Shown here piece after piece: positions 1 through 64,000 of a stretch of DNA of 64,000 bases. How positions within the stretch are numbered: the first letter of the stretch is position 1; the number at the start of each line of letters is the position of its first letter. The notes beneath the pieces are model-generated. The model worked only from the letters and a program-made list of their open reading frames with translations, did not search any database and was not told the DNA's origin. The position numbers were made by a program, and so were the translations under genes. Origin of the DNA: Planctomycetota bacterium (GTDB lineage: Bacteria > Planctomycetota > PUPC01 > DSUN01). The stretch covers positions 17,416-81,415 of the forward strand of contig DATKZY010000028.1 in assembly GCA_035527715.1 (NCBI GenBank). Direction: 5' to 3'.

Positions 1-936
1 CGAGCTGTCCACCTCGCCGCGGGTGCGGAAGGCCCAGAGGGGCTTGCCGGTGTCGCGTGCGAAGCAGTGGAGGCTCTTGTCGCGTGAGCCGACGACGATG
101 CGGTCGTCGCCGATGGCGGGCGAGGCGAAGAAGGGGTCGCCGTCGCCGCCCTGCTTCCAGATGACCTTGCCCTCGGCGACGTCGGCGCAGAGGAACTCGC
201 CGCCGTAGTTGCCCACGAACACGCGGGTGCCGGCCATGGCCGCGGAGGCGGCGATGTAGGAGCCGGTCTCGATGGCGGCCAGCTTCTTCCCGTCGGCGAT
301 GGCGACGACGTGGATGATGGCGTCGCAGCCGCCGAACGTGGCCTTGCCGTCGGCCACGGCGGGCGCGCCGTTCACGTAGTTGCCCGTGGAATACGTCCAG
401 ACCCCCTTGCCCGACGCGGCGTCCACGCAGTGGAGGCGGTTGTCGTAGCTGCCGACGAGGATCCAGGTGGCCTTGCCGTCGGGTGCGGCGACGGAGTTGG
501 CGCCGCCCATGATTTTCCCCTCGGTCTGGTACTTCCAGGCGAGCTTGCCCGAGGCGGCGTCGAGGCAGTAGAGGAAGCCGTCGTCGGCGCCGACGTAGAC
601 CTTGCTGCCGACGACGCAGGGCGCGGCCTCGACGTAATCTTCGGCCTTGAAGTCCCAGAGGGGCTTGCCCGTGGCGAGGTCGAGGGCGTAGAGCTTGCAG
701 TCGTCGGAGCCGACGAAGACGCGTCCGTCGGCGATGGCGGCGGAGGATTTCACCGCGTCGCCCGTCTTGAACCGCCACAGGCGGGTGAGCGAGTCGGGCA
801 GGCTGCCCGCGGCCCGGCCGCTGAGCGCGGCGTCGCCGCGGAAAATGGGCCACTGCTTCGATGCCTGGGGGGCGTCCCGGGCCTCGGCGGGTGCCCACGC
901 GAGACAGGCCAGGATGAGACTCAGCGCCTTCTTCAT
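1..936 (-). CDS. Secreted PQQ-like beta-propeller repeat protein (C-terminal part runs off the window start)
   Basis: Reverse-strand reading from ATG (936-934) gives MKKALSLILACLAWAPAEA (signal peptide). It is followed by repeated blades of the type DGRVFVGSDDCKLYALDLATGKPLW, KVYVGADDGFLYCLDAASGKLAW and ILVGSYDNRLHCVDAASGKGVW. The frame stays open to position 1, so the ORF is absent from the track. Confidence 0.75.
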   Translation of the reverse strand, partial: MKKALSLILACLAWAPAEARDAPQASKQWPIFRGDAALSGRAAGSLPDSLTRLWRFKTGDAVKSSAAIADGRVFVGSDDCKLYALDLATGKPLWDFKAEDYVEAAPCVVGSKVYVGADDGFLYCLDAASGKLAWKYQTEGKIMGGANSVAAPDGKATWILVGSYDNRLHCVDAASGKGVWTYSTGNYVNGAPAVADGKATFGGCDAIIHVVAIADGKKLAAIETGSYIAASAAMAGTRVFVGNYGGEFLCADVAEGKVIWKQGGDGDPFFASPAIGDDRIVVGSRDKSLHCFARDTGKPLWAFRTRGEVDSS

Positions 937-945
937 GACTGCATG

Positions 946-2772
946 CTAGCGCGGGCGGCGTGTGAGTTCAAGGGCGCGTTCGAGCGCGCCGACGGTGAAG
1001 AGGAGGGGATACAGCTTCTCGAAGTACCACAGCTTGGCGAAGTAGAGGCCGATGGGAGCGGGGGGAAAGGAGCGGCCGCAGTCGGTGCGCTCGATGAGCC
1101 AGCGAACACCCGAAGAGATTGCGGATTGGGCAGAGGCAAGAGCGAGGCGGCACAAGGCGTCCACGGTCAGGGCTGTTTCCTCGATGGAGGACGGGACGCC
1201 GGGGGCTCCGCCCCAGCCGCCGTCGGGGTTCTGGGCGGCGAGGAGCCAGTGCGCGCCGCGCTCAAGCATTGGTCTCACGGCCGCGGGCCGGCGAGTCGCC
1301 AGCTCGGCAAGGGCCATGAGCACGCGGGCGGTGCCGTAGGTGGGGTTCGCCTCGTCGGGCGCCGCCTCGTTGCCGAACCAGAGGGGGAGCCAGGAGCCGT
1401 CGGGGCGTTGGGACGCCGCGAGGAAGGCGACGGCGCGCCGCATGGCCGCCTCGACGCGGGGCCGAAGCTGGGGCGGCAACTCGTTGAGCCAGGCGTGCCA
1501 GGCGAGGAGCGCGTGGGCCGTGAGGTCGGGCGCGCTGCGGTCGAAGGGCAGCTTGCCCCAGCCACGGCAGAAGGTGGGGATGCCGCCGTCGCGGTTCTGG
1601 AGGTCGAGGAGCCAGGAAGCGCCGGAAGCGATTGCGGAAGGGGAAGACGCGGAGCGCGGCCCGCCGAGGAGCTGGCGGAGGGCGAGGAGGGCGCCGGCCG
1701 TGTCGTCGGCATCGGGCACGCCGCCGCTGAGGTCGGTCCACGCCCAGCCGCCAGGGGCGGCGTGGGTGTAGGGATGCTCGACGACGTGCTGCTGGGCGAG
1801 AAGCCAGTCGCGGATCGGCTGGCGGGCCTCGTCGGGCAAGGCGGCGCCGAGGGCGTTGACCGCCAAGGTGGTGACCCAGGTGGCGAGGTCGGCGTCAATC
1901 GGCCAGCTCCCGTCGTCGCGGACCGTGCGGCGGAGGAACTCGACGCCCTTTGCCGCGACCGGGTGGCGCGCCTCGCCGATGCTCGCGAGGCTCATGGTGA
2001 CGAAGCTGGTGATGGGCATGGCCTCGAGGAAGCCGCCGCTCTCGGGCTGCGTGCTCTGGAGGACTCGGAGCGTCTTCCGCCGCACGAGGCGTCGGGCCAG
2101 GCGGGCGACGGGATTGCGCGGCGGGGCGTGATGAAAGCGCGCCTGGCCGATGGCGATGAGCGCGGGCAGCGCGTAGCTCACGACCGGCAACCGCAGCCAC
2201 CTGAAGAGGCGATGGGGGAACGCCGCCAGCTCGAAGGGCAACGGGGCCACGTGACGCCACGCCCCGCGTCCCTCGCCCAGCCGCCCGCCGAGGGCGCACA
2301 TCGTGAGGATGGGGGCGGAGAACGTGCGGTCGCCGCCATAGCGCGCCACGATGGCGCGGGCCACCCGCTCGGGCTCCAGGCCGCCCGCGGCCCGGGCCAG
2401 CCAGGCCTCGGTCTCGGCGAGCACAGGCATCTTGCCTGTGGCGCCGAAGGCGGCCCAGGCGAGGGCCGTGGTGCTGAGGTTGGACGCGGAGCGGACGGTG
2501 TCGCCCCAGCCGCCGTCGGGGTTCCGGTGGCGGGCCAACCAGTCGAGGCCGCCGCGGATCAGGCTCTGATGGGCCGAGCTGTCCACGAGGGCGAGGGCCG
2601 CGACCGCGGTGGCGGTGGACAGGGCGCTGCTCGACAGCTCGCCGACCCAGTGCCCCTCGGGGCCGCGCTCGGCGAGGAGGCGGGTGCGGGCTGCATCGAG
2701 GGCTTCCTTGAGCGCGGCGACATCGCTGGGGTTCATGTGTCCTATGGGTCCTATTGATCCCATCGGTCCCAT
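946..2772 (-). CDS. shc: Squalene-hopene cyclase family (class II terpene cyclase)
   Basis: 608-aa ORF with QW-type repeats (RNPDGGWG, QNRDGGIP, QRPDGSW, QNPDGGWGG) and the catalytic-type motif GGVPDADDTAGAL (DxDDTA). The start is uncertain. Codons between 2772 and the ATG at 2736 (MNPSD) lie inside a GGGAC repeat array, so 2736 may be the true start. Confidence 0.75.
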   Translation of the reverse strand: MGPMGSIGPIGHMNPSDVAALKEALDAARTRLLAERGPEGHWVGELSSSALSTATAVAALALVDSSAHQSLIRGGLDWLARHRNPDGGWGDTVRSASNLSTTALAWAAFGATGKMPVLAETEAWLARAAGGLEPERVARAIVARYGGDRTFSAPILTMCALGGRLGEGRGAWRHVAPLPFELAAFPHRLFRWLRLPVVSYALPALIAIGQARFHHAPPRNPVARLARRLVRRKTLRVLQSTQPESGGFLEAMPITSFVTMSLASIGEARHPVAAKGVEFLRRTVRDDGSWPIDADLATWVTTLAVNALGAALPDEARQPIRDWLLAQQHVVEHPYTHAAPGGWAWTDLSGGVPDADDTAGALLALRQLLGGPRSASSPSAIASGASWLLDLQNRDGGIPTFCRGWGKLPFDRSAPDLTAHALLAWHAWLNELPPQLRPRVEAAMRRAVAFLAASQRPDGSWLPLWFGNEAAPDEANPTYGTARVLMALAELATRRPAAVRPMLERGAHWLLAAQNPDGGWGGAPGVPSSIEETALTVDALCRLALASAQSAISSGVRWLIERTDCGRSFPPAPIGLYFAKLWYFEKLYPLLFTVGALERALELTRRPR

Positions 2773-2815
2773 AGGACATATGGGGCGGATGGGACGAATG
2801 GGATGGGCGTGGGTG
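2738..2815. repeat. 9-bp-period GTCCC/GGGAC palindromic array
   Basis: gtcctatgg gtcctattg atcccatcg gtcccatag, then the inverted arm gacatatgg ggcggatgg gacgaatgg gatgggcgt. It lies between the glgP stop and the shc start. Confidence 0.8.
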
Positions 2816-2820
2816 GGGCC

Positions 2821-5394
2821 TCACGCCCAGAAGACGAGGCCCACATCGTGCGGGTTGGCGAGGTCGTCGTGCCGCGGGAGGACGCGGAAGACGTAGCCGT
2901 GGCGCCCTGCCGTGCGGCAGGCGACCTGGGCGGCGTAGAGCCATTCGCCGGGCCGCTCGCCCCCCTCGCAGCTCATCTCGACGATGCTGGGCTCGGTGAT
3001 CTGCCGCTGGGCGTCCAGCCGGCCCATGTAGAGCTGGACCGTGACCTCCTGGGGCTTGATGTCGTCGAGGTAGAGCTTCACGCGGACGGGGGACTCGGCG
3101 CCGGCCTGGAACTCGTCGGGAGGGACGGCCAGGACGTCCAGGAGGCGGATCTTCCCCCATCGCTCGCGCAGGCGCTGCTTCCAGGCGACGAGCTCGCCGG
3201 CGCGGCGGACGCCGTCGGCCAGCAGCCCTCGGCCCCGCCGAATGCCCGGGACGTAGAACTTCTCGGTGTACTCGTGCACCATGCGGTTGGTGTTGAAGAC
3301 GGGGTTGATGGTGCGGAGGGCCGCCTTCATCATCTTCACCCAGCCGTTCGGCACGGTGTCGCGGCCCCGGTCGTAGAAGAGCGGGATGACCTGCTTTTCG
3401 AGGAGGTCGTAGAGGAGGTGGCTTTCGACGGCGTCGCGCTTCTCCTCGTCGGCGTACTCCTCGCCGTGGCCGATGGCCCAGCCGTTGCCGGGGGCGTAGC
3501 CCTCGTCCCACCAGCCGTCGAGCACGCTGATATTGAGTCCGCCGTTGGCGGCGATCTTCATGCCGCTGGTGCCGCTGGCCTCGAGGGGGCGGCGGGGGGT
3601 GTTGAGCCCGGCGTCCACGCCGCTGGCCAGGTAGTGGGCGAGGCAGAGATCGTAGTCCTCGAGGAAGACGATGTGTCGGCGGAAGTCCTCGCTGCGGCTC
3701 TCGGCGATGATGTCGCGGATGAACTCCTTCCCGCCCCGGTCGTGGGGGTGGGCTTTGCCGGCGAAGATGAGCTGGACGGGGCGCTCCTTGTCGTTGAGGA
3801 TGCGGCGCAGGCGCTCGCGGTCGCGGAAGAGGAGCTTTCCGCGCTTGTAGGTGGCGAAGCGGCGTGCGAAGCCGATGGTGAGGGCCTCGGGGTCGAGCAC
3901 CTCGTCGGCGCCGGCCACGTCGTCGGGGCTGGCGCCGGCCCCCAGGAGCTGCGCCTTGAGCCGGGCGCGCACGGTGGCCACCAGGCGCTCGCGCCGCCGC
4001 TCGTGCGTGCGCCACAGCTCGGCGTCGGGAATCCGCTCCGCGCGTTGCCACACCGCGTGGTCCACGGGCCGGTCCACCCAATGGGGGTCGAGGTAGCGGT
4101 CGAGCAGCGTCGCCATGTCCAGCGAGAGCCAGCTCCGCGTGTGCACGCCGTTCGTGATGGCGAGGATGGGCACCTCGTCGAGCGGCGTGTCGGGCCACAG
4201 GCGCCGCCACATGGCCCGCGAGACCTTGCCGTGGAGCTGGCTGACGCCGTTGCGCGCCGCGGAGAGCTTCATGGCCAGCACGGTCAGGCAGAACGCCTCG
4301 TTGCGGTCGAGCGGGTCCTCGCGCCCGAGGGCCATGAAGTCGTCCCAGCTCACGCCCAGGGTCTGGCAGTAGCCTTGGAAGAACTTGCGCATGGTCGCTT
4401 CGTCGAAGCGTTCGTTGCCTGCGGGCACGGGGGTGTGCGTGGTGAAGGCGGCGTGCGCGGCCACGGCCTCGGCGGCGGTGGGGAACGGCACGCCGTGCTG
4501 GCCCATGAGCGCGCGGCAGCGCTCGAGGGCGAGGAACGCGCAGTGCCCCTCGTTCATGTGGTAGAGCTCGGGCTCGATGCCGAGGGCCTGGAGCGCCCGC
4601 ACGCCGCCGATGCCGAGCAGGATCTCCTGGGCGATGCGCTCCTCGGAGCCGGCGGCGTTGCCGTAGAGCCGGGCCGTGATGTCGCGGTCGTACTCGCTGT
4701 TCTCGGGGACGTTTGTGTCGAGGAGGATGAGGGGGATGCGCCCGATCTGGGCGCGCCAGACCTGCGCGCGGACGGTGCGGCCGGGGTATTCGAGCTCGAT
4801 GGCGACGGGGCTGCCGTCGTCGCGCTTGAGCAGCTCGATGGGGGTCGTGTAGAAGTCGGTCTCGGGATACTCCTCCTGCTGCCAGCCATCGGCGCTCAGG
4901 CGCTGGCGGAAGTAGCCCTGGCGGTAGAGGAGCCCGACGCCGACGAGCGGCAGGCCGAGGTCGCTGGCCGCCTTCACGTGGTCGCCCGCCAGGACCCCCA
5001 GGCCGCCCGAGTAGATCGGCAGGCACTCGTTGATGCCGAACTCGAACGAGAAGTAGGCGATGCGGGTGCCCGCGAGGTCGGGGTGGGCGCCATCGAACCA
5101 GGTCTGCGTGTGCATGTAGTCCTGGAGCCGGCGCTCCTGGCGCGCGACGGCCGCCACGTAGCTGGAGTCCGCGGCCACCTCCTCGAGGCGCTCACGCCGC
5201 ACCTCGGCGAGGAGGCGGACGGGGTTGTGGTTCACCTGCTCCCACACGTCGGGGTCGAGTCGGCGGAAGAGCTCGAACGCCTCGGAGTTCCAGCACCACC
5301 AGAAGTTGTACGCGAGGGTCCTGAGGGCCTTGATGCTCTCGGGCAGGGCGGGGACAACGCAGAACGTCCGCAGCGCGCCGCGCATCGCCGGCAT
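2821..5394 (-). CDS. glgP: Alpha-glucan phosphorylase (GT35, DUF3417-type N-terminus)
   Basis: LAYNFWWCWN N-terminal signature, IYSGGLGVLAGDHVKAASDLGLPLVGVGLLYRQGYFRQ core and EASGTSGMKIAANGGLNISVLDGWW PLP-lysine region. An AGGAGG RBS lies about 7 nt upstream of ATG 5394. The track ORF extends to a GTG at 5439. Confidence 0.85.
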   Translation of the reverse strand: MPAMRGALRTFCVVPALPESIKALRTLAYNFWWCWNSEAFELFRRLDPDVWEQVNHNPVRLLAEVRRERLEEVAADSSYVAAVARQERRLQDYMHTQTWFDGAHPDLAGTRIAYFSFEFGINECLPIYSGGLGVLAGDHVKAASDLGLPLVGVGLLYRQGYFRQRLSADGWQQEEYPETDFYTTPIELLKRDDGSPVAIELEYPGRTVRAQVWRAQIGRIPLILLDTNVPENSEYDRDITARLYGNAAGSEERIAQEILLGIGGVRALQALGIEPELYHMNEGHCAFLALERCRALMGQHGVPFPTAAEAVAAHAAFTTHTPVPAGNERFDEATMRKFFQGYCQTLGVSWDDFMALGREDPLDRNEAFCLTVLAMKLSAARNGVSQLHGKVSRAMWRRLWPDTPLDEVPILAITNGVHTRSWLSLDMATLLDRYLDPHWVDRPVDHAVWQRAERIPDAELWRTHERRRERLVATVRARLKAQLLGAGASPDDVAGADEVLDPEALTIGFARRFATYKRGKLLFRDRERLRRILNDKERPVQLIFAGKAHPHDRGGKEFIRDIIAESRSEDFRRHIVFLEDYDLCLAHYLASGVDAGLNTPRRPLEASGTSGMKIAANGGLNISVLDGWWDEGYAPGNGWAIGHGEEYADEEKRDAVESHLLYDLLEKQVIPLFYDRGRDTVPNGWVKMMKAALRTINPVFNTNRMVHEYTEKFYVPGIRRGRGLLADGVRRAGELVAWKQRLRERWGKIRLLDVLAVPPDEFQAGAESPVRVKLYLDDIKPQEVTVQLYMGRLDAQRQITEPSIVEMSCEGGERPGEWLYAAQVACRTAGRHGYVFRVLPRHDDLANPHDVGLVFWA

Positions 5395-5445
5395 GTTCTC
5401 TCCTCCTGAGCCATCGGCCTCCGCCGCCTCCCCGACCACACGCAG

Positions 5446-5473
5446 ACTATACAGGATGGCCCGCGAGATGCAA
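5446..5473 (-). promoter_or_regulatory. Sigma70-like promoter candidate for glgP
   Basis: Minus strand reads TTGCAT-N16-TATAGT, about 50 nt upstream of ATG 5394. Confidence 0.35.
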
Positions 5474-5522
5474 GTGCGAAGCGAGTACGGCCTCCAGTCC
5501 TGGCGCTGGCCTCGCCCTTGAA

Positions 5523-5614
5523 TCGTCGTCGTTGTCGTCGTCGTCCTCGTCGTCGAATGCGGAAGGGGGGGAAGCCCAAAGAATCGACGACGACGACGAG
5601 GACGACGAGCACGA
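5523..5614. repeat. (CGT)n / (ACG)n imperfect inverted repeat (long hairpin) in a divergent intergenic region
   Basis: tcgtcgtcgttgtcgtcgtcgtcctcgtcgtcga ... tcgacgacgacgacgaggacgacgagcacga. The same cgtcgtcgtcgtcctcgtcgtcg block recurs in every unit of the 33.5-34.1 kb macro-repeat. Confidence 0.75.
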
Positions 5615-5717
5615 GAAGACGGGAAGGGAGGTGGTTACCATGACTGGGGGCCATACTCGTGCGGAGGCGCATTTGACGCGCAGGGGCAGACCTGCGATGA
5701 TCGCTGTGGGATCAACC

Positions 5718-8700
5718 ATGCGGCGAAGCAGAAGTCCTGCATTCCTGGCTCTTGTCGTGCTGAGCTGCGCCGGCCGGTCCGCCGCGGGCGGCGCCGGGGC
5801 AGCTCCCGACGTTTCGCTGCCCTCGAAGAGGAGCGACCTGGCCGTGGCCGTGGAAGGCGATCAGAACATCCCCGTGATCCGGAGGGCCGACGTGCTGGTG
5901 GTCGAGGGCACCCTGGCCGGCTGCCTCGCCGCCTGGGAGGCCGCCCGCCAGGGCAGGACGGTGGTCCTCGCCGCCTCGGGCACGTCCGTGCCCCACGACA
6001 TCGCCGTCACCCTCCGCCCCTGGGCACGCGAGGAGGACCTGGCCGGCGTGCCGAAGGAGTTCGCCGACGCCTTCCGCAAGTGTGTGAAGGAGCGCGCGGA
6101 GGACGGCGAGCTGATCTTCGACCTGGCCCGCCTGGCCGTGGCCACCGAGGACCTGCTTCTTGATGCGGGGGTGGGCATCTACTATGGCCTGAGCCCCTGC
6201 GGCGTAGCGAGAAAGGGCCGGCGCGTCGTCGCGGTCGTGTTCGCGGGCAAGGCGGGCCTGGCCGCCCTCGAGGCGGGCGCGACGGTGGACTGCACGGCCG
6301 ATGCCCGCGTGGCCGCCCTGGGCGGCGCACGTTTCGCCAGCCGCGCGCTTCGCGACGGGCGACTCGATGTCCGCTACACCATGCTCTGCAACGACCGTCC
6401 GCCCCGCGAGCTGGCCGTCGGGGGCGTGCCCGAGCTGGTGGGCGGCAAGCTCATCGCGCACGGGCAGCTCGCCGAGTTCCATATGCGACTGGCCGCGCGG
6501 GGCGACGCGGTGATGCGCGACGCCGAGCTGACCCTGCGGGCCCGCGTGGTGGCGGCCAACGCCGGCCGCGCGCTGCGCGGGGTGGCCTTCGCCCGCGGCG
6601 GCGACGCCCTCTGGGTCGAGCCCACCCGTCGCATCCTCACCCGCTCCGAGGCGGCGGGGCTCGACCTCGCCGCCTGCCAGCCGCAGGGGGTCGAGGGCAT
6701 CCTCGTGTGCGGCCCGGCCGCCGACGTGCCCGACGAGCTGGCCCGCGACCTTGCCGAGCCGTTCGGGGGCGCCGCCGTCGCCGGGGTCGTGGCGAAGGCC
6801 GATTGGGCCAAGCTGGCCTCCGCCCCCGACGCGGCGGCGGAGACCCAGGTCGTCCTCGCCGCCGAGGGAGAAGCCGCGCCGCGCCACGCGCCGGGCGTGC
6901 GCGTGCGCTTCGGGGTCTCGCAGGCCATCCGCCGCGCCGACGCCGCCATCGCGTTGGGGCAGCCAGCGATTCCCGTGGTCGCCGAGGCCGACGTGCTGGT
7001 GATCGGCGGCGGCACGAGCGGCGTGCCGGCCGCCCTCGTCGCCGCGCGGGACGGCGCGAGGACCCTCCTCATCGAGAAGCACTCCGACGTGGGTGGCACG
7101 CACACCCTCGGCGGCGTGTCGAAGTACTGGTTCGGCCGCCCCACCGACTTCGTCCGCCAGCTCGACCGCGACGCCCTCGCGCTCCTCTCGGGCACGGGCA
7201 TGCCGAAGTCGCTCGCCATGCTCTACTCCCTCATCGCCTCGGGCGTGAGCGTGGTGCCCCAGTGCCTGGCCGCGGGCACGCTCGTCGAGGGCGACGCGGT
7301 GAAGGGCGTGGTGGTCGTCGCCCCCACGGGCCTCGCCGCCATCACGGCCAAGGTGGTGATTGACGCCACGGGCGACGGCGATATTGCGGCCTGGGCGGGC
7401 GCCGCGCACTCCTGGGGCACGGGCCGCGACGCCCAGACCCTCTGGTTCTCCTTCGGCCGCTTCGTGGGGCCCAAGAGCGAGGCCAGCCGCCAATACCACT
7501 CGGCGGTGGACCTGCGCGACCCGGCCGACTTCTCGCGGGCGATCATCGCCGCGCGGCGGCGCGGCGGCATCTTCGGCCAGGGCGATTTCCCGCAGTACTA
7601 CCTGACCCCCCGCGAATCGCGCCACATCAAGGGCCGAGCCACCGTGACCTATGGCGGCGTATTCCGCGAGCAGCGCTGGCCCGACGTCGTGCTCGTCTGC
7701 GAGTCGAACTTCGACATCAAGGGCATCGCTTCGAGCGACCTGGCCCTCTGTGGCTACGCGGAAAAGGAGTTCACGAAGAACTACCCCGCCGCAATCCCCT
7801 TTCGCGCGCTCGTGCCCGAGAGGTTCGAAGGCATCCTTGTCGTCGGCAAGGCATACTCCGTTACCCACGACGCCTTGTCGCTTGCCCGCATGCAGCGCGA
7901 CCTGATGGCGATGGGGGGCGCCGCCGGCCTCGCCGCCTCGATGGCCGTCCGCGCCAGGTGCCCCGTCGCCTCGGTGAGCGTGGCCGATCTCCAGAAGGGC
8001 CTCGTCAAGCTCGGCATCCTCCGCCCCGCCGATCTGGCCGAGCCGGCCGCCTCGGCCTCGGAGCGGGAGATAGAGCACCTCGTCCGCGATCTGGCCGCCG
8101 ACTCGTTGTCGCTGCCCGGCCAGGTGAAGGTCCTGGGCTGCGGCAAGGCGGCCATCCCGTTGCTCAGGAACGCCCTTCCGCGTGCGACCGAGCGCGGGCG
8201 GGTGGCGTGCGCCAAGGCCCTCTGCTTCCTCGGCGACACCGAGGGCGTGCCCACGTTGCTGGAGGAGCTCCGCCGCCAGCTCGGCGGCGAGAAGCTGCCG
8301 CCCAGCCCCCGCAAGTCCCACGAGGCGCCCGACCACGGCTACGCGCCCGAGCCGGCTTTCCTCATCAATGCCATCGGCCTCGCCCGCGACCCGCGGCTCG
8401 TGCCGCTCCTCAAGCCGCTCGCCGAACGCATCGTGATTGACTCGAGGAAGTCCGACGACATGTTCAGCTACGTCCATGCCATCTGCTACGCCTGCGAGCG
8501 GCTCGCGGCGCCCGAGGCGGTCGAGGCCCTCGAGGTCCTCGCCGAGAAGCCCGGCATCAAGGGTTCGGCGCTCCCCGAGGGCACCGACCCGCGGAGGTCC
8601 GTGAGCCACGTGGCCGAGCGCCACGCCTACCTGGAGCTGTGCGTGGGCCGGGCGCTCGCCCGCTGCGGGGCCCCGCGCGGCTACGACGTCCTCATCGGCT

Positions 8701-8861
8701 ACCTCGGCGACATCCGCGGCGTCCTCGCCCGCAGCGCCCACGACGAGTTGGCCGAGCTTGTCGGCAGCGACCTGGGCCTCGCGCCGAAGCCCTGGCACGA
8801 CTGGCTTGCCCAGGCCCCCAGGCCCCTGCCGCCGAAGCCCTTCCTCCAGCGCCTCGAGTAG
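5718..8861 (+). CDS. Secreted FAD-dependent oxidoreductase with two dinucleotide-binding modules and a C-terminal HEAT-repeat region
   Basis: ATG 5718 gives MRRSRSPAFLALVVLSCAGRSAAGGAGA (signal). There is a degenerate first Rossmann motif (DVLVVEGTLAGCLAAWEAARQG) and a canonical second one (DVLVIGGGTSGVPAALVAARDGARTLLIEKHSDVGGT). The C-terminus is HEAT-like (IPLLRNALPRATERGRVACAKALCFLGDTEGVPTLLEEL). The track ORF start at 5532 is a TTG inside the CGT repeat. Confidence 0.7.
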   Translation: MRRSRSPAFLALVVLSCAGRSAAGGAGAAPDVSLPSKRSDLAVAVEGDQNIPVIRRADVLVVEGTLAGCLAAWEAARQGRTVVLAASGTSVPHDIAVTLRPWAREEDLAGVPKEFADAFRKCVKERAEDGELIFDLARLAVATEDLLLDAGVGIYYGLSPCGVARKGRRVVAVVFAGKAGLAALEAGATVDCTADARVAALGGARFASRALRDGRLDVRYTMLCNDRPPRELAVGGVPELVGGKLIAHGQLAEFHMRLAARGDAVMRDAELTLRARVVAANAGRALRGVAFARGGDALWVEPTRRILTRSEAAGLDLAACQPQGVEGILVCGPAADVPDELARDLAEPFGGAAVAGVVAKADWAKLASAPDAAAETQVVLAAEGEAAPRHAPGVRVRFGVSQAIRRADAAIALGQPAIPVVAEADVLVIGGGTSGVPAALVAARDGARTLLIEKHSDVGGTHTLGGVSKYWFGRPTDFVRQLDRDALALLSGTGMPKSLAMLYSLIASGVSVVPQCLAAGTLVEGDAVKGVVVVAPTGLAAITAKVVIDATGDGDIAAWAGAAHSWGTGRDAQTLWFSFGRFVGPKSEASRQYHSAVDLRDPADFSRAIIAARRRGGIFGQGDFPQYYLTPRESRHIKGRATVTYGGVFREQRWPDVVLVCESNFDIKGIASSDLALCGYAEKEFTKNYPAAIPFRALVPERFEGILVVGKAYSVTHDALSLARMQRDLMAMGGAAGLAASMAVRARCPVASVSVADLQKGLVKLGILRPADLAEPAASASEREIEHLVRDLAADSLSLPGQVKVLGCGKAAIPLLRNALPRATERGRVACAKALCFLGDTEGVPTLLEELRRQLGGEKLPPSPRKSHEAPDHGYAPEPAFLINAIGLARDPRLVPLLKPLAERIVIDSRKSDDMFSYVHAICYACERLAAPEAVEALEVLAEKPGIKGSALPEGTDPRRSVSHVAERHAYLELCVGRALARCGAPRGYDVLIGYLGDIRGVLARSAHDELAELVGSDLGLAPKPWHDWLAQAPRPLPPKPFLQRLE

Positions 8862-8951
8862 GCGGGACGGGGCTTGCCTGGCCCTGCGCCTTCGGCTATG
8901 ATGAAACCTTGTGGTGTCGGACCTCGTCACACTGAGAAACGGAGCTGTCGA

Positions 8952-9818
8952 ATGAACATGGCACGCCGAGGATTCGTGATGACCGTGGCAGGCGGCCTGG
9001 CCGCGCCCCTGGCAGGCAAGGCCCTCGCCGCCGAGAAAGAGGAGCCGCGCATCCGCCTGAGCGCCTGCGACTGGTCGCTGCGGGCCGGCGGCCCGGGCGG
9101 ACTCGACGTTGCAAAGGCCTGCGGACTCGACGGCCTCGAGGTCGCCGTCGGCGGCGCCGCCGACAAGCTGAACCTTGCCAAGCCCGAAGTCCAGCAGCAA
9201 TACAAGGACAAGATGAAGGAGACCGGCGTCGTCATCTCCTCGACCGCCATGACCCTCGGCAACAGCAACCCGCTTGCCACCGAGGCCAACGCCGTGTCGT
9301 GGATGACCCAGACCGTCGAGGCCACCAAGGCCCTCGGCGCCAGGCCCATCCTCCTCGCCTTCTTCGGCAAGGGCGACCTCCGCAGGGGCAAGGACCTGAA
9401 GACCGACGAGGTGGACAACCTGGTCGCCCGCCTCAAAGAGGCCGCGCCCAAGGCCAAGGAGGCAGGTGTCGTGCTCGGCCTCGAAAACACCCTCTCCGCG
9501 AAGCAGAACCTGGCGATCATCGAGCGCGTGGGCAGCGACGCCGTGGCCGTCTACTACGACTGCTTCAACTCGCAGGGCAACGGCTACGACGTGTGCGCCG
9601 AGATCCGCGACCTCAAGGGGCGCGTCTGCTGCTTCCACTTCAAGAACGGCGGCGACTACCTGGAGACCGGCAGGGTGAAGTGGGAGCCGATTCGCGACGC
9701 GATGAACGACATCGGCTACAAGCGCTGGATCGTCCTCGAAACCTCCTGCCCCTCAAAGGACCGCGACGCCGACTTCAAGAAAAACGCCGCCTACGTCCGA
9801 AAGCTGTTCTCGCTGTAG
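8952..9818 (+). CDS. TAT-exported sugar phosphate isomerase/epimerase (xylose isomerase-like TIM barrel)
   Basis: MNMARRGFVMTVAGGLAAPLAGKALA twin-arginine signal. TIM-barrel family hallmarks are present (GLDGLEV, VVLGLENT, RVCCFHFKN, KRWIVLE). Confidence 0.75.
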   Translation: MNMARRGFVMTVAGGLAAPLAGKALAAEKEEPRIRLSACDWSLRAGGPGGLDVAKACGLDGLEVAVGGAADKLNLAKPEVQQQYKDKMKETGVVISSTAMTLGNSNPLATEANAVSWMTQTVEATKALGARPILLAFFGKGDLRRGKDLKTDEVDNLVARLKEAAPKAKEAGVVLGLENTLSAKQNLAIIERVGSDAVAVYYDCFNSQGNGYDVCAEIRDLKGRVCCFHFKNGGDYLETGRVKWEPIRDAMNDIGYKRWIVLETSCPSKDRDADFKKNAAYVRKLFSL

Positions 9819-9837
9819 ACCAGACGGTGCCGCGCCA

Positions 9838-11217
9838 ATGAAGCCGCTTGTCCCCCGTCGCACGTTCCTCCAGACCACGGCGCTGGCCGCGGCCGGCGCC
9901 GCCATGACCGCAGCAGGAGAGGCCCCCAAGATGGACGTCATCCGCGAAGCGCCGCGCGAGACCCCCATCGTCGCCGATGTGGATGTTTGCGTCGTGGGCG
10001 GAAGCTGCACCGGCGTCTTCGCCGCCGTCGCCGCAGCCCGCCTGGGCGCCAGGGTCGCCCTCATCGAGGCCAACGGCTTCTTCGGCGGCGTCGCCACCGC
10101 CAGCATGGTCAACGTCTGGCACTCCATCAAGGACATCAAGGGCGAGCAACAGGTCATCGGCGGGCTGACGACCGAGGTCGTCGAGCGCCTCGCCCGCCGC
10201 GACGCCGCCGCCTTCCGCGGCACGGCCAGCCAGTACTACATCCTCAACACCGAAGAGCTGAAGATCGAGCTGGACCTCCTGGTCGCCGAGGCCAAGGTGC
10301 AGCCGTTCCTCCACACCTTCTTCGTTGCCCCAGCCGTCGAGGACGGCCGCATGGCCGCGGCCATCATCGAGGACAAGACGGGCCGCCGGGCCATCCGCGC
10401 CAGGCAGTTCGTGGACGCCACCGGCGACGCCGACGTCGTGGCCCGCATGGGCCTGCCCGTCTACAAGCGCGACGACGTGCAGCCGCCCACCCTGTGCGCC
10501 ATCCTCCGCGGCCTCGGGGCACTGGGCAGGAAGCACAAGGGCTTCAACGTCCACGCCGCCATCTTCGACCCCAAATACCCGCAGGCCCTCAAGAAGGGCT
10601 TCGCCTGGGGCGCCCACGTCCCCGGCGGAAACGACGAGTACATGCTCGCCGGCACCCGCGTGTTCGGCGCCAACTGCGCCGACGCCGACGAGCTGACCCG
10701 CGCCGAGCTCGAAGGCCGCCGGCAGGTGCGCGCCATCTGCGACATCCTCCGCGAGAACTTCATGGACGGCAAGGGCACCCCCCTCGTGGCCCTGCCGGCC
10801 AGGATCGGCATCCGCGAGACCCGTCACGCCCGGTGCCTCCACACCCTCACCCAGGGCGAATTGCTCGGCGGCCACCGCTTCCCCGACGCCATCGGCAACG
10901 GCACGTATCCCGTGGACATCCACAGCGCCCGCGGCGCCGGCGTCACCTTCCGGCGGCTCGAGAAGGCCCCCTTCTACCAGATCCCCTACGCTTCCCTCGT
11001 GCCGAAGGGCGCCGCCAACCTCCTGGTCGCCGGCCGCAGCATAGACGCCGACGAAGGGGCCTTCGGCGCCGTGCGCGTCATGGTCAACTGCAACCAGATG
11101 GGCCAGGCCGCCGGCGTCGCCGCCTGGCTCGCCCTCGACTCCGCCAAGCCCGTTGCCGACATTGACCCCGCCCGGCTCCGCGACACCCTCACGAAGCAAG
11201 GGGCCGTCGTCCTCTGA
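9838..11217 (+). CDS. TAT-exported FAD-dependent oxidoreductase
   Basis: MKPLVPRRTFLQTTALAAAGAAMTAAG twin-arginine signal and the DVCVVGGSCTGVFAAVAAARLGARVALIEANGFFGGVAT FAD-binding motif. Confidence 0.75.
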   Translation: MKPLVPRRTFLQTTALAAAGAAMTAAGEAPKMDVIREAPRETPIVADVDVCVVGGSCTGVFAAVAAARLGARVALIEANGFFGGVATASMVNVWHSIKDIKGEQQVIGGLTTEVVERLARRDAAAFRGTASQYYILNTEELKIELDLLVAEAKVQPFLHTFFVAPAVEDGRMAAAIIEDKTGRRAIRARQFVDATGDADVVARMGLPVYKRDDVQPPTLCAILRGLGALGRKHKGFNVHAAIFDPKYPQALKKGFAWGAHVPGGNDEYMLAGTRVFGANCADADELTRAELEGRRQVRAICDILRENFMDGKGTPLVALPARIGIRETRHARCLHTLTQGELLGGHRFPDAIGNGTYPVDIHSARGAGVTFRRLEKAPFYQIPYASLVPKGAANLLVAGRSIDADEGAFGAVRVMVNCNQMGQAAGVAAWLALDSAKPVADIDPARLRDTLTKQGAVVL

Positions 11218-11401
11218 CCCCCGTTCGCCCCGTTCCGGCTCCGCGCGGCTCAACGCCGCGCTCACCCCGCTGTCCCCCTCACGCAGACCCAAAGGCCGGG
11301 CGCGTTGTGGACAAGGCAGAGCTTGTTGTGTAAACTGCAAGGGAACGCGGGCACGCATCCAGGGGACCGCTTGGGTCGTGCGGGAGGCGAGGGCAGCAGC
11401 C

Positions 11402-14400
11402 ATGTGGAAGAGAATGGTCGGTGCGGTGGCCGTCGTGGCGTGGGCGGGGCTTCCGAGCTACCCGGCCCGCGGGGCGGAGGGGGATGCGAGCACACTGGCA
11501 CGAGAGATCCTGGCCGCCACGGGGGTGCGGGGCGGACTCGTCGTGCACCTCGGCTGCGGCGACGGCAGGCTCACGGCCGCGCTGCACGCCAGCGAGAGCT
11601 TCCTCGTCCACGGCCTCGATGCCGATGCGGTGGCCGTGGACGCCGCCAGGAAGCACATTCAGTCCCTGGGCCTCTACGGCCCGGTCGCCGTGGACGTCTG
11701 GGCGGCCAAGCAGTTGCCATACGTGGACAACCTGGTGAACCTCGTGGTGGCGAGCGACGACGGGCTGGCAACGGGCGAGGAGCTGAGGCGGGTGCTGGCG
11801 CCCGGCGGCGTGGCGTACGTGAGGCGGGGGGGCGGCTGGGAGAAGCTCGCCAAGCCGCGCCCGAGGGAGATAGATGAGTGGACGCACTACCTCCACGACG
11901 CGAGCAACAACGCCGTGGCGCACGACACGGTGGTCGGCCCGCCGCGGCACTACCAGTGGATCGGCGGCCCGCCCTGGTCGCGCCACCACGACCACATGGC
12001 CAGCACGAGCGCCATGGTGTCGGCCGACGGCCGGAACTTCTACATCTTCGACGAGGGCTCGACGGCCTCGATCATGTTGCCCGGGAGGTGGTCGCTCGTC
12101 GCCCGCGACGCCTTCAACGGCACGGTGCTGTGGAAGCGGCCCATCGCTGAGTGGCACACGCATCTCTGGCCGCTCAAGAGCGGCCCGGCGCAACTGCCCC
12201 GTCGCCTCGTGGCCGCGGGCGACCGCGTGTACGTGACGCTCGGGCTCCACGCCCCCCTCTCTGCGCTCGACGCGGCGACGGGCGAGACGCTTCGGACATT
12301 TGACGGCACCCAGGCAACGGAGGAGATCCTGCACTCCGACGGCGTGCTGTTCCTCCTCGTCAACGAGGCGGCCAGGTCGGGGCCGGGCGCGCCGGCCCAC
12401 GCCAGCGTGGCGGAGGTGCGGGCCGACGCGGCGCGCCGCCGCTGGGACGAGGCTCCGCGGGCGGTCCTGGCCGTCGAGGCCGCCACGGGCAAGGCGCTGT
12501 GGAAGAGGACCGCTCCAGTCGTGCCTCTCACGCTGGCGGCAGACTCCCAGCGCGTGTGCTTCCACGATGGGGAGAAACTCGTCGCCCTCGACCGTCGCGA
12601 CGGCCACGAACTCTGGGCCTCGCCGCCCATCACCCGCCTGAAGGTGATCCCCGTCCACTTCGCGCCCACCCTGGTCCTCTACGAGGACGTCGTGCTCTTC
12701 GCGGGCGGCGAGAACTACACGCCCCACCGGGGCGCGAAGGACAAGCTGACCGCAGTCTCGGCGAAGGACGGCCACGTCCTCTGGTCGGCCGACCACGCGT
12801 GCTCGGGATACCAGTCGCCCGAGGACGTGTTGGTCTTCGGCGGCCTCGTGTGGTCGGGCGACATCACCACGCCGCGGCACACCGGCGTCCTGACGGGGCG
12901 CGACCCGCGCACCGGCGAGGTCAAGTCGCAGTTCCGGGCCGACGACTGGCCGCACATGCCCCACCACCGCTGCCACCGCGCGAAGGCGACCGACCGCTAT
13001 TACCTCGCGGGGCGGACCGGGGTGGAGTTCGTGGACGTGGCGGCGAAGCACTGGATCGCCCACCACTGGGTCCGGGGGGCCTGCCTCTACGGGCTCATGC
13101 CCTGCAATGGGCTCCTCTACACGCCGCCCCACGACTGCGCGTGCTACATCGAGTCGAAGCTCAACGGCTTCAACGCCCTCGCCGCAACCCGCAACCCGTC
13201 CGCCCCAGGCGGCGAGCGCCTCGAGCGCGGCCCCGCTTACAAAGCAGTCGGCAGTCGGCAGACGGCAGGCGGCAGGGAGGACGACTGGCCGATGTATCGG
13301 CACGATGCGGCGCGGAGCGGCGCGACGAAGGCCGCGGTGCCGACCGAGCTGAAGGCCGCGTGGCAAGCCGAGCTCGGCGGGAAGCTCAGCAGCGTGGTCG
13401 CGGCCGACGGCAAGGTCCTGGTCGCCTCCGTGGACGCCCACACGGTGCACGCCCTCGACGCGGCGTCGGGCAAGACCCTCTGGAGCTACACGGCGGGCGG
13501 ACGCGTGGATTCGCCGCCCACCGTGTGGCAGGGCCGCGTGCTCTTCGGCTCGGCCGACGGCCACGTGTACTGCCTCCGCGCCGCCGACGGCGCGCTCGCG
13601 TGGCGCTTCCGCGCGGCGCCCGACGACCGCCGCATGACCGCCTGCGACCAGGTCGAGAGCGTCTGGCCAGTCCACGGCAGCGTCCTGGTGCACAACGACA
13701 CCCTCCACTGCGTCGCCGGGCGCTCGATGTTCCTCGACGGCGGCCTGCGGATGCTGCGCCTTGACCCCCGGACGGGCGCCTGCGTGTCCGAGACCATCCT
13801 CGACGACCGCGACCCCGCTACGGGCAAAGACCTCCAAACGAACCTCAAGTGGCCCGACCTCCCGGTGGCCCTGCCCGACGTGTTGTCGTGCGACGGGCGG
13901 AGCATCTACATGCGCTCGCTTGCCTTCGGTCTCGACGGCAAGCGCCGTTACGTGAAGCACATCCCCGTCGCCGAGCAGCAGGGGGACGACGTGCATCTGT
14001 TCTCGCCCACGGGCTTCCTCGACGACGCCTGGTGGCACCGCTCCTACTGGGTGTTCGGCCGCGCCTTCGGGGCCGGCTATCACGACTTTTTCATTGCCGG
14101 GCGACTCGTCCCGGCCGGGCGCCTCCTCGTCGTCGGCGACTCGACCCTGTACGGCTACGGGCGGAGATGGCAGTACTTCACCTGGACGACGCCGATGGAG
14201 TACCACCTCTTCGCGGCCGCCAAGGGCGCCAAGGTGATTGACCCCGCGCGCCCCGACGGCAGACCCGCCCCGCCTGCCGCGAAGCAGGGCAAAGGGCCCG
14301 CGCGGCCCCCGCTCACGCGCTTCGCCTGCGAGTGGTCCAAGGAGGCCCCGGTGGCCGCGCGGGCCATGGTCCTCGCCGGCCGCACGCTCTTCGTCGCAGG

Positions 14401-15268
14401 CCCGCCCGACGTGGTGGATGAGGACGCCGCGGCCAGGGCCCTGGGCGCCGCCACCCAGGCCAAGCTCGCCGAACAGGCGGCAGCGATGGACGGAGCCCGG
14501 GGCGCGCTCCTCCTCGCCGTGTCGGCCGCCGACGGCGGGAAGCTTGCGGCGTACCGGCTCGGCTCCGCGCCCGTGTTCGACGGCATGGCGGCCGCCAACG
14601 GACGGCTCTTCCTCTCCACCACCGATGGCAAGGTGCTCTGCCTGGCCGGCGAGGGACAGCCCCTGGCCGCGGCCGCCGACGCGGAGCTGACGGACACGCC
14701 GGCCTCCCGGCCCGCTGCTCCCGCGCCCCCGTCCGTCAAGGTCGAGGAGACGACGAGCCACCCTGACTTCCAACACCTCGCAAAGGTCCGGATCACGCCC
14801 TGCGACCTGGGCTACCGCCTCCAGGCGCCCTCGGGAGAGGTCGGCTTCGCGCTCCGCAGGCTCCCCGCCCCGCTCACGAAGCAGGCGACGTTTCGGCTCC
14901 GACTGCGCATGCTCCCCAACGACGCCACGCCGCTGCCGCCGGCCAACGCCTTCCTGGCCTTCGGCGACGGGTCGGATGACGAGCATCTCGTCAAGTGCGG
15001 CCTCCGCAGCAAGGCGAAGGCGGCCTCGGTCGTCCAGGGGCCGCTGCTGACCGGCAAGGTGGCCAGCGGGGCCATCGAGCCGAAGGTCAACCAGGTGCTC
15101 GAACTCTCGGCGACCGTGGACCTCGACACGAGGAAGGTCACCGTAACCGTCCTCGGCCGCACGGTCGAAGCCGTGCTCGACCGTCCCTTGAAATCCATCG
15201 CCTACTTGGGCTATTGCATCCACAGTGTGGCCTCAGAGTTCGGCCCCATTACAGTCGAGGGCAAGTGA
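11402..15268 (+). CDS. Secreted class-I SAM-methyltransferase-like domain fused to PQQ-like beta-propellers (class A paralog 1)
   Basis: ATG 11402 gives MWKRMVGAVAVVAWAGLPSYPARGAEG (signal). This is followed by VVHLGCGDGRLTAAL...VDNLVNLVVA...LAPGGVAYV (MTase motifs I and post-I), then many PQQ-like blades (DGKVLVASVDAHTVHALDAASGKTLW and similar). A unique C-terminal domain of about 200 aa follows. Confidence 0.75.
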   Translation: MWKRMVGAVAVVAWAGLPSYPARGAEGDASTLAREILAATGVRGGLVVHLGCGDGRLTAALHASESFLVHGLDADAVAVDAARKHIQSLGLYGPVAVDVWAAKQLPYVDNLVNLVVASDDGLATGEELRRVLAPGGVAYVRRGGGWEKLAKPRPREIDEWTHYLHDASNNAVAHDTVVGPPRHYQWIGGPPWSRHHDHMASTSAMVSADGRNFYIFDEGSTASIMLPGRWSLVARDAFNGTVLWKRPIAEWHTHLWPLKSGPAQLPRRLVAAGDRVYVTLGLHAPLSALDAATGETLRTFDGTQATEEILHSDGVLFLLVNEAARSGPGAPAHASVAEVRADAARRRWDEAPRAVLAVEAATGKALWKRTAPVVPLTLAADSQRVCFHDGEKLVALDRRDGHELWASPPITRLKVIPVHFAPTLVLYEDVVLFAGGENYTPHRGAKDKLTAVSAKDGHVLWSADHACSGYQSPEDVLVFGGLVWSGDITTPRHTGVLTGRDPRTGEVKSQFRADDWPHMPHHRCHRAKATDRYYLAGRTGVEFVDVAAKHWIAHHWVRGACLYGLMPCNGLLYTPPHDCACYIESKLNGFNALAATRNPSAPGGERLERGPAYKAVGSRQTAGGREDDWPMYRHDAARSGATKAAVPTELKAAWQAELGGKLSSVVAADGKVLVASVDAHTVHALDAASGKTLWSYTAGGRVDSPPTVWQGRVLFGSADGHVYCLRAADGALAWRFRAAPDDRRMTACDQVESVWPVHGSVLVHNDTLHCVAGRSMFLDGGLRMLRLDPRTGACVSETILDDRDPATGKDLQTNLKWPDLPVALPDVLSCDGRSIYMRSLAFGLDGKRRYVKHIPVAEQQGDDVHLFSPTGFLDDAWWHRSYWVFGRAFGAGYHDFFIAGRLVPAGRLLVVGDSTLYGYGRRWQYFTWTTPMEYHLFAAAKGAKVIDPARPDGRPAPPAAKQGKGPARPPLTRFACEWSKEAPVAARAMVLAGRTLFVAGPPDVVDEDAAARALGAATQAKLAEQAAAMDGARGALLLAVSAADGGKLAAYRLGSAPVFDGMAAANGRLFLSTTDGKVLCLAGEGQPLAAAADAELTDTPASRPAAPAPPSVKVEETTSHPDFQHLAKVRITPCDLGYRLQAPSGEVGFALRRLPAPLTKQATFRLRLRMLPNDATPLPPANAFLAFGDGSDDEHLVKCGLRSKAKAASVVQGPLLTGKVASGAIEPKVNQVLELSATVDLDTRKVTVTVLGRTVEAVLDRPLKSIAYLGYCIHSVASEFGPITVEGK
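13244..13278. repeat. Heptanucleotide array (GCAGNCG x5) inside a CDS
   Basis: gcagtcg gcagtcg gcagacg gcaggcg gcaggga. It encodes the linker AVGSRQTAGGRED just before the DWPMYRHD start of the second propeller. Confidence 0.8.
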
Positions 15269-15291
15269 ACGCTGCCCAGAGGGGGTGCACA

Positions 15292-18200
15292 ATGCACAAG
15301 GCGACGACGCGACTTCGCGTCGGCCTCGCAGCCGGCGTGCCGCTGGCGTGTTGGCTTGCCCTGAGCGCTGCGTGGTCGGGCGAGCAGGGCCAGGCAAAGG
15401 AGATCCTTGCGGCCACGGGCGTGGACGGCGGACTCGTCGTGCACGTCGGCTGCGGCGATGGCAGGCTCACGGCCGCGCTGCACGCCAGCGAGAGCTTCCT
15501 CGTCCACGGCCTCGATGCCGACCCCGCGAACGTCGAGAAGGCCCGCGCCCACATCCGCTCGCTGAACCTCCATGGAAAGGTGACCGCTGAAGTGTGGGCG
15601 GGCGGCCGCCTGCCCTACGTGGACAACCTGGTGAACCTCGTCGTGGCGAGTGGCGAGTTGGGACTCGCAAGTGATGAAATCACGCGGGTGCTCGCGCCGA
15701 ATGGCGTGGCCTACGTGCAGCAGGGCGACAGGTGGACGAAGACGGTGAAGCCCCGGCCGAAGGAGATTGACGAGTGGACGCACGCCCTGCACGATGCGAG
15801 CAACAACGCCGTGGCCGACGACGCGCTCGTGGGGCCGCCGCGACACCTCCAATGGGTCGGCGGGCCGAAGTGGGCGCGCAGCCACGACCACCTCTCCAGC
15901 ACCAGCGTGGCCGTCTCCAGCGGCGGCCGCCTCTTCAGCATCGTGGACGAGGGGCCGATCGCCGCCGTCGCGCTGCCGCCTGCGTGGTGCCTCGTGGCGC
16001 GCGACGCCTTCAACGGCGTCGTGCTCTGGAAGCGTGCCGTGGGGCCGTGGGAGAATCACCTGCGCGGCTTCCGCAGCGGCCCGCCCGAGATCTCGCGAAG
16101 GCTCGTCGCCGTCGGCGACCGCGTCTACGTCACCCTCGGCTACGGCATGCCGGTCACCGCCCTCGACGCGGCGACGGGCGAGCCCCTGAGGACCTACGAG
16201 GGCACCGAGGGGACCCGCGAGATTCTCTGGCACGATGGCGCGCTCCTCCTCGTCGTGGCCGAGGCCGACGCGAAGCACGCCGCCGAGCCCGGCAAGCCGG
16301 CAGGCACCTGGCTGTTCTGGGATGAGCACGAGAAGCGCGAGCCGGCCAAGCGCCTCCTCGCCCTCGAGGCCGACACGGGCAAGGCCCTCTGGCAGAAGTC
16401 CGATGCCGACGCCGCGGGCCTGTTGCCTATGGCCCTCGCTGCGAGCGGCGGACGCCTCGTGTTCCAGACGACCCGCGAGGTCGTGTGCCTGGACGCGCGC
16501 TCGGGCCGCGAGCAGTGGCGCGCCCCGCGGCCCACGCCCCTCCGCCGGCCCGCCTGGTCGGTGCCCACGCTCGTGGTCCACGGCGACGTCGTCTACTCCG
16601 CCGACCGCGGGCTGCCCGCCCCGGCGGGCAAAGCCAAGGACGAGGGCAGCCCCTCGGGCCTCCAGCGTGTCACCACCAGTAAGGGCGGCGAGGCCCCCGT
16701 GGGCCAGCTCATCGCCTTCTCGGCGCAGAGCGGCAGGGAGCTGTGGCGCTCCCCCTGCCGCGAATGCTACAACGCCCCGGTGGACGTGTTCGTGGCCGGC
16801 GGCAAGGTGTGGACGGGCGACCTGGTGATTCACAAGGACCCTGGCGTCACGGCCGGCCGCGACCCGGCCACGGGCGAGGTGACGCTGAAGCGCGAGCCCG
16901 ACGCCCGGCACTTCGTCGTCGGCATGTTCCACCACCGCTGCTACCGCAACAAGGCCACCGAGCGCTACCTCCTCCTCGGCCGGGCCGGCGTGGAGTTCGT
17001 CGAGACCGCGACCGGCCGCACCACGCCCAACCACTGGGTGCGTGGCGCCTGCCAGTACGGGATCGTGCCCGCCAACGGCCTGCTTTACGCCCCGCACCAC
17101 TCCTGCGCCTGCTACATCCAGTCCAAGCTCAACGGCTTCAACGCCCTCGCTGCGACCCGCGGCCCCGCCGCGCCGCCCGCCGAGCGCCTCGAGCGCGGCC
17201 CCGCCTATGAGGCAGTCGGCAGTCGGCAATCGGCAGTCGGCAGTGAGGACTGGCCGACGTATCGGCATGATCCCGCCCGGAGCGGGTGCTCGCTCAGCAG
17301 TGTGCCGCCCGAGTTGAAGGTCGCGTGGCAGGCCGAGCTTGGCGGGCGCTTGACCTCGCCGGTCGTCGCGGACGGGCGCGTGTTCGTCGCCTCGGTGGAC
17401 GACCATAGCGTCCACGCCGTCCATGCGAGCGACGGCAAGCGGCTGTGGAGCTACACCGCGGGCGGCCGCGTGGACAGCCCGCCGACGGTTCACGAGGGCC
17501 TGGCCCTCTTCGGGTGCGCCGACGGCTACGTCTACGCCCTCCGCGCTGCCGATGGCGCGCTCGCCTGGCGCTTCCGCGCCGCCCCGGAGGACCGCCGAAC
17601 CGTCGCCTACGGCCAGCTCGAATCCGTCTGGCCCGTGCACGGCAGCGTGCTCGTGCAGGGCGGCTCCGTGTGCTTTGCCGCGGGCCGCTCGTCCTACCTC
17701 GACGGCGGCATCCGCCTCTACCGTCTCGATGCTCCGACTGGCAAGCTCCTCGCCGAGAAGACCCTCTCCAGCCGCGACCCAAAGACCGGCGAGGAGCCGC
17801 AAGGCACGATCCGCGGCCTCGACATGCCCGGGGCGCTCCCCGACGTCCTCTCCAGCGACGGCACGTCGCTCTTCATGCGCCACGTGCGCCTCGACGGCGC
17901 CTTGGCCCAACAGCCGCCGACTGTCCGCCACCTCTTCAGCTCCGTGGGCTTCCTCGACGACGCCTGGTGGCACCGCACCTACTGGCTCCTCGCCGCGAAG
18001 ATGGAGAGCGGCTGGAGCGGCTGGCCCGTCGCGGGCGGCCGGGCCCCCGCCGGGCGCATCCTCGTCCTCGACGCCGACTCGGTCTACGGCTACGGCCGCG
18101 ACCGCTATGGGCTGGAGGGGAGCCACGTGGGCCTCGGCAAGAGCAGCTACCGCCTCTTCGCCTGCGCCCGGGAGCCCAAGGTCACCAGGGCCCCCGCCGA

Positions 18201-18555
18201 GCCGTCCGCAAAGGCTTCGAAGAGCAAGCAGAAGGCGCCCCAGGCCCCGCCCAGGATCGAGACCCGCTGGTCGCAGCGCGTGCCGGTGCTCGTGCGGGCG
18301 ATGGTGCTGGCGGAGAAGACCCTTTTCATCGCCGGCCCGCCCGACGTGGCCGGCGGCGGCGACGAAGCGGTCGCTGCCCTCGACGGCCGCAGAGGGGGGC
18401 TGCTCTGGGCCGTCGCGGCCGGCGATGGCAGGAAGCTCGCGGAACGCAAGCTCGATTCGCCGCCGGTTCACGATGGCCTCATTGCCACCGCCGGCCGGCT
18501 CTACCTCTCCACCCTCGACGGCAAGCTGCTGTGCCTGGAAGGGGAAGCCAAGTGA
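15292..18555 (+). CDS. Secreted class-I SAM-methyltransferase-like domain fused to PQQ-like beta-propellers (class A paralog 2)
   Basis: ATG 15292 gives MHKATTRLRVGLAAGVPLACWLALSAAWSG (signal). The domain order matches the upstream gene (VVHVGCGDGRLTAAL; VDNLVNLVVAS; PQQ-like blades). Confidence 0.75.
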   Translation: MHKATTRLRVGLAAGVPLACWLALSAAWSGEQGQAKEILAATGVDGGLVVHVGCGDGRLTAALHASESFLVHGLDADPANVEKARAHIRSLNLHGKVTAEVWAGGRLPYVDNLVNLVVASGELGLASDEITRVLAPNGVAYVQQGDRWTKTVKPRPKEIDEWTHALHDASNNAVADDALVGPPRHLQWVGGPKWARSHDHLSSTSVAVSSGGRLFSIVDEGPIAAVALPPAWCLVARDAFNGVVLWKRAVGPWENHLRGFRSGPPEISRRLVAVGDRVYVTLGYGMPVTALDAATGEPLRTYEGTEGTREILWHDGALLLVVAEADAKHAAEPGKPAGTWLFWDEHEKREPAKRLLALEADTGKALWQKSDADAAGLLPMALAASGGRLVFQTTREVVCLDARSGREQWRAPRPTPLRRPAWSVPTLVVHGDVVYSADRGLPAPAGKAKDEGSPSGLQRVTTSKGGEAPVGQLIAFSAQSGRELWRSPCRECYNAPVDVFVAGGKVWTGDLVIHKDPGVTAGRDPATGEVTLKREPDARHFVVGMFHHRCYRNKATERYLLLGRAGVEFVETATGRTTPNHWVRGACQYGIVPANGLLYAPHHSCACYIQSKLNGFNALAATRGPAAPPAERLERGPAYEAVGSRQSAVGSEDWPTYRHDPARSGCSLSSVPPELKVAWQAELGGRLTSPVVADGRVFVASVDDHSVHAVHASDGKRLWSYTAGGRVDSPPTVHEGLALFGCADGYVYALRAADGALAWRFRAAPEDRRTVAYGQLESVWPVHGSVLVQGGSVCFAAGRSSYLDGGIRLYRLDAPTGKLLAEKTLSSRDPKTGEEPQGTIRGLDMPGALPDVLSSDGTSLFMRHVRLDGALAQQPPTVRHLFSSVGFLDDAWWHRTYWLLAAKMESGWSGWPVAGGRAPAGRILVLDADSVYGYGRDRYGLEGSHVGLGKSSYRLFACAREPKVTRAPAEPSAKASKSKQKAPQAPPRIETRWSQRVPVLVRAMVLAEKTLFIAGPPDVAGGGDEAVAALDGRRGGLLWAVAAGDGRKLAERKLDSPPVHDGLIATAGRLYLSTLDGKLLCLEGEAK
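17212..17246. repeat. Heptanucleotide array (GCAGTCG x5) inside a CDS
   Basis: gcagtcg gcagtcg gcaatcg gcagtcg gcagtga. It encodes AVGSRQSAVGSED at the position equivalent to 13244-13278. Confidence 0.85.
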
Positions 18556-21197
18556 AACGTCATCTCGCTCTCGCCGCCTGTGTGCTGACGGCTGCCTCCT
18601 GCGCGAGGCTCGAGGAGACCGCGATGCCAGCCGATGCCAGCGCTCTGTATGTCGCGCCCGATGGCGCGGATGCGAACCCGGGCACGAGGGCAAAGCCCTT
18701 CGCCACGCCGGAGCGCGCCCGCGACGAACTCCGCGCGCTCAGGAAGGCGGGCGCCCTGCCCAAGGGCGCCGTCGGGGTCGAGCTTGCCGCCGGCACCTAC
18801 GAGCGCGCCAGGCCCTTCGAGCTGGCCGCGGAAGACTCCGGGAGCCAGGACGCACCGATCGTCTACCGCGCGCGAAAGGGCGAAGAGGTCCGCATCACCG
18901 GCGGCCGGCGCGTGGCTGGCTGGCAGCCCGTCGCCGACAAGGCTGTCCTCGACCGACTCGACCCGGCCGCCCGCGGCAACCTGATGCAGGCCGACCTCAA
19001 GGCCCTCGGTATCGCCGACTTCGGCTCGCCAGGCGGCGGGGGCATTGAGCTCTTCTTCAACGACCAACCGATGCAGATCGCCCGCTGGCCCAACGACGGC
19101 TTCGTGAAGATCACCGGCCTCGTCGAGCCCGACACCGTGAACGTCCGAGGCACCAAGGGCTCGAAGACCGGCAAGTTCATGTTCGATGGCGACCGCCCGA
19201 AGCGCTGGGCCGGCGAGAAGGAGCCCTGGGTCCACGGCTACTGGTTCTGGGACTGGAGCGACCAGCGGCACGCCGTCGAGTCCCTTGACACCGAGAAGCG
19301 CGTCATCGCCGTCAAGCCGCCCTACCACGGCTACGGCTACCGCGTGGGCCAGTGGTTCTACGCCTTCAACCTCATCTCCGAGATCGATCGCCCGGGCGAA
19401 TGGTGCCTCGACCGCCAGGCCGGCATCCTTTACTTCTGGCCGCCGTCCCCCATCGCAAAGGGGCGGGCCGTCGTGTCCGTCGCCGAGTCGCTCGTCGCGA
19501 TGAAGGGCGCCTCGCACGTGACCCTTCGCGGTCTCATCCTCGAGAACTGCCGCGGCACCGCCGTCGCCGCTCAGGGAGGCTCCCACGTGCAGGTGGTCGG
19601 CTGCACGCTCCGCAACCTGGGCGGCTACGCCGTGCGAATCGCCGACGCGGCCGACAGCCGCGTCCTCGGCTGCGACATCTCCGAAACGGGCGACGGCGGC
19701 ATCAGCCTCGCCGGCGGCGACCGCACGACGCTCACCCCCGCGCGCCTCGTCGCCGAGAACAACCACATCCACCACTATGGCCGCTGGAACCGCATGTACA
19801 AGGCTGCCATCCACCTCAGCGGCGTCGGCAACCGCGCCGCCCACAACCTCATCCACAACGCGCCCCACATGGCCATCGGCTTCAGCGGAAACGACCACAC
19901 GATCGAGTTCAACGAAATCCACAGCGTCTGCCACGAATCCAACGACGCGGGGGCCATGTACGCCGGCCGCAACTGGACGATGCGCGGCACGGTCGTCCGC
20001 CACAACTACCTCCACCACATCAACGGCTTCCAGGGGCGCGGCTGCGTGGGCGTCTACCTCGACGACATGTTCTGCGGCACCGAGATCGTCGGCAACGTCT
20101 TCTACAAGGTCACTCGCGCCGCTTTCGTCGGCGGCGGACGCGACTGCACCGTGGCCAACAACCTCTTCGTGGACTGCCCCCGCGCCCTGCACATTGACTC
20201 CCGCGCCCTCGGCTGGGCGAAGTACCACGCCGAGACATGGGTCAAGGAGGGCACCGAGAAGGGCACCCACCTCGGCATCCGCTTCAAGGAGCCGCCCTAC
20301 AGCACCCGCTACCCGAAGCTCGTCAACGTCCTCGACGACGAGCCGTTCGCGCCCAAGGGCAACGTCGTCGAGCGCAACATCTTCGTCGGCCAGGGCTGGA
20401 ACGACGTGGACGGCCGCGCCAAGTCCTACGTCGTGATGAAGGACAACCTGGCGGACACCGACCCGCTCTTCGTCGGCAAGCCGCCTGCGAGCTTCGAGCT
20501 GCGGAAGGACTCGCCCGCGTGGAAGCTCGGCTTCCAGCGCATCCCCGTCGAGGAAATTGGCCTCTACAAGGACGAGAACCGCGCCTCGTGGCCCGTCGAG
20601 CACACGGCGCGCCCGATGGTCGAGCTGCCGGCGCCCAAGCCCCGCGTGCCCCAAGGCCCGCCGCCCATCGCCAAGCTCCCCACGAAGATCGTCATCGAGC
20701 AGGGGATTCACGGCGAGAAACTCAGTCCATCCAGCACCGCCATGCTCACCTGCGACGGCGCGATGCTCGGCGTCCGCATAGACAACGCCGTTGACCCTAA
20801 GAAGCCGCTGCGGCCGGGCTCGACGTGGGGCCAGGACGACGCAGTCGAGGTGGCGATCCGGAACCCCGCCGCGGGCAAGGCCGCGCCGATCTTCGTCCTT
20901 CGTGGCTTCCCCAACGGCCATTTCGAGTCGAGCGCCGAGGCCGGCGCGCCCGAGGCCGTGGCGAAGAAGGCAGGCGAAGCCGTCAAGTTCGCCGCCAAGG
21001 TTATCGGCAAGGACCGTTGGACCGCCGAATACCTCATCCCCTTCGCCGCCCTCGGCATTGACCCCGCGAAGCACAAGAAGCTCGAATTCAACCTCACCGT
21101 CCGCAAGACCGCTGCCCCCGCCTGGCTCATGTGGCGCGGCACCGGCGGCTACAGTTGGGAAGTGGCGAAGGCGGGCCTCCTCGAACTCGCGCCCTGA
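18552..21197 (+). CDS. Right-handed parallel beta-helix repeat protein (pectin-lyase fold), probable lipoprotein or secreted
   Basis: GTG 18552 overlaps the upstream stop (GTGA) and gives VKRHLALAACVLTAASC. Beta-helix coils are evident (NNHIHHYGRWNRMYKAAIHLSGVGNRAAHNLIHNAPHMAIGFSGNDHTIEFNEIH). The C-terminal ~170 aa may be a sugar-binding module (low confidence). ATG 18624 is an alternative start. Confidence 0.7.
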   Translation: MKRHLALAACVLTAASCARLEETAMPADASALYVAPDGADANPGTRAKPFATPERARDELRALRKAGALPKGAVGVELAAGTYERARPFELAAEDSGSQDAPIVYRARKGEEVRITGGRRVAGWQPVADKAVLDRLDPAARGNLMQADLKALGIADFGSPGGGGIELFFNDQPMQIARWPNDGFVKITGLVEPDTVNVRGTKGSKTGKFMFDGDRPKRWAGEKEPWVHGYWFWDWSDQRHAVESLDTEKRVIAVKPPYHGYGYRVGQWFYAFNLISEIDRPGEWCLDRQAGILYFWPPSPIAKGRAVVSVAESLVAMKGASHVTLRGLILENCRGTAVAAQGGSHVQVVGCTLRNLGGYAVRIADAADSRVLGCDISETGDGGISLAGGDRTTLTPARLVAENNHIHHYGRWNRMYKAAIHLSGVGNRAAHNLIHNAPHMAIGFSGNDHTIEFNEIHSVCHESNDAGAMYAGRNWTMRGTVVRHNYLHHINGFQGRGCVGVYLDDMFCGTEIVGNVFYKVTRAAFVGGGRDCTVANNLFVDCPRALHIDSRALGWAKYHAETWVKEGTEKGTHLGIRFKEPPYSTRYPKLVNVLDDEPFAPKGNVVERNIFVGQGWNDVDGRAKSYVVMKDNLADTDPLFVGKPPASFELRKDSPAWKLGFQRIPVEEIGLYKDENRASWPVEHTARPMVELPAPKPRVPQGPPPIAKLPTKIVIEQGIHGEKLSPSSTAMLTCDGAMLGVRIDNAVDPKKPLRPGSTWGQDDAVEVAIRNPAAGKAAPIFVLRGFPNGHFESSAEAGAPEAVAKKAGEAVKFAAKVIGKDRWTAEYLIPFAALGIDPAKHKKLEFNLTVRKTAAPAWLMWRGTGGYSWEVAKAGLLELAP

Positions 21198-21208
21198 GAG
21201 GCTGCCGC

Positions 21209-24200
21209 ATGAACCGTCGTTCCGTCTTCGGCGTGGCGGCCGTTACCGCGGCCACCCTGTGTGCGGCGCTTGCGGAGGACTGGCCAACCGTCGCGCACGA
21301 CAACCAGCGGACGGGCCGGACGGCCGAACGGCTGGCCCCGCCGCTCTCCGTGCGATGGGTCTTCGAGCCGCCGTTCCCTCCTGCGAAGGGCTGGGCGCTG
21401 CCCGTCAACGGCTACGGGGCGCGCAAGAACAAGCCCAACGTCTCCTACGACGACGCCCTCCGCGTCATCGCCGCCGGCGACGCCTGCTACTTCGCCTCGT
21501 CGGCCGAGAACCGCCTCTACGCCCTCGACGCCGCCACGGGCGCCGTGCGCTGGACGGCGTTCGCCGACGCCGCGCCGCGGCTCGCCCCGGCCTTCTGGCA
21601 GGGCAGGCTCTACGTCGGGGCCGACGACGGCGTGCTCCGGTGCCTCGACGCCCGCACGGGGGAGCTTGTGTGGCGGCTCGACGCGGCGCCGCGGCCCGAC
21701 CTGATGCTGGGCCAGGGCCGCTTCGGCTCGGTGTGGCCCATTCGCTCGGGCGGAATCGTCGAGGACGGCATCGTGTACTTCACGGCCGGCCTCTTCCCGC
21801 AGAACGGCCTCACGCTCTTCGCTGCCCGCGCCGACGATGGCAAGCTGCTCTGGCGTCGCCGCCTCGACGACGGCGGCCGAACCGACCAGGTGCCCCAGGG
21901 CTACATCCTGTCAACGGCTGATTCCCTCTTCACTCCGTCGCGGATCGAGCCCGCGCGATGGAGCAAGCGCGACGGCAGCCCCATAGACTTCACCACGCCC
22001 TTTCCCACGGTGAAGGACGCACACGAGTACCGCTTCTACAACGGCGGCTCCGACGCCCAGGTGTGGAACGGCCGCCACATCGTCTACGGCGTCGCCTGCA
22101 TCCTGGCCTACGACCCCGACAAGGACTGGAAGGACAAGTGGGGCAAGCCGAAGAAGGGCGAGCTGCTCTTCAACTGGTTCAACGCCCGCCAGGTGGTCTT
22201 CAGCGGCGACATGGCCTACCTGACGACCGATTACTACGTCGCAGCCGTCCGCCAGAGCCTGCTGCCCGACCTCGCGGCCAACGAGTGCAAGGAATTCGAG
22301 GAGGCCTACAAGTCCCTCCGTATCCCCAGCTACCTCGACCACCTGGGGCGCTACGAGTGGCTGGTGCGCGAGCGGGGCGAGAATTCACCCGAGGCGCGGG
22401 CGCTGCGCGACGGCCCGCTCAAGTGGGGGCGGGCTGGCTGGGAAAAGTGGCCCGCCGCATCCGAGGCCGTCTTCGCGAAGCTCCGCCGCAAGTGCGCCTG
22501 GACGACGCCGCTCGCGGCCACCGAGGCCCTCGTGCTGGCCGGCGACGTGCTCTACGCGGGCGGCGACGACGCCGTTCACGCCCTCGACGCGACGAGCGGC
22601 AAGGAACTGTGGAGCCTTGACACCGGCAGCCGCGTGCGCGGCCTGGCCGTGGCCCACGGCCGGCTCTTCGTGAGCACGATTGACGGCACGATTCGCTGCC
22701 TGGCCGCCGGGCCCGCGCCCGAGAAGCCCGCCCGAGCCGCCGTCGAGCCACCTGAACCGCCCGCGATAGCGAAGCAGATCATCGAGCGGTCGGGCGTTCG
22801 GAGGGGCTACTGCCTCCTGCTCGGCGCGGGCGACGGGCGGCTGGCCGCGGCGCTGGCCCGGTTCACCGACCTCACGATTGAGGTTGTCGAGCCCGACGCG
22901 GCCAAGGTCGCTGTCGCGCGGAAGTTCCTCGCCGCGGCTCGGCTCTACGGCGGCCGCGTCTGCGTGCGGCAGGCCCCTCTCGACCCGTTGCCCTATGCGC
23001 CCTATCTCTTCAATCTCGTCGTGGACCTGAGCGCGCCTCCATTGGCCCCGCTCGCCGAGCTTCTGCGCGTCACCCGCCCCTGCGGTGGCGTGGCCCTGCT
23101 CGATGCGCGAGCCGCCGTGCCCGGCGCTCTGCTCCAGCAGTTCAACGCGACGGCGGAAACTGGCGGCGGCTTCGTCGCGATCACGCGAGGCCGCATCCCG
23201 GGCACGCGCGACTGGACCCACAACTACGCGACCCCGGCCAACACCTACTGTAGCGAGGACCCGCTCGTGCGCGGCCCCTTCGGCGTGCTGTGGTACGGCG
23301 AGCCAGGGCCGCGCGACCGCATCGAGCGCCACGCCACCCCGCCCGTGCCGCTCGTCGTCAACGGCATCCTGTTCACCATCGGCTACGACCGCGTGATGGC
23401 CTACGACGTCTACAACGGCCTGCGTCGCTGGGAGCGCGAAATCCCGGGCGCGACGCGCCAGCGCCTGCCCATCAACACGTCGAACATGGCCGCCGACGAG
23501 AAGGCCCTCTACCTCATCGTGAACGACGCCGAGTGTCTCCGCCTCGACGCCCGCACGGGCGAGACCACCCGCAGCTACAAGCCCCCGCCGCGCGAGGGGG
23601 GCGAGGCAAGCGCCTGGGCCTGGCTCGCCAGGGAGGGCACCATGCTCTACGGGAGCCGCCGCCCGCCCGATCGCCGCCAGCGCGACGCCTGGGAGCAGAC
23701 GAGCGACGCCGTCTTCGCCCTCGACGCCGACACCGGCGGCCTCGCCTGGCTCCACGAGGCCGAAGGCATTGACCACGACGGCATCGCGCTCGGCGACGGC
23801 CAGTTGTTCCTCGTGGCTCGCGCGCTCACCGACGCCGAACGCCAGCAGGCCCTTGCCGACACCCCCCGCGACGCCTCGGTGCCCGATCGCAAGGCCGTGG
23901 ATCGCAAGGGCCAACCCGTCGCGCCCGACCTGCGGAAGCTCGTCGCCCTCGACGCTGCGACGGGCCGCTTGGTCTGGACGAAGCCGTGGAACGTCACGGA
24001 CATCACGCTCGACGACGCGGTGGTTCAGGGCCGTGTCGGCGTGGCGTGCATGTGCAAGGACGGCGTGCTCGTGGTCCACGGCACGGGCAGCCTCGGGCAC
24101 CCGCACAAGGAGTTCCTGGCCGGCGAATTCGCGCGGCGGGCGCTCGTCGCCTTCGACGCCCGCACGGGCAAATTCCTCTGGGGCGGGCGCAAGGGCTACC

Positions 24201-25147
24201 GCAAGCGGCCGATCATCGTCGGCGACTGCGTCTACGCCGAGCCCTTCGCCTGGCACCTGCGCACCGGCGCCCAGCGAATGGTGCCGAACCCCTTGAGCGG
24301 CCAGCCGCAGGCGCTCGACTTCCATCGCGGCTACATCGGCTGCGGCCACCTGCTGGCGTCGGGCGCCGCCATCTTCGGCGCACGCGGCGGAATCGCCTGC
24401 TGGAACCTCGACGAGCAGGCCGGCTTCACCCCCTTCGCGGGCATGGCCCTCGCCTGCGGCATCTGCGCCGCGCCGGCCAACGGCGTGCTCGCCGTGCCCG
24501 AGGGGCGCTCCGGCTGCACCTGCCCCACGCCCATCCTCACCTCCATCGCCTTCTACCCCAAGCCCGACGCCGAGGCCTGGGGCCTCGGCTTCAGCGGCGG
24601 CCTCGCGAAGGCCGCCTGCCTCCCCGTCCGACGCCTCTCGGTCAATCTCGGCGCACCGGGCTACCGCCAGGACCGCCACGGAAACCTTTGGGTGCCCTAT
24701 CCCGCGCGCCGCGACGCCGGCCCGCTCGCCGGCTGGCTGCCGACGTATCAGCACGACGACCGCATGTGCTACCGCCTCGACGAACTGCTCACGCCCATCG
24801 CGGGCACCGACATCCCCTGGGTCTACACCTCGGGCTACGCCGCCGACAAGTCCCTCGCGTTCCGCCTCCTCGACGGCGGCGCCGCGCCGGCCGCCTACAC
24901 GGTTCGCCTCCACTTCGCCGAGCCCGAGGGTCTCGCGCCAGGCCAGCGCGTCTTCTCCGTAGTGCTCCAGGGCAAGGTCGTGCTCGCCGACTTCGACATC
25001 GTGAAGGAAGCCGGCGGCCCCCGCCGCGCACTCGTCAAGGAGTTCAGGGGCATCGAGGTCAAGGACTTCCTTCGCATCCAGCTCCGCCCCTCCGACGGCG
25101 CCGCCCGCGGCCCGGCCCTCTGCGGCGTCCAGGCGGTTCGAGAGTAG
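21209..25147 (+). CDS. Secreted PQQ-like propeller - MTase-like domain - propeller - malectin-like domain protein (class B paralog)
   Basis: MNRRSVFGVAAVTAATLCAALAEDWP signal. The central module is GYCLLLGAGDGRLAAALARFTDLTIEVVEPD...FNLVV (MTase-like). The C-terminal YTVRLHFAEPEGLAPGQRVFSVVLQGKVVLADFDIVKEAGG is a malectin-type signature. Confidence 0.75.
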   Translation: MNRRSVFGVAAVTAATLCAALAEDWPTVAHDNQRTGRTAERLAPPLSVRWVFEPPFPPAKGWALPVNGYGARKNKPNVSYDDALRVIAAGDACYFASSAENRLYALDAATGAVRWTAFADAAPRLAPAFWQGRLYVGADDGVLRCLDARTGELVWRLDAAPRPDLMLGQGRFGSVWPIRSGGIVEDGIVYFTAGLFPQNGLTLFAARADDGKLLWRRRLDDGGRTDQVPQGYILSTADSLFTPSRIEPARWSKRDGSPIDFTTPFPTVKDAHEYRFYNGGSDAQVWNGRHIVYGVACILAYDPDKDWKDKWGKPKKGELLFNWFNARQVVFSGDMAYLTTDYYVAAVRQSLLPDLAANECKEFEEAYKSLRIPSYLDHLGRYEWLVRERGENSPEARALRDGPLKWGRAGWEKWPAASEAVFAKLRRKCAWTTPLAATEALVLAGDVLYAGGDDAVHALDATSGKELWSLDTGSRVRGLAVAHGRLFVSTIDGTIRCLAAGPAPEKPARAAVEPPEPPAIAKQIIERSGVRRGYCLLLGAGDGRLAAALARFTDLTIEVVEPDAAKVAVARKFLAAARLYGGRVCVRQAPLDPLPYAPYLFNLVVDLSAPPLAPLAELLRVTRPCGGVALLDARAAVPGALLQQFNATAETGGGFVAITRGRIPGTRDWTHNYATPANTYCSEDPLVRGPFGVLWYGEPGPRDRIERHATPPVPLVVNGILFTIGYDRVMAYDVYNGLRRWEREIPGATRQRLPINTSNMAADEKALYLIVNDAECLRLDARTGETTRSYKPPPREGGEASAWAWLAREGTMLYGSRRPPDRRQRDAWEQTSDAVFALDADTGGLAWLHEAEGIDHDGIALGDGQLFLVARALTDAERQQALADTPRDASVPDRKAVDRKGQPVAPDLRKLVALDAATGRLVWTKPWNVTDITLDDAVVQGRVGVACMCKDGVLVVHGTGSLGHPHKEFLAGEFARRALVAFDARTGKFLWGGRKGYRKRPIIVGDCVYAEPFAWHLRTGAQRMVPNPLSGQPQALDFHRGYIGCGHLLASGAAIFGARGGIACWNLDEQAGFTPFAGMALACGICAAPANGVLAVPEGRSGCTCPTPILTSIAFYPKPDAEAWGLGFSGGLAKAACLPVRRLSVNLGAPGYRQDRHGNLWVPYPARRDAGPLAGWLPTYQHDDRMCYRLDELLTPIAGTDIPWVYTSGYAADKSLAFRLLDGGAAPAAYTVRLHFAEPEGLAPGQRVFSVVLQGKVVLADFDIVKEAGGPRRALVKEFRGIEVKDFLRIQLRPSDGAARGPALCGVQAVRE

Positions 25148-25190
25148 CGAGGCACACGGCTCGGGCGTACAATGTGAAAGGGTGAGTGCC

Positions 25191-26618
25191 ATGCGAGATT
25201 GGCTTCCACTGCTTCTTGTTGCTGCCTGCACCTGCTCCTGGGCGGAGGAACAGCCCATGGTGACCGTCAAGCCGAACGAAACGGATGAACTGCTCGCCAA
25301 CCCCGGCATCGGTTGGGAGACGTTTCATCGCGTCAAGACGAAGGACAAGAGCCTGCCCGAATGGCTCCCCTCGACCATGCACTACGCGCGATGGGGCTGG
25401 GGAACCCTCGAGCCAGAGCCAGGGAAGCTCGACACCGCCTTCCTCGACAAGGTGCTCAAGGACTCCCGCGACGCGGGCCAGCAACTCGCCTTCCGCGTGA
25501 TGTGCTGCTCGACGACGCCCCGCGACCCCTACTTCCCGAAATGGCTCAAGGACGCCGGCGGGCGAATCATCGAGACGCAATACGGCAGCGGCCCCACGCT
25601 GCCCGTTCCCGACCTCGACGACCCCGTGGTGCTGGAGCGGCATCTCGACTTCATCAAGCGCCTCGGCGAGCGCTACGACGGCCACCCCGACATTGACCAC
25701 ATTGACCTCGGCTCCGTCGGCTGGTGGGGCGAGTGGCACATGAGCAACGCCAAAGGCGTCTCGATGCCCAAGCCCGAGACCCAGCAGAAGATCGTGGACG
25801 CCTGGCTCGCGGCGTTCAAGAAGACGCAACTCCTCATGCTCATCGGCGGCGGCAAGATGCTCACCTATGCCACCCAGCACGGCTGCGGTTGGCGGGCCGA
25901 CTGCATCGGCGACATGGGCGGTTTTTCAAAGACCTGGTGCCACATGCGCAAGGGCTATCCCTTCTGGATCAAGCAGGCGGGCGTCGAGGACGCCTGGAAG
26001 ACCGCACCCGTCGCCTGGGAGAGCTGCTGGGACATGCGGCGTTGGGTGCAGGAGAAATGGCCGCTGCGGTTCATCTTCAACTACGCCCTCGCCCTCCACG
26101 GCTCGGTGCTCAACAACAAGTCGGCCCCGCTGCCCGAAGGCCCAGAGATTCGCCCCGAGATCGAGCGCTTCGTGCGCCGCCTCGGCTACCGCCTCGTCCT
26201 GAGCGAGCTGAAGCACCCCGCGACCGCCGCCGCGGGCAAGGAACTCGCCCTCTCGATGAAATGGCAAAACGTCGGCTCCGCCCCCTGCTACCGCCCCTAT
26301 CGCATCGCCTATCGCCTCTCCAACGACAACGGCTTTGCGAAGGTCCTGCCCAGCATCATCGCCGTCAACAAGTGGATGCCTGGCAGCGTCCCCCTCTTCA
26401 CCGAGGATTTCTACAAGGGCGAGTGGGACTTGCCGAATGGCGAGGTCAACGACGTCGCCGACAAGCTCGTGCTCCCCGCCGACACTCCCGCAGGCCGCTA
26501 TCGGTTCTCGATAGCCGTCATTGGCGAGAACACCCTTGACCCCGCCATTCGCCTCGGCATCCACGGCCGCGCAGAAGACGGCTGGTATCCGGTGAGCCAT
26601 CTCGACGTGACGAAATAA
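25191..26618 (+). CDS. Secreted DUF4832-type putative glycoside hydrolase
   Basis: MRDWLPLLLVAACTCSWAEE signal. NPGIGWETF and WGWGTLEPEPGKLD resemble DUF4832 / GH42-like TIM-barrel proteins. The assignment is from memory of the family, not a search. Confidence 0.5.
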   Translation: MRDWLPLLLVAACTCSWAEEQPMVTVKPNETDELLANPGIGWETFHRVKTKDKSLPEWLPSTMHYARWGWGTLEPEPGKLDTAFLDKVLKDSRDAGQQLAFRVMCCSTTPRDPYFPKWLKDAGGRIIETQYGSGPTLPVPDLDDPVVLERHLDFIKRLGERYDGHPDIDHIDLGSVGWWGEWHMSNAKGVSMPKPETQQKIVDAWLAAFKKTQLLMLIGGGKMLTYATQHGCGWRADCIGDMGGFSKTWCHMRKGYPFWIKQAGVEDAWKTAPVAWESCWDMRRWVQEKWPLRFIFNYALALHGSVLNNKSAPLPEGPEIRPEIERFVRRLGYRLVLSELKHPATAAAGKELALSMKWQNVGSAPCYRPYRIAYRLSNDNGFAKVLPSIIAVNKWMPGSVPLFTEDFYKGEWDLPNGEVNDVADKLVLPADTPAGRYRFSIAVIGENTLDPAIRLGIHGRAEDGWYPVSHLDVTK

Positions 26619-26680
26619 TCGCCGCCGCTACTGGAATTCTCGACCCCGCCGCGCTATGATCCAGACAGAAAGGATGGCCG

Positions 26681-26989
26681 ATGGACATCCTCGTCCGTAT
26701 CAAGCGCGCGGTTCTCGCGGGCCACTTCGTTTTCAGCGACAAAGCCGAGATGGAGATGGAGCGCGACGACCTCACCGAACTGGATGTCATGGAGTCCATC
26801 CTCACCGCGCCGGCGATCTACAAGACGGTTCGCTCGACGAGCCCCTCGCGCCTGCGCGGCAAGGAGAAGCTCCACATCATTGTGAGCCCGAACCTCAGCG
26901 GGCTCCTTATCTACACCAAGGGTAAGCTTGCCTCCAGAGGCGGGGTTGACACATACTACTTCCTGGTCTCATCGAAGAGAGCCCTGTAG
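26681..26989 (+). CDS. Putative type II toxin (DUF4258 / MqsR-like)
   Basis: 102 aa with an AAGGA RBS. It lies immediately upstream of a YgiT-type zinc-finger gene (toxin-first order as in mqsRA). It sits in a lower-GC segment. Confidence 0.5.
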   Translation: MDILVRIKRAVLAGHFVFSDKAEMEMERDDLTELDVMESILTAPAIYKTVRSTSPSRLRGKEKLHIIVSPNLSGLLIYTKGKLASRGGVDTYYFLVSSKRAL

Positions 26990-27001
26990 GAGGGCAATGA
27001 C

Positions 27002-27229
27002 ATGTTGAAGATTACAGAATGCCCCACGTGCGGCAGCGACAGGATCAAGAGGGTCCGCAAGAACCTTCAGCGCGAAGGCCACGGCAAGCCCTATGTGGTT
27101 CCGCGCCTTGCCTTTTGGGAGTGCCCCGCGTGTGGCGAGCGGCTTTTCGACCGTGAGGCCATGCGCATGATCGAGGCCCATCGCCCTGTGCGCACCCGGG
27201 CGCGACCTCGTGCGGCGGCCACGAGTTAG
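27002..27229 (+). CDS. YgiT-type zinc-finger protein (MqsA N-domain-like antitoxin, no HTH domain)
   Basis: CPTCGS...(26 aa)...WECPACGERLFD four-Cys zinc ribbon. 75 aa. An AGGAGG RBS lies 7 nt upstream. Confidence 0.65.
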   Translation: MLKITECPTCGSDRIKRVRKNLQREGHGKPYVVPRLAFWECPACGERLFDREAMRMIEAHRPVRTRARPRAAATS

Positions 27230-27248
27230 CGCTACCACGCTGCGCCGG

Positions 27249-27308
27249 CACCCCGACTGCGGCGACCGGGTCGACGACCGCCAGGCCATGCGCAAGATCG
27301 GAGCCCAA
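27249..27308 (+). pseudogene. Relic of a second YgiT-type zinc-finger gene (3' half only)
   Basis: Translates to HPDCGDRVDDRQAMRKIGAQ, which parallels ECPACGERLFDREAMRMIEAH of the intact neighbour. There is no start codon and no first CxxC. Confidence 0.35.
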
Positions 27309-27476
27309 TGCCCCGCGTTTGCCACAGGGGTGTGCAACAGGTAAGCGCCGACGGCCACCACGTCCCTGCCAGGGCCAACGCCGTTTGCTTGTCGAAGTGG
27401 CGCCCGCTATCATGTTGGAGCGACATATCCAGTCTTGTCAGGGTTTCTGAAAGACTTGGGTTGGAGAGGCAAGACC

Positions 27477-27806
27477 ATGGAAGAGTACTCGAGGCTCCTG
27501 GCCGCCGTGAAGAGCATCAGGGGGTTACCCTCAGTCGTGGTGGCGCTCTGCATCACGTCAAGTATCGTTGCTTGGAGCAGCGCTTGCGCTACGATACAAC
27601 CCACATCCATCATACTCTCGGTGGGTTGTGCTCTGGGACTATCTGCCGGGGCTTTCTGGGTGGTATGGCAAGCAACACGCAAGCAGACGGAAATCGAGAA
27701 GCTGGCCCAGCAGGTCGAGAGGCTCTGGGAGCTGCTCGCAGGGGATAAGGCAAAAATGGACGTGTTCAAGGCGATGGTATCCAATATCAAGGAGACTCAG
27801 CAATGA
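27477..27806 (+). CDS. Hypothetical small membrane protein (2 predicted TM helices plus coiled-coil tail)
   Basis: ATG 27477 follows GGAGAGG. Hydrophobic stretches are LPSVVVALCITSSIVAWSSA and IILSVGCALGLSAGAFWVVW. Its stop overlaps the next start (ATGA). The track start at 27435 is a TTG. Confidence 0.5.
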   Translation: MEEYSRLLAAVKSIRGLPSVVVALCITSSIVAWSSACATIQPTSIILSVGCALGLSAGAFWVVWQATRKQTEIEKLAQQVERLWELLAGDKAKMDVFKAMVSNIKETQQ

Positions 27807-28384
27807 GTCCCATAGATCGCCCGCAGCCCCGACTCGATGAGACTCAGCGTATCCAGTACGCGGAGGACTTGATCCGGTCCTCAATGGCCCCAACCAGAAA
27901 CGACCTCGCCGAGGGGGCAGCACTGTTGGCCGCGGTCCTATGCGATGAGAACCTGTCGCCAGCGGGAAAGGCCACGGCCGCTTTCTTCCTCGGGAATCTT
28001 CTTGCGTCATTCCGCAGGCACGCAGAAGCAATTCGCTGCTTTGGGGTAGCTACTCGGCTCTCCCCTTCGTGGCCGGAAGCGCACTTCAACTACGGCGTTG
28101 CCTTGCAGCAAGCAGGCCAGAACGAGAAGGCGGCGGAGAGCCTGCGGCGCGCTCTGGAATTGCTGGTCTCACTACCCCAGGACAACCCCAAGGACAGGTT
28201 CTTCCTCGCGCGCATCCATTACTATCTGCACGTGGCTTTGTCCAGCATGGGTGACGTGGATGCATCGCTTGAGCACAAGGAAAAGGCAGAGGACTTACTT
28301 CGGCAAGAACCCCGCGATCCCCAGGCCCAGTTATTCGAGAAGTTCTTCTTCAGGACGGGCCCCGACCTCAGTAGACTGCGCTGA
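27803..28384 (+). CDS. TPR repeat protein
   Basis: TPR-like helical repeats (AEAIRCFGVATRLSPSWPEAHFNYGVALQQAGQNEKAAESLRRALEL). An AAGGAG RBS is present and the gene is translationally coupled to the upstream gene. Confidence 0.6.
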   Translation: MSPIDRPQPRLDETQRIQYAEDLIRSSMAPTRNDLAEGAALLAAVLCDENLSPAGKATAAFFLGNLLASFRRHAEAIRCFGVATRLSPSWPEAHFNYGVALQQAGQNEKAAESLRRALELLVSLPQDNPKDRFFLARIHYYLHVALSSMGDVDASLEHKEKAEDLLRQEPRDPQAQLFEKFFFRTGPDLSRLR

Positions 28385-28451
28385 ATGTTTCGCGAGGCAC
28401 TGGCCGAAGCTCCCGCTTCAGCGCCTCAGCGGCGGGGGCCGCGAAGGCCCC

Positions 28452-28475
28452 GTTCCCAAGCGGGGGCTTGGGAAC
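28452..28475 (+). terminator. Hairpin downstream of the TPR gene (no U-tract)
   Basis: gttcccaag cggggg cttgggaac. This is a perfect 9-bp stem about 70 nt after the stop. Confidence 0.25.
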
Positions 28476-28663
28476 AAGGAGCGAGGCAGTTGGCCATCTG
28501 TGAGGGGGAAGTGGGCGGGCGCTGCGCGCCATAAGCCCTTATTGGGCAATTGGTTGCGGCGCTGGCCCTCGTGCCTACAGATGGCCAAATCCTGGGGCGG
28601 GGAGATTGGCCACCTGTCGCCTGTCGGCCGGCGGGCGGCGCGGGGAGCACCCGCGTCGGAGGG

Positions 28664-28750
28664 GGGTGGGACAGGTGGGACCGGTGGGACGTGTGGGACC
28701 AATCGGACTACGAAGGGCGCGTCTGAGGCGTCCCACGGGTCCCACCGCCC
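28664..28750. repeat. 9-bp-period GGGAC/GTCCC palindromic array
   Basis: gtgggacag gtgggaccg gtgggacgt gtgggacca atcggacta ...loop... gtcccacgg gtcccaccg. Confidence 0.8.
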
Positions 28751-28770
28751 TGAGCCAGGACAACCCGCAT

Positions 28771-28799
28771 TTGACACGCCGCGCCCGGGGGGCTAAGAT
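28771..28799 (+). promoter_or_regulatory. Sigma70-like promoter candidate
   Basis: TTGACA-N17-TAAGAT, 55 nt upstream of ATG 28855. Confidence 0.45.
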
Positions 28800-28854
28800 A
28801 CCGCGCCAATGTGGTGTGATCCCAGACCTTCGAGTTCCTGAAAGGGCAGGCTCC

Positions 28855-30066
28855 ATGGCAGACAAGGTGCGGCTGGCAATGATCGGCTGCGGCGGCATGG
28901 CCAACGGCCATCTGCGCGGCTACGAGCTGCTGTGGCAGAAGGGGATGCGAAACTTCGAGGTCGTGGCCTGCGTGGATACGAATCTCGAGAACGCCAACAA
29001 GTTCGCCGACACGGCCGAGAAGTTCCAGGGCAGGCGGCCCATCGTCACCGCCGACTACGATGAGGTGGTCAGGAACAGGCAGGCCAACGCCGCCGACATC
29101 GCCACGCCGCACGGCCTCCATCACATCATCGGCTGCGCCTGCCTCGAGAACGGCATTGACGTGATGATCGAGAAGCCCATCGGCATCACGGTGCGGGCCA
29201 GCCGCCTGATCGCCGAGACGGCCGACAAGAAGAAGCGGATCGCGGCGACTGCCGAGAACATCCGCCGCGGCCTCGGACAGCGGGCGATTCATTGGGCGAT
29301 CAACACGAAGAAGATCATCGGCGACATGCGCAGCTTCTTCTCGCAGGGCGCCGGCTATAGCCCCTTCCCCGGCGACGCTCCCCCCTTCCGCTGGCGCATT
29401 CAGAAGCTCTTCAGCGGCGGCCTCATGGTGATGGACAGCGGCGCCCACTTCGTGGATTCGATGCGCTATTTCTTCGGCGACCTCGAGCGCGCCTACGCCG
29501 AGTTGCGCCTCTTCGAGCCCGCGAAGTTCACCGACGAGAAGGGCAAGACCGTCGTCAGCGACTGCGAGGACTCCTGGAGCGCCATCCTCACGTTCAAGAG
29601 CGGCCTCGTCGGCACCTGGAGCTGGTCGAACGTCCAGCCCGGCCACAGCTACCGCACCGTGCTCTACTACGGCTCCGAAGGCTCGATCAAGGACACGGGC
29701 GACGTGTTCCACGGCTTCCAGTCCCTCGCCGGCGAGGTGATGTTCAAGGACGGCAAGACGAAGAGCGTGAACGATCTGGCCATCGAGTTCCTGCTGAGCC
29801 TGTCGCCCGACGAGAAGGAGCGCCTGTTCCCCTTCGGCATCACGAACGGCGTCTACCTCGAATGCTGGGACTTCATTGACGCCTGTGCGAAGCGGCGGCG
29901 CCCCGACGTGGATGCCTGGGACGGCCTGAAGGCGAAGGCATTCAGCGAGACCGTCTACGAATCCGCCGCCGCGGGCAAGGCGATCGCCTACGACGACGTC
30001 GTGGCCTGCAAGGTCGAGAAGTACCAGGGCCCGATCAACAAGAAATGGGGGCTGACCAAGAGGTGA
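28855..30066 (+). CDS. Gfo/Idh/MocA family oxidoreductase
   Basis: MADKVRLAMIGCGGMANGHLRGY N-terminal Rossmann motif and an EKP motif (VMIEKPIG). About 400 aa. Confidence 0.85.
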   Translation: MADKVRLAMIGCGGMANGHLRGYELLWQKGMRNFEVVACVDTNLENANKFADTAEKFQGRRPIVTADYDEVVRNRQANAADIATPHGLHHIIGCACLENGIDVMIEKPIGITVRASRLIAETADKKKRIAATAENIRRGLGQRAIHWAINTKKIIGDMRSFFSQGAGYSPFPGDAPPFRWRIQKLFSGGLMVMDSGAHFVDSMRYFFGDLERAYAELRLFEPAKFTDEKGKTVVSDCEDSWSAILTFKSGLVGTWSWSNVQPGHSYRTVLYYGSEGSIKDTGDVFHGFQSLAGEVMFKDGKTKSVNDLAIEFLLSLSPDEKERLFPFGITNGVYLECWDFIDACAKRRRPDVDAWDGLKAKAFSETVYESAAAGKAIAYDDVVACKVEKYQGPINKKWGLTKR

Positions 30067-30098
30067 GGTCGGCGCCTGCGGTTGGTGTGGTGCGCAGA

Positions 30099-30172
30099 CG
30101 CGTGACGCGTGACCCGTGACAGGAATCGGAACGCGCTCTCTTGCCCTATCACGCGTCACGAGTCACGCGTCC
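30099..30172. repeat. Inverted pair of heptanucleotide arrays (CGTGACN)
   Basis: cgcgtgacgcgtgacccgtgac ...27 nt... atcacgcgtcacgagtcacgcgtcc. The arms can pair as a long hairpin. Confidence 0.75.
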
Positions 30173-30205
30173 GGGGCGCGGTCGAGCGAAACCGGAAGCT
30201 GTCGA

Positions 30206-31150
30206 ATGATTATCCGCGACCTCTATCGCAGCCCCGTCGAGGACCTGCACAAGGCCATCGCGGCCAGCACGGCCACGGTGCTGCGCCGCGGGGTGATCCG
30301 CGCGCCCTCCGAGGTCGAGGCGGAGGACGTCGCGCGGCTCGCATCACACCCCGACTTCGACCCCTCGCTGAGCTTCGTGGCGTACGAGGGGCCGGACCCC
30401 GTCGCGTTTCTCGTCTCGCGGCTCCAGCGCCACGAGGAGGCCAGCGAGGCGGTCTGGACCCTCTTCGGCGGGGCGGCCGACGCCAGCCACGCGCTCGAGG
30501 TCCTCCTCGACGAGACGATGGCCCACTGGCGCCGCGAGGGGGCCACGCGGGCACGGAAGGACGCCGCCGGCCTGCTCCTCAGCGAGCCGCGCCTGGCCGA
30601 GGACGCCGAGCTTGTGGACCTTCTGAAGGAGCGCGAATTCGAGGTCACGGCCACCAGCACCGAGGTCGCGGCCGAGCTGAAAAAGCTGGCCACGCCGAAG
30701 GAGCTTGCCGACCGGGCCGAGGAGGTGCGGCAGAAGGGCTTCGCCGTCCGCGCCGCGCGCCCCGACGAGGCCCTCGTCGTCGCCCGCCAGTACGACCCGC
30801 GCCACACCCGCCGCCACTCGCAGGAGTTCTGGAACCTCGTCGCCCGCCACATGCGGCCCGAGGCCACCCTCGTGGTCGAGCACCGCCGCCAGATCGTCGG
30901 CTACGCGACCTACCTCGGCTGGACCCTCGACGGCCCTTGCCCCAGTCTCGGCCCACACTTCGTGGACGAGGTGTACCACAGGGGCGGCCTGGACTCGGTG
31001 CTGCTCCACGAGGCCCTGCTGGTCGCCAGGCAGAACGCCAAGGAGCAAGTGCGGGCGTACATCGGCACCGAGCGGCCCGACGCCTATCAACGTGCCGGGA
31101 TGACAACGGCCGGGCGCTTCTGCCACGAGGCCACGGTCGAGCTCACGTAG
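30206..31150 (+). CDS. Hypothetical protein, possibly a tandem GNAT-like acetyltransferase fold
   Basis: ATG 30206 (MIIRDLYRSP) gives a 314-aa ORF with normal composition. The C-terminal half (IVGYATYLGW...HFVDEVYHRGGLDSVLLHEALLVARQ) resembles an acetyl-CoA binding segment. The function call is weak. Confidence 0.4.
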   Translation: MIIRDLYRSPVEDLHKAIAASTATVLRRGVIRAPSEVEAEDVARLASHPDFDPSLSFVAYEGPDPVAFLVSRLQRHEEASEAVWTLFGGAADASHALEVLLDETMAHWRREGATRARKDAAGLLLSEPRLAEDAELVDLLKEREFEVTATSTEVAAELKKLATPKELADRAEEVRQKGFAVRAARPDEALVVARQYDPRHTRRHSQEFWNLVARHMRPEATLVVEHRRQIVGYATYLGWTLDGPCPSLGPHFVDEVYHRGGLDSVLLHEALLVARQNAKEQVRAYIGTERPDAYQRAGMTTAGRFCHEATVELT

Positions 31151-31153
31151 TCC

Positions 31154-31181
31154 TTGCACCGTTCGCTCCCTCTCGTAGAAT
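31154..31181 (+). promoter_or_regulatory. Sigma70-like promoter candidate, near-leaderless
   Basis: TTGCAC-N16-TAGAAT, with only 9 nt between the -10 box and ATG 31191. Confidence 0.4.
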
Positions 31182-31190
31182 GCGACAGCC

Positions 31191-33458
31191 ATGACACGCC
31201 TTCTCGTGATCGCGGGCCTGCTGCTGGCTGTGTCAGAGGAGTCCGCCATGTCGGCTCAGCGGGAATTGCCGGGGACAAGGCCGCTAGAGATGACCGGCGA
31301 TCTCGCGGCGCAGATGGTCGCCGGCCTGCGCGAGTTCATGCTCAAGCACATCGACGCGTCGGTCACGAGCCGCGAGAAGCTCTGGCAGCGCGACTTCTCC
31401 TCGCCAGAGGCATACACCCGCTCCGTCGCCCCGAACCGCGAGCGATTCAAGGCTTACATCGGAGCCGTAGACCCTCGCGTGGCCTTCGACGGCATCGAAT
31501 TGGTCGCCACGATGGCTTCGCCCGCCATGGTGGCAGAGGGCGCGGGCTACACTGTCCACGCCGCCCGCTGGCCAGTCCTCGACGGCGTGGACGCCGAGGG
31601 GCTGCTCCTCCAGCCGAAGGGCGAACCCGTGGCGAGGGTCGTGGCAATCCCCGACGCCGACTGGTCGCCCGAGATGCTTGCGGGCCTGGCACCTGGGGTG
31701 CCGCCCGAGGCGCAGTTCGCCCGCCGCCTCGCCGAGAACGGCTGCCTCGTGCTCGTGCCCACGATCGTTGACCGCAAGACCACGTGGTCGGGCAACCCCC
31801 GTATCGGCCGCAAGACCGATCAAAGCCACCGCGAGTGGGTCTACCGCATGGCCTTCGAGATGGGCCGACACGTCATCGGCTACGAGGTGCAGAAGGTGCT
31901 CGCGGCGGTGGACTGGTTTGCCCGCGAGGGCGGGAAGGCGAAGATCGGGGTCTTCGGCTACGGCGAGGGCGGCCTGCTCGCCCTCTATGCCGCCGCCCTC
32001 GACACGCGGATTGACGCCGCGGTCGTCAGCGGCTACTTCCAGGCCCGCGAGCGCGTGTGGCAGGAGCCTATCTATCGAAATGTCTGGGGTCTACTGCACG
32101 AGTTCGGCGACGCGGGGGTGGCAGGTCTCATCGCCCCGCGGCCACTGATCGTCGAGGCCAGCCGCGGCCCGGTCGTGGGCAAGCAAGGCTCCACGCCCGG
32201 CGAACTGGCCTCGCCGCCCTTCGAGTCCACGAAGGCCGAGTTCGAGAAGGCCCACGCCGTGGACTCCCGCCTCATCGGCAACGGCGATGGCCCGCCCGGC
32301 CGCGACGACGCGCTCAAGGCATTCCTCGAAGTCCTTGGAGCCAAAGCAGTTCTGAAGCAAGGCGGCCCGCCGCCCACCGACCTGCGCAAGGGCTTCGACC
32401 CCGGCCAGAGGATGAAGCGGCAGCTCGACCAGCTCGTCGCCTTCACCCAGCGGCTCATGCGCCTCTCGGAGTATCGGCGGGCAGGGCTCTGGGCGAAGGT
32501 AAACCATTCCTCACTCGAGGCCTATGCCAAGTCCATCGAGCCCTACCGCGGGATGTTCCGCAAGGAGGTCATCGGCGAGGTGCCGCCGCCGAGCCTGCCG
32601 CCAAATCCAAGAAGCCGCGTGATCTGCGACGAGCCGAAGTGGACTGGATACGAGGTCGTCCTCGACGTCTGGCCAGGGGTGTTCGCCTACGGTATCCTCT
32701 TGCTGCCCAAGGACTTGCGGCAGGGCGAGCGGCGGCCGGTCGTCGTCTGCCAGCACGGCCTCGAGGGCCGCCCGCAGACGCTTGTGGACGTGAAGAACGA
32801 CGGCGCCTACCACCACTACGCTGCGAAGCTGGCCGACAGGGGCTTCGTGGTCTTCGCCCCGCAGAACCCCTACATCGGCGGCGACAGCTTCAGAGTCCTT
32901 CAGCGGATGGCCAACCCCCTCAAGTGCTCCCTCTTCTCCCTCATCATCCGCCAGCACGAGGTCATCACCGACTGGCTGGCCTCGCTGCCCTTCGTGAACC
33001 CGCAACGCATTGGCTTCTATGGACTTAGCTACGGCGGGAAGACCGCCATGCGCGTCCCCGCCCTCGTGCCCCGCTACTGCCTCTCCATCTGCTCGGGCGA
33101 CTTCAACGAGTGGGTGAAGAAGAACGTAACCATCGAGGCGGGTTACAGTTACATGTTCACCGGCGAGTACGAGATGTTCGAGTTCGACCTCGGCCACAGG
33201 GCCAACTACGCCGAGATGGCGGCCTTGATCGCCCCGCGGCCGTTCATGGTCGAGCGCGGGCACCGCGACGGCGTGGCGCCCGACGAATGGGTCGCCTACG
33301 AATACGCCAAAGTCCGCCGCCGCTACGCCGACCTCAAGATTCCCGACCGCACGGAGATCGAGTTCTTCGACGGCCCGCACGAGATCCACGGCGTCGGCAC
33401 CTTCCGCTTCCTCCACCGCCATCTCTCCTGGCCCGAGCCTGGCGCGGGGAAGCAGTAA
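31191..33458 (+). CDS. Secreted alpha/beta hydrolase (two hydrolase-like halves; esterase/peptidase S9-like)
   Basis: Signal peptide MTRLLVIAGLLLAVSEESAMS. Nucleophile-elbow-like segments are VFGYGEGGLLALYAAALD and FYGLSYGGKTAMRV (GxSxG). Confidence 0.6.
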   Translation: MTRLLVIAGLLLAVSEESAMSAQRELPGTRPLEMTGDLAAQMVAGLREFMLKHIDASVTSREKLWQRDFSSPEAYTRSVAPNRERFKAYIGAVDPRVAFDGIELVATMASPAMVAEGAGYTVHAARWPVLDGVDAEGLLLQPKGEPVARVVAIPDADWSPEMLAGLAPGVPPEAQFARRLAENGCLVLVPTIVDRKTTWSGNPRIGRKTDQSHREWVYRMAFEMGRHVIGYEVQKVLAAVDWFAREGGKAKIGVFGYGEGGLLALYAAALDTRIDAAVVSGYFQARERVWQEPIYRNVWGLLHEFGDAGVAGLIAPRPLIVEASRGPVVGKQGSTPGELASPPFESTKAEFEKAHAVDSRLIGNGDGPPGRDDALKAFLEVLGAKAVLKQGGPPPTDLRKGFDPGQRMKRQLDQLVAFTQRLMRLSEYRRAGLWAKVNHSSLEAYAKSIEPYRGMFRKEVIGEVPPPSLPPNPRSRVICDEPKWTGYEVVLDVWPGVFAYGILLLPKDLRQGERRPVVVCQHGLEGRPQTLVDVKNDGAYHHYAAKLADRGFVVFAPQNPYIGGDSFRVLQRMANPLKCSLFSLIIRQHEVITDWLASLPFVNPQRIGFYGLSYGGKTAMRVPALVPRYCLSICSGDFNEWVKKNVTIEAGYSYMFTGEYEMFEFDLGHRANYAEMAALIAPRPFMVERGHRDGVAPDEWVAYEYAKVRRRYADLKIPDRTEIEFFDGPHEIHGVGTFRFLHRHLSWPEPGAGKQ

Positions 33459-33465
33459 GGCGGTC

Positions 33466-34150
33466 CACCACGGAGACACGGAGAGCACGGAGAAGACAAG
33501 ATCTCATGCAGAGCCAGCAGAGGCGGCAGGGCTCGCAGTGAAGACTCTCGACCCCGGATCGCACGGATCGGCGCGGATGGCGAAGCCGGGAAGGGGGCGC
33601 AGAAGGGGCAGCGACCGCGGATTACGCGGATGCCGCGGATAGGCAGAAGCGGAGAAGGCATACAGTAGGCAGTCCGCGCTCGTCGTCGTCGTCCTCGTCG
33701 TCGTCGTCGAAACCGCCGCGACCCGACCACGGATCGCACAGATCAGCACGGAAGGCGAAGCCGGGAAGCGGGCACAGAATGGGCAGCGACCGCGGATGAC
33801 GCGGATAGGCAGAAGGGGAGAAGGCATACAGTGGACAGTCCGTGCTCGTCGTCGTCGTCGAGACCGCTGCGATCCAACCCCGGATCGCACGGATCGGCGC
33901 GGAAGGCGAAGCCGGGAAGCGGGCACGAAAAGAAAGGCGACCGCGGATTACGCGGATGACGCGGATAGGCAGAAGGGGAGAAGGCATACAGTGGACAGTC
34001 CGTGCTCGTCGTCGTCGTCGTCCTCGTCGTCGTCGTCGAAACCGCCGCGACCCGACCCCGGATCGCACGGATCAGCACGGACGGCGAAGCCGGGAAGCGG
34101 GGACAGGAGGAAAGGCGACCGCGGATTACGCGGATGACGCGGATGGGAAA
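33466..34150. repeat. Tandem macro-repeat, about 3.5 units of 151-178 bp, built from nested 9-mer arrays plus (CGT)n
   Basis: The unit anchor ggatcgcac(g/a)gatc recurs at 33556, 33731, 33882 and 34060. Each unit contains ggatcgcac-ggatcggcg, cgcggatta-cgcggatga-cgcggatag and ggcatacagtggacagtccgtgctcgtcgtcgtcg... Unit length varies with the CGT tract. Confidence 0.85.
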
Positions 34151-34158
34151 CGCAAGAA

Positions 34159-34224
34159 GGTGTTCGGTGATCGGTGTTCGGGGTCAGGAGCTTGCGGCTT
34201 GTAGCTTGTGGCTTGCGGCTTCTC
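34159..34224. repeat. Heptanucleotide arrays (GTGTTCG-type, then GCTTGNG-type)
   Basis: ggtgttcggtgatcggtgttcgggg, followed by gcttgcg gcttgta gcttgtg gcttgcg gcttctc. Confidence 0.8.
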
Positions 34225-34368
34225 GCTCCCGGCTCGCCGCTCCCTCGTTCGCAGCGGCAGGTCATGCACACCTTCACGCGGAATCGTCTTCCCCCACAAA
34301 CCGCCCGACCGAGACAAAGGTAGAATGACGACCTGACACCGGCAGCCTATCGCCCTACCACTAGATGA

Positions 34369-36663
34369 TTACAGGGCGGACGCTTCCTTGATCACAGGGT
34401 CGCCGCACGTGCTTGGGGACACCAGAAGCCGACCGGTTCTTGCCATCTGGCTGCGGTCAGGGAGCCAGATGTGTAGGCCGCCTCTTCTGTACTGGGTCGC
34501 CAGACCGTGAGACTGAAGGAGCCTCAAGGCATCGGGAACTAGCTGCCGGCTTCTCTGGTCCAGACCTCTGAAAAGGGCATTCTCCTTTCTGCCCTTGCCG
34601 CGCTGAACATAGAGCTTCTTCAACACCGTGAGTAGCACTCTCAAGCCGAGCGGAAGACCGAGATCGAGGATTGAGCTCGTCGTTTCCACTGACTCCCTGA
34701 ACGCATCAAACACACACTCACTGTCGAAAGCCCCGGCTGGGAGGTCGTCACGGGAGACGCGACCATCCATTTCCGCTATGAAACAGGCGGAGAACTTTGG
34801 TACCCTGCTTCCCTCAACCTGGGGGTCAACATCAAGCCGCATGAAGTAGCAGTCGGTGAAACGAGCGCGGCTGATGTCCCCCGCAGAACCAGAGATCTCC
34901 AGGTCAGGGATCAGGATACCCTGAATCTGCAAAGCACACGGCAGCGAGATGCCCATCGCGGCCACAATACGCACCAGGTCCGCGCGCAGCATGTCGGCGG
35001 CACCAAGCTGGTTCGTTCTCTGGATCGCTGCACCCAACTTCCCCTCTGCGCCGGGAATCCTGCTCAATGCAAGGGCTGCTACCTCTACCCCCAAAGCGCC
35101 CAAAGCGCACTCGGCTTCTTCAAGGAGTCCTGTCTCAGATCCAAAGGGCTGTTCGCAGAAGTACACGAGGTCGCCGGCTCGGCACGTGTCAGCGAAGTCC
35201 TCGTCGATGAAGCTCCTGTTGTCGCCCCCGTCGGGTCCGACACCCAAGCCGGGCAGACGTTGAAGGATAACCATTGCCTGTTCGTCGGGCTTGTACCCGC
35301 ATATCTCCTCGAAAGCCTCTTGGACCTGCTCCGAAGCGACGGGACCGAGGCCGTTCAGTGTGCCCCTCGCCTTCGAAGCGGTTCGTTCAAGGACCCTGCG
35401 TATGGTTTGTCCGTCAATGCCTGCCTCAATCTCTGCTTCTCGGTCGCAGATTCGGCCGATCAGATCATGCCACCCTATGGCTGGGTCTAGGGGCGCGTTC
35501 TCGCGCCCCGACTCAGCGGGTTGGCGCGGGAGAGCGCCTCGTGACACAAGATAGCCGACCAACAGCGGACGGGCTGGCATCCAGCACGGAATGGTGCCAG
35601 CATAGCCACTACTCTTAACGTACTCACGTATCTGGTCCTCCGTGAAATCATTCAGAGTCAGGTCCACAAAGAACCCGTGGGTTCCAAGAGCTGATCTCCT
35701 CTCTCGCTCGTTATCAAAGAAATAGGCGCGCCCTGCCAGCGCGACCCCTACGCTACTCGGAGTATCTCGAACAAATCGCCTCACGACTTCCATCGATCGG
35801 AACCGGTTTTCCCTCAGCCTCTTCCACGGGCCCTGAATAGCAAGGGACGCCACCTCATCAAATCCATCGAGGATAACGATTCCATACCCGGCTCGCCAGG
35901 CGCGGACGAGGTGAGTCGGTTGCGAAAACCCGATGATCTTCGCGTGTCTCTCGAGGACTTCAGTCGGGTCATCCTGGCCGTAGTGATCCCTTAGATTAAT
36001 GTAGATTGGGAATCTGTAGGTGTCACCCTTAAGATGCCGGCGGCGCAATCCGAAGTAGATCTCGCGGAGGGTCATGCTCTTCCCGGCGCCGTAATCACCC
36101 AGCAGCACGATCCTACCACCCTGGTCCAACTGATCTACCATTCTTGAGAAGTCCCAGGTTTCACCTGATGCAGCATCCAGGCAGGCAAGGGGAACATATT
36201 TCGCCCTCGGTTCAGCGGCCCCTGTTCCAGGGTCTCTTACGCTTCCAAACCGATAATTGGAGCGGTCCCTGAGGTACGAGACAACGTCTATGAGCTTGGC
36301 CTTGAACTGGCGATAGGAGACGGCGTTCACGAGCCCAGGGTACTGGTTGGCCACCCTACGTTGGACAGCACTGGGTTCCGACTTCGTCACGAACCAGCAG
36401 AGAACAGCCTTAGCGCGCCCGGACCTCTTCAGTCTCGAGGCGTGGTTCACCATCTTGCCGATGTCCTTCTTAGCTTTGTCCTCCCGACCTGATGTCGTCG
36501 CCTCAACCAGATGAATGCAATCTTCGGTCTCGAACAAACCATCCATTTCCCGCTCCCCAACCATCGTCGCACCCCCGTACTCGGCCGCTGGCCAGAGATG
36601 ACGAGCGATGGAGCGCACTTCGTCTTCAAAGATCTTGTCGTCATCACGGTCGGTTGCTGTCAT
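34369..36663 (-). CDS. STAND/NACHT-type P-loop NTPase with an N-terminal PD-(D/E)xK-like module and an unassigned C-terminal domain (candidate antiphage sensor)
   Basis: 764 aa. Walker A is LLGDYGAGKSMT and Walker B is IVILDGFDEV. The N-terminal segment FEDEVRSIARHL...GEREMDGLFETEDCIHLVEATTSGREDK is Mrr/NERD-like. GC is visibly lower than in the neighbours. Confidence 0.7.
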   Translation of the reverse strand: MTATDRDDDKIFEDEVRSIARHLWPAAEYGGATMVGEREMDGLFETEDCIHLVEATTSGREDKAKKDIGKMVNHASRLKRSGRAKAVLCWFVTKSEPSAVQRRVANQYPGLVNAVSYRQFKAKLIDVVSYLRDRSNYRFGSVRDPGTGAAEPRAKYVPLACLDAASGETWDFSRMVDQLDQGGRIVLLGDYGAGKSMTLREIYFGLRRRHLKGDTYRFPIYINLRDHYGQDDPTEVLERHAKIIGFSQPTHLVRAWRAGYGIVILDGFDEVASLAIQGPWKRLRENRFRSMEVVRRFVRDTPSSVGVALAGRAYFFDNERERRSALGTHGFFVDLTLNDFTEDQIREYVKSSGYAGTIPCWMPARPLLVGYLVSRGALPRQPAESGRENAPLDPAIGWHDLIGRICDREAEIEAGIDGQTIRRVLERTASKARGTLNGLGPVASEQVQEAFEEICGYKPDEQAMVILQRLPGLGVGPDGGDNRSFIDEDFADTCRAGDLVYFCEQPFGSETGLLEEAECALGALGVEVAALALSRIPGAEGKLGAAIQRTNQLGAADMLRADLVRIVAAMGISLPCALQIQGILIPDLEISGSAGDISRARFTDCYFMRLDVDPQVEGSRVPKFSACFIAEMDGRVSRDDLPAGAFDSECVFDAFRESVETTSSILDLGLPLGLRVLLTVLKKLYVQRGKGRKENALFRGLDQRSRQLVPDALRLLQSHGLATQYRRGGLHIWLPDRSQMARTGRLLVSPSTCGDPVIKEASAL

Positions 36664-36745
36664 TACAGGACTCCCAGATCATTGGCGCGGCAATCCCAGC
36701 GACAGTTCCGGACAGTTCCAGGGCCACCATACTCAATCCCGGGCC

Positions 36746-36913
36746 TCAGGGGCTGACGAAGAGGTCGGCAATGGGGCAGCGGAAGCCGGGGAGGAGTTCG
36801 CCACCGTCGAGTTCGGCGCCGACGGGGAGGGTCTCGATGTCGGAGGCCGAGCGGTAGACGGCGTCGGGCATCTCGAGCAACTGCTCGGCAGTGATCAGTG
36901 TGGCCGCGCTCAT
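36746..36913 (-). pseudogene. Uma2 (DUF820) family endonuclease remnant with an in-frame internal deletion
   Basis: MSAATLITAEQLLEMPD is a typical Uma2 N-terminus. It is fused to DIETLPVGAELDGGELLPGFRCPIADLF, a typical Uma2 C-terminus. Only 55 codons remain versus about 190 in intact family members, and the catalytic core is missing. Confidence 0.6.
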
Positions 36914-36967
36914 GGCTTCACCCCCGGGGCGCATGACGGATGGCTCTTGCGACCTCTTCATGACGGC

Positions 36968-36996
36968 ATACTACGCGCCCGAGGCAGGGGAGTCAA
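36968..36996 (-). promoter_or_regulatory. Sigma70-like promoter candidate (Uma2 relic, possibly reading into the NACHT gene)
   Basis: Minus strand reads TTGACT-N17-TAGTAT. I found no convincing promoter between the relic and the NACHT start. Confidence 0.4.
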
Positions 36997-37024
36997 GAGG
37001 CGCGAGGAGAAAGCCGGGTGTTCG

Positions 37025-37123
37025 GTGTTCGGTGTCGGGGGGGCGAAGAGAGGTGTTCGGTGTTCGGTTGTCGGTTGTCGGGGTGAAGAGGCGGAAGAGG
37101 GCATGGGTGGGACGAGTGGGACT
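37025..37123. repeat. Heptanucleotide arrays (GTGTTCG-type, two blocks) followed by a short GGGAC 9-mer array
   Basis: gggtgttcggtgttcggtgtcgggggg; ggtgttcggtgttcggttgtcggttgtcgggg; atgggtggg acgagtggg actgcgggc. Confidence 0.8.
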
Positions 37124-37207
37124 GCGGGCGGGCGGGCGCGCGGGGCCCCGCCGGCCGGCTGCCGACTGGCTGCCCGGTCACCCTGCATCCCTCCTCTCCG
37201 TGCGCTG

Positions 37208-37302
37208 CCTCAGTGTCCTCAGTGCCCTCTGTGGTGCGAGAAAAGCGGCGAAAAAGGCAGAGGAAAGCGTGTCGAAAAATGAAGGGGCGTGTCGAAAAAT
37301 GA
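37208..37302. repeat. Further short arrays: a 9-mer x3 and a 16-bp direct repeat x2
   Basis: cctcagtgt cctcagtgc cctctgtgg. Then gcgtgtcgaaaaatga occurs at 37267 and 37287. Confidence 0.7.
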
Positions 37303-37426
37303 CCGAATTTGCGCATGAGGGCATGGAAGCCGTAAGTTCCACGCTGGAGGTTACTTGTGTGTATTGCTGTCCCGGCGGGCGAATCAGCGGGCCGGGAGCG
37401 CGCGGCCGGCAGGACAAGAGATCCCG

Positions 37427-37458
37427 GGTGTCAGGTGTCAGGTGTTGGGGGTCAGGGG
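37427..37458. repeat. Heptanucleotide array (GGTGTCA-type) overlapping the 3' end of helicase 1
   Basis: ggtgtca ggtgtca ggtgttg ggggtca gggg. On the minus strand it encodes the last 8 codons (PKPLTPNT) and the stop codon of the helicase. Confidence 0.7.
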
Positions 37459-39807
37459 TTTGGGGCGCGGGACGTAGGGGTCGAGGGCGAGAAGGTCGTG
37501 GAGGATGAGGAGGGCCGCCTCCTTGTCGGGGATGCGGCCGCGGACCGACGAATCGAGGTCGCCCAGGGCGACCGAGGGGACGGCGGCGCCGACGCAACTC
37601 GGGCAGCCGTCGCGACATGCACACTGGCTGACGACGGTGTGGACGGACTTGAGCAGGTCGCCGATGGCCTCGGCGCAGCGTTCGGCGTAGCCCATGCCGC
37701 CGGGGTAGCGGTCGTAGAGGAAGATGGCGTCGCGGCCGAGATTCGTCGCATCTACTGTGGTGCCAATGTCTTGCACGTCGCACATGACGAACATGGGGGC
37801 GACCTCGACCAGGGCGTTGGCGATGCCGATGAGGCCCTCGGCGAAGACGCGCTTCTGCTGCGCGACGACTTCGCGGGCGTGGTCGGACGGCACGAGCCAG
37901 AGGGCAACGGTCTCGAGCTCCTGGGGCGGAAGCTCGAGCTTCTCGAATCCTAAACTATCGCGGGTATTGAACTTAACCTTCTTGAACATCGGGATATGGG
38001 TGGTCACCGTCACGTCGCCGAAGCCGATGGTGCCGCCGGCCCAGGGCTCCTCGCGGTCCTTTTCGTCAATGCGAATCTGCGAGGACTGGATGGACTGGGT
38101 GTAGTAGTCGAGGTCGCGGCGCTCGACGAAGGCGATCTTCTTCTCGAGGTCGAGCTTGTTCACGATGTAAGTGTCGCCGGAATGGAGGTATACGGCGTGG
38201 TCGTGGAGCTGGGCGAGGGCGGAAATCTCGTCCATCGTGCCGATCACCTGGTCGCCCTGCGTGGTGTCCTGGATGGTGTAGACGGGTCCGCAGAGGGTGC
38301 GGAGGTTGACTTGGGCGGCTGGGTAGTCGGAGGTGGCCCAGAACCACTTGTCATCTATACGCTTAGCGACTCCGCCATCGGCGAGGAGCTCGAGGATCGG
38401 CTCGGCGTATTCGCCGAAGCTGGGGGCCTCGGCATCGGGCAGGGGCAATTCGTGGAGGGCGCACTTGAGGTGGCCGACGGCGATGTGGGGGTTGTCGGGG
38501 TCAACGATGGCGCGCTCGGGGGATCGCCCGAAGATGAAGCCCGCGTTGTACATAAGGTATTGGTCAATGGGGGAGTTCTGGGCGATGAGGATGACGAGCG
38601 CGTCGTCGGCGCCGCGGCCGGCTCGGCCCGCCCGCTGCCAGAGGCTGGCGATGGTGCCGGGGTAGCCTACGAGGATGCAGGCGTCGAGCGAGCCGATGTC
38701 AATGCCCAGTTCGAGGGCGTTGGTGGAGGCGATGCCGAGGATTTCGCCCGAGGCCAGGCGGCGCTCGATGTCGCGGCGCTCCTCGGGCAGGTAGCCGCCG
38801 CGATAGCTCTGCACGCGCTGGGCGAGGCGGGGCGAGATGGGCTCGAGGAGGGTGCGAGCGTGCTTGAGTATAAGTTCCGTGCTGAGGCGGGTTTGCGTGA
38901 AAACGATGGTCTGGATTTCGTTGCGGACCAGATTGGTCATCAGCTCGACGGCGGTCCAGAGGGCGCTGCGGCGTTCGCCGCCCACGGCGGGGGCCTCGGT
39001 GGCCGGCAGGTCGCGGCTGAGGAGGGGCGGGTTCCAGAGGAGGAACTTCTTCGGGCCGCGGGGCGAGCCGTCGTTGGTCACCAGCTCGGCCGGGCCGCCG
39101 ATGATCCGCTCGGCGTGTTCCCTGGGATTGGCGATGGTGGCGGAGGAGCAGATGAAGAGCGGATTGCTCCCGAAGTGCCTGCAAATTCGGCGCATGCGGC
39201 GGACAACATTGGCGACGTGCGAGCCGAAGACGCCGCGGTAGGCGTGGACTTCGTCGAGGACGACGAAGCGGAGATTGGTGAAGAAGCGTGCCCAGCGGGC
39301 GTGGTTGGGCAGGATGCCCTGGTGAAGCATGTCGGGGTTCGTGAGGATGACGGCGCCGCGGTCGCGGAGCTTTCGGCGCTGGGGCGCGGGCGTGTCGCCG
39401 TCGTAGGGGCCGCAGGCGAACTGGAGACCCTCCACGCCGGCGGCAAGTTCCGAGAGGCCACGGAACTGATCCTGGGCGAGGGCCTTTGTCGGGTAGATCG
39501 CGATGGCCGTGGCCGTCGTGTCCGCGAGGAGCCTTTCGAGGATCGGCACGTTGTAGCAGAGGGTCTTGCCGCTGGCCGTGCTCGTGACGACGACCACGTT
39601 GCGGCCGCCGCGCACGTAGCGAATGGCCTCGGCCTGATGGGTGTAGAGGCGCTGGATGCCGCGGGCGTCGAGGGCGGCTTTCACGCGCGGCTCGAGGTCG
39701 AGGTCGGCATAGGTCGCCGGCCGCTCGGGCAGCTCTTCGACGTGATGGACCTGCTCGCGTAGCGAGCGGTCGCGGGCGAGACGGCGAAGAAAGGAGTCGA
39801 GGTCCAT
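37438..39807 (-). CDS. DEAD/DEAH-box SF2 helicase with C-terminal 4-Cys DUF1998 domain (MrfA/YprA, SftH-like), paralog 1
   Basis: Motif I TSTASGKT, DEAH-type LDEVH and SAT (CSSATIANP). The C-terminal QCACRDGCPSCV zinc cluster is present. 789 aa. Confidence 0.8.
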   Translation of the reverse strand: MDLDSFLRRLARDRSLREQVHHVEELPERPATYADLDLEPRVKAALDARGIQRLYTHQAEAIRYVRGGRNVVVVTSTASGKTLCYNVPILERLLADTTATAIAIYPTKALAQDQFRGLSELAAGVEGLQFACGPYDGDTPAPQRRKLRDRGAVILTNPDMLHQGILPNHARWARFFTNLRFVVLDEVHAYRGVFGSHVANVVRRMRRICRHFGSNPLFICSSATIANPREHAERIIGGPAELVTNDGSPRGPKKFLLWNPPLLSRDLPATEAPAVGGERRSALWTAVELMTNLVRNEIQTIVFTQTRLSTELILKHARTLLEPISPRLAQRVQSYRGGYLPEERRDIERRLASGEILGIASTNALELGIDIGSLDACILVGYPGTIASLWQRAGRAGRGADDALVILIAQNSPIDQYLMYNAGFIFGRSPERAIVDPDNPHIAVGHLKCALHELPLPDAEAPSFGEYAEPILELLADGGVAKRIDDKWFWATSDYPAAQVNLRTLCGPVYTIQDTTQGDQVIGTMDEISALAQLHDHAVYLHSGDTYIVNKLDLEKKIAFVERRDLDYYTQSIQSSQIRIDEKDREEPWAGGTIGFGDVTVTTHIPMFKKVKFNTRDSLGFEKLELPPQELETVALWLVPSDHAREVVAQQKRVFAEGLIGIANALVEVAPMFVMCDVQDIGTTVDATNLGRDAIFLYDRYPGGMGYAERCAEAIGDLLKSVHTVVSQCACRDGCPSCVGAAVPSVALGDLDSSVRGRIPDKEAALLILHDLLALDPYVPRPKPLTPNT

Positions 39808-39869
39808 GGCGCGCTATGGTACACGGCGCTGCCCGTGCTGTCCAGTGGGTTTGCCGATGGCCAGGATCC

Positions 39870-40733
39870 TCACGGCCGCGTTCCGGCCCCGCCCGACCTG
39901 ACGTGCTCGATGGTCTTGTCGGCCCACTCGTCGCAGAAGGGGTTCTCGCCCTTGTAGCCGAGAAGCAGACACGGGTCTTCGAGCATCCTGTCCCAGAACA
40001 GGCGCATGCACTCACGGCACTTCATGAGGCCGACGTTGGCATCCCCGCTCTTCGTCCACCTTATGAAGCCGGACTCATCGAGGACCTTGGCGGCGCGGGA
40101 GTTATTCCTGTAGAAGTTGCGGTAGCCCTTGGGGCTTTTCGTGACCTCGACCTCGATGGGCTTCCCATCGGGGCCTTTGACCAGCGCGCGGGACACGGCC
40201 ATGTAGGGGAGGGCCATCCAGTCCTCGACGACGTGGAGGGTGGTGTTGGTTCGGTTGGTGGTGCCGAAGAAGCAGATCCAGGCGTCCCACTCGAAGTTCT
40301 TGCCGTAGGGGCTCACGCGGTCGAAGGTGGAGCCCTTCTCGTGGCCGGCCACGTATTCTTCGGCGCGGGCGCCGATCGCGGCGATCGAGTGGGTGGGGTG
40401 CCGCGAGCGTTTGCGCTCGGGCCGCGCGAGGAAGACGTTGGTGACGCTGCCCACGCGCGAAGGCGTGGTGTCGGGGTCGAAGGCGTACGCGACGGGCCCG
40501 TCGGGCTTGGATGGCGCGAACGTAGCGGTGAGGGCCGGGACGGCCGCGAGGCCGTTCGGCCCGACGGTCTCGAGGAAGGCGTCTATGACCATGTCGGCGC
40601 CGCAGTTGGGGAGCTTGACGAGTTCGCGGGCGGGCCTCAGCATGCGGAGGTCGCTGTGGAAGAGGACGGCGTCGCCCTCCCTGAGGCCGAGCTCGGCCAG
40701 CCCGGCCTTGATGTCTTCCTTCGTGATGGCCAT
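39870..40733 (-). CDS. AAC(3) family N-acetyltransferase (aminoglycoside 3-N-acetyltransferase fold)
   Basis: VLFHSDLRML...GADMVIDAFLETVGPNGLAAVPALT, HPTHSIAAIGARAEEY and SPYGKNFEWDAWICFFGTTNRTNTTLHVVE match family hallmarks. The substrate is unknown. Confidence 0.7.
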   Translation of the reverse strand: MAITKEDIKAGLAELGLREGDAVLFHSDLRMLRPARELVKLPNCGADMVIDAFLETVGPNGLAAVPALTATFAPSKPDGPVAYAFDPDTTPSRVGSVTNVFLARPERKRSRHPTHSIAAIGARAEEYVAGHEKGSTFDRVSPYGKNFEWDAWICFFGTTNRTNTTLHVVEDWMALPYMAVSRALVKGPDGKPIEVEVTKSPKGYRNFYRNNSRAAKVLDESGFIRWTKSGDANVGLMKCRECMRLFWDRMLEDPCLLLGYKGENPFCDEWADKTIEHVRSGGAGTRP

Positions 40734-40787
40734 GTGTTCTCCGTTTCGTGGCAGAGCAGGCGCAGCGTGGCGCCGCCGCTGCGTGGA

Positions 40788-40816
40788 AGTATGCCAGTAG
40801 CCAGCGGGGGAGTCAA
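40788..40816 (-). promoter_or_regulatory. Sigma70-like promoter candidate for the AAC(3)-like gene
   Basis: Minus strand reads TTGACT-N17-CATACT. It shares the cTTGACTCCCC -35 context with the promoter at 36968-36996. Confidence 0.35.
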
Positions 40817-40942
40817 GCGCGGAGATGTGTCTTCAGCCGGCCGCCGAGGGTCGCAGTGTCAACGGGGGGCAGGACTGAAAGGGTGATACGCATCCCATTC
40901 TGTTCGCCGCGGTAGAAGGTTCCGCGTGCAGGTATGCACGCC

Positions 40943-43786
40943 CTACCGCCATTCCTTGGGCGCACGCTTGCGCTTGCGGGCGAGTGCGGCGAGGGGGTCG
41001 CCGGCTTTGATGGGGGCGGGAGTGGGACCCATGGGACCAAGGGGAACTATGGGACCGGCAGGAGCTTGCGGCGGCGCGGGACGGAAGGCGGGGGGAACAT
41101 TGGGCTCGGGGGTGGCGGGGCCGGGCTTGCGCTCGCCGCGGGCGATGGCCTTGTCGTGGCGAAGCTTGCGGAAGACGCGACGGGCGACGTCGGCGTTGGT
41201 GAGTTTCGAGCGCTGCTCGGGCTGCGGAAAGGCCGTGTGGATGTCGTGCTCGATGGGATGGACGGGATGGGGCAGGAGCGGCTCCCTGGCGTGCTCGAGG
41301 CGGCGACGCAGGCTGCGCTCCAGGGCGAGGCGGGCCTCAGGGGCCGTCTGGCCGAGGCTCACCGTGTCGGGCTCGTCGAGGCGCGAGCCGTCGTCGAGGA
41401 GGCGTTCGAGCATGAAGAGGGTGGCGCGCTTCGAGGGGATCGAGCCTTCGCCGCGCTCGACGTTCCAGGTGACGTCCTGGCGGAGGGGTTTGCCGACGCA
41501 GCAGGGGCAGCCGTCGTCGCAGTCGCACTTGCGAATGTGGTCGAGGACGGCGGGCATCAGGCGGCTGGCCAATTCGTAGGCGCGCTCGGTGAAGCCGAGG
41601 CCGAGGGGGTAGCGTTCGTAGACGAATGTGGTGTTCCACGGGGCGTTGACGGCGCCGACGGTGTGCGAGAAGTCGAGGGTCTCGCAACGGACGAAGAGAG
41701 GGAGGACCTGTCGCGTGGCGTAGCCGATGCCGCGGCAACCGGCGTGGGGATCAATGTCCAGCGCGAGCGCACGGCGGCACAGCTCCTCGGGCGGGACGAG
41801 CCAGAAGGCGTGGGTCTCGAAGACGAAGGTCGGCAAGTCGAGCGGATGGCGCGAGAGGGCGTCGAGGGTGTAGAAGTGGATCCGCTCGTAGGCCCAGGTG
41901 TGGAAATGCGTGGTGACCTCGCCGAAGCAGAGGGTGCCGATGCCGAAGGGCCGCTCGCGCAGGCGGGCGTCAATGTGGTGGACGTCCGTGCCGCCGAGGG
42001 GCTGGGTGTAGTAATCCACGTCCACCTTGCGTACGCGGGCGAAGGAGTGCTCGAGGTCGAGCTGCTCGACGAACCACGTGTCGCCCTGATGGAGGTAGAT
42101 GGCCTCGGGGTGGACGTAGATGGGGGCGTCGAGCTTGGGCATTTCGCCGATGATCTGCTCGGTCGCGGCATCCACCACGACCACGTTCCGGTCGTCCATC
42201 GCGCGGAGCGAGACCTCGTGCTGCGGCGTCTCGGGCGCGCTGTGGTGCCAGGAGCGATGCTCGGTGTCGTGGTAGACCTTCTGCTGGCCTTCGAGGACTT
42301 CGAGGGCGATGGGCGCGGCGGGACCGAAACGCGGCACCTCGTCGTCGGGCAGCGGCAGCTCGTGGGTCGCGCAGCGCAGGTGGCTGACGACGATGTGCGG
42401 GTTGTCGGGCTCCAGCACGCCCTCCTCGATGGGCCGGCCGAACAGGTAGTCGGGGTGCCGCATGACGTATTGGTTGATGGCCGTGTCGAGTCCCACGAGG
42501 ATCACGAGGGCCGCCTTGTCGCGTCGGCCCGCGCGGCCGGCCTGCTGGAAGAAGGAGGCGAGGGTGCCGGGGTAGCCGACGATGAGGCTGGCCTCGAGGG
42601 AGCCGACGTCAATGCCAAGTTCGAGGGCGCGGGTGGAGCTGACGCCGAGCAATTCGCCGCTGAACAGCTTGTGCTCGATCTCGCGACGTTCGGTGGGCAG
42701 GTAGCCGGCGCGGTAGGGCGTCACCTTGTCGGCGAGCGGCGAGGCGAGGCGTTCGAGCGATTCGCGGACGTAGCGGTAGATCAGCTCCGCCGTGACCTTG
42801 GCCTTCGAGAAGGCGATGGTGGGCGTGCCCGCTAGGACGAGCGCGGTCATCAGCTCCTGCGCCTCGACGTTGGCCGAGCGCCGCGAGCGCCACTGCGTCG
42901 AGCGGATGCGAGGGGGATTCCAAAGGACGTAGGTGCGGGGGCCGGAGGGGGAGCCGTCGGTGGAGATGAGGGCGATGGGACGAATGGGACTTATGGGACC
43001 TATGGGACCCGTGGCACCTACCGGTCCCATCGGTCTGATGGGTCCCATACGTCCCATCAGCTTGGCGGCCACTTCGAGGGGATTGGCCAGCGTGGCCGAG
43101 CAGGCCAGAAATTGCGGCTTCGAGCCATAGTGGGCGCACACGCGGTCGAGCCGGCGGAAGAGATTCGCCACGTTGGCCCCGAAGAGGCCCGTGTACGTGT
43201 GCAGCTCATCCACGACGATATGGGTGAGGCGGGCGAACACACTCGCCCAGCGGGGATGCTGCGGCAGGATGCCGGCGTGGAGCATATCGGGGTTGGTGAT
43301 GATCACGGCCGCCTTGTCGCGAAGCTGGCGGCGGTGACTTGCCGGCGTATCGCCGTCAATCACCCCGACCGTAACCTCCCGCGGGTTCGCAACCCGCGGG
43401 AGGTTTGCGGCTTGAAGGGCGCGCTGGAACACGCGGAGCTGGTCTTGCGACAGCGCCTTCGTGGGATAGAGGGCGAGGATGCGGGCGGTGGGGTCGCGCT
43501 CCAGTTGCTCAATGATGGGGAGCAGATAGCAGAGCGTCTTGCCGCTGGCCGTCGAGGTCGTTACCAGGAAGTCGCGGCCCGCGCGCGCGAGGTCGAGTGC
43601 CTGGGCCTGGTGGAGATAGAGCTGTTCGATGCCCATCCCCGCGAGCATTCGCGCGCAGGCCGGCGACAGCGGCTCCCGCGGCGCCGCATACCGCGCTGCC
43701 CGCCCCGCGACGCGGTGCACGTGGACGATCTGGCCGCGATAGTCGGCCGAGGCACGCAGATGCTCGAGGAAGGAATCGAAGTCCAC
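40943..43786 (-). CDS. DEAD/DEAH-box SF2 helicase with C-terminal 4-Cys DUF1998 domain (MrfA/SftH-like), paralog 2, carrying repeat-derived insertions
   Basis: GTG start. Motifs are TSTASGKT, VDELH, CSATLANP and KCDCDDGCPCCV. It is 947 aa. The extra length comes from a Gly-Pro insertion encoded by the 42974-43058 array and from a Pro-rich C-terminal tail containing the 41019-41057 array. Confidence 0.8.
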   Translation of the reverse strand: MDFDSFLEHLRASADYRGQIVHVHRVAGRAARYAAPREPLSPACARMLAGMGIEQLYLHQAQALDLARAGRDFLVTTSTASGKTLCYLLPIIEQLERDPTARILALYPTKALSQDQLRVFQRALQAANLPRVANPREVTVGVIDGDTPASHRRQLRDKAAVIITNPDMLHAGILPQHPRWASVFARLTHIVVDELHTYTGLFGANVANLFRRLDRVCAHYGSKPQFLACSATLANPLEVAAKLMGRMGPIRPMGPVGATGPIGPISPIRPIALISTDGSPSGPRTYVLWNPPRIRSTQWRSRRSANVEAQELMTALVLAGTPTIAFSKAKVTAELIYRYVRESLERLASPLADKVTPYRAGYLPTERREIEHKLFSGELLGVSSTRALELGIDVGSLEASLIVGYPGTLASFFQQAGRAGRRDKAALVILVGLDTAINQYVMRHPDYLFGRPIEEGVLEPDNPHIVVSHLRCATHELPLPDDEVPRFGPAAPIALEVLEGQQKVYHDTEHRSWHHSAPETPQHEVSLRAMDDRNVVVVDAATEQIIGEMPKLDAPIYVHPEAIYLHQGDTWFVEQLDLEHSFARVRKVDVDYYTQPLGGTDVHHIDARLRERPFGIGTLCFGEVTTHFHTWAYERIHFYTLDALSRHPLDLPTFVFETHAFWLVPPEELCRRALALDIDPHAGCRGIGYATRQVLPLFVRCETLDFSHTVGAVNAPWNTTFVYERYPLGLGFTERAYELASRLMPAVLDHIRKCDCDDGCPCCVGKPLRQDVTWNVERGEGSIPSKRATLFMLERLLDDGSRLDEPDTVSLGQTAPEARLALERSLRRRLEHAREPLLPHPVHPIEHDIHTAFPQPEQRSKLTNADVARRVFRKLRHDKAIARGERKPGPATPEPNVPPAFRPAPPQAPAGPIVPLGPMGPTPAPIKAGDPLAALARKRKRAPKEWR
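41019..41057. repeat. GGGAC 9-mer array inside the helicase 2 C-terminal tail
   Basis: gagtgggac ccatgggac caaggggaa ctatgggac. It encodes PIVPLGPMGPTP on the minus strand. Confidence 0.75.
42974..43058. repeat. Palindromic GGGAC/GTCCC 9-mer array inserted in frame in helicase 2
   Basis: atgggacga atgggactt atgggacct atgggaccc gtggcacct | accggtccc atcggtctg atgggtccc atacgtccc. It encodes RMGPIRPMGPVGATGPIGPISPIRPI, and paralog 1 has only GPAE at the same position. Confidence 0.85.
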
Positions 43787-43891
43787 GGGGGTCTCTTTGC
43801 ATCAATCCGCATCCGGAATTCGCAAGCCGGAGATCGCCAGGGTCATGCCCGATCGACAGGGCTTGCAGAGGTCCGCGACGAGAGGGGGCAT

Positions 43892-44137
43892 TCAGTCGGG
43901 AAGGTCGTCAAGGGGGACGAAACGGCCTTCGCGGATGTCCTTCCTGGCCCTGGCGATTCGGCGAAGGAACTTCTCGTCGTGTTCGAGCCGGTAGTCGAAC
44001 CAGTCGTCCTCATCGTGGAAGCCGATGACCAGGGCGGCGGGGCGACCGTGGCGGGTGATGAGCACGCCGTCCTTCTCGGCTTCACGGATGATGCGGCAGA
44101 TGTCGTTCTTGGCTTCCGCCATCGTGTGGGTCTTCAT
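43892..44137 (-). CDS. Phd/YefM family antitoxin
   Basis: 81 aa. MAEAKNDICRIIREAEKDGVLITRHGRPAALVIGFHDEDDW matches the Phd/YefM N-domain pattern. Its start overlaps the upstream toxin stop (ATGA). Confidence 0.7.
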   Translation of the reverse strand: MKTHTMAEAKNDICRIIREAEKDGVLITRHGRPAALVIGFHDEDDWFDYRLEHDEKFLRRIARARKDIREGRFVPLDDLPD

Positions 44138-44433
44138 TCTGGCACCCCATGCTCCTCAAGCCACTGGGTAGTCCGGGGCTTCTCAACGAAGCCCAGGACT
44201 TCGACGCGCCTGTGGACTTCATCCACGTCGTAGAACACGCGCATCTCGGCGACGCGCAGGCGGTACTGGGGCTGGCGCAGCCCTCTGAGCCGTTTGATCC
44301 GGCTCTTGCTTTCGCGCACGGGATCGGCTTCCAGGTGCTCCCGCATGGCCCGCTTGAGGGCAGAGCGGCACCGAGCGTCCAGCTTCCTGAACTGCTCCTC
44401 AGCAGTTCGCGCGACTACGACGGCGTGCCTCAT
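44134..44433 (-). CDS. RelE/ParE family toxin
   Basis: 99 aa. LRGLRQPQYRLRVAEMRVFYDVDEVHRRVEVLGFVEK matches the RelE/ParE core pattern (YRlRvGdyRviY...v.vl.i.hR). It is encoded upstream of its antitoxin. Confidence 0.7.
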   Translation of the reverse strand: MRHAVVVARTAEEQFRKLDARCRSALKRAMREHLEADPVRESKSRIKRLRGLRQPQYRLRVAEMRVFYDVDEVHRRVEVLGFVEKPRTTQWLEEHGVPE

Positions 44434-44442
44434 TCTGGGAAT

Positions 44443-44471
44443 AGTATAGCCAGAGTAGCCGCAGCGGTCAA
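44443..44471 (-). promoter_or_regulatory. Sigma70-like promoter candidate for the toxin-antitoxin operon, near-leaderless
   Basis: Minus strand reads TTGACC-N17-TATACT, with 9 nt between the -10 box and ATG 44433. Confidence 0.45.
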
Positions 44472-44477
44472 GGGCCT

Positions 44478-44562
44478 TTGCCTGGTGCAGCTAGAGCCGT
44501 TCGATGCCCATCCCCGCGAGCATTCGCGCGCACGCCGGCGACAGCGGCTCCTGCGGCGTCAC
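44478..44562 (-). pseudogene. Relic of a helicase 5' end (duplicate of 43605-43690 of helicase 2)
   Basis: About 75 nt are nearly identical to helicase 2 codons ~35-60. The relic reads HVTPQEPLSPACARMLAGMGIERL*LHQAKAL against PREPLSPACARMLAGMGIEQLYLHQAQAL. It contains an in-frame stop and an internal deletion of about 33 nt. Confidence 0.65.
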
Positions 44563-44783
44563 GTGGAGCTTGCTGCGGCAGGCTCGTAGTGCAGGACGAT
44601 CAACTGGCTGGCACGTAGCGGGGCTGTGGCGTAGGTGCGGCCGTGGTCATCGGAGAACTCGACCTCGAACATCCCAGGCTCTAACAGCTCGACGACGGTG
44701 CCCACCTGGCCGCGGCGCAGCCCGCGCGACGGCACGTCGGCCACGAGGGCGACCACGTCGAACAGCTTGATCGCGTCGTTCAC
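44559..44783 (-). CDS. DUF4926 domain protein
   Basis: 74 aa with a GTG start. FDVVALVADVPSRGLRRGQVGTVVELLEPGMFEVEFSDDHGRTYA matches the DUF4926 pattern. Its 3' end runs into the helicase relic. Confidence 0.55.
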   Translation of the reverse strand: MNDAIKLFDVVALVADVPSRGLRRGQVGTVVELLEPGMFEVEFSDDHGRTYATAPLRASQLIVLHYEPAAASST

Positions 44784-44843
44784 TACGTCGTCCCTCTTTC
44801 AGAGAACGTGACAACTCACCAAGCAGGGAGGCTTCATGTCCCC

Positions 44844-47800
44844 TCACCTTTGCCCACTGGGCGCGAAGGCGAACGAGGTTTGGACCGGGAACGGGCAGGT
44901 GCAGCCGGAGCTGGCCTCGGGGACGAGGACGAGGCCGCCGGCGGGGATGATGTTGATCCAGCAGCCGGGGCGGCTGACGGTGGAGAGCTTGCTGGCCTGG
45001 CGGGTGCGCAGGTCGAACATGGCGGGGTTGCCCGCGCGGTAGAAGAGCTGGCCCGCCGAGGCCGACATGGTGCCGCAGCCGTGGCCGCCGCGGTTGAACT
45101 TCCAGTCGGGCACGGGCTCGCCCGTTCTCAGGTCATAGGCGCACGGCTCGGCGTAGACGATGCCGCCGACGATGACGGGGTGTCGCGTCTGCTCGCCGTG
45201 GTCGCCGCCGGGCTTGTGGCGGTTGTCCTGCTCCCGATGCCAGCGGGGCTCGCCCGTCTTCGCGTCGAAGGCGAACAACTCATACCAGACCGTGTTGTTC
45301 TTGTTCTTCGAGCCGGTGGCAACGACAGTGCCCTGCGCGATGCTGAGGAAGATGACGTGCTGGAACGAGCGGAGGTCCACGGGCTTCTTCCAGAGGGTCT
45401 GGCCCGACCTGGCGTCGAGGGCGACGAGTGAGGCGCCGGAGCCGAGGAGGAAGTCGAGCTTCATCCGCCCGTCGGCGTCCTTCGTAGCGTCGGGGTTGGC
45501 GCTCTCGACGAAGTACACGCGTCCATCTGCGATGGCGATGGTGGGGTCGAGGATGACGCCGGCGTCGTAGGTCCATCGCTTCTCGCCAGTCTTGCGGTCC
45601 AGGCAGAAGAGGGTGTCGCTGGTGCTGACATCCTTGAAGTCGCCGTACTGGATTTCGATGACGGTGCGGCCCATGGCGCGAAGGGAGGCGCCCTTCTTGC
45701 GGCCCGAGCCGAAGAGAGCGTCACCGACCGTGGCCACGTAGCCCCAGGAATGTTGGCCGCCTGCCTCGCGCCGCGGCGCGGCGAAGCGCCGCACGATGGA
45801 GCCCGTGGCGACGTCGAGCGCCACGCATTCGTCGGGGCCGACGGCATAGAGCAGATCATCGGCGAGGGCCAGGTAGCCGCTGTCCTTGGGCGCCCCCAGG
45901 CGGCTGGACTCGGGCAGGTCGGCTTCCCAGAGGGCCGTGCCATTATGGGCGTCCACGGCAATGATCTTGTTGTAGGCGGGGACGAAGAGGCGGCCGTCCT
46001 TGGCGAGGGGCGGGACGGCGCGGTGGTGACGGTCGGCCATCGCGTTGGGGCCGGGCGGGCCGAACCATTGCACGCGCATCTCGCCGCCGACCAGGCGGTC
46101 GCCGCTGCACGCCGTGTTGGCGGGGTCGGCGTAGAGATGCGTCCACTCTCCCGCGCCCTCGAGCGGGCCGCGGCGGGTGAGCTTCGCGGGGCCGTCGAGG
46201 CGGAGCGCGCCGCCGTACGGCTTCGCGAGGCGTGATGCTCCGTCGGGCGCTGCGCTCCTCGGGTTCGTCACGTGGTCGAAGACGACCAGGTCGGCAAAGC
46301 CGCTCGGGAGCGACGACAGCGGGCCGCTCTGCACGGTGGCCCGGACGCCGAGAAGCCCCGCTGCGTCGAGCGCTCTCCGGGCGGCGGCGCGCTTCCCTGC
46401 GTCGTCCTCGATGCCGATGATCGAGAGCTCCGTCAGCTTCGCAAGCTCGTAGACGAGGCGGCCGTCGCCACAACCGAGGACGACGCCGAAGCCCTTTCTC
46501 ACGCCCGACTTCTCCACGATATCCCTGGCGGCCTGTTCGTATGGCGGCGCTGGTGGCGGCCCATCGCTCGGCGACTCCTGGCCGCTGCGCGCCGTGCCCG
46601 TCGCGGCGAAGCAGTGGATGGCGCCTTTGTCGGTGCTGACGAGGAGGCGGCCGTGGGCGGCGGCGAGGCCGTAGGCGGTGCCCTCGACCTTGCCCGACCA
46701 GAGCGCCTCGCCGTCGGCCGCGCGGAACGCGGCCACGTCGCCCTCGCCCCCCACGAAGAGCGTGTCGCCCGCCAGGATGAGCGACGCGGAGTGCGTGCAG
46801 GGCCGCTTCCAGATGAGGCACGCTTGCATGCCCTTCGCGAGTTCGGCGAGGGCGGCCTTGTTGGTCTCGTGCTCGGCTTTCAGCTTCCTGCCTTTGTCGC
46901 TATCGGCCTTCCTGCCGAGCTTCTTGAGCGCGTCCCCGATGGCCTTCTGCCGGGCGGCGAGCTTGCGGCTCTGGTCGAGGAGGCCGAAGTAGCGGACGCG
47001 GTCGAGTGCCTGGAGCTCGCGGCCCGTGAGGAAGTAGAGGGCCTTGTCGGTGGCGAGGGCGCGGCGGGCGTTGAAGGACACGAGCTGGCTCCCCGTCGCG
47101 GCGTCGAACGCTTCGATTTGGCCGATCTTCCCCGGGCCGTTGAGGAACAGGTTGCCGGCGAGCGCCGCGTTGGTGCCGCCGGTGCCCTTGATGCTGCCTG
47201 CCGGCTCGCCGTCGGCGAGGCGGAACACGGCAGGCGCCGTCCTGCCCGTCGGCACGTAGAGATGCGTGGCCGAGGCCAGGAGATAGCCCTGGGGCGAGAG
47301 GTTGACGGGCCGCGGCTTCCATCGCGGCGAGCCGTCGCGCGCGTCCACTGCCACGAGCGAGACGCCTTCCCAGGGGAAGAGCCCCGCGCCGGCGTATGCG
47401 GTCCCGTCGGCCACAAGGATGCCCGTGCGGACGGGTGAGGCGGAGATGAGCCGGCCGTTGCCGATGAGCTGGCGGGCGTCGGGCGCGGCCCGATGCCTCC
47501 ACACCTCGGCGCCGCTGCTCGCCGCAAGGCAGTAGACCCAGCCGTCGTCCGAGCCGACGTAGACGTTGGCGTCAGCGACTGTCGGCGCAAGGCGCACCGG
47601 GCCGCCGGTGAAGAAGGTCCAACGCACCCTGCCCGTCGCGGCGTCGAGGCACACGACCTTATCTTCGGCCGACGAGCCGAAGTAGATGGCGTCCCCGGCC
47701 GCAACGACGTGGAAGGCGCGATCATAGGTGACCCGCGCGGCCAGGTCGGTGAGCTTGTGCCAGTAGTCCACCTTGGCCGGCGCGGGCCAGGCCGGGCGGG

Positions 47801-47984
47801 GGGCTTGGCGCGGGGTGTGGGCCCACGCCTCCTGCAGCGGCAGGGAGAGCGCTTCTGAGGCGATGCCGCTCCGCTGGTTGTCGTGGAGATGCGTCGGCCA
47901 GTCTTCCGCTCTCGCCGCTGCAAGGGCAAGCAGGACCGCGAGGGAGACGCCGAGGCCGAGGAAGGAACGTTTCTTCTCACGCAT
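44844..47984 (-). CDS. Secreted PQQ-like propeller - MTase-like domain - propeller protein (class B paralog)
   Basis: MREKKRSFLGLGVSLAVLLALAAARAEDWP signal. The central module is GFGVVLGCGDGRLVYELAKLTELSIIGIEDD...FADLVVFD. PQQ-like blades lie on both sides and the C-terminus carries the SSGCTCPFP motif. Confidence 0.75.
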   Translation of the reverse strand: MREKKRSFLGLGVSLAVLLALAAARAEDWPTHLHDNQRSGIASEALSLPLQEAWAHTPRQAPRPAWPAPAKVDYWHKLTDLAARVTYDRAFHVVAAGDAIYFGSSAEDKVVCLDAATGRVRWTFFTGGPVRLAPTVADANVYVGSDDGWVYCLAASSGAEVWRHRAAPDARQLIGNGRLISASPVRTGILVADGTAYAGAGLFPWEGVSLVAVDARDGSPRWKPRPVNLSPQGYLLASATHLYVPTGRTAPAVFRLADGEPAGSIKGTGGTNAALAGNLFLNGPGKIGQIEAFDAATGSQLVSFNARRALATDKALYFLTGRELQALDRVRYFGLLDQSRKLAARQKAIGDALKKLGRKADSDKGRKLKAEHETNKAALAELAKGMQACLIWKRPCTHSASLILAGDTLFVGGEGDVAAFRAADGEALWSGKVEGTAYGLAAAHGRLLVSTDKGAIHCFAATGTARSGQESPSDGPPPAPPYEQAARDIVEKSGVRKGFGVVLGCGDGRLVYELAKLTELSIIGIEDDAGKRAAARRALDAAGLLGVRATVQSGPLSSLPSGFADLVVFDHVTNPRSAAPDGASRLAKPYGGALRLDGPAKLTRRGPLEGAGEWTHLYADPANTACSGDRLVGGEMRVQWFGPPGPNAMADRHHRAVPPLAKDGRLFVPAYNKIIAVDAHNGTALWEADLPESSRLGAPKDSGYLALADDLLYAVGPDECVALDVATGSIVRRFAAPRREAGGQHSWGYVATVGDALFGSGRKKGASLRAMGRTVIEIQYGDFKDVSTSDTLFCLDRKTGEKRWTYDAGVILDPTIAIADGRVYFVESANPDATKDADGRMKLDFLLGSGASLVALDARSGQTLWKKPVDLRSFQHVIFLSIAQGTVVATGSKNKNNTVWYELFAFDAKTGEPRWHREQDNRHKPGGDHGEQTRHPVIVGGIVYAEPCAYDLRTGEPVPDWKFNRGGHGCGTMSASAGQLFYRAGNPAMFDLRTRQASKLSTVSRPGCWINIIPAGGLVLVPEASSGCTCPFPVQTSFAFAPSGQR

Positions 47985-48120
47985 CACGTTTCACTCATCA
48001 CGGGTGAGGAGGATCTTCGCCATCGGTTCGGCCACGGCCCGGCGGCGTGGGCGGCTGGCGAGACTTTCTGGCTTCGGCGGTTCTCCAGTCGTGGTTTGCG
48101 CATCATTCACTCAACACGTC

Positions 48121-51100
48121 TCACTTGCCCCAAGTGGGAGCGAAGGCAAACGAGGTCTGGATCGGGAATGGGCAGGTGCAGCCGGAGCTGGCCTCGGGGA
48201 TGAGGACGAGGCCGCCGGCAGGGATGATGTTGATCCAGCACCCAGGGCGGCTGACGGTGGAGAGCTTGCTGGCCTTGCGGCTGCGCAGGTCGAACATCAC
48301 GGGATTGCCCGCGCGGTAGAAGAGCTGGCCCGCGGAGGCGGACAGGGTGCCGCAGCCGTGGCCGCCGCGGGTGAAGTCCCAGCCCGCAATCGGCTCGCCG
48401 GTCGCCAGGTCGTAGGCCTGGGGCTCGGCGTAGACGACTCCGCCGGCGATCACGGGGTGAAGCGTCTGCTCGCCGTGGAAGCCGCCCACATTGCGCTGGT
48501 TGTTCTGCTCGCGGCGCCAGCGCGGCTCGCCCGTCTTCGCGTCGAAGGCGACTAGCTCATACCAGACGGTGCGGTCCTTGTTCCTGGACCCCGTGACGAC
48601 GAGGGTGTCCTGCGCGACGCTGAGGAAGATGATGTGCTGGAGAGAACTGAAGTCCACCGTTTTCTTCCAGAGGGTTTGGCCCGACGTGGCGTCGAGGGCG
48701 ACGAGGGCGGCGCCGCTGCCCAGCAGGGCGTCGAGCTTCAGGCGGCCATCGGCGTCCTGCGCCGCGGCGGGGTTGGCGCTCTCGACGAAGTGGACGCGTC
48801 CGCCGGCGATGGCGATGGTGGGGTCGAGGACGACGCCGGCCCGGTAGGTCCACCGCGTCTCGCCGGTCTTGCGGTCGAGGCAGAAGAGGGAGTCGCTTGT
48901 GGAGATTTCCTTGAAGTCGCCGTACTGGAATTGGACGCGGGCGCGGCCCATGACGCGGATCGAGGCGTCGCGCTTGCGGGCAGAGCCGAGGAGCAGGTCG
49001 CCCGTGGTGGCCACGTAGCCCCAGGAGGGGGGCGCGTCGCCCTCGGGCGAAGGGGGCTTGAAGCGGCGCACGAGGGTGCCGGAGGCCACGTCGAGGGCGA
49101 CGCAGTCGTCGGCTCCGGCCGCGTACAGCACGTCGGGGGCGAGGGCGAGGTGGCCGCTGTCGCGGAGGGCGCCGAGGCGGCTGGACTCGGGCAGATCGGC
49201 CTCCCAAAGGGTCGTGCCATTGCAGGCGTCCACGGCGATGACCTTGTTGTAGGCGGGGACGAAGAGGCGGCCGTCCCTGCACAGGGGCGGCATGGGCCGG
49301 TGATGGCGGTCGGCCATGGGGTTGGGGCCTGGCGGGCCAAACCACTGGATGCGCATCGCGCCGCCGACCAGGCGGTCGCCGCTGCACGCGGTGTTGGCGG
49401 GGTCGGCGTAGAGATGCGTCCACTCGCCGGCGCCTTCGAGCGGGCCGCGGCGGGTGAGCCTCGCGGGGCCGTCGAGGCAGAGCGCGCCGCCCCACGGCCT
49501 CACGAGGCCGGCCGCATCCGCGGGCGCCGTGACATCCGGGTTCGTGACGCGGTCGAAGACTACCAGGTTGGCGAAGCCGCGGGGCAGCGTTGAGAGCGGG
49601 CCGCGGCGGACGGTGACTCGGACGCCCGCCACCCCCGCCTTGTCGAGCGCGCTCCGTGCGGAGGCGAGCTTGCTTGCGTTCTCCTCGATGCCGAGGATCG
49701 TGAGGTCGGTGAGCCCGGCCAGCTCGCAGGCCAGGCGCCCGTCGCCACAGCCGAGGACGACGCAGAGGCCCTTCGTGACGCCCGACGCTTCGACGATTTC
49801 CTTTGCGGCCTGCGCGTAAAGCGGTGAGAGGCTGTCGGTCGCATAAGGGGTGACGGGAGGGGTGTTCGAGGACGACGAGGGCGAAGCCGCCGACGACGCG
49901 AAGCAGTGGATGGCCCCCTTGTCGGTGCTGACAAGGAGGCGGCCGTGGGCGGCGGCGAGGCCATAGGCCGTGCCCGCCACCTTGCCGGTCCAGAGCGGCT
50001 CGCCGTCCGCCGCCCGGAAGGCGGCGACTTCGCCGTGGCCTCCCGCGAAGAGCGTGTCGCCGGCGCAGATGAGGGTGGCGCGGTGCCGGCAGGGGCGCTT
50101 CCAGAGATAGCAGCCCAGCGTCTCCTTCGACGCGGCGGCGAGGGCGGCTCGATTGGCCTCTCGCTCGGCCTTGAGCTTCTTGCCCTCCACGCTGGTGTCG
50201 GGCTTGCCGAGCTCGCCGAGGCGCCGCTCGATCTCCCTCTGGCGGGTGGAGAGGTCTCGGCGCTGAGTCAGGAGGCCGAAGTAGCGGACGCGGTCGAGGG
50301 CCTGCAGTTCGCCGCCGGTGAGGAAGTAGAGCGCCTTGTCGGTGCCGATCGCGCAGTAGCCGGGGAACGTGGCCACAAGGCCCATCGTCTCGCCATCGTA
50401 GGCCGCGATCTTGCCGTCCGCGCCGGGCCCGTTGAGGAGCAGGCCGCCTGTGAAGGTGGCGTAGGCTCCGCCGCTGTCGGTGCGGACGCCCGCCTGCTGC
50501 CCATTGGTGCGGCGGAAGGCGGCGGGCGCCGCCCTGCCGGTCGGCACGTAGAGGCGGGAAGAAGAGGCGAGGAGGTAGCCCTGCGGCGACCGGCTCAGCG
50601 GCGCGGCCGGCCACTTCGGCGAGCGGTCCAGGGCGTCCACGGCCCAGAGTAGCACGCCCTCGGTCGGGAACAGCCCGGCGGCGAAGTAGGCCGTGCCGTC
50701 CGCCAGGAGCACGCCGGTGCGGACGGGGGCGGCGGAGATCACCCGGCCGTTGCCGATAAGCTGGCGGGCATCGGGCGCGGCCCGCATCCGCCACACCACG
50801 CCGCCGTTGCCCGCGTGCACGCAGTAGACCCAGCCATCGTCGGAGCCGACGTAGACCTTGCCGTCGCACACGGCGGGCGCGAGGCGGACGGGGCCGCCGG
50901 TGGCGAAGGACCACCGCACCTCGCCCGTCGCGGCATGGAGGCAGGTGACCGAGTCGTCGGCCGAGGAGCCGAAGTAGACGGCGTCGCCGGCCGCAGCGAC
51001 GTGGAAGGCGCGGTCGTAGGTCACCCGGGCGGCGAGGCCCTGGATGCCGTGCCAGTAGTCCGTGTCGGCGGGCGCGGGCCACGCGGGTCGCGGCGCGTGC

Positions 51101-51261
51101 CGCGGTTCGAAGGTCCAGGCCTCGGCGAGAGGGAGGGGGAGTTGCTCGCCCGTGACCCCGCTGCGCTGGCTGTCGTGCATGTACGTCGGCCAGTCCTCGC
51201 CCGCCGCGCCCCGCGCAAGCACGAGTGCCAGCAGCCAAGATGCCAGAACTTGGGTCGCCAT
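48121..51261 (-). CDS. Secreted PQQ-like propeller - MTase-like domain - propeller protein (class B paralog, tandem duplicate)
   Basis: ATG 51261 gives MATQVLASWLLALVLARGAAGEDWP. It is collinear with the 44844-47984 protein, with stretches of about 90% nucleotide identity by eye. The upstream 85 codons of the track ORF are not supported. Confidence 0.75.
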   Translation of the reverse strand: MATQVLASWLLALVLARGAAGEDWPTYMHDSQRSGVTGEQLPLPLAEAWTFEPRHAPRPAWPAPADTDYWHGIQGLAARVTYDRAFHVAAAGDAVYFGSSADDSVTCLHAATGEVRWSFATGGPVRLAPAVCDGKVYVGSDDGWVYCVHAGNGGVVWRMRAAPDARQLIGNGRVISAAPVRTGVLLADGTAYFAAGLFPTEGVLLWAVDALDRSPKWPAAPLSRSPQGYLLASSSRLYVPTGRAAPAAFRRTNGQQAGVRTDSGGAYATFTGGLLLNGPGADGKIAAYDGETMGLVATFPGYCAIGTDKALYFLTGGELQALDRVRYFGLLTQRRDLSTRQREIERRLGELGKPDTSVEGKKLKAEREANRAALAAASKETLGCYLWKRPCRHRATLICAGDTLFAGGHGEVAAFRAADGEPLWTGKVAGTAYGLAAAHGRLLVSTDKGAIHCFASSAASPSSSSNTPPVTPYATDSLSPLYAQAAKEIVEASGVTKGLCVVLGCGDGRLACELAGLTDLTILGIEENASKLASARSALDKAGVAGVRVTVRRGPLSTLPRGFANLVVFDRVTNPDVTAPADAAGLVRPWGGALCLDGPARLTRRGPLEGAGEWTHLYADPANTACSGDRLVGGAMRIQWFGPPGPNPMADRHHRPMPPLCRDGRLFVPAYNKVIAVDACNGTTLWEADLPESSRLGALRDSGHLALAPDVLYAAGADDCVALDVASGTLVRRFKPPSPEGDAPPSWGYVATTGDLLLGSARKRDASIRVMGRARVQFQYGDFKEISTSDSLFCLDRKTGETRWTYRAGVVLDPTIAIAGGRVHFVESANPAAAQDADGRLKLDALLGSGAALVALDATSGQTLWKKTVDFSSLQHIIFLSVAQDTLVVTGSRNKDRTVWYELVAFDAKTGEPRWRREQNNQRNVGGFHGEQTLHPVIAGGVVYAEPQAYDLATGEPIAGWDFTRGGHGCGTLSASAGQLFYRAGNPVMFDLRSRKASKLSTVSRPGCWINIIPAGGLVLIPEASSGCTCPFPIQTSFAFAPTWGK

Positions 51262-51307
51262 GCCGCTCACGGATGGGACTCGCCGCGGATCCGCCTCCAT
51301 GAACCTG

Positions 51308-51336
51308 ATTATACCCCCGCGCGGGCGCAGGAGCAA
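51308..51336 (-). promoter_or_regulatory. Sigma70-like promoter candidate for the 48121-51261 gene
   Basis: Minus strand reads TTGCTC-N17-TATAAT (perfect -10), about 45 nt upstream of the ATG. Confidence 0.5.
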
Positions 51337-51381
51337 CTGGAGCGACGGACCGAGCGGGCCTGGGCGGCGGCGCGCCGCGGC

Positions 51382-51410
51382 TTGACTCGATGCGGCGCCT
51401 GTGCTATAAG
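51382..51410 (+). promoter_or_regulatory. Sigma70-like promoter candidate for the 51510-54695 operon
   Basis: TTGACT-N17-TATAAG. Confidence 0.5.
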
Positions 51411-51509
51411 AATCCCAGTGGTGATGCAACCAGGGCGGGGAGGCGTGTCTGCTGAGGCGGTTGCTCACGGGTCGTTCCTCAGGGTGTCGTGGGCTCACGG
51501 GGGCCGCCG

Positions 51510-51734
51510 ATGGCAAGACGACGGATGCTGAGACTCGCTGGTATCGCGGCGCTGGTACTGGCGTTCCTGAGCGCGCCGCGCGATGCCTACGCCTATCTGG
51601 ACCCCGGGACGGGGAGCCTGATCCTGCAATTCGTGATTGCGGGCCTGGTCGGCTCCGCGTTCGCCATCAAGCTCTTCTGGCGCCGCATCGTGGGCCTCTT
51701 CCGCAAGCGTCGCTCGGAGCCCGACCGAGAGTAA
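51510..51734 (+). CDS. Small membrane protein (hypothetical)
   Basis: MARRRMLRLAGIAALVLAFLSAP plus a second hydrophobic helix LILQFVIAGLVGSAFAIKLFW. The stop is 4 nt before the next ATG. The start is ambiguous (51489, 51510 or 51525). Confidence 0.5.
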   Translation: MARRRMLRLAGIAALVLAFLSAPRDAYAYLDPGTGSLILQFVIAGLVGSAFAIKLFWRRIVGLFRKRRSEPDRE

Positions 51735-51738
51735 CCGG

Positions 51739-53127
51739 ATGGCGGACGATCAGGCGGCAGCGGGCTCGTTCCGTGACCCCGACGGGAGCGTGTACTTCGC
51801 GGGCGGGGTGTGCTACCGCCAGATCAACCCCAGCGGGCGGGCGAGCTACGAGGCCCTGATGGGGTCGGGCTTGTACGCCGCCCTCGCCGGCAAGGGGCTG
51901 CTGATCCCCCACGAGGAAGTGGGCCTCGAACACGCCCGGACCGAGGGGGCCTACAAGGTCATCCGCCCCGAGCCGCTTCCCTTCGTCTCCTACCCCTATG
52001 AATGGTGCTTCAGCCAGCTCAAGGACGCGGCGCTCCTCACCCTGCGGGTGCAGAACCTGGCGCTCGACCACGGGCTGATCCTGAAGGACGCCAGCGCGTA
52101 CAACGTGCAGTTCCTCGGCGGCCGGCCGGTCTTCATTGACACCCTGTCGTTCGACCCCTGCGAGCAGGGGGCGCCGTGGGTGGCCTACCGCCAGTTCTGC
52201 CAGCACTTCCTCGCGCCGCTCGCCCTGATGCACTACGTGGACGTGCGGCTCGGCCAGCTCCTGCGCACGAACATTGACGGGGTGCCGCTCGACCTGGCGG
52301 CGGCGATGCTGCCGCGGCGCACGCGGCTGCGGCCCTCGTTGCTCATGCACATCCACCTCCATGCCAGGTGCCAGGCGCGGTATGCCGACCGCGCCGCGCG
52401 CGTGCGCGGCCGGCGCGTGAGCCGCCTTGGCCTCCTCGGCCTGGTGGACAGCCTCCAGGGCGCTATCCGGCGCCTGCGCTGGCGGCCCCAGGGCACCGAG
52501 TGGGGCGAGTACTACCGCGAGACCAACTACTCGGACCGGGCCGCCGAGCACAAGGCCGAGCTGGTCGCCCGCTACCTCGACGCGCTGGGGCCTCGGACGG
52601 TGTGGGACCTGGGCGCGAACACCGGGCGGTTCAGCCGCCTCGCGGCCGACAAGGGGGTCTTCACGCTTGCCTTCGACGTGGACCCCGCTTGCGTCGAGAC
52701 GGCCTATCGCGACGCCCGCGAGCGCGGCGCGGCGTCCCTGTTGCCCCTGCTGCTCGACCTGCGGAACCCCAGCCCCGGCATCGGCTGGAGCAACGCCGAG
52801 CGCGCGAGCCTCGCCGACCGCGGCCCGGCCGACGCGGCCATGGCCCTTGCGCTGCTCCACCACCTCGCCATCAGCAACAACGTCCCGCTCGACCGCATCG
52901 CCGCCTGGCTGGCCACGGTCGCCCGCGCGCTCATCATCGAATTCGTGCCCAAGAGCGACTCCCAGGTCCAGCGCCTCCTGGCCACGCGCGAGGACGTCTT
53001 CCCCGACTACGACCGGGAGCACTTCGAGGCGGCGTTCCGCGAGCGGTTCCAGATCGTCCGCGCCGAGCCGCTGCGCGAGTCGGAGCGGTGGCTCTACCTC
53101 ATGCGGCGAAGCGAGGTGACTCCGTGA
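51739..53127 (+). CDS. Class I SAM-dependent methyltransferase
   Basis: The N-terminal SFRDPDGSVYFAGGVCYRQI family signature and motif I VWDLGANTGRFSRLAADKG are present. 462 aa. Confidence 0.7.
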   Translation: MADDQAAAGSFRDPDGSVYFAGGVCYRQINPSGRASYEALMGSGLYAALAGKGLLIPHEEVGLEHARTEGAYKVIRPEPLPFVSYPYEWCFSQLKDAALLTLRVQNLALDHGLILKDASAYNVQFLGGRPVFIDTLSFDPCEQGAPWVAYRQFCQHFLAPLALMHYVDVRLGQLLRTNIDGVPLDLAAAMLPRRTRLRPSLLMHIHLHARCQARYADRAARVRGRRVSRLGLLGLVDSLQGAIRRLRWRPQGTEWGEYYRETNYSDRAAEHKAELVARYLDALGPRTVWDLGANTGRFSRLAADKGVFTLAFDVDPACVETAYRDARERGAASLLPLLLDLRNPSPGIGWSNAERASLADRGPADAAMALALLHHLAISNNVPLDRIAAWLATVARALIIEFVPKSDSQVQRLLATREDVFPDYDREHFEAAFRERFQIVRAEPLRESERWLYLMRRSEVTP

Positions 53128-54695
53128 AGCGACTGCCCGCGCTCCACGTCCTCTTCTTCGCCGTGTACCCCGTCCTGTTCGCCTACTCGCGCAACGCGGG
53201 AGAGGCCGACCTCGCCCAGGTGGCGCTGCCGTTCGTCACCGTGGTGTGTGGTGCGGCCGTGCTGTGGGTGCCGGCGCTGCTGGTCTTCCGGGAGCGGACG
53301 AATGCGTCGGTCGCCCTCTCGCTCTTCCTGCTCTGGTTCTTCCTCTACGGCCACTTCGCGGCGGTTCTGCGCGGGGCAGGGCTGTACATGCGGCCGCGGT
53401 ACCTGCTGGTCGTGTGGACGCTGCCGGTGCTGGCCGCGGCGGCGGTGATCCGCTGGCGGCGCCGGCCGCTGCCACGCCTGACGAGTTTCCTGAACGCCGT
53501 GAGCGCCTGCCTGGTCGCCCTGTGCCTCGGCTCGCTGGCACTGTTTGGCCTCACGCGGCGCTCGGCCGGGCGGACGGCCGACGCCGAGGTCGCCTCGGAC
53601 CCCGCGCACGGTGTTCCCGCCGAGCGCCCCGACATCTACTACATCATCCTCGACCGCTACGCCCGCGAGGACGTATTGCTTGGGCAGTACGGCTACGACA
53701 ACTCCGAGTTCCTCCGCTACCTGGGCGACAAGGGCTTCCACGTCGCGACAGCGGCCAGCGCCAACTACCCGATCACCCCGCTGTCCCTGGCCTCTTCGCT
53801 GAACATGCAGCACCTCGTCGAGCTGGCTCAACGCCTCGGCGAGGACGCGACCGACATGCTGCCCCTCTACACGCTCTGCGAGGACTTCGCCGTCTGGCGC
53901 TTCCTCCAGCAGCGGGGCTACCGCTATGTCCACTTCGGCTCCGGCTACAGCCTCACGGCCCACAACCCGCACGCCAACCTCAACATCAACCTCTTTGCAC
54001 TCCCCGACTTCTGGGGCATCCTGTACCACCAGACCGTGCTCCAGCCCGTCCTTTTCAACCTCAAGCTCTACGACCATCGCCACACGAAGTGGCGACGCGA
54101 GGTGTACGAGTTCGACCACCTCGAGGCGATGTGCCCCGGCGACCAGCCCCTGTTCGTCTTCGCCCACTTCCTGACCACCCACCCGCCCTACGTCTTCCGC
54201 AGCGACGGCAGCTACGTCTCCGAGGCCGCCGAGGCGGAGCTGCCCGGCAAGCAGCGGTACGCCGAGCAGGTGGAGTATGCAAACCGGCGCCTGCGCGGGT
54301 TCATTGACCACGCCATTGCCAGCGCGCGCGTTCCCCCCATCATCGTGCTCCAGGCCGACGAGGGGCCCTACCCGCTCGACTTTCGTTCGGACCGGGACGA
54401 CTTCGACTGGCGCACGGCCACCGCCGCCCAGTTCCGTCAGAAGTTCGGCATCCTCAACGCCTGCTACGCGCCTCGCCTGCCCCCGGGCGCGCTGTACCCG
54501 GCCATCACACCGGTCAATACCTTCCGAGTCATCTTCCGCCACTACTTCGGCGCCGGCCTGGAGCCGCTGCCCGACACCATTTACGCCTTCGTGGACAGGC
54601 TCCACATGTACAAGCTCCACGATGTCACCGACAAGGCGCGCCCTGCCGCCCCGGCGCTGCCGAGCCCCGCGGGCGAGGAGCCCCGCACCCCTTGA
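53124..54695 (+). CDS. Membrane-anchored sulfatase-like (alkaline phosphatase superfamily / LTA synthase-like) protein
   Basis: The GTG start overlaps the upstream stop (GTGA). About 5 N-terminal TM helices precede DIYYIILDRYAREDVL, PLFVFAHFLTTHPPYVF and IIVLQADEGP. Confidence 0.55.
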   Translation: MKRLPALHVLFFAVYPVLFAYSRNAGEADLAQVALPFVTVVCGAAVLWVPALLVFRERTNASVALSLFLLWFFLYGHFAAVLRGAGLYMRPRYLLVVWTLPVLAAAAVIRWRRRPLPRLTSFLNAVSACLVALCLGSLALFGLTRRSAGRTADAEVASDPAHGVPAERPDIYYIILDRYAREDVLLGQYGYDNSEFLRYLGDKGFHVATAASANYPITPLSLASSLNMQHLVELAQRLGEDATDMLPLYTLCEDFAVWRFLQQRGYRYVHFGSGYSLTAHNPHANLNINLFALPDFWGILYHQTVLQPVLFNLKLYDHRHTKWRREVYEFDHLEAMCPGDQPLFVFAHFLTTHPPYVFRSDGSYVSEAAEAELPGKQRYAEQVEYANRRLRGFIDHAIASARVPPIIVLQADEGPYPLDFRSDRDDFDWRTATAAQFRQKFGILNACYAPRLPPGALYPAITPVNTFRVIFRHYFGAGLEPLPDTIYAFVDRLHMYKLHDVTDKARPAAPALPSPAGEEPRTP

Positions 54696-54696
54696 G

Positions 54697-55572
54697 TCAC
54701 TGCTCGGCAGGGGGGGCCAGGAGGCGGGTGAGCAGCTCGGCCACGGTCACCAGGTCGTGCCGGTTGTGCTGGACGATGAGGGCGATCTCGCGGGCGTCGC
54801 CCGTGCGCACGTAGTCGTGGTAGGCCCGGCCGATGTCGGCCCCCGCGATGTCGGCGCCGCGGTGGCGGCGGCAGATGCAGCGCTCGAGGGTCTGGAGACG
54901 GCAGTCGGGCAGCGTGCCGCCGTACCGCCGGCGGGCCGCGTGCAACAGGTCGAAGTGCAGCGGCGGCTCGGGCAGCACCACCCGCGCCCTCGCCGCCCGG
55001 GCGCGGAGGGAGGGGACGTCGAAGGTCTTGCCGTTGAAGGTCACGAGCAGCCGCGCGTCGCGTGCCTGCTCGGCGAAGCAGGCCAGGATGCTCGCCTCCT
55101 CGGCGTAGGTGCGGGCGAGGAGCTGTCGGCACACGAGGTGGCCGTCGCGCCACACGAGCGTGCCGATGAGGAAGATCGTCGCCGTGCCGAGGCCGGTCGT
55201 CTCCACGTCCAGGAAGCAGGCGTCCTCGGGCCCCAGGGGCGGCGCGTCCCCGAGGGGCAGCGAGGCCAAGGCGCGCGGCAGGGCTGGGGCGAGCTGCGGC
55301 CCGGCCGGCGATTCGATCAGATAGAAAGCCGGTCCCCTCGGGCTCGAGGCCTCGATGCCCTCGACGAGGCGGTCGAGCGGGATGCAGATGCCGGGGCCGC
55401 TCTCGGCGCGGCGCGGCGCCTCGCGCGGCAGGTCGCGGCGATAGACGATTGCGTCGGATGGCGGCGTGTTCGGCGCGGACGCGGCGGCGAGCCGGGCGAG
55501 CTTTCTGCGGAGGCCCCGCAGAGCATCGCCCTGGCGGGCGGGGGCGGAGTCGTCTGGTCTGTCGGCGTTCAC
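54697..55572 (-). CDS. YprB/MrfB-like RNase H-fold (DnaQ-like) exonuclease
   Basis: FLDVETTGL (exo I), LVTFNGKTFDVP (exo II) and QHNRHDLVT (exo III-like). GTG start. Confidence 0.65.
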   Translation of the reverse strand: MNADRPDDSAPARQGDALRGLRRKLARLAAASAPNTPPSDAIVYRRDLPREAPRRAESGPGICIPLDRLVEGIEASSPRGPAFYLIESPAGPQLAPALPRALASLPLGDAPPLGPEDACFLDVETTGLGTATIFLIGTLVWRDGHLVCRQLLARTYAEEASILACFAEQARDARLLVTFNGKTFDVPSLRARAARARVVLPEPPLHFDLLHAARRRYGGTLPDCRLQTLERCICRRHRGADIAGADIGRAYHDYVRTGDAREIALIVQHNRHDLVTVAELLTRLLAPPAEQ

Positions 55573-55704
55573 GGCACAGGGTCCAAGGCAGGAGAAAACC
55601 CGCCAGCGGCTCGGGCCGAGGCCCGTCGGCGGCAGCGATGCGGGCGCACACCGCTTCTCCTACTACTCTACTCTCTCACGCCCGGCTGTGCAAGGGCCAC
55701 TTGC

Positions 55705-56703
55705 TCACACAGCCGGCTTGCCGAGGGCCTCGAAGGTCGTGCGGATGGCCTGAAGCTCGGTGGCGGAGAGGCGGATGTCGGCGGCCCTGGCGTTCTCGCG
55801 GGCCTGCTGGGGGTTGCGGGCGCCCACGATGGCGGCGGTGACGCCCGGCTGGGCGACCGTCCACGCGATGGTCACCTGGCCGAGCGTGGCCTGGTGGGCC
55901 TCGGCGATGGGCTTCACCTTTTCGAGGGCGTCGAGCACGCGGCGGCGATTCGCCGGCTGGAACCAGGGGCGGTCGCTGCGATAGTCGCCCTCGGGGAACG
56001 TGCGGTCCATGGTCACCTTGCCCGTCAGCAGGCCCTGGTCCAGGGGGCTGTAGACGATGACGCCCACGCCCCGCTCGCGGCAGAAGGGCAACACGTCGGC
56101 CTCGATCTTGCGGTCGAGCAGGCTGTACTTCGGCTGGTCGCTGGCGAGCGGGCCATGCTTTAGGCATTCGGCCATCATTTCGACCGTGAAGTTGCTCACG
56201 CCGATGGCGCGGATCTTGCCCTGCTGCTTGAGCGTCACGAGGGCCTCCATCGTCTCTGCGAGGGGGGCCGACGCGTCGGGCCAGTGGCACTGGTAGAGGT
56301 CAATCACGTCGGTGCCCAGGCGTGTCAGGCTCTGCTCGACCTCCGCGATGACGGCGGCCTTGTGCAGGTTGCGCACCACGGTGCATTCCGTGCCGTCGAG
56401 GCCCTTGTAGGTCCACGGGTTCGAGCCCTCGCCTGGCGTGTCCCAGCGCAGGCCGCACTTGGTGGCGAGGATCACCTTGTCGCGGCGGCCCTGGATGGCC
56501 TTGCCGACGATTTCCTCGCTGTGGCCCATGCCGTAGATGGGCGCCGTGTCAATGCAGTCGATCCCCGAGTCGAGCGCGGCGTGGATGGCGCGGATCGAAT
56601 CCGCGTCGTCCTGCCCGCCCCAGAACCACCCGCCGACGGCCCAGGCGCCGAAGATGACGGTGGGGATGTTCAGGTCGCTCTGCCCGAGTTGCCGATGTTC
56701 CAA
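55705..56703 (-). CDS. Aldo/keto reductase
   Basis: GAWAVGGWFWGGQDDADSIRAIHAALDSGIDCIDTAPIYGMGHSEEIVGKAI. The TTG start is supported by an AGGAGG RBS 6 nt upstream. Confidence 0.85.
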   Translation of the reverse strand: MEHRQLGQSDLNIPTVIFGAWAVGGWFWGGQDDADSIRAIHAALDSGIDCIDTAPIYGMGHSEEIVGKAIQGRRDKVILATKCGLRWDTPGEGSNPWTYKGLDGTECTVVRNLHKAAVIAEVEQSLTRLGTDVIDLYQCHWPDASAPLAETMEALVTLKQQGKIRAIGVSNFTVEMMAECLKHGPLASDQPKYSLLDRKIEADVLPFCRERGVGVIVYSPLDQGLLTGKVTMDRTFPEGDYRSDRPWFQPANRRRVLDALEKVKPIAEAHQATLGQVTIAWTVAQPGVTAAIVGARNPQQARENARAADIRLSATELQAIRTTFEALGKPAV

Positions 56704-56730
56704 CAGTCTCCTCCTTCAGTTGCGGGGTCT

Positions 56731-56760
56731 CGCACGACGCGTGACCCGTGACGCGTGATG
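56731..56760. repeat. Heptanucleotide array (CGTGACN-type)
   Basis: cgcacga cgcgtga cccgtga cgcgtga tg. It belongs to the same unit family as 30099-30172. Confidence 0.7.
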
Positions 56761-56767
56761 CCCTGGA

Positions 56768-57283
56768 CTACCAGGTTTCGTGGTGGATTCTCGCGGCGTC
56801 GTAGTAGTCGGCCGGGGCCTTCTGCTCGGCAGGGACGCCGACCGCGATGACGGCGAAGGGGACGACGTGCTCGGGCAGGGAGAAGAGCTTGCGGCAGCCC
56901 TCCTCGCGCTCGGGGCGCGGGTGCACGCCGCACCAGCAGGCGCCGAGGCCCAGGTTCGCCGCGGCCAGCAGCAGGTTCTGCGTCGCCGCCGCGCAGTCCT
57001 GCACCCAGTAGCCCGGGTACTGCTGGCTCGACAGGTCGCCGCACACGACGATGGCGAGCGTCGCCGTCCCGAGCATGCTCGCATAGGGGTGCACCGTCAT
57101 GACGGCCTCGAGCCGCGCGCGGTCGCGGACGACGATGAACGCCCAGGCCTGCTGGTTGCCGGCCGAGGGCGCGGACATGGCGGCGCGGAGCAGGGTCTCG
57201 ACCTGCGCATCGCTCACCTCCGCGCCCTTCTGGTACTGCCGAATGCTCCGCCGCTTCTGGATGAACTCGAGCACGTTGTCCAT
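56768..57283 (-). CDS. Nitroreductase family protein
   Basis: ATG 57283 gives MDNVLEFIQKRRSIRQYQKG...MSAPSAGNQQAWAFIVV. Confidence 0.8.
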   Translation of the reverse strand: MDNVLEFIQKRRSIRQYQKGAEVSDAQVETLLRAAMSAPSAGNQQAWAFIVVRDRARLEAVMTVHPYASMLGTATLAIVVCGDLSSQQYPGYWVQDCAAATQNLLLAAANLGLGACWCGVHPRPEREEGCRKLFSLPEHVVPFAVIAVGVPAEQKAPADYYDAARIHHETW

Positions 57284-57285
57284 CG

Positions 57286-57693
57286 CTAGCCTCCTTTGCC
57301 CTCGCTCTCGCGCGGGAGGGCGAGATCGAGGGCGATGCCCAGCATCACGCCCGCCGCGTAGCAGACCAGGTCGCTCCACAGGAACTCGTAGCCGAGGGCC
57401 AGCCCCCCCACCGTGGTGCCCCGCAGCGCGTCAATCCACGGAGCGTGGTAGAGCTGGCTCGCCTCGACAAGGCACGAGACGGCGAACGCCAGGGCCGCGG
57501 CACGCAACGTGCTCCACGCGGGAAACGCGATCCCCACGAGGAGAAAGGCCGTGGTCGCCCAGAGCGTGTCGCCGCCATATCGGGCCACCAGCGGCGGCAG
57601 GGACCCCCCGAACCAGCGCGTGCACAACGCCGCCAGGACGACCAGCGGGATCAGGCACGCGCACACGCCTCGCCGTCGCCGCTTCCTCGCCAC
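57286..57693 (-). CDS. DUF2809 membrane protein
   Basis: Only the last 136 codons of the 984-aa track ORF look real. A GTG start gives VARKRRRRGVCACLIPLVVLAAL, then YGGDTLWATTAFLLV and QLYHAPWIDALRGTTVGGLALGYEFLWSDLVCYAAGV, which are family hallmarks. Confidence 0.65.
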   Translation of the reverse strand: MARKRRRRGVCACLIPLVVLAALCTRWFGGSLPPLVARYGGDTLWATTAFLLVGIAFPAWSTLRAAALAFAVSCLVEASQLYHAPWIDALRGTTVGGLALGYEFLWSDLVCYAAGVMLGIALDLALPRESEGKGG

Positions 57694-57741
57694 CTTCTTC
57701 CCCCCGCGCCCTCCCTCCCTCCCTCCACGCAACAAGACGCC

Positions 57742-57770
57742 ACTATAGGCAGAGCGCCGCGTCGAGTCAA
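57742..57770 (-). promoter_or_regulatory. Sigma70-like promoter candidate (DUF2809-nitroreductase operon)
   Basis: Minus strand reads TTGACT-N17-TATAGT. Confidence 0.5.
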
Positions 57771-57776
57771 CCACAC

Positions 57777-57805
57777 TTGACGCCTTCGCGCTCGCTTGGT
57801 AGGAT
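57777..57805 (+). promoter_or_regulatory. Sigma70-like promoter candidate (divergent, for 57853 gene)
   Basis: TTGACG-N17-TAGGAT. Confidence 0.45.
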
Positions 57806-57852
57806 GCTCGTGCGGGAGTGTGGCAGTGGCCCTTGGCGCAAAGGAGGCGACG

Positions 57853-58677
57853 ATGGCGGACATCCAGATCGGGTTGAACACCGAGGCGTTCCGGCACGCC
57901 GACAAGTCGCTCGAGTACTGCCTCGACGCGACGGCGCGGCTCGGCTACCGGTACGTGGAGCTGAACGTGCAGACGGGCCGCGACCTGTTCTCGGAGGCCC
58001 TCTACTCGGCCTCGGTGAGCATGGAGCGCGACCCGCTCGAGATCAAGGCCATGCTCGACAAGCGGGGCCTCAAGGTCAGCGGCCTGAGCTGCCACGCGCC
58101 CATGGCCCAGCCCGAGATCAGCGTGCCGTTCCACACCCAGGCCATCCTCTTCGCCCACGCGCTCGGCGCCCGCTGCATCAACACCGACGAGGGGGTCGTG
58201 CCCGACTGGATGAGCGAGGACGAGGCATTCGAGATCATCAGGTACTCGCTGCGCAAGATCCTGCCCGTCGCCGAGCGACACAAGGTCCACGTTGCCCTCG
58301 AACAGCACCAGAAGTTCACCGTCCAGCTCCCGCTCTACAAGAAGATCCTCGGCCTCGTCGCCTCGCCCTACATGAGCTGCAACCCCGACACGGGGAACAT
58401 CTTCATGTCGGGCGGCGACCCCTACAAGACCATCGAGGCCATTGCCAAGCGGATCGTGCACGTCCATGCCAAGGACGTGAAGGTCTCGAAAGAGGTCGGC
58501 AAGGTCACGGGCGTGCCATCGGGCTGCGCCTGCGGGGACGGCGAGATAGACTGGCCGCGCGTGGTGAAGATTCTGCGGAAGGCCGGCTTCCGGGGCGTGC
58601 TCGCCGTCGAGTGCGGCACCGAGGAGCAGGCGGCCCGCAGCATCGCCTACCTCAGGAAGGTGCTGCGCGCGAAGTAG
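57853..58677 (+). CDS. Sugar phosphate isomerase/epimerase (xylose isomerase-like TIM barrel), cytoplasmic
   Basis: AAGGAGG RBS. MADIQIGLNTEAFRHADKSLEYCLDATARLGYRYVELN, VHVALEQH and IVHVHAKD. Confidence 0.8.
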   Translation: MADIQIGLNTEAFRHADKSLEYCLDATARLGYRYVELNVQTGRDLFSEALYSASVSMERDPLEIKAMLDKRGLKVSGLSCHAPMAQPEISVPFHTQAILFAHALGARCINTDEGVVPDWMSEDEAFEIIRYSLRKILPVAERHKVHVALEQHQKFTVQLPLYKKILGLVASPYMSCNPDTGNIFMSGGDPYKTIEAIAKRIVHVHAKDVKVSKEVGKVTGVPSGCACGDGEIDWPRVVKILRKAGFRGVLAVECGTEEQAARSIAYLRKVLRAK

Positions 58678-58702
58678 GCGCACGGCGCATGCTGGCCTCA
58701 TG

Positions 58703-58740
58703 AGAAAGGCCCTTCGCCCGCCGCGGCGAGGGGCCCTTCT
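58703..58740 (+). terminator. Terminator-like hairpin (no U-tract)
   Basis: agaaaggcccttcgcc cgccgcg ggcgaggggcccttct. The stem is 16 bp with one mismatch and one G-U pair, 25 nt after the stop. Confidence 0.3.
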
Positions 58741-59018
58741 GCGCGCTCGGCGGGCTGCGTGTAGTCTCCCACGCCGTTTCGGGGCTGTTGGCACGCGGCG
58801 CGCGACTCTGCCAACCCAAAGCGGTGCTTCGCACCCGCACTCCGAAAGGCTGCCGCCCGCTCTTGTGGCTCCAGCCGAGGATGTGCGTGAGCCTTTGGGA
58901 GTGCGAGCGCGGGAGCGCCGCTTTGGATTACCGCGGCGCGGACCCTGCGCGAAACAGCAATGCTCCGCCGCCGTGGCCACGGCGCAGGAGATTGCACGCA
59001 CCCGCTCGGCATCGTGTC

Positions 59019-59047
59019 TTGTGCTCTGGCACCGAAGGGAGTATACT
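59019..59047 (+). promoter_or_regulatory. Sigma70-like promoter candidate for the ArsA-like gene
   Basis: TTGTGC-N17-TATACT, 35 nt upstream of ATG 59083. Confidence 0.4.
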
Positions 59048-59082
59048 CGGCAGAGGGGAAGCCACCGGCTGCGAGGTGGGCG

Positions 59083-60288
59083 ATGAGGATCATCCTGTAC
59101 GCCGGCAAGGGAGGCGTGGGCAAGACCACGATGTCGGCGGCCACGGGCGTCGAGTGCGCCCGCCGCGGCAACCGCACCCTCGTGATGTCGCTCGACCCCG
59201 CGCACAGCCTGTCGGACTCCTTCGACCTGCCGGGGTCGCTGATGGGCTTCGGGGGCGGGCAGCCGGTGGCGGTGGACGAGAATCTGTGGATTCAGGAGCT
59301 GGACCTCCAGCGGGAGCTGGAGGAGAACTGGGGCGAGGTGTTCCGCTACCTGGCGTCGCTGCTGCGGACGACGGGGCTGCGCGAGGTGCTGGCCGACGAG
59401 CTGGCCATCCTCCCCGGCATGGAGGAGGTCGCCTGCCTCCTCTACATCAACCGCTACGCGCGCGAGAAGAAGTTCGACGTCGTGGTGCTCGACTGCGCGC
59501 CGACGGGCGAGGCGATGCGCTTCATCAGCCTGCCGACCAGCCTGGAATGGTACATGCGGAAGATCTTCAAGCTCGAGCGGAACATCATGCGGGTCGTCCG
59601 CCCCGTGGCCAAGCGCCTCACCAGCTTGCCGCTGCCCGACGACGACTACTTCGAGGCCATCCAGCGCCTCTTCGGGCGCCTCGAGGGCATCGAGAAGCTG
59701 CTCCGCGACCCCGCCATCACCACCGCTCGCCTCGTGACCAATCCCGAGAGAATGGTGCTGAGGGAGACCCAGCGCGCGTTCACCTACTTCCACCTGTTCG
59801 ACGTGACGGTGGACGCGATCGTCATCAACCGCATTCTGCCGCCGGCGGTGCAGGACGAATTCTTCGCGAAGTGGCGCGAGTCGCAGCGGGGCTACATCGA
59901 GGAGGCCGAGAGCTACTTCGCCCCGGTGCCCCTGTGGCAGGTGGAGCTGGGCCGCCGCGAGATGCTCGGGCGGGCCGAGCTGGGCCGATTGGCCAGCAGC
60001 CTCTTCAAGGACAAGGACCCCGCCGACGTCTTCTTCACCGGCAAGGCATTCGAGTTCACGAAGAGCGACGGGCGCTACGTCCTCTCCATCCGCGCGCCGT
60101 TCCTGAAGAGCGGGGAGATTGACCTGATGAAGAACAACGACGAGCTGATCGTGCGGGTCGGCTCGTTCAAGCGGTTTGTCGCCCTGCCGCGTCGCGTGGC
60201 GGCGCTGGAGCCTTCGGCGGCCACGCTCGAGGGCGGCCACGTGCGAATCGTGTTTGGAGGAAGCCCCGATGGCCAGGAAGACGGATGA
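59083..60288 (+). CDS. ArsA/Get3 (TRC40) family ATPase
   Basis: MRIILYAGKGGVGKTTMSAATG deviant Walker A, followed by LVMSLDPAHSLSDSF and VVLDCAPTGEAMRF. Confidence 0.85.
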   Translation: MRIILYAGKGGVGKTTMSAATGVECARRGNRTLVMSLDPAHSLSDSFDLPGSLMGFGGGQPVAVDENLWIQELDLQRELEENWGEVFRYLASLLRTTGLREVLADELAILPGMEEVACLLYINRYAREKKFDVVVLDCAPTGEAMRFISLPTSLEWYMRKIFKLERNIMRVVRPVAKRLTSLPLPDDDYFEAIQRLFGRLEGIEKLLRDPAITTARLVTNPERMVLRETQRAFTYFHLFDVTVDAIVINRILPPAVQDEFFAKWRESQRGYIEEAESYFAPVPLWQVELGRREMLGRAELGRLASSLFKDKDPADVFFTGKAFEFTKSDGRYVLSIRAPFLKSGEIDLMKNNDELIVRVGSFKRFVALPRRVAALEPSAATLEGGHVRIVFGGSPDGQEDG

Positions 60289-60499
60289 GGGGCAGTTCCG
60301 CTGCCCCGTCTACGAGGTCCTCGACCGGCTGTGCAGCAAGGGCAAGTGCACCGCGGCCTTCTTCGACCACCTCAAGAAGGCCCAGGTCGAGCTTCTGCTC
60401 GCCGTGCGCAGCGTGATTGACCAGCGGGTGGAGCACCTGACCCGCGAGGCCAAGGCGAAGCCCCGCGCGCAGCGGATCAAGGTGACGGCGGAGGAGTAA
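60269..60499 (+). CDS. Small hypothetical protein overlapping the ArsA-like gene's 3' end
   Basis: ATG 60269 gives MARKTDEGQFRCPVYEVLDRLCSKGKC... (76 aa). It overlaps the upstream gene by 20 nt, which suggests translational coupling. Confidence 0.4.
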   Translation: MARKTDEGQFRCPVYEVLDRLCSKGKCTAAFFDHLKKAQVELLLAVRSVIDQRVEHLTREAKAKPRAQRIKVTAEE

Positions 60500-60538
60500 G
60501 GCTCCTCGGCAAGCTCGGAATGACATTCCGGCGGCCGG

Positions 60539-61261
60539 CTACTCGTTGCCGGCCGGGGCTGGGGCGCCGAGGTCGAGCGGCGAGGCGGTGCGGCGGTACC
60601 GGGTGCGCCACACCTGCTTCTGCTCGTCGGTGAGCACGCTCTCGATGTTGGCGAGCCAGGTCTGGTTGACGGCGGCGCATTTCTTGAGTGCCTCGTAGTA
60701 GGCCTTGCGCACCGTGGCGTACTCCTTGTGCTCCGCCGGCTCCTTCGGCGCCGCGAGGGCCTGGAGGGCCTTGAGCTTGTCCTCCATGTCCGCACGAGCC
60801 GCCCGCTCGCTGTCCGCCAGCTCCTTCTGCTTGGTCATGAGCTGGCTCACCTGGTCGTCCTTGAGCTTCAACCAGTCAATGACCGGCTGGAGCTGCTTGC
60901 GTGCCGCATACTCCGCCTGCCGGTCCATGGGGAGGTGTTTGGCGATGAATGCGTCGAGGTCCTTCTCCTGCCGGGCGAGCGCCGCCACGGCCTTGTCCAC
61001 CTCCCCCTGCGCCTCCTGAAGCTTGTCCCGAGCAGTCTTGACCGCATCGAAGAGCGCGGCGCGTTCGCCGTTGAGCCGCTCGGCCTCTTTCTTCACCGTC
61101 TTCACGTCGTCGTCAATCATGCCGAGACCGACCAGGAGGCTCTCGGAGATGGCAAGGACGGGGCTTTCGCCTGGGACGCGGACGCGGGGGATCTCAGCCG
61201 GCTCTCCCGCGAACGCGGCGGAACCGAGGCCGACGAGGGCAGCCAGCATCACGTGGCGCAT
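60539..61261 (-). CDS. Secreted coiled-coil protein (hypothetical)
   Basis: ATG 61261 gives MRHVMLAALVGLGSAAFAGEP (signal). Long Lys/Glu/Ala-rich helices follow. Confidence 0.55.
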   Translation of the reverse strand: MRHVMLAALVGLGSAAFAGEPAEIPRVRVPGESPVLAISESLLVGLGMIDDDVKTVKKEAERLNGERAALFDAVKTARDKLQEAQGEVDKAVAALARQEKDLDAFIAKHLPMDRQAEYAARKQLQPVIDWLKLKDDQVSQLMTKQKELADSERAARADMEDKLKALQALAAPKEPAEHKEYATVRKAYYEALKKCAAVNQTWLANIESVLTDEQKQVWRTRYRRTASPLDLGAPAPAGNE

Positions 61262-61361
61262 CACCTGACTCCTTCGTGAGACGATGTCCAATGGGCCTGT
61301 GCAAAGCACAGGAATGATAGCGCCGGGGCAGGCGAAAAGCAAGCGCTTTTGCCGCCCTTGC

Positions 61362-61391
61362 TTGACAGGCCGGCGGAGCGTGTGATATAAC
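61362..61391 (+). promoter_or_regulatory. Sigma70-like promoter candidate with extended -10 for topA
   Basis: TTGACA-N18-TATAAC, preceded by TG (tgaTATAAC). It lies 29 nt upstream of GTG 61420, which has an AAGGAG RBS. Confidence 0.5.
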
Positions 61392-61419
61392 CTCGTCCCC
61401 TGACCATCAAGGAGACACT

Positions 61420-64000
61420 GTGGCCAAGAAGGTTGTCATCGTCGAATCCCCCGCCAAGGCGCGCACGATCGGGAAGTACCTGGGCAAGGGGTTCAGCGTC
61501 CAGTCGTGCATGGGACACGTCCGCGACTTGCCCGAGAAAACGATGGGGGTGGACATCGAGGAGGGCTTCCGGCCGCGCTACGGCGTGCTGCCGGCTCGGC
61601 GGCAAGTGATGTCGAACCTGGCGCGCGCCGTGAAGGACGCCGAGGTCGTGTACCTGGCGCCCGACCCCGACCGCGAGGGGGAGGCCATCGCGTGGCACCT
61701 GGCCGAGGCCCTCAAGCTGCCCAAGAGCCGCGTGCGCCGCGTGACCTTCAACGAGATCACCGAGCGCGGCGTGCGCACGGGCTTCCAGCACCCGCGCGAC
61801 ATTGATATGAACCTGGTGAACGCGCAGCAGGCGCGCCGCATCCTCGACCGCATCGTGGGCTACCAGCTCTCGCCGCTGCTGTGGAAGAAGGTTCTGCGGG
61901 GCCTCAGCGCCGGCCGTGTCCAGTCCGTCGCCCTCCGCCTCCTCGTCGAGCGCGAGAAGGCGGTCCAGGCGTTCCAGCCCGAGGAGTACTGGAAGATCAC
62001 GGCGCGGCTCGCCCCGTCGGGCGACGCGCAGGGCGCCCAGGCATTTGCCGCCGAGCTGGCCGAGCTCGAGGGCGAGAAGGCCAAGATCCCCAACGGCGAG
62101 CAGGCCCAGGCCATCGTCGAGCGCCTTCGCGGGCGGGAGTTCACGGTCGCCTCGGTGGCCACGGAGCGGAAGAAGGGGGCTCCGCTGCCGCCCTTCGCCA
62201 CCAGCCAGCTCCAGCAGGCGGCCTCGGTGCGCCTGGGCTTCCGGCCCAAGAGGACGATGATGCTGGCCCAGCAGCTCTACGAGGGCGTCGAGGTCGGCGC
62301 CGAGGGCTCGGCCGGCCTGATCACCTACATGCGCACCGACTCCTTCCGCATCGCGGGCGAGGCGCTCGAGGAGTGCCGGGGCTTCGTGCGCCAGCGGCTC
62401 GGCGAGAAGTACCTCTCGGACAAGCCGCGCCAGTTCCGCTCGCGGCGCGGCGCCCAGGAGGCCCACGAGGCCATCCGCCCGACTGGGGTCGAGCGGACGC
62501 CTGAGTCGCTCGAGCCCCACCTGAGCGCCGACCAGCTCAAGCTCTACCGGCTCATCTGGGAGCGCTTTGTCGCGTGCCAGATGGCCGATGCGCTGTACGA
62601 CGTCACCCGGGTGGCCGTGGGCGCCGGCGACGCGGAGTTCCGCACGAGCGGCCGCGTGGTGGTCTTCGACGGCCACACCCGCGTCTACGCCCCGCTGCGG
62701 GGCCGCGAGGAGGAGGACCAACAGCCGCTGCCGCCCCTGGCCGCCGGCCAAGGCCTCCGCTGCCTCGAGCTGGTGCCGACCCAGCACTTCACCAAGCCGC
62801 CGCCGCGCTACACCGAGGCATCGCTGGTGAAGACCCTCGAGCGCGAGGGCATCGGCCGGCCCAGCACCTACGCGCAGATCATCTCGACCGTCCAGGACCG
62901 CGGCTACGCGACCGTGCGCGACAAGGTGTTCTACGCCCAGGAGCTCGGCATCGTCACCAACGACACGCTCCTGCCCTTCTTCGAGAACATCATCAACACG
63001 AAGTTCACCTCGCAGCTCGAGGACCACCTCGACAGCATCGAGGAGGCGAAGCGCGACTGGCAGGACGTGCTCCGCGAGTTCTACGAGCCGTTCAGCGCCG
63101 ACCTCGCCAAAGCCCAGGCCGAGATGACCAGCGTGAAGAAGGGGCTGGCCGAGCCCACGGGCGCCCAGTGCCCGCGCTGCGGCTCCGAGATGGTGGTCCG
63201 CCTGAGCAAGCGCGGGCGCTTCATGGCCTGCTCGGGCTTTCCCAAGTGCCGCTACACCCAGGCCCTCGACGGCGACGGCGAGCCGACGGCTGTCGAGAAG
63301 CTCGACGAGGCCTGCCCCGACTGTGGCGAGCCGTTGGTCGTGCGCACCGGGCGCCGCGGCAAGTTCGCCGGCTGCACCGCCTATCCCAAGTGCCGCTACA
63401 CGCGGAACATCGAAGCCGCGCCCGCGGCGCCGGCCGAAGGCGAGCAGGCCCCGCCCGAGGCCCCCGCCGCGGAGCGCAAGGCCCCGCAGCCCACGGGCGA
63501 GAATTGCCCCCAGTGCGGCAAGCCGCTGATGGCCCGCGAGGGCAAGCGCGGCACGTTCATCGGCTGCACCGGCTACCCCAAGTGCCGCTACACGCGCGAC
63601 GCCGCGGCCGGCGAGGCCGCGCCGGCCGAGGAAGGCGGCGAACCCGGGCCCACCGCGGGCGCTGAGCGCAAGCCGGCCGAGCCCACGGGCGAGAAGTGCC
63701 CCAAGTGCGGCAAGCCGCTCGTGGCCCGCGAGGGCAAGCGCGGCAAGTTCGTGGGCTGCACCGGCTATCCCAAGTGCCGCTTCACCCAGAACATCGAGGG
63801 CGAGGGGGCGCCGCAGCCCGAGGCCACCGACGTCAAGTGCGACAAGTGCGGCGCGCCGATGATCGTGCGCCGCGGCAACCGTGGGCGGTTCCTCGCCTGT
63901 TCGGCCTACCCGAAGTGCAAGAACGCCAAGCCCTTGCGTGTCGCGGGTCCGCCTCCCCCTGCCGAGGAGGTGGGGCGGAAGTGCCCCGAGTGCGGCAAGA
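61420..64000 (+). CDS. topA: DNA topoisomerase I (3' end beyond the window), with at least 6 C-terminal C4 zinc ribbons
   Basis: GTG start gives VAKKVVIVESPAKARTIGKYLGKGFSVQSCMGHVRDLPE (Toprim). Also present are DPDREGEAIAWH, RIVGYQLSPLLWKK and EASLVKTLEREGIGRPSTYAQII. Repeated CPxCG...GCxxYPKCRYT fingers follow. The gene is not in the ORF track because it has no stop codon in the window. Confidence 0.9.
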   Translation, partial: MAKKVVIVESPAKARTIGKYLGKGFSVQSCMGHVRDLPEKTMGVDIEEGFRPRYGVLPARRQVMSNLARAVKDAEVVYLAPDPDREGEAIAWHLAEALKLPKSRVRRVTFNEITERGVRTGFQHPRDIDMNLVNAQQARRILDRIVGYQLSPLLWKKVLRGLSAGRVQSVALRLLVEREKAVQAFQPEEYWKITARLAPSGDAQGAQAFAAELAELEGEKAKIPNGEQAQAIVERLRGREFTVASVATERKKGAPLPPFATSQLQQAASVRLGFRPKRTMMLAQQLYEGVEVGAEGSAGLITYMRTDSFRIAGEALEECRGFVRQRLGEKYLSDKPRQFRSRRGAQEAHEAIRPTGVERTPESLEPHLSADQLKLYRLIWERFVACQMADALYDVTRVAVGAGDAEFRTSGRVVVFDGHTRVYAPLRGREEEDQQPLPPLAAGQGLRCLELVPTQHFTKPPPRYTEASLVKTLEREGIGRPSTYAQIISTVQDRGYATVRDKVFYAQELGIVTNDTLLPFFENIINTKFTSQLEDHLDSIEEAKRDWQDVLREFYEPFSADLAKAQAEMTSVKKGLAEPTGAQCPRCGSEMVVRLSKRGRFMACSGFPKCRYTQALDGDGEPTAVEKLDEACPDCGEPLVVRTGRRGKFAGCTAYPKCRYTRNIEAAPAAPAEGEQAPPEAPAAERKAPQPTGENCPQCGKPLMAREGKRGTFIGCTGYPKCRYTRDAAAGEAAPAEEGGEPGPTAGAERKPAEPTGEKCPKCGKPLVAREGKRGKFVGCTGYPKCRFTQNIEGEGAPQPEATDVKCDKCGAPMIVRRGNRGRFLACSAYPKCKNAKPLRVAGPPPPAEEVGRKCPECGK

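Follow-up and report, generated by a model that had tools for sequence, protein, structure and literature searches.

The gene at positions 34369..36663 (minus strand) of the 64,000-nt stretch of Planctomycetota bacterium DNA analysed here (the window) is a genuine stand-alone gene. It encodes a 764-aa protein with a restriction-endonuclease (REase)-fold domain in front, a NACHT module in the middle and a small tail. The protein is most probably (about 0.7) a single-protein NLR-like (bacterial NACHT) anti-phage sensor, probably acting via abortive infection or DNA degradation. An earlier note on this DNA had proposed an effector-NACHT-sensor defence gene, and the architecture of the protein and its genomic context, from which the function is deduced, support this proposal. 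The class of REase-fold effector, NACHT and short sensor is known from bNACHT25 and bNACHT32, whereas the family described here, with unnamed effector and sensor modules, is new.

The open reading frame ends with the stop codon at 34369-34371, and its product has full-length homologs of about 50% identity. A word-indexed database search found 928 relatives of the protein at E<=1e-3, and an exhaustive search of 1.84 billion representatives found 501 matches at E<=1e-30. Because of these relatives, the frame is taken as a real gene. The full-length entries among the 150 matches listed align with the protein from end to end. The start codon is backed by the N-termini of homologs and by a GGGAG located 8 nt upstream. 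All of the strings quoted in the earlier note were found in the translation of 34369..36663, with FEDEVRSIARHL at aa 12-23, GEREMDGLFETEDCIHLVEATTSGREDK at aa 36-63, the Walker A segment LLGDYGAGKSMT at aa 187-198 and the Walker B segment IVILDGFDEV at aa 262-271. The window has a GC content of 70%, and numerous long ORFs in it are spurious.

The central part of the protein belongs to the NACHT clade of STAND P-loop NTPases. Its nucleotide-binding domain (aa 179-335; 35659..36129, minus strand) was delimited by the Pfam profile PF05729 and hhalign. PF05729 (NACHT) matches aa 185-280 with 34.0 bits against a gathering score of 26.7 (E 3.3e-8), the match spans profile positions 3-100 of 167, and the same profile is carried by nearly all of 120 homologs among the matches listed. 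Walker A (GDYGAGKS, aa 189-196; 36076..36099, minus strand) and a Walker B with the NACHT signature (IVILDGFDE, aa 262-270; 35854..35880, minus strand) were read from the sequence. Both motifs had been claimed in the earlier note, and both are invariant among 34 close homologs and 12 diverse members of the family (G189, G192, G194, K195 and S196 in Walker A, D266-G-F-D-E270 in Walker B). The NACHT Walker B is defined as D[GAS]hDE (Kibby et al. preprint), and the window protein has this form. R312, the putative sensor-1 residue, is invariant in the same two alignments.

The NACHT module appears to extend to about aa 500, including about 230 aa past Walker B. This part, a predicted helical and winged-helix domain at aa 336-500 (35164..35658, minus strand), was located by hhalign to bNACHT25. 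It is strongly conserved and contains the motifs REAEIEAGIDG (408-418), RLPGLG (469-474) and RxFIDExFAD (483-492). Against the NACHT module of bNACHT25, aa 179-521 aligned over 301 columns with an E of 1.9e-4 and a probability of only 47.5%, and the match reaches the winged-helix motif FLHRSFMEYF of bNACHT25. The usual winged-helix histidine has no aligned counterpart in the family of the window protein in this comparison. The residues just preceding R483 are threonine, serine or asparagine in homologs, and N482 in the window protein.

The N-terminal domain (aa 1-125; 36289..36663, minus strand) is the predicted effector, and its PD-(D/E)xK fold is confirmed at the fold level by modelling. The AlphaFold2 model of aa 1-170 has a pLDDT of 88.4 and an alpha-beta-beta-beta-alpha-beta topology, with helices at 3-23 and 61-80 and strands at 31-35, 38-45, 49-56 and 86-93. 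When the domain was compared with the PDB by Foldseek, the significant matches were all PD-(D/E)xK nucleases, and the top ones had probabilities of 0.97-1.0. The best match was the FokI-like cleavage domain of Nt.BspD6I (E 4e-4, probability 1.0), followed by Cdn1, Can2, Card1, MspJI and NucS. These matches are remote, with TM scores of about 0.4-0.5, E values of about 1e-3 and sequence identities of 13-22%. The Pfam search of the domain matched no nuclease family, Mrr_cat included. The PD-(D/E)xK-like module that the earlier note had suggested is thus borne out by the model and by the nuclease matches. A helix and a low-confidence linker (aa 126-178; 36130..36288, minus strand; pLDDT 69-80) connect the nuclease-fold domain to the NACHT module, and the entropy of the linker at aa 161-180 is 2.6.

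The predicted catalytic centre lies at aa 39-70 (36454..36549, minus strand), the lowest-entropy stretch of the domain, and was located from alignments. It comprises E39, D41, E54-A-T56, S58, K63, D67 and K70, with E13 contributed by helix 1 in the model. Strand 38-45 carries D41 and strand 49-56 carries E54, and both residues are invariant in alignments of 112, 34 and 12 sequences. In the 34- and 12-sequence alignments, E13, D41, E54, T56, K63, D67 and K70 are all invariant; the 12-sequence set takes in a phage copy and a plasmid relative at 26% identity. The 112-sequence alignment shows no variation at D41, E54, T56 and K70 and at least 90% conservation at K63 and D67. The canonical (D/E)xK lysine is therefore replaced by Thr56 in every sequence of the three alignments, as had been read from the window protein, so that the change from lysine to threonine is a conserved variant rather than decay. 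K63 and K70, which are invariant and lie on the next helix, might stand in for the missing lysine. Nuclease activity is not assured, because threonine takes the place of the canonical catalytic lysine in every member. The lysine is also missing from the active nucleases BglII, which has glutamine, and BamHI, which has glutamate.

The best structural matches of this domain are FokI/Nt.BspD6I-type nucleases, Can2, Card1, Cdn1, NucS and Hjc. The domain shares with FokI-type and minimal PD-(D/E)xK nucleases the alpha-beta-beta-beta-alpha-beta core and the acidic residues on strands 2 and 3, and differs from them in the invariant threonine at the lysine position. FokI-type domains do not cut unless they meet; Can2, Card1 and Cdn1 act in defence as effectors that a ligand switches on.

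The C-terminal region (aa 501-764) was modelled with a pLDDT of 91. The earlier note had taken it as a single unassignable domain of about 380 aa, which was an overestimate; the true region has about 265 aa and is partly assignable. It matches no family in Pfam, NCBIfam or PADLOC, housekeeping families included, and it gave no TPR, LRR or WD40 match, in agreement with the absence of such periodicity stated in the note. Three helices in the model form a variable bundle at aa 501-575 (34939..35163, minus strand), a candidate ligand-sensing surface. The bundle is hypervariable, with an entropy of 2.14 and only 2 invariant positions out of 75. Over aa 501-600 the entropy is 2.1-2.3, whereas the nuclease centre, the NACHT motifs and the C-terminal winged helix are conserved.

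Four 22-residue beta repeats of the h-x-F-x-x-C-x-F type follow at aa 576-660 (34684..34938, minus strand), which form paired strands in the model and contain the conserved Cys605, Cys627 and Cys650. Profile autocorrelation peaks at shifts of 22 and 44. No pentapeptide-repeat match was found for these residues in Pfam at E<=1, and the pentapeptide or beta-solenoid fold was absent among the top 50 Foldseek matches. Since the 22-residue periodicity is real, this segment is described as solenoid-like and left unassigned. The last segment (aa 661-764; 34372..34683, minus strand) is predicted by Foldseek to be a winged helix-turn-helix with two additional helices. It carries the motif LKKLY-x-Q-x-GSGRKENAL-x-RGLD and 20 invariant positions. 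Its PDB matches are the winged helices of ArsR, SmtB, SqrR, TubR, PaaX and MarR (E 1e-2 to 1e-1, probability up to 1.0), with alignments of about 65-110 residues, and HTH proteins also match it among viral structures. The modelled segment thus has the winged-helix fold, and DNA binding is putative. Nearly all of the top PDB and viral matches are winged-helix or HTH proteins, and the exceptions include an N-methyltransferase and SV2A.

The family comprises about 500 clusters at 50% identity with one fixed architecture. A pattern scan of 185,579 species genomes detected it in only 68 of them, spread patchily over at least 10 phyla that include Acidobacteriota, Actinomycetota, Proteobacteria and Planctomycetota. 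The temperate Pseudomonas phage Haddon (a P. aeruginosa PA14 phage) carries a full-length copy as an accessory gene, which adjoins excisionase and methyltransferase genes in the accessory region. On a plasmid of Erwinia, a distant relative neighbours an integrase and a Phd/RelE pair, and copies are also present in Streptomyces (S. venezuelae among them) and Kitasatospora strains.

No conserved partner gene was found, since no neighbour cluster is common to more than 5 of 68 loci, which agrees with the single-gene system suggested before. Defence-type genes are located within about three genes at 8 of the 12 annotated loci (raw count), and they include restriction-modification (R-M), toxin-antitoxin, Abi_C, MAD7, OLD-like ATPase, GmrSD, TIR and Fic genes. 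At the remaining 4 loci the defence context is weak or absent. The nearest neighbours pooled from 65 further loci were searched with PADLOC and Pfam, and strong matches were obtained to type I/II R-M, GajA/GajB (Gabija), mad3 (MADS), Cas1e/Cas2, PD-Lambda-5_B and MzaA. Integrases and transposases are also among the family neighbours, many pooled neighbours are housekeeping genes, and many copies are chromosomal and have no recognisable mobile-element genes within 8-10 kb. Homologs are thus not confined to places outside defence islands: by raw counts, recurrent proximity, patchy spread and carriage on mobile elements, the family is defence-island-associated.

In the window, the NACHT gene lies in a low-GC islet, with a trough of 0.59-0.61 between repeats and about 0.70 elsewhere. 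The repeat search placed a G/T-rich direct repeat (family D3, plus strand) downstream of the gene at 34159..34190 and upstream at 37017..37090 (copies 37017-37048 and 37059-37090), with a weaker upstream copy at 37427-37458. Within the 64-kb window this motif is confined to the surroundings of the NACHT gene, with 4 matches where 0.01 would be expected. A weak sigma-70-like promoter match (TTGACT-17-TAGTAT, 9/12; 36968..36996, minus strand) is located upstream of a small ORF and the NACHT gene; two sigma-70-like sites were found, against 0.8 expected by chance. The small ORF (36746..36961, minus strand), a putative 71-aa frame from the ORF list, separates the NACHT gene from the promoter-like site. 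On the source contigs it appears as a called gene of 62 aa; it has no Pfam or PADLOC match and is not conserved beside homologs. Two helicase genes with DEAD, Helicase_C, WHD_HRQ1 and MZB domains lie immediately upstream on the same strand. As defence context, the neighbourhood in the window offers just a PhdYeFM antitoxin gene and these two MrfA-like helicases, whose role is uncertain.

Among characterised proteins, bNACHT25 and bNACHT32 (E. coli, NACHT clade 6; Kibby et al. 2023; PMC12169576) are the closest. bNACHT25 (752 aa) is nearly equal in size to the window protein (764 aa), has the same plan of N-terminal PD-(D/E)xK fold, central NACHT and short non-repeat C-terminus, and is likewise encoded by a single gene, which is prophage-borne. 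Defence by bNACHT25/32 requires the N-terminal PD-(D/E)xK residue D48 (PMC12169576). Homology to bNACHT25 is detectable only in the NACHT module, however, where BLASTP gave 24% identity over 108 aa. Domain-restricted hhalign gave 0.1% probability for the N-terminal domain (against bNACHT25 and bNACHT32) and for the C-terminal domain (against bNACHT25). bNACHT25 has NCH1 (PF22728, 132 bits) and a weak Mrr_cat match, and the window protein has neither; neither the whole protein nor its isolated C-terminus matched NCH1 at E<=1. The window protein instead ends with a helical bundle, 22-residue beta repeats and a winged helix, and bNACHT25 senses via DnaJ. The window protein thus lacks both the NCH1 and the Mrr-like N-terminal homology of the bNACHT25/32 type (clade 6), and its N-terminal domain shares only the fold class.

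bNACHT11 and bNACHT01-type proteins (clade 14), whose short C-terminal sensors are called SNaCT, resemble the window protein in that a non-repeat sensor of less than 300 aa comes after the NACHT module. In bNACHT11, a phage protein binds the short C-terminal domain, which leads to an ATP-dependent heptamer (bioRxiv 10.1101/2024.12.17.629029). This heptamer clusters the N-terminal effectors and serves as a mechanistic template for the window family. Clade 14 proteins have no recognisable enzymatic effector, whereas the window family has a 125-aa nuclease-fold domain. Avs3 and Avs4 (Gao et al. 2022; Lee et al. 2026, PMC13581612) are single-gene STAND NTPases with an N-terminal nuclease and a C-terminal sensor, and Avs families are activated by ligand-driven oligomerisation and associated with defence islands. 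Their sensors have at least 400 aa, are mostly TPR-like and wrap phage proteins, whereas the tail of the window protein has about 265 aa and is not TPR-like; tails shorter than 400 aa were left out of the 2026 sensor clustering (PMC13581612). PADLOC v2.0.0 matched the window protein to no Avs or NLR model (best E 0.025-0.03, to unrelated models), its sensor is too short for Avs and its NTPase is of the NACHT clade, which sets it apart from the Avs families.

The 764-aa protein is not recognised by NCBIfam either, and no published experiment on any family member was found in the literature. The earlier suggestion of an undescribed variant stands in that neither accessory module has a profile, but the class itself is already described and partly tested through bNACHT25/32. 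Pfam, NCBIfam and PADLOC contain no profile for either the effector or the sensor module, so current defence-annotation tools overlook the family, and defence databases would profit at once from a profile built for it. The NLR-related proteins of bacteria correspond, in prokaryotes, to the innate immune receptors of animals and plants. To our knowledge, only a handful have been studied so far, nearly all of them enterobacterial, and this family adds a widespread environmental lineage to them. The PA14 temperate phage copy and the Streptomyces and Kitasatospora copies offer culturable entry points, and two clear features lend themselves to mutation in experiments: the nuclease centre, whose E-x-T is invariant, and the conserved winged helix at the C-terminus.

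By analogy with bNACHT25/32, bNACHT11 and Avs, we infer ligand-triggered, ATP-dependent oligomerisation, activation of the nuclease by clustering and an anti-phage phenotype. In the resting state the protein would be a closed monomer. A phage-derived ligand would bind the C-terminal module, most likely at the hypervariable helical bundle and the first beta coils, and the NACHT module would then bind ATP and oligomerise. Oligomerisation would cluster the N-terminal nuclease-fold domains, which may be inactive singly like FokI-type cleavage domains, and the clustered domains would cut DNA, so that phage replication is stopped and the cell is possibly killed. It is doubtful, although conceivable, that the family brings two traits as yet undescribed among bacterial NLR-like proteins. 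The E-x-T centre might become complete only once protomers assemble, for instance through K63 or K70 of a neighbour, which would be a safety catch inside the active site. The winged helix, which comes after the small Cys-bearing beta-solenoid, might bind nucleic acid, either phage DNA as such or a structure within it, rather than a phage protein, and the family would then be a nucleic-acid-sensing bNACHT. The conceptual gain would be modest unless the active site or the winged helix works in such a new way.

Several other explanations were weighed against an anti-phage sensor. With the same mechanism, an NLR-like nuclease borne by a mobile element could serve to exclude competing prophages, plasmids or satellites, or to stabilise its own element, to the benefit of that element rather than as a dedicated host defence. 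The positions of the Haddon copy and the Erwinia relative, the integrases and transposases among the neighbours and the islet between direct repeats in the window are consistent with such a role, but many chromosomal copies lack recognisable mobile-element genes within 8-10 kb, and we regard it as unlikely. It overlaps with the anti-phage reading more than it competes with it, because prophage-encoded defence genes usually protect the host too. A signal-transducing STAND transcription factor like MalT, AfsR or GutR, whose winged helix binds a promoter once ligand and ATP have driven oligomerisation and whose N-terminal domain is a non-catalytic module for binding DNA or a ligand, seems very unlikely. 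The last 90 aa or so match ArsR/SmtB/MarR/PaaX winged helices and are strongly conserved, the canonical nuclease lysine is missing, and non-immune STAND regulators are interspersed with defence clades (PMC13581612). MalT, AfsR and GutR do resemble the window protein in combining a STAND NTPase with a DNA-binding-type HTH, but they have large TPR-like sensors, adjoin their regulons and contain no nuclease domain. In contrast, the window family has a nuclease-fold N-terminus, a mobile and defence-linked spread and no conserved neighbouring operon to regulate. Its sparse, patchy phyletic distribution and phage-borne copy are atypical of a dedicated regulator, and its members repeatedly have defence and toxin-antitoxin genes close by. 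In the nuclease centre, neither the acidic residues nor the two lysines vary, as catalysis predicts, and the Foldseek E values of the winged helix are only 1e-2 to 1e-1.

The replacement of the lysine by T56 in all members, the remote Foldseek matches (TM 0.4-0.5) and the precedent of bNACHT11 for short cryptic effectors would also fit a defence NLR whose N-terminal domain is an inactive nucleic-acid-binding or sensing module, with the output elsewhere in the protein or in a recruited host factor. We consider this highly improbable, as BglII and BamHI are active without the lysine, E13, D41, E54 and the adjacent-helix K63 and K70 are invariant, and neither a second candidate effector domain in the protein nor a conserved partner gene was found. 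A role in housekeeping or DNA repair together with the adjacent MrfA-like DEAD/MZB helicases is largely refuted and hardly credible. Two such genes lie immediately upstream on the same strand, and a DEAD/MZB gene is also found near another homolog (locus L077). However, the latter lies within a DISARM-like methyltransferase cluster, a defence system in its own right, and the association is not conserved, with no neighbour family at more than 5 of the 68 loci. In the window, the GC content of the NACHT gene differs from that of the helicase genes, and the repeats and the promoter-like site lie between them.

The gene at 34369-36663 on the minus strand had been read in the earlier note as a NACHT-type defence gene, and the architecture, folds, conservation and genomic context established here support this reading. 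It is likely (probability about 0.7) that the product of the gene is an NLR-like anti-phage sensor consisting of a single protein, in which ATP-dependent oligomerisation activates a nuclease. Such oligomerisation of the sensor protein would be the step that switches the nuclease on; activation, nuclease activity and phenotype are predicted from the precedents of bNACHT25, bNACHT11 and Avs, which are studied bacterial NLR-like or STAND defence proteins. The general class has already been described and the family itself is new; no description or test of it was found in literature searches.

The ORF encodes 764 aa in the window translation, and every motif quoted earlier was found in it. The window is about 70% GC, and its six-frame listing gives numerous long spurious ORFs. 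Despite this background the ORF is a real gene, because 928 relatives came up in a word-indexed search at E ≤ 1e-3. When 1.84 billion cluster representatives were scanned exhaustively with HMMER, 1083 proteins reached E ≤ 1e-3, 794 reached 1e-10 and 501 reached 1e-30. The best 120 of the 928 relatives are nearly all about 730-815 aa long, with about 50% identity and 96-100% query coverage. Among the best 150 HMMER matches, end-to-end alignment is seen for the full-length entries (750-770 aa), and the remaining ones are partial and shorter; the architecture thus appears to be fixed. The start codon agrees with the N-termini of the homologs and has GGGAG 8 nt upstream. Five contigs from a single ENA metagenome project carry the identical protein, each time with the same neighbourhood. 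Searches of the window protein gave no match in NCBIfam and no meaningful match in PADLOC, and PDB sequence searches with the protein and with the family profile returned only P-loop-level noise. The isolated N- and C-terminal parts did not match Pfam, and for the N-terminal domain this includes the Pfam nuclease families.

The N-terminal domain had been guessed to be PD-(D/E)xK-like. An AlphaFold2 model of aa 1-170 built from 111 homologs (mean pLDDT 88.4) has a core of helix, three strands, helix and strand, and its significant Foldseek matches in the PDB are all PD-(D/E)xK nucleases, which bears out the guess at the level of the fold. The nickase Nt.BspD6I comes first, with its FokI-like cleavage domain (E 4e-4, probability 1.0); Cdn1, Can2 and Card1, effectors of the CRISPR and CBASS type, come next, and then MspJI, NucS, AF1548 and the R2 endonuclease. 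In the model strand 2 carries D41 and strand 3 carries E54; the canonical Lys position, two residues past E54, is Thr56, as had been noticed from the sequence. E13, D41, E54, T56, K63, D67 and K70 are invariant both in a 34-sequence alignment and in a diverse 12-sequence set that takes in the copy of phage Haddon and a plasmid relative of 26% identity. When 112 sequences were aligned, D41, E54, T56 and K70 were still invariant and K63 and D67 were conserved in at least 90%. Since T56 is invariant across the family, the K-to-T change is a conserved signature rather than decay. Active enzymes without that Lys exist, such as BglII with Gln and BamHI with Glu. K63 or K70 may take the role of the absent catalytic Lys.

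The NACHT assignment was confirmed by a match to Pfam NACHT (PF05729) at aa 185-280, with 34 bits against a curated cutoff of 26.7. Walker A (GDYGAGKS, aa 189-196) and Walker B (D266-G-F-D-E270) are invariant in 34 close homologs and in the 12-sequence set reaching 26% identity, and D[GAS]hDE is a NACHT-specific Walker B signature according to the Kibby preprint. R312, where the sensor-1 arginine would be expected, is invariant in both sets. In a profile-sequence comparison aa 179-521 aligned with the whole NACHT module of bNACHT25, up to its winged-helix motif (E 1.9e-4, probability 47.5%). By this alignment the NACHT module appears to end near aa 500, and about 230 of the 380 residues that had been called unassignable probably belong to it. 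The helical-domain and winged-helix assignment within the module is provisional, as the structure models are domain-level and cover aa 1-170 and aa 500-764.

The model of aa 500-764 (pLDDT 91.2) has three parts. The first is a bundle of three helices (aa ~522-571). It is followed by a beta-rich segment (aa ~578-657) built from four units, each of about 22 residues and with the pattern h-x-F-x-x-C-x-F, and the last part, aa ~672-764, is a winged helix-turn-helix trailed by two helices. The 22-residue periodicity is also seen in the profile autocorrelation, which peaks at shifts of 22 and 44 (0.05 and -0.23) against a background near -1.1. In the model the beta repeats resemble a pentapeptide-like solenoid; they gave no profile match in Pfam and no fold match in Foldseek. 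Foldseek matches in the PDB and in viral models are confined to the winged-helix part and are almost all winged-helix or HTH proteins, namely winged helices of the ArsR/SqrR/TubR/MarR/PaaX type and viral HTH proteins (E 1e-2 to 1e-1, probability up to 1.0). Among the viral structures, Foldseek with the C-terminal model returned generic HTH proteins only and no sign of phage-protein mimicry. The most variable stretch of the protein is aa 501-600, which holds the helical bundle and the first coils (entropy 2.1-2.3), and only 2 of 75 positions of the bundle are invariant. Strong conservation is seen in the nuclease centre, in the NACHT motifs and in the winged helix, the last with the motif GSGRKENAL-x-RGLD. 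Such a pattern in the alignment would be expected if a variable surface meets a fast-evolving ligand.

In the bacterial NACHT class, N-terminal DNase effectors with a restriction-endonuclease fold are described, and some clades have short non-repeat C-terminal sensors (Kibby preprint). The closest characterised example to the window protein is bNACHT25/32 of clade 6, in which PD-(D/E)xK, a NACHT module and NCH1 are combined, D48A abolishes defence and DnaJ mediates sensing (PMC12169576). We located bNACHT25 in an E. coli genome through a 399-nt fragment from a supplement; it is WP_001702659.1 (752 aa), in a Rac-like prophage. The possibility that the family is simply bNACHT25-like was rejected, because no common N- or C-terminal domain was found by Pfam, BLASTP or hhalign. 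bNACHT25 matches NCH1 with 132 bits and Mrr_cat weakly, whereas the window protein matches neither; BLASTP aligned the two proteins only around the Walker motifs (24% identity over 108 aa), and domain-restricted hhalign gave a probability of 0.1% for the N-terminal and C-terminal domains alike. The design is therefore shared with bNACHT25, and the effector and sensor families are different. For short-sensor NACHT proteins the mechanistic template is bNACHT11, in which a heptamer forms in an ATP-dependent way once a phage protein has bound the C-terminal domain, and the effectors are clustered (bioRxiv 10.1101/2024.12.17.629029). In a 2026 survey of 589 STAND clades, sensor clustering was limited to those of at least 400 aa (PMC13581612), so the 265-aa tail of the window protein lies outside the catalogue. 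The features that deserve experiment are the E-x-T nuclease centre, which is invariant, the conserved winged helix at the C-terminus and the 22-residue repeats with their Cys residues.

A multi-gene system with a conserved partner was the other arrangement considered. A pattern scan of one genome per species in 185,579 species yielded 68 loci with 35-55% identity in Acidobacteriota, Alpha-, Beta- and Gammaproteobacteria, Actinomycetota (many Streptomyces and Kitasatospora, including S. venezuelae ATCC 10712 strain L12), Planctomycetota, Verrucomicrobiota, Spirochaetia, Nitrospira, Myxococcota and Thermodesulfobacteriota, and the spread of the family is sparse and patchy. When 818 flanking ORFs of 68 loci (64 from the scan, three from contig look-ups and the window itself) were clustered, no neighbour family occurred in more than 5 of the 68 loci. 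There is therefore no partner gene, and the multi-gene arrangement was discarded.

Defence or toxin-antitoxin genes lie within about three genes of the homolog in 8 of the 12 loci with precomputed annotation; of the other four, three are weak in defence context and one is purely housekeeping. The annotated neighbours are type I R-M with a Schlafen-like gene and integrases at one locus, and elsewhere PIN with R-M; Mrr_N, HNH, an MmeI-like methyltransferase and a DEAD/MZB helicase; BrnA with MazE-PIN; Abi_C with HicB; and an OLD-like AAA_15/DUF4435 ATPase. At the homolog locus L079 (1-7924) three genes upstream of the homolog encode a protein combining NERD with a protein kinase, the MADS-system protein MAD7 and an 1846-aa protein that has no significant Pfam match, and together they may form an incompletely described MADS-type system. 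The metagenomic locus L083 (5584-16058) is a dense defence island, in which the homolog lies between the HsdR-like and HsdM genes of a type I R-M cluster; Fic, GmrSD_N and TIR_2 genes belong to this cluster too. The 238 ORFs lying nearest to the homologs at 65 loci were pooled, spurious ORFs from high-GC genomes included, and gave strong matches to type I and II R-M, NERD+UvrD, Cas1e, Cas2, PD-Lambda-5_B, MzaA, GajA (E 1.5e-207) with GajB, mad3 (twice), a DpnI-like enzyme and RmrA, and many housekeeping genes are also present. The pooled neighbours are qualitative support for a defence context and not a statistic.

In the window, GC falls to a trough of 0.59-0.61 across the NACHT gene against about 0.70 around it, and this low-GC segment looks like an inserted cassette. 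It is flanked by G/T-rich direct repeats of about 32 nt (GGTGTTCGGTGTTCGGTG...GGGG, with a 7-nt sub-period) at 34159-34190, 37017-37048 and 37059-37090, with a weaker one at 37427-37458. The motif is confined to the NACHT locus within the 64-kb window (4 matches versus 0.01 expected) and absent at the 79 other loci fetched; it is thus local to this locus, and neither a general genomic repeat nor a homolog-linked element. The repeats may be cassette or insertion boundaries. The intergenic gap from the 3' end of the NACHT gene to a hydrolase gene is filled by a 178-bp tandem repeat (33549-34144; 3.6 copies, 80% matches), inside which there are (TCG)n runs. Between a sigma-70-like site (36996-36968), which lies ahead of both ORFs, and the NACHT start codon there is a 71-aa ORF (36746-36961, minus strand), for which the source contigs have a called gene of 62 aa. 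Pfam and PADLOC gave no match for the ORF, and it is not conserved beside homologs; its C-terminal tail (…GGELLPGFRCPIADLF) may resemble the end of Uma2/DUF820 endonucleases, and the ORF may be a gene remnant.

Upstream of the NACHT gene, on the minus strand like it, are two paralogous MrfA-like helicases (37438-39807 and 40943-43786; DEAD, Helicase_C, WHD_HRQ1 and MZB/DUF1998), with an aminoglycoside 3-N-acetyltransferase-family gene between them (39870-40733, minus strand). Their PADLOC matches (BrxHI, SngC, DruE, DrmA) are at helicase-core level only, and the 947-aa helicase carries Gly-Pro-rich repeats such as MGPIRPMGPVGATGPIGPISPIRP. A functional link of the helicases to the NACHT gene was rejected, as the association is not conserved across loci. 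Past the second helicase, at a distance of about 7 kb from the NACHT gene (1881-2772 of L001, the locus on the window's own contig), there is a DUF4926 gene together with a PhdYeFM antitoxin gene that has a small ORF upstream, probably a toxin-antitoxin pair.

The family also occurs on mobile elements. The temperate P. aeruginosa PA14 phage Haddon (PQ571161.1), on which a literature search found nothing, carries a full-length member of 36% identity, CDS0030 (XKQ96211.1; 7019-9319 of locus L081). It is annotated as a hypothetical protein, keeps all catalytic and Walker residues, and is an accessory gene between the excisionase/methyltransferase region and the lysis/tail genes. This copy offers a ready experimental system. 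The distant relative of 26% identity is on the Erwinia persicina plasmid NZ_CP146502.1, followed by an integrase and a Phd/RelE pair. In this locus (L082, 4601-5176 and 5980-8217) the relative comes directly after a gene annotated as encoding a pentapeptide-repeat protein, a curious position in view of the solenoid-like 22-residue repeats inside the NACHT protein.

Follow-up and report, generated by a model that had tools for sequence, protein, structure and literature searches.

A hairpin-forming inverted nonamer array in frame within the interdomain linker of a Planctomycetota MrfA/YprA-type helicase

A gene for an MrfA/YprA-type DNA-repair helicase in a Planctomycetota bacterium contains, within the linker joining the RecA1 and RecA2 domains, a palindromic array of 9-bp units. 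This array is probably one member, placed in frame, of a dispersed family of inverted nonamer arrays that can form hairpins and would conform to the formula ([A/G]TGGGACNN)n - short centre - (NNGTCCCA[T/C])n, and it appears to be carried by the helicase essentially as a passenger. Its tolerance would follow from a repeat unit of three codons, mostly stop-free frames and the structurally permissive nature of the linker and of the protein tail. Change of the array would proceed by unit slippage together with templated copying (either correction directed by the hairpin or conversion by copies elsewhere in the genome), the latter keeping the arms complementary and making them co-vary between orthologs. 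The window referred to below is the whole stretch of DNA that was analysed, 64,000 nucleotides of contig DATKZY010000028.1, and its relevant features are as follows.

40943-43786, minus strand: host gene, 'helicase 2', an MrfA/YprA-type SF2 helicase of 947 aa (Pfam, 6ZNP, Foldseek)
42974-43058, minus strand (coding): in-frame inverted nonamer array (tandem repeats, inverted arms, folding, translation, gap in orthologs)
42974-43012: left arm of this array, GGGAC units on the plus strand (inverted-repeat search)
43020-43058: right arm of this array, GTCCC units on the plus strand (inverted-repeat search)
41023-41056, minus strand: second in-frame array, one arm only, in the C-terminal tail of helicase 2 (tandem repeats, core scan)
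37438-39807, minus strand: tandem paralog ('helicase 1') that shares the domain architecture of helicase 2 and lacks the linker insert (Pfam, alignments)
37100-37122: short remnant of a GTGGGAC array, located downstream of helicase 1 in a spacer that also holds heptamer arrays
28665-28747: intergenic inverted array of GTGGGAC/GTCCCAC units
2735-2805: intergenic inverted array with the order of the units reversed, four of GTCCCAT type followed by four of ATGGGAC type

On the plus strand, the 85 bases of the array are made up of (ATGGGACNN)x~5, a 7-nt centre and (NNGTCCCAT)x4, and Tandem Repeats Finder reports a period of 9 with 5.1 copies and the consensus ATGGGACCT at 42975-43020. The inverted-repeat search returned arms of 39 nt each, 82% complementary and spaced by 7 nt, in good agreement with the original prediction of four to five GGGAC units followed by four inverted GTCCC units in arms of about 40 bp. 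Folding yields -32.4 kcal/mol for the DNA against -18.4 for shuffles (z -5.4) and -58.1 kcal/mol for the mRNA against -38.1 (z -5.35), and the stability of the hairpin was matched by none of 200 shuffles. Read on the coding strand, the array corresponds to M244-I271 and runs without a stop through the 947-aa open reading frame (...KLMGRMGPIRPMGPVGATGPIGPISPIRPIALISTDGSP...), giving the predicted loop peptide MGPIRPMGPVGATGPIGPISPIR; its composition leaves four of the six frames stop-free, which bears out the view that the repeat is coding-compatible. The net insertion relative to empty-site orthologs is a Gly/Pro-rich segment of 23 codons (69 nt, M247-R269); a figure of 26 is too high, since native codons (L-G-R and P-x) lie under the outermost array units.

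The host protein has the complete set of features by which MrfA/YprA (DUF1998) SF2 helicases are recognized. Pfam domains DEAD, Helicase_C, WHD_HRQ1 (the winged helix) and MZB (DUF1998 zinc) are all present, the sequence matches MrfA of PDB 6ZNP with an E-value of 2e-151, and the structure model matches it by Foldseek with an E-value of 7e-72 and a TM score of 0.81-0.84. The four zinc cysteines (C754, C756, C760 and C763) are conserved and, like motifs I, Ia, II, III and VI, invariant. With a dN/dS of 0.14-0.29 in filled and empty lineages alike, the gene is still intact and under purifying selection. The array lies 11 residues past motif III (CSATLANP), in keeping with its original placement just after this motif, and the insertion point corresponds to the K240/P241 junction of Bacillus subtilis MrfA, where the HMMER alignment to 6ZNP splits. 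In an AlphaFold2 model (pTM 0.81), proposed as a check alongside the original prediction, residues 245-270 form a disordered coil between a helix (236-244) and a strand (271-274), and residues 250-264 have a pLDDT below 50. The array-encoded segment is thus a predicted disordered surface loop compatible with the fold, and the alignment split and the model both uphold its placement between the two RecA-like domains. The tandem paralog, helicase 1, was correctly described as being without the array: at the aligned position it reads ...IIGGPAELVTNDGSP, and its linker is free of inserts here and in all of five related genomes.

A second variable site among the orthologs is the C-terminal tail of the helicase. 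In the window, the tail holds the one-armed array with codons GGT CCC ATA GTT CCC CTT GGT CCC ATG GGT CCC ACT (AGPIVPLGPMGPT), which lies in a region predicted to be disordered (residues 884-929, pLDDT below 50), and the tail of ortholog P0010 carries a different palindromic repeat.

Judged from alignments, the linker array is an insertion relative to the ancestral gene, and one confined to a single narrow clade of Planctomycetota: the segment is absent from the tandem paralog, from every homolog outside this clade and from three orthologs within it. A Gly-Pro segment is therefore not universal among the orthologs. The site is filled, with differing arrays, in P0001, P0002, P0003, P0004, P0006, P0009 and P0010 and empty in P0005, P0007 and P0008, while the inserts range from 12 to 33 aa and vary in unit type as well. 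The gene tree supports the clade at 98% and nests the empty-site orthologs with filled ones in a subclade supported at 100%. The filled locus L001 and the empty locus L002 are 95% identical over the upstream 60 nt and 96.7% identical from 30 to 300 nt downstream, and they differ by a 93-nt insert plus about 20 nt. The flanks of 95-97% identity around this filled and this empty site, and the differences in array length and unit type between close relatives, indicate a fast turnover of the site. The idea of a recent invasion private to this genome has to be abandoned, since six further related orthologs are filled at this site; they carry different arrays and a common 3′ flank, so the event is older, or recurrent, or was moved by recombination.

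The flanks set further constraints on how the site was filled and emptied. All insert-bearing orthologs have a derived 3′ flank (I-A/S-L-I), whereas the empty ones keep an outgroup-like P-x-E-L, and under simple gain or loss this shared derived state conflicts with the gene tree, so that recombination is required. A history of just one gain, or of just one loss, is at odds with these flank states. Gene conversion from the tandem paralog as the cause of the empty site in L002 finds no support: only CCG GCC GA is common to the two, and the synonymous positions then differ. No clear target-site duplication, one of the marks of a MITE, was seen in the comparison of L001 with L002, where about 20 nt on the 3′ side of the insert are replaced too and the junctions cannot, for this reason, be defined. 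The L001 insert is itself palindromic, with 37-nt arms. The arms belong to distinct subtypes, ATGGGAC/GTCCCAT in the window and GTGGGAC/GTCCCAC in L001 and L006, and they co-vary: in three sequences there are four compensatory pairs, and 89% of cells are paired against 26-48% with slid partners. In L004, L005 and L007, one arm only or a degenerate array is left.

The reading of the insert as one copy of a dispersed family draws in part on the other arrays of the same genome. The window contains 16 occurrences of three GGGAC cores at 9-bp spacing (two mismatches at most), where 0.77 would be expected, and they fall into five clusters (2735-2805, 28665-28747, 37100-37122, 41023-41056 and 42974-43058), three of them intergenic and two in the helicase. 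The array at 2735-2805 fills the 85 bp that separate a glucan phosphorylase-like gene from a squalene-hopene cyclase-like gene and extends over possible start codons of the latter. The array at 28665-28747 is 24 bp away from the sigma-70-like promoter (28771-28799) downstream of it, which belongs to a Gfo/Idh/MocA oxidoreductase gene. The original prediction had assigned the similar arrays elsewhere to intergenic DNA; the common unit and the common inverted architecture hold, but one array (41023-41056) is inside helicase 2 itself. In the 20-kb flanks of five related genomes, arrays were found only within the helicase and none outside it, and together with the five arrays per 64 kb of the window this suggests a family that is not highly abundant. 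No mobility machinery such as a transposase, and no terminal inverted repeats distinct from the array, were identified in what was analysed of the 64-kb window.

This last result also speaks for the foremost competing explanation, an unlikely one, in which the array is a coding minisatellite that arose in situ. A hairpin nucleated at the native GGGCGCCC of linker codons L-G-R-P would have grown symmetrically through slippage and fold-back template switching, and the likeness to the intergenic arrays would reflect a shared mutational process or later conversion. The empty sites of L002 and L356 read CTT GGG CGC CCN, where the insertion point is the centre of a perfect 8-bp palindrome, and the window array has its outermost units on the native codons L-G-R and P-x; given this palindromic site and these overlaid codons, growth in place fits as well as insertion. 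Inverted arrays of an unrelated core, described below, further show that the architecture can arise with different sequences. On the other hand, arbitrary seeds growing independently would not yield the [A/G]TGGGAC core common to all five arrays of the window, the native seed matches the unit in its TGGG part only, and helicase 1 of these genomes has a similar linker (GGC GGN CCG) and never grew an array. The proposal that a repeat element invaded the coding sequence is upheld in part, as regards the insertion, the intergenic-type unit and its coding compatibility, while growth in place from the native palindrome is a further possible origin.

The arm covariation, seen in three sequences, could also reflect selection on RNA or DNA structure, in which case the array would have a function and would not be a passenger. 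The corresponding alternative, that the hairpin is a functional nucleic-acid element within the coding sequence and the peptide a by-product, is considered improbable. Such an element might act as an mRNA structure modulating translation or decay, as an array of protein-binding sites in DNA or as a cruciform. The hairpin is indeed very stable (RNA -58 kcal/mol, z -5.35), its complementarity is kept in two orthologs at a dS of ~0.48 through compensatory A:U<->G:C differences, and one intergenic copy closely precedes a promoter while a second is next to a start codon. Yet three close orthologs do without the array under equal constraint, L004, L005 and L007 retain a single arm or a degenerate array, and a switch to another subfamily copy accounts for the covariation equally well. 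Moreover, no intrinsic terminator and no promoter signal was found inside the helicase gene, Rfam 15 gave no family at its gathering score over the whole window (only generic microRNA-precursor hairpin models, far below threshold), and the gene-adjacent arrays show no consistent frame or side.

Selection might instead act on the peptide, as an adaptive Gly/Pro-rich hinge of polyproline-II or collagen-like type that tunes domain motion or partner binding, an option to which we attach little weight. Its position exactly in the interdomain linker and the G-P-x frame of both arms in all orthologs would suit this role, but the insert varies between 12 and 33 aa, differs in sequence between near relatives and is lacking in sister lineages, the structure model leaves it disordered, and its presence or absence makes no difference to the dN/dS of the gene. 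The suggestion of a collagen-like loop is borne out by the Gly/Pro composition and no further: Gly is replaced in three of the eight triplets (R251, S266 and R269), no more than four consecutive G-X-Y triplets occur, and Pfam Collagen (PF01391) has no match in the helicase at E<=0.001. An assembly or sequencing artefact, for which palindromic tandem repeats are a classic source, can be dismissed almost entirely, since the 2844-nt gene is identical in contigs of assemblies ERZ27256827 and ERZ27256834 that differ from the window elsewhere, the 85-nt array is shorter than the k of 141 of these assemblies and than ordinary reads, and arrays homologous to it fill this site in independent metagenomes of other projects.

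The in-frame insertion of a palindromic repeat without breakage of the gene is uncommon and is already known from the Rickettsia palindromic elements (RPEs), which the array resembles as an in-frame palindromic repeat in a permissive loop. In the summary that PMC10969869 gives of Ogata et al. 2000, RPEs are unitary sequences of about 100-150 bp (~150 bp for those reported first) that form families by consensus in reduced alpha-proteobacterial genomes, and analogous protein-coding palindromic repeats of Wolbachia and Methanocaldococcus are among the work cited in PMC2996958. As with RPEs, and by analogy of architecture and placement, a dispersed palindrome forming a long hairpin is found between genes as well as in frame within a conserved, intact gene, it is absent from orthologs and paralogs or varies among relatives, and it adds a peptide at a permissive surface site without inactivating the protein. 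In contrast to RPEs, the array consists of 85 bp of inverted 9-bp tandem units, changes in length by whole codon triplets, resides in a free-living Planctomycetota genome of ~70% GC and has far fewer copies per kb.

Other known repeats share fewer traits. REPs (repetitive extragenic palindromes) are single imperfect stem-loops of 20-40 bp with a conserved terminal GTAG or CGTC tag and a link to RAYTs, which are IS200/IS605-like Y1 transposases (Di Nocera et al. 2013, PMC3733652); intragenic copies are often in replication and repair genes, and REP families have been reported in the PVC superphylum (PMC3733652). The array is likewise a short GC-rich palindrome that is mostly intergenic and at times inside open reading frames, but it measures 85 bp, has a 9-bp periodicity and carries a consistent GTAG or CGTC tag on neither side. 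Coding minisatellites (VNTRs) are closer, with a 9-bp or three-codon unit, frame-safe length variation, seen here in the filled orthologs, which carry 12-33 aa at this one site, and a low-complexity Gly/Pro product; ordinary coding VNTRs are nevertheless direct repeats, whereas the array joins a direct array to its own inverted one in a long hairpin, and its unit also occurs in non-coding arrays of the same genome. PARCELs, 25-residue amphipathic domains of surface or membrane proteins defined by HMMs (PMC2996958), have a similar coding dyad symmetry, by which both arms or orientations give similar peptides, but the Gly/Pro nonamer array has no sequence or structural likeness to them. The bacterial collagen-like (G-X-Y)n repeats are comparable in that GGN CCN NNN gives a 9-bp period and its reverse complement again encodes Gly-Pro, although here the host is a monomeric helicase, Gly is interrupted and Pfam Collagen is not matched.

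The familiar examples of 'selfish palindromes' in coding genes come from Rickettsia and Wolbachia, with their reduced genomes, and the present case extends the phenomenon to a large, GC-rich and free-living lineage of Planctomycetota. The element architecture, a hairpin built of codon-sized tandem units, differs from theirs. Owing to the three-codon unit and the mostly open frames, such arrays can lengthen loops and tails stepwise, which makes them a simple route to new low-complexity linkers. With filled, empty and differently filled relatives in near-identical flanks, the helicase locus offers a natural system for array origin and turnover. For annotation, it is a warning that in a GC-rich genome a Gly/Pro 'collagen-like' segment need not be a functional domain and can consist of repeat DNA. 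More speculatively, inverted 9-bp arrays of the form (heptamer+NN)n - centre - inverted (heptamer+NN)n might constitute an undescribed and widespread class of bacterial repeats, maintained by hairpin-templated copying or by a heptamer-reading protein, that colonizes permissive linkers in frame and then evolves in concert, the arms co-varying; the GGGAC/GTCCC family of PVC bacteria and Acidobacteriota would be one member. This is a tentative possibility only. No description of the unit sequence or of 9-bp inverted arrays in PVC bacteria or Acidobacteria was found in the literature.

Scans of other genomes bear on how far such arrays extend. An exact GGGAC scan, taking one genome per species, returned more than 118 stretches across many phyla. 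In viral contigs, permuted heptamers at 9-bp spacing gave >120 and 28 stretches against 80 for ATGGGAC, so that occurrence across phyla says little and GGGAC was discarded as a special cross-phylum motif; the inverted-array patterns had 0 matches for either motif in these contigs and were uninformative. Many of the scan matches are ordinary coding Gly-X-Y repeats, and the same is true of many 9-bp arrays from Actinobacteria, Firmicutes and viral contigs. Among the candidates for other arrays within coding sequences, most of the 'spanning ORFs' looked spurious in GC-rich DNA. A role of the arrays as in-frame start-codon or N-terminal extension devices was rejected, as within a set of 131 array clusters of other genomes those next to gene starts use all frames without preference. 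The unrelated permuted heptamer AGGTGCA forms inverted 9-bp arrays in 19 metagenome contigs, which marks the architecture as generic, and at the PVC and Acidobacteriota loci the additional independent arrays are again of GGGAC/AGGAC type, which shows that genome-specific families exist.

Helicase 2, of the MrfA/YprA type (40943-43786, minus strand; 947 aa), carries the Pfam domains DEAD, Helicase_C, WHD_HRQ1 and MrfA zinc-binding domain, and its reading frame runs through the period-9 inverted GGGAC/GTCCC array that the original prediction had described (translation ...KLMGRMGPIRPMGPVGATGPIGPISPIRPIALISTDGSP). Tandem-repeat, inverted-pair, folding and triplet-count evidence all bear this array out. 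It opens with 5.1 tandem copies of the consensus ATGGGACCT (42975-43020), followed by inverted units, and in the best inverted pair (42974-43012 with 43020-43058) arms of 39 nt, 7 nt apart, are 82% complementary. The folding energy is -32.4 kcal/mol for the DNA (dinucleotide shuffles -18.4, z -5.4) and -58.1 kcal/mol for the mRNA strand (dinucleotide shuffles -38.1, z -5.35), and GGGAC triplets at 9-bp spacing, which form five clusters in the window, number 16 against 0.77 expected. Exact cores occur three (ATGGGAC) and four (GTCCCAT) times, four of the six frames are stop-free, and no terminator or promoter was found in the array region. The array is no assembly artefact; all 2844 nt of the gene are identical in two further assemblies, ERZ27256827 and ERZ27256834, whose contigs diverge from the window outside it, and the length of the array is below the k-mer size of the assemblers (k inferred from k141 contig names).

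The nearest solved structure is Bacillus subtilis MrfA/YprA (6ZNP; E 2e-151), and the HMMER alignment with it splits in two exactly at the array (query 246/269, MrfA 240/240). In an AlphaFold2 model (61 input homologs, pTM 0.81), which superposes on 6ZNP with E 7e-72 and TM 0.81-0.84, residues 250-264 have a pLDDT below 50 and form a coil between helix 236-244, the end of RecA1, and strand 271-274, the start of RecA2. The alignment split, the model and the superposition together point to a lengthened inter-domain linker that is predicted to be disordered. The collagen-like loop once proposed is not upheld as a domain; because Arg or Ser replaces Gly in three of eight triplets and the segment matches no Collagen profile in Pfam, the term fits its composition only. 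Invariant columns include the zinc cysteines together with motifs I (GSGKT), Ia (PTKAL), II (DELH), III (SAT) and VI (QxxGRAGR), and dN/dS is 0.14-0.29 in every ortholog pair, whether filled (with the insert) or empty.

Homologs number 7805, of which the best 120 were listed and the linker was read in the first 60. Among these 60, inserts are limited to the tight group P0001-P0010 (78-84% identical, annotated Planctomycetota), and the site is empty in all more distant homologs and in the tandem paralog helicase 1 (37438-39807, minus strand; 789 aa), which has the same domain architecture.

Linker site in the closest helicase 2 proteins
P0002, P0004: insert of 12 aa
P0003: insert of 33 aa
P0006: insert of 27 aa
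P0009: insert of 19 aa
P0010: insert of 17 aa
P0005, P0007, P0008: empty

Relative to empty sites the window gains a net 23 codons, and the outermost array units cover native codons (ATG GGA CGT for CTT GGG CGN; CCC ATC for CCN NNN). At the DNA level the orthologous inserts are built from related 9-bp units, arrayed in one common reading frame: GTGGGAC...GTCCCAC in loci L001 and L006, ATG.GTCCCATAGGTCC in L005, GTCCGAC in L007 and GTCCGAT in L004. That of L001 is likewise palindromic (37-nt arms, 70% complementarity). Invasion of the coding sequence by a repeat family is thus partly supported: in-frame insertion into a permissive linker stands, and a private, recent event does not, since the same site is filled in orthologs.

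A neighbour-joining tree groups P0001-P0010 at 98% support, with the empty P0013 outside, and places the three empty orthologs together with P0003 and P0006, both filled, in a subclade of 100% support. All filled alleles have a derived 3' flank, ATC GCN CTC AT (I-A/S-L-I), and empty alleles retain an outgroup-like P-x-E-L-[VI]. Filled L001 and empty L002 are 95% identical over 60 nt upstream and 96.7% over 30-300 nt downstream, and differ in the 93-nt insert and roughly the next 20 nt; with the junctions blurred by those replaced 20 nt, the comparison showed no clear target-site duplication of the kind that marks a MITE. Neither one clean gain nor one clean loss accounts for tree and flank states together, and what would explain both most simply is a single old insertion in the clade ancestor, after which recombination replaced the segment in some lineages. 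Insertion may instead have recurred at a hot spot. The equivalent linker of helicase 1 holds an array in none of the same genomes, which counts against frequent random insertion filtered by tolerance alone. Comparison of the paralog linkers does not support conversion from the tandem paralog as a source. The empty site (L002 10730-10745; L356) is a perfect 8-bp palindrome, GGGCGCCC (CTT GGG CGC CCN), with the insertion point at its centre, and its native codons are covered in the window by the outer array units (43046-43057 and 42971-42979); the palindrome could reflect a target preference or a seed for in-situ hairpin growth.

Orthologs differ by a dS of 0.36-0.59, yet the window array keeps exact cores. 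In an alignment of three sequences (window, L001, L006), 89% of cells are paired in the consensus hairpin, against 26-48% with partners slid, and there are four compensatory pairs, three of them A:U in the window and G:C in L001/L006 at the same position in successive units. This arm covariation is only suggestive. Templated homogenisation, hairpin-directed or copied from other genomic arrays, would keep the arms matched; selection on the hairpin structure also fits, and is consistent with the same covariation. As possible templates, the window offers arrays of both the AT type and the GT type (2735-2805 and 28665-28747).

Further nonamer arrays in the window
2735-2805: intergenic, fills the spacer between phosphorylase-like and squalene-hopene cyclase-like genes; arm order opposite
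28665-28747: intergenic, GTGGGAC/GTCCCAC inverted, a short distance upstream of a sigma-70-like promoter
37100-37122: intergenic remnant
41023-41056: second in-frame array of helicase 2, AGPIVPLGPMGPT, in the disordered C-terminal tail

The tail site is variable: P0005 and P0006 have arrays there, and P0002, P0003, P0007 and P0008 lack them. The tail of P0010 has three in-frame copies of another palindrome, CCCTCTCCC-N3-GGGAGAGGG (L007 3058-3308, period about 75 nt), and a 26-aa insertion, VEKDTRCLLCEAPAGPFRQKTAGVFF, follows the NPPR motif of that protein (residues ~292-317); this gene took up several kinds of insert. Because the first intergenic array supplies in-frame ATG codons (2734-2772), the true start of the cyclase-like gene is ambiguous, with a possible N-terminal extension MGPMGSIGPIGH ahead of MNPSD. 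The second stops 24 bp short of a good sigma-70-like promoter (TTGACA-17-TAAGAT; array and promoter together span 28665-28799) of a Gfo/Idh/MocA oxidoreductase gene, a typical placement for a regulator-binding site.

An exact scan for three [A/G]TGGGAC units, one genome per species, returned more than 118 stretches spread over many phyla. A large share of the matches from Planctomycetota, Verrucomicrobiota, Lentisphaerota, Acidobacteriota and others have the inverted arrangement and lie in DNA that appears to be non-coding; those in actinobacteria and Firmicutes look like coding Gly-X-Y repeats. Where the same loci have additional arrays at independent positions, these often belong to the GGGAC/AGGAC type. 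In viral contigs, permuted heptamers spaced 9 bp apart are equally frequent, and one such heptamer, AGGTGCA, builds inverted arrays in 19 metagenome contigs (L358-L376); these controls weaken the claim that GGGAC is special, and the inverted nonamer architecture therefore seems generic. Six of the 19 (L358, L363, L364, L365, L368, L369) have common flanks rich in GGTGCA/TGCACC sites, resembling an iteron or operator region.

The closest precedents are Rickettsia palindromic elements, inserted in frame in many genes at fold-compatible sites (PMC10969869), and intragenic REPs, many of whose host genes are repair genes, the PVC superphylum included (PMC3733652). The helicase 2 array behaves alike but differs from both in build (codon-sized tandem units, inverted arrays), host (a GC-rich free-living planctomycete) and stepwise length variation, and falls outside the REP definition in size and tag. 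No published description of such arrays was found in the incompletely covered literature.

An aminoglycoside 3-N-acetyltransferase-family gene (39870-40733) separates the two helicases and also adjoins helicase 2 in L001, L005 and L357; the helicases are adjacent in L002 and L006. An RNase_H_2 (MrfB-like) gene lies directly upstream of helicase 2 in four related loci and is separated from it by two other genes in a fifth, L004; in the window, what precedes helicase 2 is a Phd/YefM antitoxin-family gene together with small ORFs. Numerous short tandem arrays of heptamers (units GCAGTCG, GGCAGTC, GACGCGT, GGTGTTC, GCTTGCG, GGTGTCA) occupy apparent spacers at 13244-13275, 17211-17244, 30097-30171, 34159-34241, 37017-37081, 37427-37465 and 56736-58; they adjoin nonamer arrays in other genomes too (L096, L106, L108) and recall the STRR heptamers of cyanobacteria. 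A ~178-bp tandem repeat (33549-34144, 3.6 copies) contains CGCGGATGA nonamers as well as TCG runs; the few departures of the near-identical ERZ27256827 contig (L126) from the window include indels and substitutions within this repeat, at 33729-33950. The near-identical ERZ27256834 contig (L127) differs mainly at 49411-49987, inside one of two tandem PQQ-like beta-propeller paralogs (44844-47987 and 48121-51516, about 79% DNA identity), which suggests inter-paralog recombination or strain variation. A 192-bp tandem repeat (63355-63785, 2.2 copies) encodes recurring Cys-rich GCxGYPKCRY motifs like the repeated zinc ribbons at the C-terminus of topoisomerase I; the annotation of the syntenic loci L001-L003 includes a Topo I gene.
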